Below, in pieces: positions 1 to 34,031 of a DNA stretch of 34,031 nucleotides (position 1 is its first letter; every line of letters begins with the position of its first letter). The position numbers and the translations under genes are program-made. The notes below the pieces were generated by a model. The model did not search any database and was not told the origin of the DNA. It was given only the letters and a program-made list of their open reading frames with translations. The stretch spans positions 1 through 34,031 of the IMG/VR virus record IMGVR_UViG_3300034116_001151. The stretch is one strand, 5' to 3'. The DNA is from a virus. Its lineage: Duplodnaviria > Caudoviricetes.

Positions 1-296
1 TTGTTTAGATTAGCATCGTGATTACCAGGAATAAGTAACACGGGACCGATGTCTGCCAAGTTTTTTAGAAATGTTTGAACCTCGTTTACAAGTTCTGGAG
101 TGACATCGGTCTTCGCGTGTACTATGTCGCCCGTCAGACAGATCAGGCTTTGTTTGTCGAAACTGTTCGCAACGTAATTGGTAAGTTTAGAGAAGACTCG
201 TCTGTACTCGTCGTGCCTCTTGAAATTTCGTATGTGTATGTCTGATATGTGGAAGATCCGTGTAAGGCTTCCTACGTTGTCGAAATATTTTATCAT
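1..296 (-). CDS. SbcD/Mre11-type metallophosphoesterase (recombination nuclease), N-terminal part; runs off the left edge
   Basis: Not in the ORF track. Manual translation from ATG at 296: MIKYFDNVGSLTRIFHISDIHIRNFKRHDEY...LICLTGDIVHAKT...LLIPGNHDANLN, containing the calcineurin-like motifs DxH, GD and GNHD. Lies directly downstream of the primase. Confidence 0.85.
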   Translation of the reverse strand, partial: MIKYFDNVGSLTRIFHISDIHIRNFKRHDEYRRVFSKLTNYVANSFDKQSLICLTGDIVHAKTDVTPELVNEVQTFLKNLADIGPVLLIPGNHDANLN

Positions 297-300
297 CTTG

Positions 301-1230
301 TTAATTCATTTTCATTCTTCTGAGCATTAATTCTCCGAATGTCAATGGTTTTGCTTTTTGTAATAATTCTGTCATGCTCGTAAATCCTAGATCAGAAGGG
401 TCTTTACCATCTAATTCTATTAGGTAAACCTCTTTTCCAAGATTAATCAACTGTTCTGAATAAGTAAGCGCTTCTTTTAGAGCGTCCTTATCAAGTGCCA
501 AATATACTGTTTTTACTTGAGATTCCACAAGTTTCAACATCAGTGCCTTTGTAATGCTCTTACCAAATAATGGAACAACGTTTCTTTTGATAGCAATTGC
601 GTCGAATATTCCTTCGCAAAGTATTACTGGTACTGACCAATTAACAAAGTACTCCATGCCTACTATTTCAGTCTTCTGAACAGATGGAGCGTCGTATTTT
701 TGATAAGGATCCTTTTCGAATGAGCGCGCAATAAAGTAGTTTACTTGTCCATTTTTATCGTAAGAAGGAACAATAACTCTATTTCTATAACGACCCTCTT
801 TGCAGTAACCAATGTTGTATTTGCGTACGTCAGATTCGTTGATGCCTCTATTTTTTAAGTACACAGCTGCGTGACGATACTCCAAAGATTTATCATTTTC
901 AGTCATTGAAATAAATTCTTTTGGCAAAAATACTCTTTCGATTTCTACTTCTTCTATCTTAGTTCTATCGTTTGAGAAATAGCTTTTCATTTCCAATAAT
1001 CTTGGCTTGTCTACCCCAAGCTTCTTAAATAAAGACACCGGCGTTTTTCCCTTAGTAGCAGGGTGACATGTCCAACAGTTGTATTGACCGGTTGAAATGT
1101 TGACTACCAATTTTGGTTTCTTATGATTGCAAATTGGGCAGTGGAATGAATGATCCTTCTTGTTTTTGTCAGGTTTTGATTTTCCCAACACAGATTCCAA
1201 AAGACCCAAAACTAATTGTTCGTTCTCCAT
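301..1230 (-). CDS. DnaG-type DNA primase (Zn-binding domain + TOPRIM)
   Basis: Zn ligands CPICNH and CWTC, YLKNRGI, RVIVP, TOPRIM CEGIFDA, LALDKD, and KDPSD. Start moved from 1287 to the MENEQ ATG at 1230 because the upstream extension looks like AT-rich intergenic DNA. Confidence 0.9.
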   Translation of the reverse strand: MENEQLVLGLLESVLGKSKPDKNKKDHSFHCPICNHKKPKLVVNISTGQYNCWTCHPATKGKTPVSLFKKLGVDKPRLLEMKSYFSNDRTKIEEVEIERVFLPKEFISMTENDKSLEYRHAAVYLKNRGINESDVRKYNIGYCKEGRYRNRVIVPSYDKNGQVNYFIARSFEKDPYQKYDAPSVQKTEIVGMEYFVNWSVPVILCEGIFDAIAIKRNVVPLFGKSITKALMLKLVESQVKTVYLALDKDALKEALTYSEQLINLGKEVYLIELDGKDPSDLGFTSMTELLQKAKPLTFGELMLRRMKMN

Positions 1231-1370
1231 GGATTGAATATACAAAAATCTTTTCGAATAAAAAAATTTAATCTTCGTTGAGTACACTTAGAACTTAAGT
1301 TTTTTATTGTCCGACAAAATAATTATTTTTAAAACCTTCTATAACAGGGGGGAAAAACTACAGCAGACAG

Positions 1371-1556
1371 ATGGATATAACTAAAATACTAAACACGCAG
1401 CAAGCAGAGAAAGAAACAGTAACAGAGGCAGAAATACAAGCATTGTATGTATATCTAAGTATGCAATTTCATGAAATGAATGATCAACAAAAACTGTTGT
1501 GGATAGAGACGATGAAGACATTGGACCCCGATTTTAATAATTTTGAAGATGATTAA
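1371..1556 (+). CDS. small hypothetical protein
   Basis: 61-aa ORF opening the plus-strand unit and overlapping the next gene. No recognisable motif. Confidence 0.6.
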   Translation: MDITKILNTQQAEKETVTEAEIQALYVYLSMQFHEMNDQQKLLWIETMKTLDPDFNNFEDD

Positions 1557-1845
1557 GATATACGTTTTGGAAGGTTGCGATAAATGTAAAAAATTAAAAT
1601 CTAACCTTGACTCTTTAAAACTTGAGTACGAAGAGATTCCTTGCGAACAGTACCCTAATATGTGTGATAACATAGAAGAAGTTACTGGAGTTGATTCCTA
1701 CCCAATGGTTAACTTAGACGGCAAAATACTATACATCGCTGAGAAGTATTCCAATATAGGCAAGGTAAAATCTATTACTGGAAACATTTCTACAGTAGGA
1801 ATGTACTCGATAGATAATATCATCGATGCGATTAAAAATTATTAA
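1549..1845 (+). CDS. glutaredoxin/thioredoxin-fold protein
   Basis: IKIYVLEGCDKCKKLK (CxxC) and a cis-Pro-like SYPMV motif. Start could be 1543 or 1549. Confidence 0.85.
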   Translation: MIKIYVLEGCDKCKKLKSNLDSLKLEYEEIPCEQYPNMCDNIEEVTGVDSYPMVNLDGKILYIAEKYSNIGKVKSITGNISTVGMYSIDNIIDAIKNY

Positions 1846-1854
1846 ATTAACAAT

Positions 1855-2031
1855 ATGAGATACAAACAATTAATTACTAAAAAATTAGGTGAGCTGATAA
1901 ACATGATCATGTACCAAAGCTCCCAAATTTCACAACTGCGTCCTCCACAAGAGCTAAAAGAGACCTTAGAAAAGATGCAAGACAAGATAAACGAGGTTCA
2001 ACATTTAATAGATACTGAACACGATTCTTAA
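1855..2031 (+). CDS. small coiled-coil hypothetical protein (58 aa, below the ORF-track cutoff)
   Basis: Manual translation MRYKQLITKKLGELINMIMYQSSQISQLRPPQELKETLEKMQDKINEVQHLIDTEHDS*. Fills the gap between two genes on the same strand. Confidence 0.7.
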   Translation: MRYKQLITKKLGELINMIMYQSSQISQLRPPQELKETLEKMQDKINEVQHLIDTEHDS

Positions 2032-2047
2032 TTAAAAAATAAAAGTT

Positions 2048-2680
2048 ATGAAAAAATTAACAGAAGAACAGATCCTAGAGAACTTACAAAAGTTTTACGG
2101 ATATATTGACAAGTACATTACCTCTGACAGGAAAGATGCCTTACTGGAATTTTATAAGAGTAGAGAAGTTACCTTAGCTATTAGTCCAGCATCCACCAAA
2201 TTAGCACATCACAACTGTTTTCCAGGAGGATACGTTGAACATGTTAATAGAGTAGTTGAAGCCTCTTTAGTTATGGATAAAGTATGGGAGCGCTTTGGTC
2301 AGAAGAAAGATTATACTATTGAAGAACTAGTATTCTCTGCAATTAATCATGACCTTGGTAAACTGGGCACTAATGAAGAGCCTTTCTATATTCCTAACGA
2401 TTCTTCATGGCATATAGAAAAGCAAGGAGCACACTTCAAATACAATGGTAAGATCACTCACATGAGAATTGCTGATCGTAGTTTATTCTATTTACAACAA
2501 GCAAACATAAGCGTTAGTGAAAATGAGTTCTTGGCAATTAAGTTACACGACGGTCTTTACGAAGAGGCCAATAAGTCTTATTACATTACTTATAGTGCTG
2601 ATTCTGAAATAAAATCTAATTTACCTTACATATTACATCAAGCCGATTTAATGGCTTCGAGAGTAGAAACACAAATTTAA
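2048..2680 (+). CDS. HD-domain metal-dependent phosphohydrolase
   Basis: HHNCFPGGYVEH, NHDLGK, LHDG and HQAD give the full H...HD...H...D pattern, resembling YhaM-type HD domains. Confidence 0.85.
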   Translation: MKKLTEEQILENLQKFYGYIDKYITSDRKDALLEFYKSREVTLAISPASTKLAHHNCFPGGYVEHVNRVVEASLVMDKVWERFGQKKDYTIEELVFSAINHDLGKLGTNEEPFYIPNDSSWHIEKQGAHFKYNGKITHMRIADRSLFYLQQANISVSENEFLAIKLHDGLYEEANKSYYITYSADSEIKSNLPYILHQADLMASRVETQI

Positions 2681-2681
2681 A

Positions 2682-2954
2682 ATGACTGGAATAATCGCAA
2701 TCATATTATGGTTCGCCACAATTTTTGGCGCTATGGTATACAATCTTTACAGAAAAAATAAACGTTTAGAAGAGATAGTACTTAACCAAAGTAGCTTCGT
2801 TAACGATACGTTGTCTATAATGGACGACTTCAATGCTCTAGTAAATAAAATAGACATGACAATGTGGGTTCAATCTGACCCAGAATTATTACAATTATTT
2901 GAAACTATAAAAGCAGTCCAAGCTAGAGTTCAACAATTTACAGGAAGAAAATAA
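2682..2954 (+). CDS. small membrane-anchored protein
   Basis: N-terminal hydrophobic helix GIIAIILWFATIFGAMVY, then a basic patch and an amphipathic helical tail. Confidence 0.65.
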   Translation: MTGIIAIILWFATIFGAMVYNLYRKNKRLEEIVLNQSSFVNDTLSIMDDFNALVNKIDMTMWVQSDPELLQLFETIKAVQARVQQFTGRK

Positions 2955-2955
2955 T

Positions 2956-3714
2956 ATGGCAGAAGATATACTTGTGGAACAGGAACCGGATATGGGTCTT
3001 ACCATAAAAGGTACACCCAGAATTAGAAAGCCAAAAACAAAAAATGTTTACTTCACTTCGGAAACTGAGGAAGCTATTTTAAGATATCGTGCTGCGCCTA
3101 ATCAAGCTTTAGCAAATCAAATATATAATAAAGAGATTCACTACGCTTTTTATAAATTAGCCGAGAATATTATCCATACTTTTAAATTCTATTACACAGA
3201 AGTAGATAATATAGAAGATCTTAAGTTTGAAGTCATATCTTTCCTTTTACAAAAATTACACCTTTACGATCAATCAAAAGGTAAAGCGTATTCTTATTTT
3301 GGTACCATTGCAAAGAGATATCTAATCATTTATAATCAAAAGAATTATAAGAAAATGATCTCTAAGGTGCAAGTAGAAGAGATAGATAACGCAGAAAAAA
3401 CTCATGAAACTTTAGTTCTTGAGGCTGAATCATCTGATATTAATAGAGTCTCTGTTATAGATCAATTCATAAAGCACGTCGACGATAACTTAGCCACATT
3501 ATTTGACAAAGACGGCGAGATTAGGGTTGCAGATGCCATCTTAGAGGTGTTCAAAAAGAGAGAAAACATAGACATTTTCAATAAGAAAGCTCTATTCATA
3601 TACATAAAAGAGATCACGGACTGTCAGTCAAATACCATTACAAAGGTGATCAAAAAGCTAAAAGTAGTATACAAGGAAGTGTTGGATCATCACATTGAAA
3701 ACGTTGACCAGTAA
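2956..3714 (+). CDS. phage RNA polymerase sigma-like factor (T4 gp55-like, probable late sigma)
   Basis: Sigma region-2-like segment FYKLAENII...EDLKFEVISFLLQKLHLYDQSKGKAYSYFGTIAKRYLI. Lies just upstream of the structural genes. Confidence 0.7.
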   Translation: MAEDILVEQEPDMGLTIKGTPRIRKPKTKNVYFTSETEEAILRYRAAPNQALANQIYNKEIHYAFYKLAENIIHTFKFYYTEVDNIEDLKFEVISFLLQKLHLYDQSKGKAYSYFGTIAKRYLIIYNQKNYKKMISKVQVEEIDNAEKTHETLVLEAESSDINRVSVIDQFIKHVDDNLATLFDKDGEIRVADAILEVFKKRENIDIFNKKALFIYIKEITDCQSNTITKVIKKLKVVYKEVLDHHIENVDQ

Positions 3715-3721
3715 TATTTAT
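3714..3721 (+). promoter_or_regulatory. ATATTTAT motif, candidate late promoter element
   Basis: The same octamer occurs in short intergenic gaps just upstream of five plus-strand ATGs. Here it is 12 nt before the ATG at 3734. Confidence 0.55.
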
Positions 3722-3733
3722 TTAAAAATTAGT

Positions 3734-4090
3734 ATGGAACTTGAAAAAGAAATCTTCCCTGGCAAGACTTTGGCGCATTTGGTGGAAGAGGTATACAACA
3801 AGCACAAGTCTCAGGACTCAACAATAAAATCAGAGATATTACGTTTGGCAGATATGATTGAAGGCCCTGGTGATGCTATCGTTTTGGTACCCATGATCAA
3901 GGGCTTATTAGATTCTAGCCTTAAGAACGACGAAGTTTTGATGAAAATACTTAGTGCTTTCCAAAAGTCCGCGGATGCAAAAGACAAATCTGTTGAAGAT
4001 GGAGGACTTTTAAGCGAGAAAGATATAGAGCAATTAATGAGCGAGGTAACTTCAATAGGAAACGGAGCTAAACAATTACCAAAAGCATAA
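3734..4090 (+). CDS. hypothetical helical phage protein
   Basis: ATG at 3734 (MELEKEIF) follows the ATATTTAT motif. TAATG-coupled to the next gene. Confidence 0.7.
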   Translation: MELEKEIFPGKTLAHLVEEVYNKHKSQDSTIKSEILRLADMIEGPGDAIVLVPMIKGLLDSSLKNDEVLMKILSAFQKSADAKDKSVEDGGLLSEKDIEQLMSEVTSIGNGAKQLPKA

Positions 4091-5013
4091 TGGGGGACAA
4101 TTACAAAACAGGAAGATCGCAAGGATCAAACGCTGCAACTTCTGGCTTTTTCTATGTTATAGGAAGGGTTAAAAGTATTGTATTGTCTGATTTAATAGAA
4201 GGAACTAAAAATGCAAATCCTGATTTTAAAGGCTTTGGAGATATTGGTAAAATAAGTTACGAAGTTTTATACTCTAGTTTGACTACAAGTAAGAACAAAA
4301 ACATTAGCGACTACGCATATCCTTTCTTTAGTTTTATTAATCAGTATCCACTGGTAAACGAAATAGTAATAATATTTCCTGGGCCTAGTGAAAGTCTAAA
4401 CGACGATTTTCAATCAAAGCAGTTATTCTATTTTCCTCCTTATAACCTTTGGAAATTTAATCCCAATCATAGCGCTTTTCCAAATATGTTAGAGTACCAA
4501 CAATTTTTATTGGACTACTACGCTTCTCATCCAGATATATCAGGTCAAGGCGATACTAACTTGGAATTATTTTTGGGAGAGTATTTTAAAGAGACAAATA
4601 AGGTTAGAAAGCTAAAACCTTTTGAAGGCGATATTATATTAGAATCTCGTTTTGGACAATCGGTAAGATTTGGAAGTACAACTTCAAAAATAAAAACATC
4701 TAATTATTGGTCAAGCCAAGGCGCCCAAGGAAGTCCAATAACAATGATAATAAATGGTCAAGGCGCTCCCGAAAATACAAAAGACGCATTCGCTCCTACA
4801 TTGGAAAATATAAATAGGGACTTGTCTTCTATATATTTAACAAAAGATCAACAAGTAGTAATAGAAGATTTGAATAATTTTGACTTTAGATCTTTTCGTG
4901 GAATTGATACTCAAGCTCAAGAGAGAACAGACAATGTAAGAATATCTAATCCACCTATAATATCTAACGAAGAGGTAGACGCAAATACTCAAGATAAAAA
5001 CGCAATAGGATAA
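4090..5013 (+). CDS. baseplate hub/spike protein, gp5-like N-terminal (OB-fold-like) portion
   Basis: GRVKSIV...GKISYE...YPLVNEIVII pattern of gp5/gpV OB folds, then beta-repeat-like EGDIILESRFGQSVRFGS. Upstream of gp25. Confidence 0.6.
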   Translation: MGDNYKTGRSQGSNAATSGFFYVIGRVKSIVLSDLIEGTKNANPDFKGFGDIGKISYEVLYSSLTTSKNKNISDYAYPFFSFINQYPLVNEIVIIFPGPSESLNDDFQSKQLFYFPPYNLWKFNPNHSAFPNMLEYQQFLLDYYASHPDISGQGDTNLELFLGEYFKETNKVRKLKPFEGDIILESRFGQSVRFGSTTSKIKTSNYWSSQGAQGSPITMIINGQGAPENTKDAFAPTLENINRDLSSIYLTKDQQVVIEDLNNFDFRSFRGIDTQAQERTDNVRISNPPIISNEEVDANTQDKNAIG

Positions 5014-5014
5014 T

Positions 5015-5449
5015 ATGATAGATAAATTAGAATTTCCATTTACTGGCCCACAGGTAATTTTATCTTCAGATAGAATTTTATTACACTCTAAAAAAGATGC
5101 AATAATTCTTGCAGGAAAAAGAGCGGTATCTTTGTGCTCTACAGAAACTATTAATCTAGACGCAAAAGAAAAAATTATATTGGATTCTGACATAGTTGAA
5201 TTAGGCCACGAGGCTCGAGCGTTAGGAGAAAGTTTGGTTTTAGGAAATAGTCTAGTTCTTCAATTAACTTTATTTTCAGCGGCATTACAAGAAATAGGAA
5301 GAAACTTGGGAAGAGTTGGAGAGAATAAGGAAAATATAGCCAGATCTATAACGGTAATAAAAAATCAAGGTTTAGAACTACAGGCCGCTGCTACTCAATT
5401 AGAAAATTCTTTACAAACTGTGCTTTCTCAAAATACATTCACAAGATAG
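5015..5449 (+). CDS. baseplate spike-like protein (gp5/gpV C-terminal beta-helix-like portion)
   Basis: Short beta repeats QVILSSDRILLHSKKDAIILAGKRAVSLCSTETINLDAKEKIILDSDIVELG, then ESLVLGN and a helical tail. Confidence 0.55.
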   Translation: MIDKLEFPFTGPQVILSSDRILLHSKKDAIILAGKRAVSLCSTETINLDAKEKIILDSDIVELGHEARALGESLVLGNSLVLQLTLFSAALQEIGRNLGRVGENKENIARSITVIKNQGLELQAAATQLENSLQTVLSQNTFTR

Positions 5450-7423
5450 ATGGCGAATACTCCTAACTACGACGCTAGACAAAAAAGGCAAGAAGCAAGA
5501 CAGCAAGAAAGAGCTGATTTTAGACAGCAGACTAGGGCTAATCAGGCTAATGTAAAAAGAGAAGCAGGAGAAAGGGGAGCTGACTATATAGAATCTGCTG
5601 CATCTGGTAATCAAGCAGATCAGTTAGCTACGACATTTAATTTACAGCAATTAATTCCCGACGAAGATCTTTCTACAGGTTTGGAAAGAATAACTGGTAT
5701 TATTTCTAAAGCGATTATCGGCATAAAAAAGGGAATTTCTAAAATATTTTACGGGAAACCATCGAATCCTAATGCTGTATTTCCAAATCCATTGGACATG
5801 GGATTGGTTAAGATTTTAAACTTAATAGCTAGTATAGATTTCTGTGCTATATTCAGTTTTGCAGCAAATCAAATACCTGATAACTTACAAAAATTTGATC
5901 CTAAGAAAGCTCCACCGCCAACTGCTGGATCTTTGGAAAAGAAGAAATTCCAAATACAAAAGCTAGCTTACGAAATACAAACATACATAGATAAATTTAT
6001 GGCTCTTTATGCAGGATCTACGACTGTATCTAGTTTCATATCTAATAATCCTCAAACTCAAAGAGAATTAAAAAATCTTATAGCGCAAGTTACTTCAATA
6101 TTAGAAGATCTAAACGACGTAAATTCTTCTGCTTCATTAGTAGATCCAGAATTCTCTCAAGCTTTTCCTCAAGCAATTATAACTAGCAATTTTATAACTA
6201 ACGCAATAGGTTCTTTAAATAGAAAAATAGATTTAAGAACTTTTACAGACGCTGATTTTACAACTACTATAGACACTATTAATAAAATTAGATCTGTGTG
6301 TATAGTTATTCAAGCTTACAACGATCCTAAATCAGTTTTACAACAAATAGATACACTAACAAAAGGAAAAATTAGCGAAGCACTAAGAAACTTTGATAAA
6401 ATATTAGACCCTAAAAAAGCTGTTCCTTTTGTAAATTCAATAATAAAAACAGTAAAATCGATAGTTAAGATTATAGCGAGTATAATCAAATACATCTCTT
6501 TGTTACAATTGGTAATTAGAGTATCGTTACTATTGATAAAGATATTCTACAAATTAAGAGCTTTTTTCTTTGGAATTCCAGTACCTCAAGTATTCAATAC
6601 AGTTGGAGTGCAAACAGCTATATCTGCCACTTACGAAGATATAATAATGAACTCAGGTTTGGTCTATTTCTTAAAAAGAGTGGCACAGATAAACGAAATT
6701 CTTACTTTAATTAGAAGCCTTTGTGCTTACATACTAAACAACGTAGTTATAATAATTCCTAAATTGGAATTGATAGCAAGAAATTTAAATAGCTGCGACA
6801 GTTGTGACGAGGATTTAAAAGCAGATTTGAATAACACAATACAGGAATTGAAAGAGGGAGCAGACGCACTTCAAAAATATATGGACGATTTTTATAGCGC
6901 TGAGAATAACAAGAGCAAGACTTATGGAGACTTCACTATAGAAATATTAACAGAAGAAACAACCGATCAAGCTTTGACTATAAAAAGAAGATTTGGTATT
7001 GGTTTGGATAAAAACAAGACAAAGGTAGTTCAGTCTACTCCTACTTATGCTTCCGACGATACCATTATAATAAATGAAGTTAAGTTGTTATTGAGCGCTG
7101 GAGGCTATACCAATAAGTCTGTCACTGGAATGAATCCTTCTGATCTAGTTATCTTAATAGAAGCGTCGGCAAACCTAGGAGATCCAGATATAACAATAGA
7201 CGATTTAGACGTTACTTCTATTCTTAATAGCGGATTGGACGATCCTGATAACGAAAATGAAGAGAATGGATTGGGTCTTAATGCCTTTGCAAACAACCTT
7301 CCAGGAGGTAAAAAATTAAGGAAAAGAATGAGAAAGTTAATGGCAGCTTCAATGGAAAATTTAAAAACAGATTTAAAGAGCACTGACCCTGGGCAAAAAT
7401 ATAGTTCAGGTATAGTACGTTAA
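5450..7423 (+). CDS. large helical virion-associated protein with hydrophobic segments
   Basis: 657-aa ORF inside the baseplate module. Charged N-terminus, a long hydrophobic/amphipathic stretch IVKIIASIIKYISLLQLVIRVSLLLIKIFYKLRAFFFGIP, and a CDSC motif. Confidence 0.55.
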   Translation: MANTPNYDARQKRQEARQQERADFRQQTRANQANVKREAGERGADYIESAASGNQADQLATTFNLQQLIPDEDLSTGLERITGIISKAIIGIKKGISKIFYGKPSNPNAVFPNPLDMGLVKILNLIASIDFCAIFSFAANQIPDNLQKFDPKKAPPPTAGSLEKKKFQIQKLAYEIQTYIDKFMALYAGSTTVSSFISNNPQTQRELKNLIAQVTSILEDLNDVNSSASLVDPEFSQAFPQAIITSNFITNAIGSLNRKIDLRTFTDADFTTTIDTINKIRSVCIVIQAYNDPKSVLQQIDTLTKGKISEALRNFDKILDPKKAVPFVNSIIKTVKSIVKIIASIIKYISLLQLVIRVSLLLIKIFYKLRAFFFGIPVPQVFNTVGVQTAISATYEDIIMNSGLVYFLKRVAQINEILTLIRSLCAYILNNVVIIIPKLELIARNLNSCDSCDEDLKADLNNTIQELKEGADALQKYMDDFYSAENNKSKTYGDFTIEILTEETTDQALTIKRRFGIGLDKNKTKVVQSTPTYASDDTIIINEVKLLLSAGGYTNKSVTGMNPSDLVILIEASANLGDPDITIDDLDVTSILNSGLDDPDNENEENGLGLNAFANNLPGGKKLRKRMRKLMAASMENLKTDLKSTDPGQKYSSGIVR

Positions 7424-7447
7424 TTAAAAAGAAAGTATCATAAACCA

Positions 7448-7455
7448 ATATTTAT
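7448..7455 (+). promoter_or_regulatory. ATATTTAT motif, candidate late promoter element
   Basis: In the 37-nt intergenic gap, 5 nt before the ATG at 7461. Confidence 0.55.
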
Positions 7456-7460
7456 AGGAT

Positions 7461-7934
7461 ATGGCAAAGACGAATCAAGTAGATTTACTAAGAAAATTAA
7501 TAAGGGAAGAGGTTGCTAACGCAATCCGCCAAGAAATGCCTACCATTTTAAAAGAGATTCAATCCTCAAGCACTACTAAAGAGGTTATAAAAGAATCTAA
7601 GAAGGTAAAACCAACCTTACCAGGCACACTGAATTCACGACCAATGCGTCCCAACCCTAACTTCGCTGGCAATCCTTTGGCAAACATGCTAAACGAGACT
7701 GCTATGACAATGGGTGATATGGACGACATGTCTTTTAATACTTCGGACATTGGACCTGACTCCATAGGAATAGACCCAACAAGCTTCTTTCAACCAAAAC
7801 AAGTGGCTGTAGGAGACGTTAACGGTATGTTAGCAACAGCAAGACCAAGTTCTGACCCAAGTATGGTACAGATAAACGAGGTACCAGACTTTTCGGATTT
7901 AATGAGCAAATTAAAAGCTAAAGGCGCTATATAA
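7461..7934 (+). CDS. hypothetical phage protein
   Basis: 157-aa ORF with an N-terminal LRKLIREEV helix. TAATG-coupled to the gp25-like gene. Confidence 0.7.
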   Translation: MAKTNQVDLLRKLIREEVANAIRQEMPTILKEIQSSSTTKEVIKESKKVKPTLPGTLNSRPMRPNPNFAGNPLANMLNETAMTMGDMDDMSFNTSDIGPDSIGIDPTSFFQPKQVAVGDVNGMLATARPSSDPSMVQINEVPDFSDLMSKLKAKGAI

Positions 7935-8347
7935 TGGCATACAACTTAAGACAAATATCGCAAGACGATTTGAGACCTTCTCAAGCAATAGGTGTAAAAA
8001 TCCCATTTTCTGCTCCTATAGCATTTGCTTCTGTGTACAGTACAAAAGAACAGACCAAGTATAATTTGATAAACTTCTTATTGACCGATAGAAGAGAGAG
8101 ACCTTTTAACCCCACTTTTGGAGCAGGTTTAAGATCTAGATTATTCGAACAAATAGCTCAATCCTCTTTAGAAGACATAAAACAGTCTTTAATATCTCAG
8201 ATAGAGAACAACTTTCCTAATGTTTCTATATCCGATCTAAATGTTAACGGAGATCCTAATACTAGTTCTATAAGAATAAAATTTAGTTATACATTAAAAA
8301 GCTCTAAAGAAACAGACGGTGTAGTATTAGAAATACAAAACGCTTAA
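7934..8347 (+). CDS. baseplate wedge / sheath initiator, gp25 (GPW/gp25) family
   Basis: NLINFLLTDRRERPFNPTFGAGLRSRLFE is the gp25-family signature. Confidence 0.9.
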   Translation: MAYNLRQISQDDLRPSQAIGVKIPFSAPIAFASVYSTKEQTKYNLINFLLTDRRERPFNPTFGAGLRSRLFEQIAQSSLEDIKQSLISQIENNFPNVSISDLNVNGDPNTSSIRIKFSYTLKSSKETDGVVLEIQNA

Positions 8348-8349
8348 TT

Positions 8350-10191
8350 ATGCAGAACAACAATATAGATATTAAATACCTTAATAAGAGTTTTGGTTCT
8401 TTCAAAGCCGATTTGATAGAATATGCTAAGTCTTACTATCCTACAAACTACAAAGACTTTAATCAAGCGAGTCCTGGCACCATGTTTATTGAAATGGCTG
8501 CATACGTAGGAGACGTTTTATCTTTCTATTTGGACAATCAATTACAAGAAACTTTTTTACAATACGCAAAACAAAAGAACAACTTATACAGTTTGGCTTA
8601 TATGTTGGGTTATCGTCCAAAAGTAACAAGCGCAGCGATCGTTGATCTTAAAGTATACCAACAAGTTCCATCTAAATTATCAGCAGGAAAATATGTTCCA
8701 GATTTTTCTTACGCATTTTGTGTAGATCAAGGAATGCAAGTAGCTTCTAATATAAACAGTTCTAACGCGTTCTATTGTTCAGATAAGATTGACTTTAGAA
8801 TGTCTTCTTCTTTGGACCCAACAGAAGTTGCTGCATATACATTAGATTCTTCAAACAATCCAACTAGCTTCTTGTTAACTAAAAATACTCAAGCTATATC
8901 TGGTCAAATTAAAACTCAACAGTTTAGTTTTGGTAGTGCAGAAAGATTTGCTACGATTAATTTACAAGATTCTAATATCATTACTATTTTAAACGCCGTG
9001 GATTCTAATGGAAATACATGGTACGAAGTTCCTTATTTGGCTCAAGATTATATTTTGAATCCAGTAGCAAACACTACAATAAACGATGTGAATCAGGTTC
9101 CTTACATGATTCAAAAATTACAGGTTCCTAGAAGATTCACTTCAAGATTTCAAAGTAATGCTATATTACAAATAGAGTTTGGGCCTGGAATTAACTCTGT
9201 AGCAGATAGCGCAGTACTTCCTAATCCCAATCAAGTGAGTGTTGGTAATACTAATGGAGGATTGAGCATGTTATCGAGCTCTTTCGATCCAACTAACTTT
9301 GTTACCACTCAAACTTACGGATTGGCACCAAAAAGCACTACAATTACTTTCACCTATTTAGTTGGAGGCGGCGCTAATAGCAACGTTTTACAGGGCGAAT
9401 TGACAAGACCAGTAGCCAAAACAATTTCAGGAAATACAAGCTTTGCTTACACCTTAGTTACTAATAATGAGACGCCAGCAGCTGGAGGTGGAGACGGTGA
9501 TTCTGTTGAAGAATTAAGATTTAACACACAATTACAATTTCCAAGTCAATTAAGAGCAGTGACTCAAGAAGATTACTTGGCTAGAACTTTATGTATGCCT
9601 GCACAGTTTGGTAAAGTTTCTAAAGCTTATGTAACAAAAGACGATTCAGTATATAGAGATTATCTAGAAAACAATTCTGGCTTAAGAGATCCATTGGCTA
9701 TTAGTTTGTACGTATTAAGTCTGGATGGATCTGGATACTTAAGTGTACCTACGCCTTCGTTATTAAAAAATATTCAAGGCTACATGTCAGAATATAGAAT
9801 GATGACTGATTCTATAAAAATAAAACCTGCTTTTGTTATAAACATAGGTTGCAATTTTGACGTAGTAATTAGACCTAATTTTAATAGTCAAGATGTAGTA
9901 GCTAGAAGTTTAGTTACTTTACAAGACTATTTTAATATAGAACGCTGGCAAATAAATCAACCAATTATTTTAACAGAAGTTTATGGAGTGCTAGATCGAG
10001 TGGAAGGCGTTCAAACTGTTAAAAAAGTAGAAATTGTAAACAAGTACGGCGAATCAAATGGTTATTCAAAATATTCTTACGATATTCAAGCAGGAACTTT
10101 AAACAACGTAATATACCCATCTCTAGATCCATCTATATTTGAATTAAAATATCTAGATTTGGACATTCAAGGTAGGGTCGTAACATTCTAA
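8350..10191 (+). CDS. baseplate wedge subunit, T4 gp6 / baseplate J-like
   Basis: DFNQASPGTMFIEMAAYVGDVLSFYLD, LAYMLGY and GGGDGDSVEELR...RAVTQEDY. Follows gp25. Confidence 0.9.
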   Translation: MQNNNIDIKYLNKSFGSFKADLIEYAKSYYPTNYKDFNQASPGTMFIEMAAYVGDVLSFYLDNQLQETFLQYAKQKNNLYSLAYMLGYRPKVTSAAIVDLKVYQQVPSKLSAGKYVPDFSYAFCVDQGMQVASNINSSNAFYCSDKIDFRMSSSLDPTEVAAYTLDSSNNPTSFLLTKNTQAISGQIKTQQFSFGSAERFATINLQDSNIITILNAVDSNGNTWYEVPYLAQDYILNPVANTTINDVNQVPYMIQKLQVPRRFTSRFQSNAILQIEFGPGINSVADSAVLPNPNQVSVGNTNGGLSMLSSSFDPTNFVTTQTYGLAPKSTTITFTYLVGGGANSNVLQGELTRPVAKTISGNTSFAYTLVTNNETPAAGGGDGDSVEELRFNTQLQFPSQLRAVTQEDYLARTLCMPAQFGKVSKAYVTKDDSVYRDYLENNSGLRDPLAISLYVLSLDGSGYLSVPTPSLLKNIQGYMSEYRMMTDSIKIKPAFVINIGCNFDVVIRPNFNSQDVVARSLVTLQDYFNIERWQINQPIILTEVYGVLDRVEGVQTVKKVEIVNKYGESNGYSKYSYDIQAGTLNNVIYPSLDPSIFELKYLDLDIQGRVVTF

Positions 10192-10202
10192 ACTAAGTAA
10201 AA

Positions 10203-11315
10203 ATGGCAGTATTTAAAATATTTCCCACAGCAGATACAACATTGTATTCTAGATTTCCCAATCAAAATACAGGTTTGGACGAGATCCTAGAAGTCTCTGT
10301 GAAAAATAATCCGGACTCTATTAGTTACTTAGTTGATCCTGATCCTAATTCTGTTATATTAAACGATGATATTAGAAGATCTTTAATACTATTTAGCGAC
10401 GAAGACATTCTTAGAATAGAACCCTTTGCTACTGCATCAGGTTGGAAAACTAATTTAAGATTATATTTGGCAAACGCTGAGAATTTAAACACTACATACA
10501 GCTTACACGTATCTCAAGTGTCTTCCTCTTGGACAATGGGTACCGGTAAATTTTCCGACTATCCTGTAACCATTAATGGAGCTTGTTGGTATAATCCAAA
10601 TCAATATGTTGGTACAACTAATGCGTGGATAGAGAATACTAGTTATTTCCTAACACCCGGTGGAGGAAACACTACTGGTTCTTATACGGTGTCTCAATCA
10701 TTTTCTTATAAAGACGATAAAGATCTTAACGTAGATGTATCAGATATCGTAGTTAACTGGTTTAGCGGTCATAGAAACGCTGGATTTTTGGTAAAGCATC
10801 CTTCTCAAGTAGAGCAGTATTCAGGTAGTTTTATAGCATTAAATTTTTTCTCTGTAGACACTCACACTATTTACCCTCCTACTTTAGAAGTAAAATGGGA
10901 CGATAGTTATTATGCCACTGGAAGTTTAAGCATTATAAACAACAATCAATTTGTGGCTTCGATAGACAATAACCTTGGAACTTTCAAATACGATACTAAA
11001 AAATATCAATTTAGAGTAAACGCTAGAGACAAATATCCAGCTAGAGTTTTTACAACTGCTTCTATTTATAACGTTAATAAGGCGCTTCCTCAAAGTTCTT
11101 ATTGGGCAATTCAAGATGTAAAGAGCGAAGATATGGTAGTAGATTTCGATACTACTTTTACAAAAATAAGTTGCGATGGTCAAAGCAGTTATTTCGATGT
11201 TCATATGGATGGATTAGAACCAGAAAGATACTATAAACTTTTATTGAGAGCTGTTTTACCAACAAGCGAATCGATAGATATAGACAATAACTATATATTC
11301 AAAATAGTTAGATAA
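10203..11315 (+). CDS. virion structural protein with a DNRLRE-like beta-sandwich
   Basis: ADTTLYSRFPNQNTG...RRSLILF...NLRLY...DVSDIVVNW...NAGFLVK...FFSVD...PTLEVKW matches the DNRLRE-type pattern, followed by a beta-rich C-terminal domain. Confidence 0.55.
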   Translation: MAVFKIFPTADTTLYSRFPNQNTGLDEILEVSVKNNPDSISYLVDPDPNSVILNDDIRRSLILFSDEDILRIEPFATASGWKTNLRLYLANAENLNTTYSLHVSQVSSSWTMGTGKFSDYPVTINGACWYNPNQYVGTTNAWIENTSYFLTPGGGNTTGSYTVSQSFSYKDDKDLNVDVSDIVVNWFSGHRNAGFLVKHPSQVEQYSGSFIALNFFSVDTHTIYPPTLEVKWDDSYYATGSLSIINNNQFVASIDNNLGTFKYDTKKYQFRVNARDKYPARVFTTASIYNVNKALPQSSYWAIQDVKSEDMVVDFDTTFTKISCDGQSSYFDVHMDGLEPERYYKLLLRAVLPTSESIDIDNNYIFKIVR

Positions 11316-11650
11316 TGGAAAATGTTCAATTAGTTAAAAAAGTTTATGGAATTAATACCTATTCGAAAGTAATAGACACTTCGTTTAGCGAATTAATAAC
11401 TGCACCTCAAACAGTGAGCGCAAGCACCATGAATGTGGATCAATTTTTTAGAGAATACGACAGACTATTTTTTGATATTCCAGTAACTGGAGTTAATTCT
11501 CATTCTGAATTGGTAGAAAGAAGTCAGCAGTACGTGGGTGGATCGGTAATAGACGCAGAAAAATTAGCATTGATAGAGGAAATTAATTCTCTTCGTCAAC
11601 AGCTATTAGACATAAATCAATCATTTACATCAATAACTAATCTAGTTTAA
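11315..11650 (+). CDS. small baseplate-module protein with a C-terminal coiled coil
   Basis: TAATG-coupled on both sides; contains LIEEINSLRQQLLDIN. Confidence 0.65.
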   Translation: MENVQLVKKVYGINTYSKVIDTSFSELITAPQTVSASTMNVDQFFREYDRLFFDIPVTGVNSHSELVERSQQYVGGSVIDAEKLALIEEINSLRQQLLDINQSFTSITNLV

Positions 11651-14600
11651 TGGAATTAGTACAGGTACAAATAAAAGGATCAGACATACCAAGTCAACAA
11701 TATTCGTCTGTTGATACTTCGTTAATCACCAACAATTACATTAACTCTAATTTTGGTGCCAAGGAAGATTATATAGAATTGTTTATATACGATCAGAACT
11801 CAAATATATTATACTCTGATTACGATGGATTCGATTACTATCCTTATCTTACAACCAATCCTTCTAATAGTTTATACAACACGCTTACTTTAGATCCTGA
11901 AAAGGACGTTATAAATAGAGGATTCAATAGGGGTTCTGTTAACATACAATACAACTTTTTAAAAAAGTTATTTAATTCTCAATACGGTAAAACATATTGG
12001 ATCAAAGAAATTTCACAATCTAGAACTGAGATAAAATTAGCTTCTCAGGTTATTAGCGATTCTGGAATTTTGGAAGGATTTGATGTTTACCAAAACTACA
12101 TATCTACAAAGAATTATTATAGCGATTTCTATTTAAACTTTGGTAGTAATAATTTAGCCATCGGTGTTAATGTTGCTTTTAATGAAGATGCAGAAGGTGC
12201 GTACTTAATTGTTAAACTTTACGAACCTTTAGATTCGGATATCGATGTTAAGACCCAATTATGGATAGTAGATAAGGTTTCAGAGCCCATAAACTATAAT
12301 GTTAACATTCAGGTACCAGCAGAAGATCCTAACGAAAGATTTAAATTAAGAGGACCTAATTACTCTGTTGCTACTAATGTTAAAGTTGGTCAAACAACGC
12401 CTTACTACACTTACCATACTTTATTGACAAGTAATGTAACCTCTTCTTATCAAAAAATGTTGAACTACTACCAAAATAAATCGGTAGATATCAACGTTGA
12501 TTATAGCAATTTTTCTAATTTTGTACATTTTTCTAATGCTTCAGAAAGAGTATTGAATTTTAAATACAAAGTTCAATTAATAGAAAGTTATAATCAAGAT
12601 ATAGCGAACGCAAAGAAATATGCAGTTGTTTCTCCAACAGTTGCCGCGTCATCTTCTTTAGAAGCACAGAAGTCAATAAATAATATAGTAAGCAAATTAG
12701 ATTCTTACGAAACTTTTTTATATTTTCAATCGTCATCTTGGTCTTGGCCTAAATCAAACAATACACAGCCGTATTCTTTATATTCAGTTACGTCTTCTAT
12801 AGTATCAAATTTTTTAGGCAGCGCAGACACTGTTACAACGCCAACTACAGCTTCTTTATTGTACTCGGCTTCTATGTATGATTACTCTAACAAAGACGCG
12901 TTAAGATATTCTGTACCTCAATACATTACAGACGATTCTAATAACGAACCGTATTTGACTTTCTTGGATATGGTGGGCCAACACTTTGATAATATTTGGT
13001 TATACTATAAAGACGTTTCTAATAAGTTCGATGCAACAAATAATCCAAATACTGGTATCTCTTTGGATCTAGTTTCTGAAGCCTTAAGAGGTTTAGGAAT
13101 GCAATTGTATACAAACAGTAGCATCTCTGATAACGTTTACTACAGCTTATTTGGTATTAATCAAGACGGTAGTTTATTGCCTCCTACTGGATCTGAAATG
13201 ATTAAAAACTATGTAACGTCTAGTATCGCTACTTTACCTGGCCAAGAAATACAAGACGAAATATACAAAAGACTTTATCATAATTTACCTTACTTATTAA
13301 AGACTAGAGGTACACAAAGAAGTATCAAGGCTTTAATCGCTTGTTACGGTATACCAGAAACTATTTTATCAGTTAAAGAATTTGGAGGTAACGTTAATAC
13401 TACTTTAGGTGGAGTTTACGATTTAGATTCTACTCCTTATAAAATAACAATAGCAACAGGAAGTTCTGCTTCTGTTACCGGTTCAACTACGATATCTTCT
13501 TCTTTGCTTTCTCCGTTTACTACTTTACAGTACTACGATCCAAATACGAAGCCAAATTCAATAAACATAGAAGTCGGTTTTAGTCCTGCTGATACCATAA
13601 ACAATTATATTTCTGCCTCGGGAGTACTTGTTGGTGGAATAGATCAATACATAGGAAATCCTGGGTACGCAGCATCCTCTTCTTACACAGCATTGGACAC
13701 CCTTAAGAATTCTTATTTCCAAAGTTATAATAAGACCCATAGCGTTTGGGAGTACATTAGACTAATCAAATTTTACAATAACGGTTTATTTAAGGCCATC
13801 AAAGATTTTGTGCCTGCGAGAGCGGATGTGTCGACTGGTATCATTATCAAGTCTCACATGCTTGAAAGAAATAAACAACCAAGATTTGAACCGTCTGCGA
13901 GTTTATACAATAACTTTACGCAGTCTTTGAATCTATTGTCTATCACTGGATCCGCAGCAAATACAATATCAGGATCTACCTCTTGGTCAGGTTACAGAAC
14001 TGGATCGGTTGGATATATTCCTTTTACTAGTTCTCAAGGTGTTGAAAAATTCACAGGAGAGTTTGGTGGTAGCACAATTACCGCAACCACTTTGAATAAC
14101 TTTCAAAAGCAATACGAAATTTCAAAAAATATCAAGGTAGATGCGGGATCATTCGTTACTCAATCTTTGGGAGCTTTATTTCAAAACGTTAGTGGATCAG
14201 TGAAATCAAGAACGTTCTTAGATTTAGACTATAATAGCGATCAATTAAAACCATCAAACTATGGTTTAATTACTCAATCTTTGGCCAATAGAACTGCTAA
14301 TAGCTACATAAACTATTTGGATCCGTACAGTCAATTAGCTCAAGTACAAGATTGGAATTATGCCGCTCAAGTTTATACAATTCCTAGATATTATGGGTCA
14401 AAAACCATTAGCGCTACTTATAATGATTATACTCAAGGAGATACTTCTTATGGTAAAACCGCTGCTATCGATAAAATTAAATATCAATATGCTTATTTGA
14501 TAGATATGTACTCTTCTTCTTTCCAATTGCCCAATAGAGTAAACGCACAAATAAAATACGTTATTGATAATAATCAGAATGTATTAGATTTAACTAAAGC

Positions 14601-15711
14601 AAACAAAAATATATTTACTACCCAAAATGTATTTAAATCAGGAGAGAATGTTAATATTTCGCTTTTTAACTACGATCCAAATAACAATATGGCTCAGTAT
14701 CTTACGAATAATCAAGAAGTAAATCTTTACGAAGGTGGATTTAAATACAGTCCCGTTTTACATAGCACGGATGGAATTAATAATAATAAAATATATTCTT
14801 TAAATACTCCAATAGAGACATTTACCACAACAAGTACTCCTTCTTACACATATTTGACGCCTTCTGATAATGGATATTGGGGATCTGTAGCCGTTCAAAT
14901 GAGTACGTCTCCTGGTATATTGTTACTTAATTTTACCGCTAGCGCAAAAGTAACCCCAGACGCTGCTCAAGATACTTATGTGCAAGTGCTTGTAACAAAT
15001 GTGGCTAGACCGTGGTTGGCGCCTTATGATACATTTACGTATACAAAACAAATTCCTGCTGCTCAATCATCTCCGTACTATTATTCAGTGAATATACCCA
15101 CTTCTCCTTATAACTGGGTAAATGGCGATACTCTCACTGTATCAATATCTCAAGAGTATTTCTATAACTCTGGAGGAGGCTCGGTATCTAGTAGCGCATA
15201 TCAAACATCGGTTACAGATTTAGATAGTAGATTATATGCCGAGGACGCGAGAACAATAAGATTATCCGCCACTCAATCTTTGTACTATAATGCGTTTATA
15301 GAATTAAATACCGCTGCAGGATTAGAGACACCAATATCTAATTTTTCTTTACGTCAAATGGATTTAGTAAGATTGTATAATTCAGCTAGTGGCTGGGGAA
15401 ACTATAACGAATCTGAATATCGTGTAAATAACATATACTCTCAAGTTAGTTCTAGTGTTACTTTTTGGTATTTTACTCTAGATAGGGACCTAAACGCAAA
15501 AGACACAGACGCTCCATACGCTATACCTGGATACATTTCTAAATATATAGCACTAAAAAGATCTCCTGACGAAACTAACTTAATATTAGCATTTTCAGGA
15601 TCTTCGAATATCACCGACGATGGTTTAATATTCCCCAAATATATAGACCCCGTTGTCAGGGAAAATTCTGGTAACGTAGTTAAAGCATTAAAGCAACAAA
15701 ACCTAATTTAA
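11650..15711 (+). CDS. large baseplate wedge protein (gp7 / P2 gpI-like core)
   Basis: 1353 aa. FLDMVGQHFD...YHNLPYLLKTRGTQRSIKALIACYG...IKDFVPARA resembles the gpI/gp7 KGT-type core. S/T/N/Y-rich. Confidence 0.65.
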   Translation: MELVQVQIKGSDIPSQQYSSVDTSLITNNYINSNFGAKEDYIELFIYDQNSNILYSDYDGFDYYPYLTTNPSNSLYNTLTLDPEKDVINRGFNRGSVNIQYNFLKKLFNSQYGKTYWIKEISQSRTEIKLASQVISDSGILEGFDVYQNYISTKNYYSDFYLNFGSNNLAIGVNVAFNEDAEGAYLIVKLYEPLDSDIDVKTQLWIVDKVSEPINYNVNIQVPAEDPNERFKLRGPNYSVATNVKVGQTTPYYTYHTLLTSNVTSSYQKMLNYYQNKSVDINVDYSNFSNFVHFSNASERVLNFKYKVQLIESYNQDIANAKKYAVVSPTVAASSSLEAQKSINNIVSKLDSYETFLYFQSSSWSWPKSNNTQPYSLYSVTSSIVSNFLGSADTVTTPTTASLLYSASMYDYSNKDALRYSVPQYITDDSNNEPYLTFLDMVGQHFDNIWLYYKDVSNKFDATNNPNTGISLDLVSEALRGLGMQLYTNSSISDNVYYSLFGINQDGSLLPPTGSEMIKNYVTSSIATLPGQEIQDEIYKRLYHNLPYLLKTRGTQRSIKALIACYGIPETILSVKEFGGNVNTTLGGVYDLDSTPYKITIATGSSASVTGSTTISSSLLSPFTTLQYYDPNTKPNSINIEVGFSPADTINNYISASGVLVGGIDQYIGNPGYAASSSYTALDTLKNSYFQSYNKTHSVWEYIRLIKFYNNGLFKAIKDFVPARADVSTGIIIKSHMLERNKQPRFEPSASLYNNFTQSLNLLSITGSAANTISGSTSWSGYRTGSVGYIPFTSSQGVEKFTGEFGGSTITATTLNNFQKQYEISKNIKVDAGSFVTQSLGALFQNVSGSVKSRTFLDLDYNSDQLKPSNYGLITQSLANRTANSYINYLDPYSQLAQVQDWNYAAQVYTIPRYYGSKTISATYNDYTQGDTSYGKTAAIDKIKYQYAYLIDMYSSSFQLPNRVNAQIKYVIDNNQNVLDLTKANKNIFTTQNVFKSGENVNISLFNYDPNNNMAQYLTNNQEVNLYEGGFKYSPVLHSTDGINNNKIYSLNTPIETFTTTSTPSYTYLTPSDNGYWGSVAVQMSTSPGILLLNFTASAKVTPDAAQDTYVQVLVTNVARPWLAPYDTFTYTKQIPAAQSSPYYYSVNIPTSPYNWVNGDTLTVSISQEYFYNSGGGSVSSSAYQTSVTDLDSRLYAEDARTIRLSATQSLYYNAFIELNTAAGLETPISNFSLRQMDLVRLYNSASGWGNYNESEYRVNNIYSQVSSSVTFWYFTLDRDLNAKDTDAPYAIPGYISKYIALKRSPDETNLILAFSGSSNITDDGLIFPKYIDPVVRENSGNVVKALKQQNLI

Positions 15712-15713
15712 CA

Positions 15714-15721
15714 ATATTTAT
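15714..15721 (+). promoter_or_regulatory. ATATTTAT motif, candidate late promoter element
   Basis: In the 27-nt intergenic gap, 17 nt before the ATG at 15739. Confidence 0.55.
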
Positions 15722-15738
15722 TTTTAAAGCCAAATTAT

Positions 15739-16398
15739 ATGTCTTATTTAAGTAGTACATCAGTCGTAGTAGACGCCATCCTTACAAAAAAGGGCCGAGA
15801 GTTATTGGCCAGAAACGATGGTTCTTTCAGAATTACACAATTTTCTTTGTCAGATGACGAGGTAGATTATACCCTATACAACCCAAACCACCCTTCTGGA
15901 TCTGCTTTCTACGGTGAAGCCATAGAAAATATGCCAGTTCTTCAGGCTTTCCCTGACGATACCGAAATCATGAAGTATAAATTGGTAACTCTTCCTAGAG
16001 GTACAGCTAAGTTACCAGTGTTAAACGTTGGTTATAACAATATTAGTCTTCGTCAAGGAGCTTCTATTTCTATTACTCCTCAAACATTGAATTACTTGGG
16101 AGCTAATAGTACTTACGAGCAATCAGGATACGTTGTTACTATCGGAGACGTTAGAACAACAAGCAACTTTGTTGGAGTTGGAATTAACACCGCAGAGGTT
16201 GCTTCTTTAAACGCTACTACTACAATCGGTACAACGGTAAGTAAAACAGTTATTGGTACAACAATCAATATAACAGCCACATCGGTTAACACTTTATTCG
16301 GCGGAAATTCTCAATTACAAACAACATTGATAGTAACAGGCCGTGACTCAGGCGCAAGAATTAGTGTTCCAGTAACAATCATTAAAACAAATTTATAA
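15739..16398 (+). CDS. baseplate/tail-collar-like structural protein
   Basis: DAILTKKGRELLA...FRITQFSLSD resembles the N-terminus of tail-fibre attachment (P2 gpH N-terminal/DUF3751-like) domains, with a beta-rich C-terminus. Confidence 0.55.
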   Translation: MSYLSSTSVVVDAILTKKGRELLARNDGSFRITQFSLSDDEVDYTLYNPNHPSGSAFYGEAIENMPVLQAFPDDTEIMKYKLVTLPRGTAKLPVLNVGYNNISLRQGASISITPQTLNYLGANSTYEQSGYVVTIGDVRTTSNFVGVGINTAEVASLNATTTIGTTVSKTVIGTTINITATSVNTLFGGNSQLQTTLIVTGRDSGARISVPVTIIKTNL

Positions 16399-16408
16399 TA
16401 GTTAACAT

Positions 16409-17446
16409 ATGTCTTTTACACCAATTGCCTCATCAGATTTTGTAGTATCTTCGGATTCTGTAACGGCTCCAGCTTGGAGTACGAATGCTCAGACTCTGAC
16501 CTCCTTTTTTACTGCATCGGCTAACTTAACAAGCAGCTATTATTTGGATGTATATAATACTACTTATAATGCGTCTAACGCAGCTGTTCAATTCTCAGTT
16601 GCTTACGGTCACATATACGGTTCAGGTTCAGCACCATTAAATACTTTAGTGCCTCAAAATACTCCAAGTAGAATTACTTTTGGTCAATATAGAAACCTAA
16701 TATACGGAGACGCTACTGCTAACGTAAATTTTGGGACTGGCAATACTTCTTCTTTAGATCTTATTGCAATTCCTATTGATAGAAATAGATACAAAGGCAA
16801 TTTATTTCCTGGTACTTTTAACTTGAGTTTGAAATACGGATCATACGCTCAAACTTTATTCTTAACAAACAACTACAACGACGTATCTACTGTAACCTAT
16901 CTAGATTGCGGTAGAGCTTACAATATTATTTCTGGTTCTAACGGCACTGCTGTAAATAGTCCGCTATTAACAGGAGCACCAGCAAAAGGATATACAGCTT
17001 CAGGATCTTACGGTCTTTTCTTACCAGATATTGGTTTGATCTTATTGAATCCTAAAGCTTTAAGTTTACCTACAGCTGGTGGTGGTTTGGCAATTCCTTT
17101 CACTACTTCAACAGCAGCTTCAAGCGGTTGGGTTAATCAAGATTTAATTTATCAAACAATTAATTCAGGAAGCTCTTTTACATTAAATTCAGAAGAAACA
17201 ATATCTTCGGATTATGTGTTTGTAAGAGTTAAGAACGCAGAATACAATTACACTTCGAATCCATCAATGATAGATGTTTCTGGTAGTTTTATATATCCTA
17301 ACTTTGTTAACAGTCCTCAGACTTATATGACAACAGTTGGTTTGTATAATACCAATAACGAACTTTTGGCTGTGGCAAAAATGTCTAAGCCACTTGTTAA
17401 GGACTTTACAAAGGAATCATTAGTTAGAGTAAAATTAGACTGGTAG
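16409..17446 (+). CDS. baseplate/tail-collar-like structural protein
   Basis: C-terminal TTVGLYNTNNELLAVAKMSKPLVK resembles the GL(Y/F)...L.AVA..P..K end of tail-fibre attachment domains. Clear paralog of 30400..30711. Confidence 0.6.
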   Translation: MSFTPIASSDFVVSSDSVTAPAWSTNAQTLTSFFTASANLTSSYYLDVYNTTYNASNAAVQFSVAYGHIYGSGSAPLNTLVPQNTPSRITFGQYRNLIYGDATANVNFGTGNTSSLDLIAIPIDRNRYKGNLFPGTFNLSLKYGSYAQTLFLTNNYNDVSTVTYLDCGRAYNIISGSNGTAVNSPLLTGAPAKGYTASGSYGLFLPDIGLILLNPKALSLPTAGGGLAIPFTTSTAASSGWVNQDLIYQTINSGSSFTLNSEETISSDYVFVRVKNAEYNYTSNPSMIDVSGSFIYPNFVNSPQTYMTTVGLYNTNNELLAVAKMSKPLVKDFTKESLVRVKLDW

Positions 17447-17452
17447 TAATAA

Positions 17453-20400
17453 ATGAGCAACGCAAAGAATATTTTTGATTCTAACGGAGCACCTACCCCA
17501 ATAAAAGTTAAATATTCGAATTCCTACGACAACACAACCGTAAACAATTCAGGTATTTCTGCTAAAAAAGGTTTAAATGGAGCAGTGAGTCCGTCCAGTG
17601 AAGCATCTTTATCGACGTTGCGCTATTGGTCTGTGAGACACCTTTACTATTCTAATTTCCTTACTGGATCTCTAAACTCAACCGGATCGGCTAACATAAA
17701 CTCTTTACAATCTACCGCGGCTTCTGGAAGTGGAGACGAAGACATTAGAATTTTTCCAACAGGATCTAATGAAAAGGTAAAAATTATTTCTATTCCTAGA
17801 ACTGTTGCTGGAGAAAACATTGCAAGAAAAAGTTTCCAATTGTTAGCAGCAGATGGAATTAGCTATAAATTGATAGACGATGGTAATGGAAATGTAGTAG
17901 ATGCTTTCAATGGCTACGTTCACGTTGGTAATATTATTTATCCTCAAGCTACCATAATAGTTACCAATTCTAATTACTACTGTGTAATGGATGGTGGACC
18001 AGACGTAACCAACAAGTATTATACTTTCGATATAAGTCAAAATCCCAAAACTTTTAATCCACTATCTGACGCTGTAGGGGATTGTGCTCCTATAAACAGT
18101 GGATCTTTATCTTTATACAGTTATTTCAATACTCCTTTTCCTAGCGTAAGTATTAATACCGTTAACGCAAATGTTACTTTAAGCGAAACTGATCTTAGGA
18201 CAAATCAGGTCGGAGTTTACAATTCCTTCTTCGACGTAAAATCTGTTGCTCCTTACTACGCTCCTTCTGATCCTGGTAAAATTCAACTTACTATCACTGA
18301 CTGTAAAATTAGAGGGGTATCTGCCACAAGTCTAGACATTACTCCTACTTACCAAACAGTTAATGTAAAAGCAACAGCCATTGGCGCTAGCACAGATTAC
18401 TTCAACGTGTATTACGACGTTACTAGCAGTGTTGGTAATCTAATTCCTGCAGTTGATATTAATGGAAATCAAGTATCTCCAATAATAGGGTCTCAACTAA
18501 CTAACGGAATTGGTTTAGATTTAAAGGTTACCATAGACGCAAACTATTTTTACTTTTACGATTTGGGAGGAGTATGTAATGCAGTAGCAACTCAAGTAAA
18601 TATTCCAGGAGTTTCTCCAACGCCTACTCAAACACCTACTAAGACTCCATCTAATACTCCAAGTGTTACTGCGACTCCAAGTACGACTCAAACTCCGTCT
18701 AATACTCCAAGTATAACCGCTTCTAGTACGCCTAGCGCAACGCCTTCAAATACTCCAAGCATTACTGCAACAGCAACTCCAAGTAATACAGCGTCTATTA
18801 CTCCTACTCAAACTCCAAGTAATACCGCAACCGCTAGTCAAACTCCTAGTATTACTGCCACACCTACACAGACCGCTTCAAATACTCCGAGTCAAACACC
18901 AAGTACTACTCAAACACCAAGTAATACGCCGAGTCAAACTGCTTCGAATACCCCAAGTATTACAGCTAGTCAAACGCCTACACAAACTCCATCTAATACG
19001 CCAAGTATTACAGCGACTCCTACTCAAACTCCAAGTAATACGCCGAGTAATACTGCAACGCCTACTCAAACTCCGTCTAATACGGCGAGTATTACCGCGA
19101 CGCCTAGTCAAACGCCTACTCAAACACCAAGCAATACTCCAAGCATTACTCAAACTCCAAGCAATACTCCAAGTATTACAGCTACGCAAACACCAAGCAA
19201 TACTCAAACTCCTAGTAAAACCCCGAGTAATACTGCAACGCCTAGTAAAACTCCAAGTAATACGCCAAGTACTACACAAACGCCAAGCAATACGCCTAGC
19301 GTAACTAGTACTCAAACGCCGAGTCAAACTCCAAGCTCTCCAGGTTTGGCTTTCTTTACAGATACTACTAGTGGTGGTAGTGGTAACGGTCAATACGTTG
19401 ATTTTACTAGCGCTTGTAGAAACGGAGTACCGAATACAAACAAGTACCTAAGACCTGGTTTATCTGCTCCTGCTATTTCTGAATACGTTTATAACGAACC
19501 AAGTTTAACAACTTTTTATAATGGTGGTACCAGCTATCACTTGATGTTTAGAGGAAGTACTTATTGGGCCGTTAAGATTGGAGCTGTTGGTCAAATTTTA
19601 GATGTAGTAGATTGTTCTACTGTGCCTTCTCAAACACCTACTCCAACAGTAACTCAAACGCCAAGTAATACTCCATCAATTACGCCTTCTACTATTATGT
19701 ACACAGTGAAGTACGCTCCGTTTACTTCTGGAGGTCTTGCTGGATGTAGCTCTGGTTCTACTGTATCTATTAGCTTTAATAGCGGAACTTTCTGTACTGC
19801 AACATTTATTAATGGTGCTGGATTAGCTGCTATACCTGCAGGAAACTATACATTCTCTTACGGAGGTCAATTCATAAACGTTACTTTAAATGGAACCACT
19901 ACCGGTGAAGTTTATAGCTTTGGATGTACTGTATGTCCTAGTCCTAGCGTTACGCCTACTATCACAGCGAGTCCGACCCCTACGACAGTAATTTACCCAG
20001 TTAGTTATGCGCCGTTTGCTTCTGGAGCCAGCGCAGCGTGCGTAGCTGGTAATACTCTTAACGTCGCTTTCAATACAGGTAATTTCTGTACAGCTACTTC
20101 AGTTACAGGCGCTGGATTGGCCGCTTTACCTGCAGGAAATTATTACTTCGCTAGCAATGGTAATACAATAAATGTTACATTAAACGGAACAACTACAGGT
20201 GTGATTTATAGTACTGGTTGTCAACTTTGTCCTAGTCCTACACCAACATCAACAGCAACGCCTCCGGCCACTCCTTCGAATACTGCGACTCCTCCAAATA
20301 CTCCGTCTTCTACTTCTCCTGGCGTATCATTTGGAAGATCTACTGATACTTACCTTACTACTTACTTGACTTGCCAAGGTATTCCGGCCTTAACCGTATA

Positions 20401-22027
20401 TCAACCGCCTGTTAATGGTACCGTACCTACTGTTGGAGCTCAATTATATACTAATTCTACGCTTACCACAACATGGACTCCGCTTACTACTTCAGGTTAT
20501 TACTATTTCTTTAGAAGTACTTTAGGATATGCTGTGACTGTTAACTCTTTTGGTGCTATCCTTTCAGTGATTGCTTGTGCTGATCTTCCTTCGCAAACGC
20601 CTTCGATGACTCCAACCAAGACACCAAGTAATACTGCTACTCCGCCTGTAACGCCTAGTCAGACCGCATCAGTTACTCCACCAGTAACACCTACTAAAAC
20701 GCCTTCTAATACTGTTAGTGGTACTCCTGCTGTGACTCCAAGTATTACTAGAACACCTAACAATACACCGAGCGTTAGTAATATTCCTCAAGGATTCGCT
20801 ATAGATTTAACAGGCTATACAAACGAAACAGATACTTGTAGAAATGGAGAACAATTCCCTCTTGATACTTATTACATGGCTCCATCATATACGGTTCCTA
20901 CAGTAGGTCAATTCGTATATAGCGATTATCAATTATATACTACGTACAATGGTAATTCTCAATACCACTTAATGAGAAGAAGTACCACTACTTGGGCTGT
21001 ATTGATTGCGTTCTCAGGTCAAATTCAAAGAGTAGTAGATTGTTCTACGATACCTTCTAACCCAGCTACGCCTTCTAAAACACCATCAAGTACTCCGCCT
21101 AGTACACCACCTAATACACCTGCTAGTACGCCACCTAATACACCATCGTCAACAACTCCTAGCATATCATTTGGAAAATCTACTAGCACTTACGCAACTA
21201 CTTACTTGGCTTGTGACGGCGGTACTATAACCGGGGTGATATATCAATCACCGGCTTTTGGAACAACTCCAACAGCAGGAGCTCAATTATATACTGATTC
21301 TGCGCTTACCGCAACTTGGACGCCACCATCAACATCAGGATTTTACTTATTCCAATACGGCGGTAGTACTAAATGGGCAGTAATAATGAGCGCTGGCGGC
21401 GTTGTTAATACCGTTACAAGTTGTGCTACTCTTCCTTCTCAAACTCCTACACCTAGCATAACTACACCAGCTTCTGGATTTGGATATATAGGAGGATACG
21501 GTAATGCTACTGATGCTTGTAGAGGTAGTGCGCCTACGGGAACTATGTACACATCTCCTGGTACTAATGTTATCATGGTAGGAACTCAATTCTATAATAA
21601 TTCTGCTTTAACTCAAACTTTCCCTGGTAACAACGTTTGGTATAAAGTAGTAAAAGGCGGTAGCACTTGGGCAGCTTATATTGATGCTAGCGGTATAGTT
21701 CAAAATTATACAGATTGTACGGCTATACCTTCTCAAACTCCTACGCCTCCAACAACTCCGTGTGCTACGCCTGCAGCGCTATACGATTACTATCTAATGA
21801 CTGAATATCAGTGTAGTGGATTAGCTTGTGCTACTACTGGACTAGAAGCAATATGTGCTTTCCCAGCTGGAACTGGCATAAATCCTAATAGATTTTATTT
21901 ACCTACTTCATTTCCTGATATAGCCTATAAATACATTACAGAAGCTGGCGCACAGACAGCTGTTATTATGGGTACAACAGCCTATGTTAATTGCGCAGCT
22001 GCATTAGGATGCGGAGCAGAAGTATAA
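17453..22027 (+). CDS. 1524-aa mucin-like virion appendage/adhesin: baseplate-type N-terminus, S/T/P stalk, repeated Cys-containing domains
   Basis: Lies at the end of the baseplate module with no signal peptide. About 243-aa S/T/P tract, five copies of one domain, two copies of another, joined by TPS linkers. Confidence 0.75.
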   Translation: MSNAKNIFDSNGAPTPIKVKYSNSYDNTTVNNSGISAKKGLNGAVSPSSEASLSTLRYWSVRHLYYSNFLTGSLNSTGSANINSLQSTAASGSGDEDIRIFPTGSNEKVKIISIPRTVAGENIARKSFQLLAADGISYKLIDDGNGNVVDAFNGYVHVGNIIYPQATIIVTNSNYYCVMDGGPDVTNKYYTFDISQNPKTFNPLSDAVGDCAPINSGSLSLYSYFNTPFPSVSINTVNANVTLSETDLRTNQVGVYNSFFDVKSVAPYYAPSDPGKIQLTITDCKIRGVSATSLDITPTYQTVNVKATAIGASTDYFNVYYDVTSSVGNLIPAVDINGNQVSPIIGSQLTNGIGLDLKVTIDANYFYFYDLGGVCNAVATQVNIPGVSPTPTQTPTKTPSNTPSVTATPSTTQTPSNTPSITASSTPSATPSNTPSITATATPSNTASITPTQTPSNTATASQTPSITATPTQTASNTPSQTPSTTQTPSNTPSQTASNTPSITASQTPTQTPSNTPSITATPTQTPSNTPSNTATPTQTPSNTASITATPSQTPTQTPSNTPSITQTPSNTPSITATQTPSNTQTPSKTPSNTATPSKTPSNTPSTTQTPSNTPSVTSTQTPSQTPSSPGLAFFTDTTSGGSGNGQYVDFTSACRNGVPNTNKYLRPGLSAPAISEYVYNEPSLTTFYNGGTSYHLMFRGSTYWAVKIGAVGQILDVVDCSTVPSQTPTPTVTQTPSNTPSITPSTIMYTVKYAPFTSGGLAGCSSGSTVSISFNSGTFCTATFINGAGLAAIPAGNYTFSYGGQFINVTLNGTTTGEVYSFGCTVCPSPSVTPTITASPTPTTVIYPVSYAPFASGASAACVAGNTLNVAFNTGNFCTATSVTGAGLAALPAGNYYFASNGNTINVTLNGTTTGVIYSTGCQLCPSPTPTSTATPPATPSNTATPPNTPSSTSPGVSFGRSTDTYLTTYLTCQGIPALTVYQPPVNGTVPTVGAQLYTNSTLTTTWTPLTTSGYYYFFRSTLGYAVTVNSFGAILSVIACADLPSQTPSMTPTKTPSNTATPPVTPSQTASVTPPVTPTKTPSNTVSGTPAVTPSITRTPNNTPSVSNIPQGFAIDLTGYTNETDTCRNGEQFPLDTYYMAPSYTVPTVGQFVYSDYQLYTTYNGNSQYHLMRRSTTTWAVLIAFSGQIQRVVDCSTIPSNPATPSKTPSSTPPSTPPNTPASTPPNTPSSTTPSISFGKSTSTYATTYLACDGGTITGVIYQSPAFGTTPTAGAQLYTDSALTATWTPPSTSGFYLFQYGGSTKWAVIMSAGGVVNTVTSCATLPSQTPTPSITTPASGFGYIGGYGNATDACRGSAPTGTMYTSPGTNVIMVGTQFYNNSALTQTFPGNNVWYKVVKGGSTWAAYIDASGIVQNYTDCTAIPSQTPTPPTTPCATPAALYDYYLMTEYQCSGLACATTGLEAICAFPAGTGINPNRFYLPTSFPDIAYKYITEAGAQTAVIMGTTAYVNCAAALGCGAEV
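18614..19342 (+). repeat. degenerate coding repeat for a strict (S/T)-X dipeptide tract (TPSN/TPTQ/TPSI units)
   Basis: Recurrent ACTCCAAGTAAT-like 12-mers with varied synonymous codons. Every odd residue of the tract is Ser or Thr. Confidence 0.95.
19343..21724 (+). repeat. five dispersed copies of an about 85-93-aa two-Cys domain (about 19343-19621, 20321-20584, 20792-21049, 21161-21430, 21473-21724)
   Basis: Shared pattern F...(A/T)C...P(T/A)xG.x(V/L/F)Y....L......(W/Y)A(V/A)....G.(I/V)....C followed by PSQTP or PSNP. Confidence 0.85.
19697..20230 (+). repeat. two copies of an 80-aa four-Cys domain (about 19697-19936 and 19991-20230)
   Basis: YAPFTSG..AGC..FNSGTFCTAT..GAGLAAIPAGNY..INVTLNGTTTG..GCTVC versus YAPFASG..AAC..FNTGNFCTAT..GAGLAALPAGNY..INVTLNGTTTG..GCQLC. 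Confidence 0.9.
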
Positions 22028-22038
22028 ATTTAAAAAAT

Positions 22039-22206
22039 ATGAATAATTATCAGATAACTTTAACGTATACTCTTGAAGATAACCGAGTAATTAAGATTAA
22101 ATACATAACACCCGCAAACACTTACGAAGAAGCTGTATTACTAGTAAGGGAAAAGGGAGAAGAGCGACAAAGAATAATGGGAGGTCATATAGAATCTATA
22201 AGTTAA
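22039..22206 (+). CDS. small hypothetical protein (55 aa)
   Basis: ATG at 22039 (MNNYQITLTY) after an A-rich leader. Avoids the overlap implied by the 21991 start. Confidence 0.55.
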   Translation: MNNYQITLTYTLEDNRVIKIKYITPANTYEEAVLLVREKGEERQRIMGGHIESIS

Positions 22207-22259
22207 TATCACTATAAAGATAAAATAAAAAATATAGAATAAAAGTTTTAAATTAAGTT

Positions 22260-23516
22260 ATGGCCAAAATATTTGTTTCGATAGCTGCATATAGAGACCC
22301 GGAACTTTTACCCACTTTAAAGGACTTAATAGCCAACGCAAAAAATCCAAAAGATTTGGTGATTTGTATTGCTTGGCAACACGCAGAAGAGGACACTTGG
22401 GACACTCTAGAAAAATACAAAAAAGATAAACGATTTAAGATAATTGACATTCCTTACCAAGAAGCCAAAGGAGTTTGTCACGCTAGAAATTTAATACAAC
22501 AACAATACGACGGAGAAGATTATTACTTTCAACTAGATTCTCATCATAGATTTATTAAGGATTGGGATAAAGAGTTGAAAGAGATGATTAGCTATCTTCA
22601 GTGTAGAGGATACTATAAACCAATACTATCCACTTATTTGCCTTCGTACTTTCCAGAAAGCGATCCTAAAGGCAGGTTAGAAGAGGTTTGGAGTTTGAAT
22701 ATAGACAGATTCATGCCAGCCGGCGCCATATTTTTGAGACCTCAAGGATTGGACGGATGGAGACAAATGAAAGAACCAATATTCTCTAGATTTTTATCAG
22801 CTCACTTTATATTTACTATTGGTAAATTTGTAACAGAAGTTCCTTACGATCCTAATTTGTATTTTCACGGAGAAGAGAGTTCTTTGGCCGCAAGAGCTTA
22901 TACGCATGGATACGATTTATTTAATCCTCATAAAGTTTATGCTTGGCACGAATACACCAGAGAGGGAAAGAAAAAACATTGGGACGATAGTCAAGATTGG
23001 AAAGCCAAAGACGACGCATCTTACGCAAGATTTAGAAAGCTATTTGGTATGGACCCCGGTTGCACTCCTTGTCAAAGAAAGCTATTAGGACCTTACGGAT
23101 TTGGAATGGTAAGAACTTTAGAAGCCTTTGAAAGATATGCGGGTTTAAAATTTGCTACAAGACAAATACACAAACAAACGCTATTGCACAAGCCACCTCC
23201 TATACAAGGCGATTACGAAAGCGGATTATGTAATATGATAAAAGTTTGCATAGACGTTTACAAAGGATCTTTACCAGAAACTGATTACGATTTATTTGCA
23301 GTAGCTCTTATAGATGAAAATGGAAATGATTTACATAGAAAAGATTGCAATGAATTAGAAATACGTGGATTGTTAACTACTGACGCTAACGATAAGTTTG
23401 TGCATATTTGGAGAGAATACGAAGATATACGACAACCGCATTCTTGGAGAGTTTGGCCTCATTCTAAATCAAAAGGTTGGATGGAAAAAATAGAACAAGT
23501 TATATTATATGAATAA
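22260..23516 (+). CDS. GT60-like polypeptide alpha-GlcNAc transferase (Skp1-Hyp GlcNAc-T / GlcNAc family), paralog 1
   Basis: IFVSIAAYRDPEL, GVCHAR, FQLDSHHRF..WD (DxH metal motif), LSTYLP and FHGEE...AARAYTHGYD. Confidence 0.85.
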   Translation: MAKIFVSIAAYRDPELLPTLKDLIANAKNPKDLVICIAWQHAEEDTWDTLEKYKKDKRFKIIDIPYQEAKGVCHARNLIQQQYDGEDYYFQLDSHHRFIKDWDKELKEMISYLQCRGYYKPILSTYLPSYFPESDPKGRLEEVWSLNIDRFMPAGAIFLRPQGLDGWRQMKEPIFSRFLSAHFIFTIGKFVTEVPYDPNLYFHGEESSLAARAYTHGYDLFNPHKVYAWHEYTREGKKKHWDDSQDWKAKDDASYARFRKLFGMDPGCTPCQRKLLGPYGFGMVRTLEAFERYAGLKFATRQIHKQTLLHKPPPIQGDYESGLCNMIKVCIDVYKGSLPETDYDLFAVALIDENGNDLHRKDCNELEIRGLLTTDANDKFVHIWREYEDIRQPHSWRVWPHSKSKGWMEKIEQVILYE

Positions 23517-24783
23517 AAATAAAGAAACAATATTAATTCATCTGCCCTCTTATAGAGACCCAGAATTAATACCAACAATTAAGGACGCTTTAGCAAATGC
23601 TAAGTACCCAAAAAGAGTACACTTCGGTATCTGTAGACAATACTGTGAAACAGATGAGTTCGACAATCTTGATGAATACAGAGAAGATTCAAGATTTCAC
23701 ATAATGGATGTGCCTTACAAAGAAGCCGAAGGATTACCATGGGCAAGAGCTCAAATCAACGAGAAACTTTTAACTGATCAGGATTATATACTACAATTAG
23801 ATTCTCATCATCGATTCGAAAAGGATTGGGATGTTACCTTAATAGACATGCACAATGGACTAGAGAAGCAGGGATACAAACCTATTCTTGCTGGTTATTT
23901 ACCTCTGTACGATCCATACAACGATCCTCAAGGAAGAGCTGATGTACCATGGCAACAACAATTCGTTTGCTTCTATCCTCATGGTACCATATTCATCAGA
24001 CCAGCTTTGTTAGAAGGTTGGCAAGATATGACAGAACCAGCGATGTCCAGATTTTTATCAGGTCATTTCTGTTTTGCTAGATCAGAATGGGCTAGAGAAA
24101 TCAAACACGATCCAAACATTTACTTTAGCGGAGAGGAGATTAATCTTACCGTGCGCTCCTATACTCATGGTTACGATATGTTCCATCCTCATAGAATTGT
24201 TATTTGGCACTCAACAATGCGCGAAGAAAGAAGCGGGATTCTCAAATGGGACGACGATTCAAAGAACGGAATTGACTGGTCAAAAAAACAATCCGACTCA
24301 CGCAAAAGAATTAGAGTTTTATTGGGTTCAGAAGAAGATGCTACTATGGATTTAACTGGTTACGATATTGGTAAAGTTAGAACTGTTAGAGATTACGAGA
24401 AATATGCAGGTGTTGATTTTAAAAGAAGAGCTGTTCAACAATACACTTTGGACAACAAGTATCCACCAAATCCTTATATAGAGAACGACGAATTATGGGA
24501 ACAATCTTTTACTAGATCTTTTTATTATTTAGTAAATGTGAACAAGCATGACTTCTCTAGAAACGATTATAAGTTTGTATTAGTTGCATTCGATGATGAG
24601 AATGGAATTTCAATTAACAGTGAATTCGTAGACGATGGTAGAATACAACAATTTAACGAAGGCATAAATATACATTACGAAAAACATTTTTTAATTACCA
24701 AGAAGCCTACAAAAGTAGTGTATTGGGCATTTAGTGAAGCTGGAGGATGGGGAGAAAGGGTCGAAGCATTACTACAAGATTAA
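23509..24783 (+). CDS. GT60-like polypeptide alpha-GlcNAc transferase, paralog 2
   Basis: LPSYRDPEL, GLPWAR, LQLDSHHRF..WD and FSGEE...VRSYTHGYD. Colinear with paralog 1, including the extra C-terminal domain. Confidence 0.85.
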   Translation: MNKNKETILIHLPSYRDPELIPTIKDALANAKYPKRVHFGICRQYCETDEFDNLDEYREDSRFHIMDVPYKEAEGLPWARAQINEKLLTDQDYILQLDSHHRFEKDWDVTLIDMHNGLEKQGYKPILAGYLPLYDPYNDPQGRADVPWQQQFVCFYPHGTIFIRPALLEGWQDMTEPAMSRFLSGHFCFARSEWAREIKHDPNIYFSGEEINLTVRSYTHGYDMFHPHRIVIWHSTMREERSGILKWDDDSKNGIDWSKKQSDSRKRIRVLLGSEEDATMDLTGYDIGKVRTVRDYEKYAGVDFKRRAVQQYTLDNKYPPNPYIENDELWEQSFTRSFYYLVNVNKHDFSRNDYKFVLVAFDDENGISINSEFVDDGRIQQFNEGINIHYEKHFLITKKPTKVVYWAFSEAGGWGERVEALLQD

Positions 24784-24802
24784 CAATTAAACAAAAAAAC
24801 AT

Positions 24803-25399
24803 ATGAAAAAAGTATTTTTAGATTTTGGATTTAGATACGGAGAAGGATTCGAAATAATAAACGATTATCTTCAAATGGATTCTACTTGGGAAATGATAGC
24901 GTACGAACCCAACACTGAAATAGCTGTAGAAGAAGCCATAGAAAAATTGAATGCGCCTTGTAAAGTTGAGTATAGAAAGCAAGCAGTTTGGGTATACAAT
25001 GGAACTATAGAGTTTTTGGTAGAAGACAAAAGAGAGCGGTATAAAGGTCATCAAATACCAGAAACCGAAGAAGGCTTGTTTGAAGGAGAAGCATCGCACA
25101 TATCAATATTGTCTTCTAGAAATTCTAATATGTGCACAAAGAAAGTAGAAGTGCCTTGCGTTGATATAAAAACTATTTTAGAAGAACACAGAGGAAAAGA
25201 GATTTATATAAAAGCAGATATCGAAGGTGCAGAATTTGAGATAGTAAAAAGAATCATTAGTGAAAATCTATGTTCTGATATTAAGTTAATGTGGATTGAA
25301 TGGCATCCTGACGATTTAGGTCCTGACTATGAAAGTTTAAGGGTTGAATTAATAGACACTCTAAGAAAAAATGGAGTACGAAACGAACTTTGGCACTAA
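24803..25399 (+). CDS. FkbM-family SAM-dependent methyltransferase
   Basis: FLDFG..YG, AYEPN, AVW and IKADIEGAEF...IEWH. Confidence 0.85.
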   Translation: MKKVFLDFGFRYGEGFEIINDYLQMDSTWEMIAYEPNTEIAVEEAIEKLNAPCKVEYRKQAVWVYNGTIEFLVEDKRERYKGHQIPETEEGLFEGEASHISILSSRNSNMCTKKVEVPCVDIKTILEEHRGKEIYIKADIEGAEFEIVKRIISENLCSDIKLMWIEWHPDDLGPDYESLRVELIDTLRKNGVRNELWH

Positions 25400-26346
25400 T
25401 GAAAAAAATTAAATTAGAATGTTGGTGGACAGATTCAGGCAATTTAACTCGTAGATTTTTAGAACAGTTTGTGCCTGATATTGATAGAGAAAATTATGAA
25501 TTTGTTTACGGAGAAGAATACGATTATCTTATTGTTTTTGGTAGAACTAATTGGGAAAATATAAAAGTTTCTAAAGAAAAAGTTTTATTCTTTTCTCAAG
25601 AACCTTTGTGGTCTCATAACGAAACAAAAGAGATTCATCAATACTCTGATAAAATATTTGTAGCCGATAAAAGACTGTATCCAGAAAGTGACTCTTACAA
25701 AGAAGAATTATTTCCCATGTTTTACGGAGCAAAGGGTGAATACGATTCAAGACCAGAATTTGATTGGTCCAAAAAAATATTTGAATCAGATCTTTCTCAA
25801 ACTAAAACGAAGAGCGTTAGTATGGTTGTTACCAAAAACTATAATTCTCACGTTGATCAATTTAATAGACCGGAATTCTTCGATATCATATACAAAAAAA
25901 GAACTGATCTAGGCATTGCGCTTTCAGAAGTATTGCCTCAAGTGGATATTTGGGGAGTGTATTGGGAAAATAATGATATCAATCTACACGGAGAAGCGTG
26001 GAACAAAAGAGTGGCTTTGAACGATCATAAGTTCTCAATTGCCTGCGAAAACACAGTACAAAAAAATTACATAAGCGAAAAGTTTTGGGACTGCATTTTA
26101 ACTGAAACAGTACCCATATATTTGGGATGCAACAATATTTATGAACTGGTACCTCAAGACAGTTTCATCTACTTAAATCCTGATAAGGACAATATGGATC
26201 AAATAATCTCTACAATAAAAGAAGTCGAAGCTAACGCAGACGCTTTGTACGAAATGTACTTACCAAAAATAAAGGCACTAAAACAGGAATTTATTCACGG
26301 AACAAAATATAATCTTTGGAATAAGATTAAAAGCGAAATAGCATGA
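25399..26346 (+). CDS. GT10 alpha-1,3/4-fucosyltransferase-like glycosyltransferase
   Basis: KFSIACENTVQKNYISEKFWDCILTETVPIYLG is the GT10 signature. ATG at 25399 overlaps the previous TAA (TAATG). Confidence 0.85.
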   Translation: MKKIKLECWWTDSGNLTRRFLEQFVPDIDRENYEFVYGEEYDYLIVFGRTNWENIKVSKEKVLFFSQEPLWSHNETKEIHQYSDKIFVADKRLYPESDSYKEELFPMFYGAKGEYDSRPEFDWSKKIFESDLSQTKTKSVSMVVTKNYNSHVDQFNRPEFFDIIYKKRTDLGIALSEVLPQVDIWGVYWENNDINLHGEAWNKRVALNDHKFSIACENTVQKNYISEKFWDCILTETVPIYLGCNNIYELVPQDSFIYLNPDKDNMDQIISTIKEVEANADALYEMYLPKIKALKQEFIHGTKYNLWNKIKSEIA

Positions 26347-27239
26347 AAATAAAGTTTATAACTTGCATATACGATAATCTTTTTGGTACAGATTTAGGGG
26401 GCAGATTTAATAGAGGAGGTCATTATAAGCACTCTTTAAAAGCAATAATGAACATTACAATCGCTGATTTTCTATTGTATACTAGCGAAGAAGAAATAGA
26501 GGATCTTAGGAACTTCTTTTATGCGGAGTGTGGATTTACAGAAGATAGATTGCAGATAAAGACCTACGATATCAGGAACACTCCTTACAAAGAAAAATTT
26601 GAACTGTATAAAAACTTAGAAGAAGTAAAGCAATCAGATAGGTGCCCAGAAATACAATATGCTAAGTTAACTTGGTTGGAAGATTTTAACGAACCAGATT
26701 ACGATTATCTGTTTTGGATAGACGCGGGACTCTCTTCAAACATTCTTTTCCCCGACAGATATTTTCCCGAGGATAAAGGCTATTATCCGAGATATTTTGG
26801 ATCATCCGCTTATACAGATATGCTAGTTCAAAATTTAGTAAAATATGTAGGAGATAAAGTACTCTTAATAAGAAAAGATAACACAAACAATTTTTGGTCT
26901 GGTACGGTTCCTGGAAAATATTACACCGAGCATCGCTCTGAAAAACACATCATAGGTGGTTTATTTGGAGGAAAAATAGAAAGCACAAAGGAATTTGCTA
27001 GACTTTTTAGAGAGTCGGCTAATACTGTTTTAGACGGAGAAAAAAGAATCTTCTACGAAGAAAATATAATGTCTTTAGTTTACTATAACAATCAAGAGCT
27101 ATTTGCTACTTTGGATTTTGATATTTGGTGGCACGAAGACGAAAGAATTAACTATCCTGATTTTGATATTATAGAACACACAACCGTTAATAAATCTTTT
27201 TATAAGATATTTGTAGAATTAGAAAATATGTATGCATGA
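26343..27239 (+). CDS. HtrL/YibB (WlaTC)-like putative glycosyltransferase
   Basis: AKLTWL...YLFWIDAG, IIGGLFGG and YEENIMS. Paralogous to the N-terminal half of 28688..30388. Confidence 0.7.
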   Translation: MKIKFITCIYDNLFGTDLGGRFNRGGHYKHSLKAIMNITIADFLLYTSEEEIEDLRNFFYAECGFTEDRLQIKTYDIRNTPYKEKFELYKNLEEVKQSDRCPEIQYAKLTWLEDFNEPDYDYLFWIDAGLSSNILFPDRYFPEDKGYYPRYFGSSAYTDMLVQNLVKYVGDKVLLIRKDNTNNFWSGTVPGKYYTEHRSEKHIIGGLFGGKIESTKEFARLFRESANTVLDGEKRIFYEENIMSLVYYNNQELFATLDFDIWWHEDERINYPDFDIIEHTTVNKSFYKIFVELENMYA

Positions 27240-28687
27240 AAGTAGCTTTGATCATGAAGTTTTGGCACGATGGACAAGAGAATTCTTCTCGTGTTATAAA
27301 CGTAAATTATACTTGGGAAAAATTAAAACACTTAACTTCTTATTTAAGAGATAACGGTGTAGATTGTGATTGTGAACTATTTGATTTTTCTCCAGATAAA
27401 ATTATTCAAGAGAGTACTCATATTCCTTTCGGCTTAGGAGAATATAGATTGGCAGAAAAACAAAATATTATTTTAAAAAGAAAACATGACTCTGATTACT
27501 TTTTTGCTTTCGATTGTGATGCGTTCTTTCACGAAAATGATTACGCTTCAATACTAAATATAATAAGAGAACTTCAACCTAATTGGGCGTATTCTTTTGA
27601 TATGGCAAAATTAGACGGAGGTTCTACTGAAAAGGTTTTATCAAATAATTACAACACAGAAGAATTAGAATTTAATTATGCTTTTACTGGAGATAAAGTT
27701 CATGGACCTTTTGGGGTTGGACATAGAGGCGGTTTAGGAGGCGTTTATTTAGTAGACACAAAAATGTTAACACAGAACGGAGGATTCAACGAGAATTATA
27801 TTGGATGGGGAGGAGAAGACAACGATGCTTTGGATAAAATAACTCAAACTGGTGTTGTTAATCCTATTAAATCTTTTGCTCCTTATCATTTACAACACTT
27901 TACGGATTGGGGAAGTAAAGCCTATACAGTTCGGTTTCCTAGCTACACAATAGGAATTACTACGTTTTCAAAAAGAATAGGATACCTTAGCGCTTTAATT
28001 CCACAAATAAGAAAGCACAATGGCAATAAGATATTACTTTGTATTAATGGAGAAAAAGACGGAGTTTTTAGCAACGATTATAGAAATCAAGTTTTAAGAC
28101 TTTGCACAGAATACGACAACGTATATCCTATATTCTTTATCGAAACTAGAGGACTCGCAAAGATGTGGAATAGTATCATCTCTCATAGCGACGAAGAAAA
28201 TATATTAATGCTAGGTGACGATATAGAAATACATTCTGATAATATTTTTACAGATGTACAAGAGCACATAAAGGGAGATTACTATAGTGGACTAACAAGA
28301 ATAAATGGATCTTACGCTCACTTCTTAATCAATAAAAAAGTGATGAACGAATTGGGATATTTCGACGAAAGGCTATTGGGATTTGGTGAAGAGGACGGAG
28401 ATATTACTTGGAGATTTATAGACAAATATAAAAAGCCAATTGGCGAAATGCAAACAGGAGGAGTAGTGAATATAGTATCTGATATACGCCATGATTATAT
28501 AAAACCTGGAGTCGGTAAATATTCTTTGTATAATAGGAAATTTATGTTTGAAGAAAAATATGTGTGTGGACCAGAATACGAAGGCAATCCAGTTGGAATG
28601 TTTGGTCAGCCTTGTAAAATGGTCATAGAAACACCTAGCTCATTACCTTACGAAGGATACTTTTTAGAAAATAAAATAAAGTTATAG
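27236..28687 (+). CDS. two-domain GT-A (GT2/GT7-like) glycosyltransferase
   Basis: Domain 1: FAFDCD and GGFNENYIGWGGEDND. Domain 2: IGITTF, GLAKMWN, MLGDD and GYFDERLLGFGEEDGD. Confidence 0.8.
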   Translation: MKVALIMKFWHDGQENSSRVINVNYTWEKLKHLTSYLRDNGVDCDCELFDFSPDKIIQESTHIPFGLGEYRLAEKQNIILKRKHDSDYFFAFDCDAFFHENDYASILNIIRELQPNWAYSFDMAKLDGGSTEKVLSNNYNTEELEFNYAFTGDKVHGPFGVGHRGGLGGVYLVDTKMLTQNGGFNENYIGWGGEDNDALDKITQTGVVNPIKSFAPYHLQHFTDWGSKAYTVRFPSYTIGITTFSKRIGYLSALIPQIRKHNGNKILLCINGEKDGVFSNDYRNQVLRLCTEYDNVYPIFFIETRGLAKMWNSIISHSDEENILMLGDDIEIHSDNIFTDVQEHIKGDYYSGLTRINGSYAHFLINKKVMNELGYFDERLLGFGEEDGDITWRFIDKYKKPIGEMQTGGVVNIVSDIRHDYIKPGVGKYSLYNRKFMFEEKYVCGPEYEGNPVGMFGQPCKMVIETPSSLPYEGYFLENKIKL

Positions 28688-30388
28688 ATGGAACCAAAAT
28701 TAGATTTAACGATAGTCACAGGACTTTGGAATATAAATAGACAAGGGCGACCTTTCGAACATTACATAGAGCACTTCAAGAAGTTCTTGGACATGCCCTA
28801 TAATTTATTCATATACATTCCACAAGAGTACGAATACTTAGTGTGGGAAAAAAGATCAAGAGACAATACGTTTGTTAAGATCTACGAATTAGACGATGTA
28901 AAAAGATTGTACGATCCATTTTGGGATAAAACACAAAAGATAAGAACGAATCCTGAGTGGTTGAATTTAACCGGTGAAGGCGGTTGGTTGCCTGGCAGTC
29001 CTCAAGCAAGTTTAGAATGGTACAATCCAATAGTAATGTCCAAAATGTTTATGCTACACGACGCTAGTATTTGGGATCCATTCGCTACTGAACATTTTAT
29101 TTGGTTGGACGCAGGAATATCCAACACTGTTTACGAAAATTACTTCTCTCAAAACAGAGTGTTAGACAAGATAATTCCTTACTTAAGTTCTTTCTTATTT
29201 TTATCTTATCCGTATCAAGCTACAGACGAAATACACGGTTTTAAATTCAATAGAATAAATGCTTACTGCGAAGATACAGCTAAGTACGTTTGTAGAGGTG
29301 GACTATTTGGAGGTACAAAGAAAGCCATTCACGAAGCTAACGGACTTTATTATGCGTTATTACAAAGATCCTTAGACGAAGGTTTGATGGGCACAGAAGA
29401 GAGTTTATTTTTAATAATGGCTTATCAGTATCCAGAAATTTATAGGAGATACGCTTTAGACGAAAATGGCTTAATCATAAAATTCATCCAAGCCTTAGAT
29501 CAAGGTACAGTAGAATTAGAACCTGTACCAGAAAAAAGAGTCGGTCTTATTCAAAAAAGTTTAAACTTAGACGGCATAAAAACATCTCTTTATGTTTTAA
29601 CTTTTAACTTTCCTCATCAACTACAAACACTAATAGACTCTTACGAAAAACATCCTAACTTTTTAGATAAGACTAGAAAAATTCTATTAGATAATTCTAC
29701 AGACGAAGAGTCTAGAATAAAGAATAGAGAGATCGCAGACAAGTACGGATTCGAACATATTATTACAGGAAAGAATGGAGGAATTTGTGGTGGTAGACAA
29801 TTAGCCGCAGAACATTTTCACGAATCCGATAGTGACTTCTATATATTCTTAGAAGACGATATGTGCATACACGATCCTTCTACTAAAGGCGAATTCTGTA
29901 GAAATGGTTTTAGATTTTATATAGACAACTTATATAACAAGATACACAAGATAATGTTGAAAGAGGATTTTGACTTTCTTAAATTATCTTATACAGAAGT
30001 ATACATGGACAATAACATTCAAGTGTCTTGGTACAATGTTCCACAACACGTAAGATCAGAAGTCTGGCCGGATTACGATAAATTGCCAGAACACGGTCTA
30101 GATCCAAGGGCTCCAAGAACACGGTTCGATAAAATAGAAGTACTAGAGGATTTGAGTTATATAACAGGAGAAATATATTATGCTAACTGGCCCATGATTG
30201 TTAGCAAAAAAGGAAATCAAAAAATGTTTATTGATGTAAAATGGAATCACCCTTACGAACAAACTTGGATGAGCTATATGTTCCAAGAGTCCATGAAAGG
30301 AAATCTAAATCCAGGTATTTTATTAGCCAGCCCGGTTAATCACAACAGGATTGCTCACTATAAGCCTGAGGAAAGACGTGAGAACTAA
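28688..30388 (+). CDS. fusion of an HtrL/YibB-like domain and a GT2-like GT-A domain
   Basis: N-half: TIVTGLWNI, SKMFML, FIWLDAG, GGLFGG, GTEESL. C-half: LTFN, LLDNS, NGGICGGR, YIFLEDD. Confidence 0.75.
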   Translation: MEPKLDLTIVTGLWNINRQGRPFEHYIEHFKKFLDMPYNLFIYIPQEYEYLVWEKRSRDNTFVKIYELDDVKRLYDPFWDKTQKIRTNPEWLNLTGEGGWLPGSPQASLEWYNPIVMSKMFMLHDASIWDPFATEHFIWLDAGISNTVYENYFSQNRVLDKIIPYLSSFLFLSYPYQATDEIHGFKFNRINAYCEDTAKYVCRGGLFGGTKKAIHEANGLYYALLQRSLDEGLMGTEESLFLIMAYQYPEIYRRYALDENGLIIKFIQALDQGTVELEPVPEKRVGLIQKSLNLDGIKTSLYVLTFNFPHQLQTLIDSYEKHPNFLDKTRKILLDNSTDEESRIKNREIADKYGFEHIITGKNGGICGGRQLAAEHFHESDSDFYIFLEDDMCIHDPSTKGEFCRNGFRFYIDNLYNKIHKIMLKEDFDFLKLSYTEVYMDNNIQVSWYNVPQHVRSEVWPDYDKLPEHGLDPRAPRTRFDKIEVLEDLSYITGEIYYANWPMIVSKKGNQKMFIDVKWNHPYEQTWMSYMFQESMKGNLNPGILLASPVNHNRIAHYKPEERREN

Positions 30389-30395
30389 TATTTAT
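30388..30395 (+). promoter_or_regulatory. ATATTTAT motif, candidate late promoter element
   Basis: Overlaps the preceding stop codon, 4 nt before the ATG at 30400. Confidence 0.55.
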
Positions 30396-30399
30396 TAAC

Positions 30400-30711
30400 A
30401 TGCCAACACCATCAGCAGCAGTAATACCATTTAACTTCACGGCCTCGTCTGAGTATACCATATACCAAAAAGAGGTTAGATGCCACGTGAACGAAAACGA
30501 GTTTAACTACACCCTAAACAACAGCGCTATTAAAGACGGCACCACAGGATCTTACATAGACGTAGCAACCGGTTCTGACTTTAGACCCTACGCTACCACC
30601 GTTGGTCTTTACAACGATGTTAATCAGCTCATATTGGTAGGTAAATTATCAACGCCCTATCCAATTCCTTCTAACACAGACATTACGTTTGTTGTTCGTT
30701 GGGATAGCTAA
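30400..30711 (+). CDS. stand-alone C-terminal domain of a baseplate/tail-collar-like protein
   Basis: FTASSEYTI...VNENEFNYTLN...PYATTVGLYNDVNQLILVGKLSTP aligns with the last ~95 aa of 16409..17446. Confidence 0.75.
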   Translation: MPTPSAAVIPFNFTASSEYTIYQKEVRCHVNENEFNYTLNNSAIKDGTTGSYIDVATGSDFRPYATTVGLYNDVNQLILVGKLSTPYPIPSNTDITFVVRWDS

Positions 30712-30712
30712 G

Positions 30713-30720
30713 ATATTTAT
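30713..30720 (+). promoter_or_regulatory. ATATTTAT motif, candidate late promoter element
   Basis: Intergenic, 13 nt before the ATG at 30734. Confidence 0.55.
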
Positions 30721-30733
30721 TAGAAAACAGTCT

Positions 30734-31231
30734 ATGTCAAATTGGTTTACGTACGATGGTAATCACGATCCCGTTAATTTTGTAAAACCGCTTACTCAGC
30801 TTTCTGATTTTCCAGAGAACGTAGTTGGATTCGTTTACAAAGTCACAAACAATAAGACCGGCAAATTTTACGTCGGCAAAAAAATCCTTAGAAACGTTCT
30901 AACAAAGACCCTAACAAAGAAGGAAATTTCAGAGTGGGTAAAACCAGGACGTATCCCAAAGAAAAGAAAGGAGATCAAAGAGAGCAATTGGGCCGACTAC
31001 TACGGATCTAGTAAGTTGATCATAGACGATATTAAACTGTTTGGTAAAGATATATTCACTAGAGAGATATTAAGGTTATGCACCACGAAGAAACAGATGA
31101 GTTATTGGGAGACCTATTATCAAATGACCTTAAGAGTTTTAGAGGTGGAAAGCTATAACGAGAATATAGCAGGCAAATGGTACCGCAGGGACGTTAATCC
31201 AATCACACCCGAGCTCGAGGCCGAAGAGTAG
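30734..31231 (+). CDS. GIY-YIG (Seg-like) endonuclease
   Basis: GFVYKVTNNKTGKFYVGKK, YYGSS, FTREIL, WE and YNENI. Start placed at MSNWF (30734). Confidence 0.8.
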   Translation: MSNWFTYDGNHDPVNFVKPLTQLSDFPENVVGFVYKVTNNKTGKFYVGKKILRNVLTKTLTKKEISEWVKPGRIPKKRKEIKESNWADYYGSSKLIIDDIKLFGKDIFTREILRLCTTKKQMSYWETYYQMTLRVLEVESYNENIAGKWYRRDVNPITPELEAEE

Positions 31232-31257
31232 TAACAATTACGATATAATATTAAGAC

Positions 31258-31296
31258 AAAATAAAAGGGAGCCCAAATGAGCTCCCTTTCTTATTT
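31258..31296. terminator. bidirectional intrinsic terminator between convergent operons
   Basis: Stem AAAGGGAGC (31264-31272) / GCTCCCTTT (31281-31289) with an 8-nt loop, A-rich left flank and T-rich right flank. Confidence 0.85.
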
Positions 31297-31311
31297 ACTA
31301 ACTGTATGCTC

Positions 31312-32316
31312 CTAATACATTAAACCTCTGTGTTCAATTCCATTCATAAACTCTTCTTGATCTGTCAGAGCCAGACTGAATGTGTCCGGAAAGATCCAAG
31401 TGTAAGGAATGTTCTTGGTCGGTTTCTTTTCACCATGAGAGATTGCGATGTGCTTCCAAAAGAAACAGGTCTTGTCTTCAATGTTCAGATACTTCTGTTC
31501 AGTCATTGGGTTTAACGGGTGATTCACTAGCAGATCCATCTGATACAACCATTGCTCTGCCTGTTTGTTCTCAGGTGTGAATACTCCAGCTTCGTTAATA
31601 GTATACTTAACTTTACCGTTTAGGTTCTGACCACCGAATATCTGGTGTAATCCATCGAAGTGACCAGTACCACCGAATAGAATAGATTCAGGATCTACCA
31701 AGTGTGGATAACTCATAGCGATGTATCTTGCAGTGTTCTTACATGGATACAAAGGACTTCTAAAGTTTTGATGCTCTTTAAAGTACTTCTCAAGAATCTT
31801 TGCAAACTCCATCATTGTGTACTTTCCACGCTTACCATCTTCAACGTCCTGTAAAACGTAAGCCAATTCTTGACCAGCAATTCTAGGTCCGTGTAACAAC
31901 CAATGTTTAACGTCTGTGCCCTTTGGATAATAGATTTGAAATAGATCGTTTCTTGCGTGACGATTGTTGACGAAGTGATCCTTAGTAGAATCAATGCCTT
32001 CTTTTGCCAATTTCATGAATGTGCCCCAATGTTCGTTACTAAAACTAAACACTAAAGTATAAAACATTCTTAGTTCGTTGTCTGTAACATTGTCCCTCAT
32101 GTAGTAACAGTAAGGATGTTCGTGCCAATGCAAGCGATGTGAAAAGATTTGATACTCTGATTTTAACAAAGAGTCTTTTCTGTTATCGAATTTTTGGCAG
32201 AACTCAAAGAACTTTTCGATACGCTGATCTAACGACCAATCTCGCATCCAAGAGTCCTTTGGTTTTTTGCCTTTAAATTCTACTTCGCAAGTGTTTGGAA
32301 ATAAAATTTCACTCAT
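31312..32316 (-). CDS. putative amino acid:DNA transferase / aGPT-Pplase-like DNA-modification protein, paralog 2
   Basis: Helical protein with FFEFCQKFDNR, IFSHRL, a Gly-rich LFGGTGHFDGL loop and NIEDKTCFFWK, recalling the GPGA..GL and E..LCE..K motifs of that family. Confidence 0.5.
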   Translation of the reverse strand: MSEILFPNTCEVEFKGKKPKDSWMRDWSLDQRIEKFFEFCQKFDNRKDSLLKSEYQIFSHRLHWHEHPYCYYMRDNVTDNELRMFYTLVFSFSNEHWGTFMKLAKEGIDSTKDHFVNNRHARNDLFQIYYPKGTDVKHWLLHGPRIAGQELAYVLQDVEDGKRGKYTMMEFAKILEKYFKEHQNFRSPLYPCKNTARYIAMSYPHLVDPESILFGGTGHFDGLHQIFGGQNLNGKVKYTINEAGVFTPENKQAEQWLYQMDLLVNHPLNPMTEQKYLNIEDKTCFFWKHIAISHGEKKPTKNIPYTWIFPDTFSLALTDQEEFMNGIEHRGLMY

Positions 32317-32876
32317 TATTTTGCTATTTTTTTTGTAGGTTTTTTCTTAACATAAGTAGAAGTCTTCTTTGCATAATCTGATACTGCATACTTTAAAATG
32401 ATGTCTTCTTCTGTTTTATTCAATTTGTATATCTTTCTAACGTAGCGTTCAGATCTTGGAATAATCAAAGAATTCTGAGTGCTGTTCGGTAAAGGTCTAA
32501 TTGAATTTGGTTCTGTCTTTAGAATGTTAAGATCAACTTCTAGTAACCAACCATCGTATTCGTTTTCCCATACCATAGGAATACTTAAGATATAAAGTTT
32601 CTCGCACTTTAAAGCGTGTTCTACTTGTTTACCTGAATCGGCATCTAATGCCCAACAATTGTGTTGATGATAAGGCGAAATCGTTTTTAATTGAGTAATG
32701 GTTGGAGTTTGTCTATCAAAAAATACTAAGTGATCGTTGTATCCGTATGGATCTGGATTGATGTGGACTTTGTAGCCCATATCTTGCATAACGTTGTTAA
32801 ATATTTTTTCTCCTGTTAATCCTTGGATGTGGATGTTTTTTGTCTGCTTTGCAGATTTGTTTGTTGTGTAAGCCAT
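32316..32876 (-). CDS. PD-(D/E)xK restriction-endonuclease-fold protein
   Basis: QGLTGEKIF helix, then YGYNDHLV and TQLKT (G..GE ... D ... Q-x-K). TAATG-coupled on both sides. Confidence 0.5.
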   Translation of the reverse strand: MAYTTNKSAKQTKNIHIQGLTGEKIFNNVMQDMGYKVHINPDPYGYNDHLVFFDRQTPTITQLKTISPYHQHNCWALDADSGKQVEHALKCEKLYILSIPMVWENEYDGWLLEVDLNILKTEPNSIRPLPNSTQNSLIIPRSERYVRKIYKLNKTEEDIILKYAVSDYAKKTSTYVKKKPTKKIAK

Positions 32877-34031
32877 TATTTGTTATAATGTTGTTGTACC
32901 CTGTCCTTGTATTGCTCTTCTGTTATAAGAAGTGATTTAAGTACCTTGTCATCGGAAGGGTGTTCTGTAATACCGTTAAAACTTGGGACAAGACCAAGAT
33001 CTAACATTGCTTTCTGTCGACCGTATGGATGGTCTATAATACTGCTGCTGTTCCATACATGATCGAAATCTAAGTGATCGTAGTCTGCTCCGGGTTTTAC
33101 GTAGTTCTCAATCCATCGAATTGAGTCACACGTTATGTCCTCTGCGTTGTACGGATAACTGCCAGTGTCGTCGTATATCTTCATCATTACTGAATCCAAA
33201 AATACTTCTTCTTGCATTTTAGTAGACTTCTTTGCTAAATAGCTAACGCACTCCTTTGCATTCGTACCGTAATAAAATGGACTTTCACGGTTAACGAATT
33301 CAGGGAACCAATCGGCTATGTCAGCAATAAATGCAGCGTACTGAAATCTGAAAGCTCTAAGGCCTCTGTCTGTATTCCACTTAAACATAAAGTCTCCTAC
33401 TTCTCTCAAGTCTTTTTTATCGCCATTCTCTAAGAAGCTAGCTACGTCTTCTGCAAGTTGTGGAACGAATTCGCAAAGGAAATAATCTCCTCCACGTTTG
33501 TAATTGCCTTGAGGTTTAGGAAAACTTGGGAACTGATAGCCTACCGATGTGTAGAATGGTTTAGTGGCTCCTTTTATGATGTCTATCAGCTGAGGTATAT
33601 TGTCAGCTTGATGCATCTCGAACAAGAGCGTGTTGTGATAGCCTGAAGGCTTCATCGAGTAGTTAATACCAGAACCTGTTAATCTGTGAAACAAGAACAA
33701 ATAGATCCACTCCTTTAAACCAAACACGCTGCGCTTGCCTGTCCAATTTTTAGAAACGGTTTCTCTCTGTTTTGTCATATGACCTTGAGTCATTTTATTC
33801 CAGTAAGGGTGATCTTCGGAAAAACCATAAAAAACATCGTTAACTATCTGTGAGAATCCAGCGTACTTTCTTTCAACAACGTCGTATAGTTCAACGTGTT
33901 TCATTAAGTCATCGGGCACAGAGCTATCTGCATGTTTTATAATTCCTAAGTTACACTCTTCTTGTTGTGTTTTAGCCATTTGGTAATAGCGTAAAAATTC
34001 TTCGTAATACGGTGTGGTTGTAATCCACTTT
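32876..34031 (-). CDS. putative amino acid:DNA transferase / aGPT-Pplase-like DNA-modification protein, paralog 1; likely 5'-truncated by the window edge
   Basis: Frame stays open upstream of the track's ATG at 33979 (KWITTTPYYEEFLRYYQMAK). Motifs YDVVERKY, LFHRLTGS, FQYAAFIAD, YYGTNA and NAEDITCD. Confidence 0.55.
   Translation of the reverse strand, partial: KWITTTPYYEEFLRYYQMAKTQQEECNLGIIKHADSSVPDDLMKHVELYDVVERKYAGFSQIVNDVFYGFSEDHPYWNKMTQGHMTKQRETVSKNWTGKRSVFGLKEWIYLFLFHRLTGSGINYSMKPSGYHNTLLFEMHQADNIPQLIDIIKGATKPFYTSVGYQFPSFPKPQGNYKRGGDYFLCEFVPQLAEDVASFLENGDKKDLREVGDFMFKWNTDRGLRAFRFQYAAFIADIADWFPEFVNRESPFYYGTNAKECVSYLAKKSTKMQEEVFLDSVMMKIYDDTGSYPYNAEDITCDSIRWIENYVKPGADYDHLDFDHVWNSSSIIDHPYGRQKAMLDLGLVPSFNGITEHPSDDKVLKSLLITEEQYKDRVQQHYNK

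Follow-up and report, generated by a model that had tools for sequence, protein, structure and literature searches.

A gene for a stalk protein rich in Thr, Ser and Pro and seven further genes, two of which encode GT60-family glycosyltransferases, lie together in the window (the whole 34,031-nucleotide stretch of DNA analysed), which comes from a phage that sequence comparison identifies as an uncultured relative of Flavobacterium phages. We consider it likely that this cassette O-glycosylates the phage's own fibre in the cytoplasm, in mucin-type fashion, building a fixed glycan core with swappable caps. The interpretation put forward in an earlier note on this DNA is supported. The evidence directly in hand consists of the enzyme families, a fold comparison, gene order, the splitting of a gene equivalent to gp105 of a cultured relative, and the co-occurrence of GT60 genes with TP-repeat stalks.

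The stalk gene and the cassette lie within a split structural gene

The open reading frames described in the earlier note were all recovered at their positions on the plus strand and in the order it gave, with the stalk gene followed by one tiny ORF and then by seven genes (Table 1; genes and products are named by their first nucleotide). A feature absent from that note is that a gene is split here, with the stalk and the cassette between its halves, as the N-terminus of the 17453 protein and ORF 30400 together correspond to gp105 of the cultured Flavobacterium phage immuto (vB_FspM_immuto, Immutovirus). The seven cassette genes abut in one run within this gene, and baseplate wedge genes lie upstream of the stalk gene in the same gene run. 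Gene order around the slot is the same in immuto, where the flanking genes are 70% and 46% identical; however, gp105 of immuto is unsplit, genes for tail fibres and a tail spike come after it, and the immuto genome contains no GT60 match, no TP motif and no stalk. A promoter scan of the window was at chance level (44 vs 56.5), and a search for RNA runs returned one run (9% of words).

Table 1. Features of the slot and its flanks
Feature	Position	Strand	Evidence or remark
Baseplate/tail-module conserved gene	15739..16398	+	70% identity to immuto gp107; fixes lineage
Conserved gene immediately before variable slot	16409..17446	+	46% to immuto gp106; paralogue of split gene
1524-aa stalk protein, likely acceptor	17453..22027	+	N-terminal ~180 aa = immuto gp105 front half
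55-aa ORF, no family	22039..22206	+	
GT60-family glycosyltransferase a, likely initiating enzyme	22260..23516	+	PF11397, motifs, fold model
GT60-family glycosyltransferase b	23509..24783	+	PF11397; 40% identity to a
FkbM-family methyltransferase, variable middle block	24803..25399	+	FkbM E 1.6e-9
GT10-like (fucosyltransferase family) protein, variable middle block	25390..26346	+	PF00852 E 8.6e-15
HtrL-like single-domain protein, variable middle block	26343..27239	+	27% to XacN1 ORF332
Two-domain GT7C/GT2-like protein, variable middle block	27236..28687	+	GT7C 5.6e-10, GT2-like 2.1e-11
HtrL + GT2-like tandem GT-A protein, conserved GT60 partner	28688..30388	+	HtrL E 4.3e-12
103-aa protein, slot end	30400..30711	+	= immuto gp105 back half
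Terminator-like hairpin	31263..31290	both	After GIY-YIG gene, where + strand gene run ends

The GT60 enzymes resemble polypeptide HexNAc-transferases

In protists, family GT60 initiates mucin-type glycans. The family comprises polypeptide alpha-GlcNAc-transferases (PMC8724618), with activity described in the protists Dictyostelium and Trypanosoma cruzi (PMC8724618, PMC3188802). Both genes proposed as GT60-like proved to match PF11397 above its curated cut-off of 21 bits (22260, E 3.7e-71, 240.9 bits; 23509, E 1.4e-54, 186.4 bits). 22260 carries the motifs D93-S-H95, F-H-G-E-E (202-206) and H230, with F-S-G-E-E as a variant in 23509, and residues D93, S94, H95, G204, E205, E206 and H230 are invariant in all 17 rows of a GT60 alignment. 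We take the DxH metal motif, the further His and the acidic GEE to play the roles they have in ppGalNAc-Ts. The two copies are fused as one gene in four related loci.

An AlphaFold2 model of 22260 (pLDDT 84.7) found polypeptide GalNAc-transferases as its best Foldseek matches (E 1.6e-10), while VIA-align placed mouse GalNAc-T1 with a mucin peptide first (Z 21.3, rmsd 3.5, 276 aligned) and Toxoplasma GalNAc-T3 second (Z 19.8), the next fold reaching 18.2. A sequence search of 22260 against solved structures gave no match. The fold comparison concerns the 22260 model, with 23509 represented through its identity to it, and points to polypeptide HexNAc-transferases. 22260 thus shares its Pfam family, a ppGalNAc-T-like GT-A fold and the DxH motif with protist GT60 and animal GT27 ppGalNAc-Ts, but differs from them by a C-terminal beta domain of ~95 aa. 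Both phage enzymes appear soluble, with maximum KD19 values of 1.17 (22260) and 0.86 (23509) and no hydrophobic stretch, whereas the enzyme of the eukaryotic Golgi mucin-type pathway is membrane-anchored in a secretory compartment; relative to the protist and animal enzymes, they lack a membrane anchor and are encoded beside their presumed acceptor, while a Thr/Ser/Pro-rich presumed acceptor is a shared feature. We propose that the phage cassette may work like the Golgi pathway, by analogy, without being a member of it.

That the cassette instead glycosylates modified bases of phage DNA seems highly improbable. Two downstream genes (31312-32316 and 32876-33979), neither of which matched the profile library, may resemble thymine-hypermodification enzymes, but both are likewise present in relatives whose slot lacks a cassette (L293, L294, L343 and L345), and the fold of 22260 is nearest to peptide-acting enzymes. 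Phage GT-A enzymes acting on DNA are known, but these cluster with TET-like or ThyS genes, and the main text of the report describing them makes no mention of GT60 (bioRxiv 10.1101/2023.12.21.572611). A TET/JBP search of five genomes gave no match, as did its control search.

The stalk protein is the likely acceptor

The ~243-aa S/T/P stalk and the further TPS linkers that the earlier note described are present, the stalk spanning residues 388-630 (243 aa) of the 17453 protein. It contains 80 T, 47 S and 46 P with three charged residues, amounting to 71% T/S/P, 19% Pro and 127 Ser/Thr; the highest S/T/P fraction per 60 residues is 0.73 in this protein and 0.43 in the next window protein. Synonymous codons are mixed along the stalk, which is therefore not a simple DNA tandem repeat. 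TPS linkers also join a set of seven small modules in the protein, which contain Cys and fall into two types, and a search for a membrane-anchor-type hydrophobic stretch found none. The proline content would accord with a Skp1-type route, in which hydroxylation of stalk prolines precedes the transfer of GlcNAc to hydroxyproline by GT60, a reaction that the cytoplasmic Dictyostelium GT60 performs on Skp1 (PMC8724618). This route is scarcely credible here, as PF13640 (prolyl-hydroxylase-type) had no match in 3/3 complete GT60 genomes (5 records in all), in a search that covered this one hydroxylase family and whose control matched in 2/14.

Neither the stalk protein nor its neighbours matched a named structural family or solved structure; its modules fell in the Atlas only into viral clusters without names, its homologues are mostly nameless, and a sequence search of the 16409 family against solved structures also gave no match. 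Gene position and homology nevertheless make the 17453 protein a probable tail fibre, and on these grounds we infer a virion appendage. It is quite unlikely that the glycosylated stalk protein is something other than a virion fibre, being intracellular or a released decoy, or that its sugar serves only folding and protease protection: the missing structural matches would fit this, as would electron micrographs of phage XacN1, a GT60-encoding phage discussed below, that showed no tail fibres (PMC5852040), but the protein begins with the gp105 front half, follows the baseplate wedge genes and occupies the place of the immuto tail fibre and spike genes.

GT60 genes co-occur with TP-repeat stalks

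The linkage between GT60 and S/T-rich stalks in relatives, which the earlier note had proposed to examine, held at the levels of locus, genome, tree and bacteria. With TP repeats counted as matches to a DNA pattern for TP[ST]xTP[ST], 13/13 near-complete or annotated records with GT60 contained 10-288 matches, while 0/15 records without GT60 exceeded one match; the Fisher value of 2.7e-8 overstates this evidence because the records were hand-picked for length from our own searches and are related to each other. The records with GT60 include cases such as G004 in which at least ~40 kb separates GT60 from the repeats listed, which means that the co-occurrence cannot be put down to adjacency alone. 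In a tree of the 16409..17446 gene with 103 rows, 7/8 independent pairs were concordant and none opposite (p 0.016), and a weaker test with 173 rows gave 5.6/7 concordant pairs (median p 0.031, range 0.031-0.125); overall, 6-8 of 7-8 pairs were concordant and none opposite (p 0.008-0.03). Among bacterial GT60 loci, at least three TP motifs were found within 3 kb in 23/78 vs 1/78 beyond 5 kb.

A stalk adjoins GT60 in 38/106 viral loci, and for 51/106 none was found in the retrieved DNA. TP stalks also occurred without GT60 in 6/31 TP rows with a resolved slot in the 173-row tree, and no GT60 match was found in the fragments G027/G034 (26 TP motifs; 29% and 43% complete) or in G028 and G029, which hold TP stalks; conversely, G017 (66% complete) has GT60 but lacks a stalk. 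For the lineages with a stalk and no GT60, a search for complete genomes yielded records of at most 43% completeness. The adjacency in 38/106 loci means that stalk and GT60 can move as a block, and together with the fragments holding stalks without GT60 this could suggest that stalk and enzymes merely travel as one inserted block while the entire cassette modifies host surface glycans. We regard this as very unlikely, since the co-occurrence extends to genomes that carry stalk and enzyme genes at a distance from each other (G004, XacN1) and to bacteria, and since stalk type switches with enzyme family. An estimated 1,700 or so viral stretches in the sequence store carry the GT60 pattern, which suggests that many uncultured viruses have the trait.

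A stalk Ser/(Ser+Thr) fraction of at least 0.30 was found in 28/28 two-copy GT60 loci vs 4/26 one-copy loci (2 rows with short flanks dropped), although this difference reflects 1-2 independent changes (p 1). The two copies may divide their labour between Thr and Ser, a possibility that rests on one or two evolutionary events.

Sister phages carry a poly-Thr stalk with a different enzyme family

In sister phages the same slot holds a poly-Thr stalk and a different, 318-aa enzyme, and this cassette has a separate set of middle genes at the corresponding place. A poly-Thr protein lies directly upstream in 47/80 loci with the alternative enzyme, and none of the loci has GT60. Five cultured phages have this enzyme after a gene with a Thr run, and three such genes are annotated as tail proteins. 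Slot comparison and trees show that stalk type changes along with enzyme family. Direct tests did not bear out an assignment of the alternative enzyme to HPAT (GT95/GT96), PF23452 having no match in 21/21 members; this profile is found on 10% of members of the enzyme's Atlas neighbour cluster (score 0.96), and was matched in 0/5 records with the enzyme, in a search whose control likewise gave no match.

We tentatively raise a broader and rather doubtful possibility, namely that phages have at least two interchangeable O-glycosylation kits matched to acceptor repeats (GT60 with Thr-Pro, the unnamed family with poly-Thr), whose hypervariable cap would be a host-recognition ligand, a bait for Bacteroidota glycan uptake that replaces tail spikes in the slot.

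The remaining cassette genes comprise a conserved GT60 partner and a variable middle block

Pfam bore out the GT10-like and FkbM assignments of the earlier note (Table 1), 25390 scoring 55.3 bits against the PF00852 cut-off of 23.9; its donor is predicted to be GDP-fucose. On the strength of the family names of 25390 and 24803, the glycan may carry fucose and methyl groups. Of two HtrL-like domains claimed, that of 28688 was secure (PF09612, above cut-off), whereas 26343 is a weak case with no Pfam match, supported by its alignment in hhalign (probability 87%, E 3.8e-6) with the HtrL domain found in the family of 28688; against the YibB/HtrL equivalog TIGR02192, 28688 scored 36.4 bits (cut-off 264.9) and 26343 had no match. 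Similarly, the GT7C and GT2-like domains of 27236 stood among the three GT2/GT7-like domains claimed, whereas the GT2 part of 28688 is weak (E 0.03). A profile scan of the 31 window proteins agreed with the earlier note in finding no sugar-nucleotide synthesis gene.

An HtrL-GT2 protein accompanies GT60 in 83/105 viral GT60 loci, and in 45/51 of those with enough flank. The HtrL-GT2 model (pLDDT 74, pTM 0.57) matched tandem GT-A proteins (mimivirus R699, LARGE1 and chondroitin polymerase) with TM values of only 0.2-0.27, which leaves a co-polymerase role as a lead rather than a finding. Two of the middle genes are seldom common to relatives (GT10-like in 2/105 GT60 loci, FkbM-like in 1/105), and the middle genes occur in at least 44 arrangements in 72 loci.

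We weighed whether GT60, and perhaps HtrL-GT2, glycosylate the stalk while the variable middle genes modify the LPS or capsule of the host, for instance to block competing phages. These genes belong to LPS-type families that swap freely, HtrL, GT10, GT11, GT25 and FkbM families, HtrL proteins included, are also typical of LPS/LOS loci (PMC4172580), and phage glycosyltransferase clusters elsewhere have been read as host-surface modifiers (PMC7824862). Yet the seven genes abut in a single run between the halves of the split structural gene, a membrane-like hydrophobic stretch is absent from every cassette protein (maximum KD19 1.17), and the poly-Thr cassette likewise contains middle genes of its own at the corresponding place, which makes a host-surface role for these genes quite unlikely.

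Discussion

In the proposed pathway, the two GT60 enzymes would attach an initial HexNAc to Thr/Ser residues in both the TPS stalk and the linkers of the phage's own protein, after which the remaining five enzymes would lengthen the chains and cap them. From what is known of the family, the acceptor would be a peptide hydroxyl and the donor host UDP-HexNAc, probably UDP-GlcNAc. Conservation suggests that GT60 and HtrL-GT2 provide a fixed core and that the middle genes swap the outer sugars. To judge by position, the gp105 front half would hold the stalk protein on the baseplate, with ORF 30400 completing it in trans. Most probably, dense core sugars would stiffen and protect the stalk, allowing it to hold its small modules clear of the baseplate, while a host or predator would recognise the variable cap.

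Mycobacteriophages Che8 and Rita also encode glycosyltransferases and bear virion glycans, on capsid and tail-tube subunits (PMC11256854, PMC12619734), and moraphages have four core glycosyltransferase groups (PMC12619734). Our phage resembles the mycobacteriophages in encoding glycosyltransferases and in its predicted virion glycosylation, but differs in that its presumed acceptor is a 243-aa stalk in the fibre slot and that glycosylation would be started by GT60; none of the four phage records matching 22260 is a mycobacteriophage.

The cultured Xanthomonas jumbo phage XacN1 encodes homologues of GT60 (ORF334, 40%) and HtrL-GT2 (ORF330, 38%), an HtrL-like ORF332, and 15 TP-stalk ORFs in the 270 kb examined of its 385 kb genome. 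In contrast to our phage, it carries a single GT60, and genes for TP proteins are found at scattered sites in its genome. A second glycosyltransferase is also encoded by XacN1. Its virions contain at least two Schiff-stained glycoproteins, for which phage enzymes were suggested as makers (PMC5852040), and this staining kit gave negative results for ten further phages (PMC12894461). In the available text of the XacN1 paper the stained bands are unassigned, and enzyme family, acceptors and TP repeats are unnamed (PMC5852040).

A GT60-plus-stalk cassette in phages was not found described in the open-access literature. Few cases of virion glycosylation are known in tailed phages, and here a candidate starting enzyme and acceptor can be named from sequence. 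If our reading is true, the published XacN1 glycoprotein bands would become directly testable in a cultured phage, the cassette would offer small soluble enzymes for building mucin-type O-glycans in the bacterial cytoplasm, and the stalks would be, to our knowledge, the first acceptor class for viral and bacterial GT60 enzymes.

The stalk and glycosyltransferase cassette interrupt a structural gene

An ORF check and profile searches recovered the ORFs, protein families and stalk of the earlier note, all as it had described them. Residues 388-630 of the 1524-aa product of gene 17453 contain 127 Ser/Thr and 46 Pro per 243 residues with nearly no charge, and are followed C-terminally by seven small modules that contain Cys, fall into two types (internal BLAST E-values down to 5e-32) and are joined by additional TPS linkers. 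Genes upstream in the window, a 34-kb virus record of ~21% completeness, match baseplate wedge families. As the nearest cultured relative found was Flavobacterium phage immuto (70% in the baseplate/tail-module gene 15739), the host is likely a member of the Bacteroidota. Immuto gp105 (357 aa) aligned both with the first ~170 residues of the 17453 product (E-values of 1e-8 and 2e-7) and with ORF 30400 (43%), which places the stalk and cassette within a gp105 copy that has been split in two. Because the immuto genes after gp105 are annotated as tail fibre and tail spikes, we infer from position that the stalk protein is a fibre. Two minus-strand genes at 31312-33979 of the window are strongly conserved (93-99% in close relatives), with the cassette present or absent; this pair had no match in the profile libraries searched, and may resemble thymine-hypermodification enzymes.

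The cassette has fixed ends and a variable middle

Domain calls for the seven cassette genes largely stood, apart from two weak ones: 26343, which is HtrL-like by profile comparison only, and the GT2 call at the C-terminus of 28688 (E 0.01-0.03). GT60 is described as the protist family that initiates mucin-type chains with alpha-GlcNAc (PMC8724618). The predicted structure of the GT60 protein 22260 (pLDDT 84.7) had polypeptide GalNAc-transferases as its nearest Foldseek neighbours and, by VIA-align, scored Z 21.3 and 19.8 against such enzymes, with the next match at 18.2. The GT60 DSH, GEE and distal His residues were invariant in all 17 aligned rows, and no membrane-like stretch was found in any of the seven cassette proteins.

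The cassette is constant at its ends, with GT60 at one and HtrL-GT2 at the other: HtrL-GT2 was present in 45 of the 51 GT60 loci with enough flank, and both ends occurred in order at 72/106 loci, around a middle block that varies even among close kin and takes 44 or more arrangements under single linkage. In relatives, this block encodes a carbamoyltransferase, GT34, GT11, GT25, GDP-mannose dehydratase or UDP-galactopyranose mutase. LPS-type families occur in the middle block, which allows the alternative that the block acts on the host surface; glycosylation of the stalk by the cassette is a prediction. As locus L302 contains a (TP)n protein, one GT60 and nothing else, this pair suggests itself as the minimal unit. 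At L036-L039 both GT60 copies are fused into one protein of ~870 aa, hinting that the separate copies may act jointly. The correlation of a Thr/Ser split between GT60 copies holds, resting on one or two events. At L133 (2139-6161) it is the 11650 homologue that carries the inserted TP stalk; gp105 is intact there, and the cassette comes after the GIY-YIG gene, the same stalk-enzyme pairing in another layout.

GT60 co-occurs with TP stalks

Eighty control loci were picked through the flanking gene, blind to enzymes, with the window's phage as L045. A TP stalk with GT60 was found at seven, poly-Thr with another enzyme at five, a TP stalk with no enzyme in the slot at three, the other enzyme without a stalk at three and a closed slot with neither at 37, while 25 were incomplete, cut short. 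Since adjacent genes can hitchhike, the whole-record and bacterial tests weigh more. The linkage of GT60 to Ser/Thr stalks in related phages that the earlier note had proposed is borne out in 28 author-selected whole records (18 from IMG/VR with completeness of 90% or more, plus 10 annotated ones): the motif TP[ST]xTP[ST] matched 10-288 times in 13/13 records with GT60 and more than once in 0/15 without, the reversed pattern giving at most 3 matches. This count excludes fragments, eight of which had both, one GT60 only (G017) and four motifs only (G027, G028, G029 and G034); L157, L213, L392 and L396 are likewise outside it. On the flanking-gene tree, 7 of 8 independent pairs were concordant and none opposed (p 0.016), using 103 of 128 unique rows, with 25 unresolved rows dropped and L197 hand-set to poly-Thr. 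A larger tree (173/221 rows) gave 5.6/7 concordant pairs (median p 0.031, range to 0.125), and a broader TP rule, devised after exceptions had been seen, gave 25/25 versus 3/78 and 7.9/8 pairs (p 0.008). Stalks without GT60 in the slot occur in the lineages L107, L073/L076/L361, L391/L397, L297 and L330, for which no complete genome was found. The 142-kb fragment G032 carries both GT60 and the alternative, poly-Thr-associated enzyme.

Among bacterial GT60 loci, TP motifs lay within 3 kb at 23/78 and beyond 5 kb at 1/78 (over 416 and 323 kb, respectively). GT60 accompanied the same HtrL-type partner at 27/78 (L446-L523; 6 loci not parsed) and in some cases a carbamoyltransferase, and had TP-linker proteins as neighbours in Bacteroidota, Gemmatimonadota, Verrucomicrobiota and Sphingomonas. 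These loci may represent an undescribed bacterial protein glycosylation system. The cultured Xanthomonas jumbo phage XacN1 has GT60, HtrL and HtrL-GT2 homologues in a single cluster, together with 15 TP-stalk ORFs (270 kb scanned). Its virions are reported to contain at least two Schiff-stained proteins, for which phage enzymes were suggested as makers; that account gives the bands no protein identity (PMC5852040).

Poly-Thr stalks pair with a different protein family

Sister phages carry poly-Thr stalks in the same slot, and behind these comes a PHROG 4417 protein of 318 aa, which had no match to GT60. Across 80 loci of this family, a poly-Thr gene was directly upstream at 47 and anywhere at 57, with GT60 at none, and 8.6-9.3 of 10-11 independent pairs agreed (p 0.004). 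The family occurs in 77 cultured phage records; a Thr-run gene precedes it in 5/5 cultured phages examined, and in Enterococcus phage phiFL1A that gene is the major tail protein. For one of the five, the Thr-run is past the stop codon and out of frame with the gene. Cultured phages with the 318-aa gene directly behind poly-Thr structural genes include Enterococcus, Lactobacillus, Clostridium and Chryseobacterium phages. In Enterococcus phage nattely (L274:4700-5010), a Thr-run without an annotated gene lies in another frame just past the stop of a 400-aa gene placed after the head protease, and may be a frameshift extension. That the 318-aa family is a glycosyltransferase is only a lead; with the poly-Thr genes it probably forms a second O-glycosylation kit, and a repeat type shifting with enzyme family would be expected were the enzyme reading the repeat. 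Slots with neither enzyme hold related genes behind short TP or poly-Thr stalk genes; L073 had no Pfam match, and neither L073 nor L377 a PHROG match. They share a D-V/I-D motif of the kind seen in nucleotidyltransferases, and are possibly a third modifier.

Positions of genes found behind stalk genes
Feature	Locus and positions	Further loci
318-aa family example	L049:3099-4055	80 related viral loci; L270-L274
177-214-aa gene, D-V/I-D motif	L073:12914-13447	
177-214-aa gene, D-V/I-D motif	L076:12899-13432	
177-214-aa gene, D-V/I-D motif	L377:8186-8821	
177-214-aa gene, D-V/I-D motif	L380:14873-15517	

A model for fibre glycosylation

Both virion glycosylation and the chemistry of GT60 are known separately; no description joining them in a swappable fibre-slot cassette was found in the open-access literature searched. 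Late in infection, the soluble GT60 enzymes would likely transfer HexNAc from host UDP-sugar onto the stalk, HtrL-GT2 would likely elongate the core, and the middle genes would cap the chain, possibly with fucose and methyl groups in the window phage. The gp105 front half would attach the fibre to the baseplate, the ORF 30400 product putatively being supplied in trans. Dense O-glycans stiffen mucin-like chains. Cap genes turn over rapidly, which suggests that something recognises the outer sugars.
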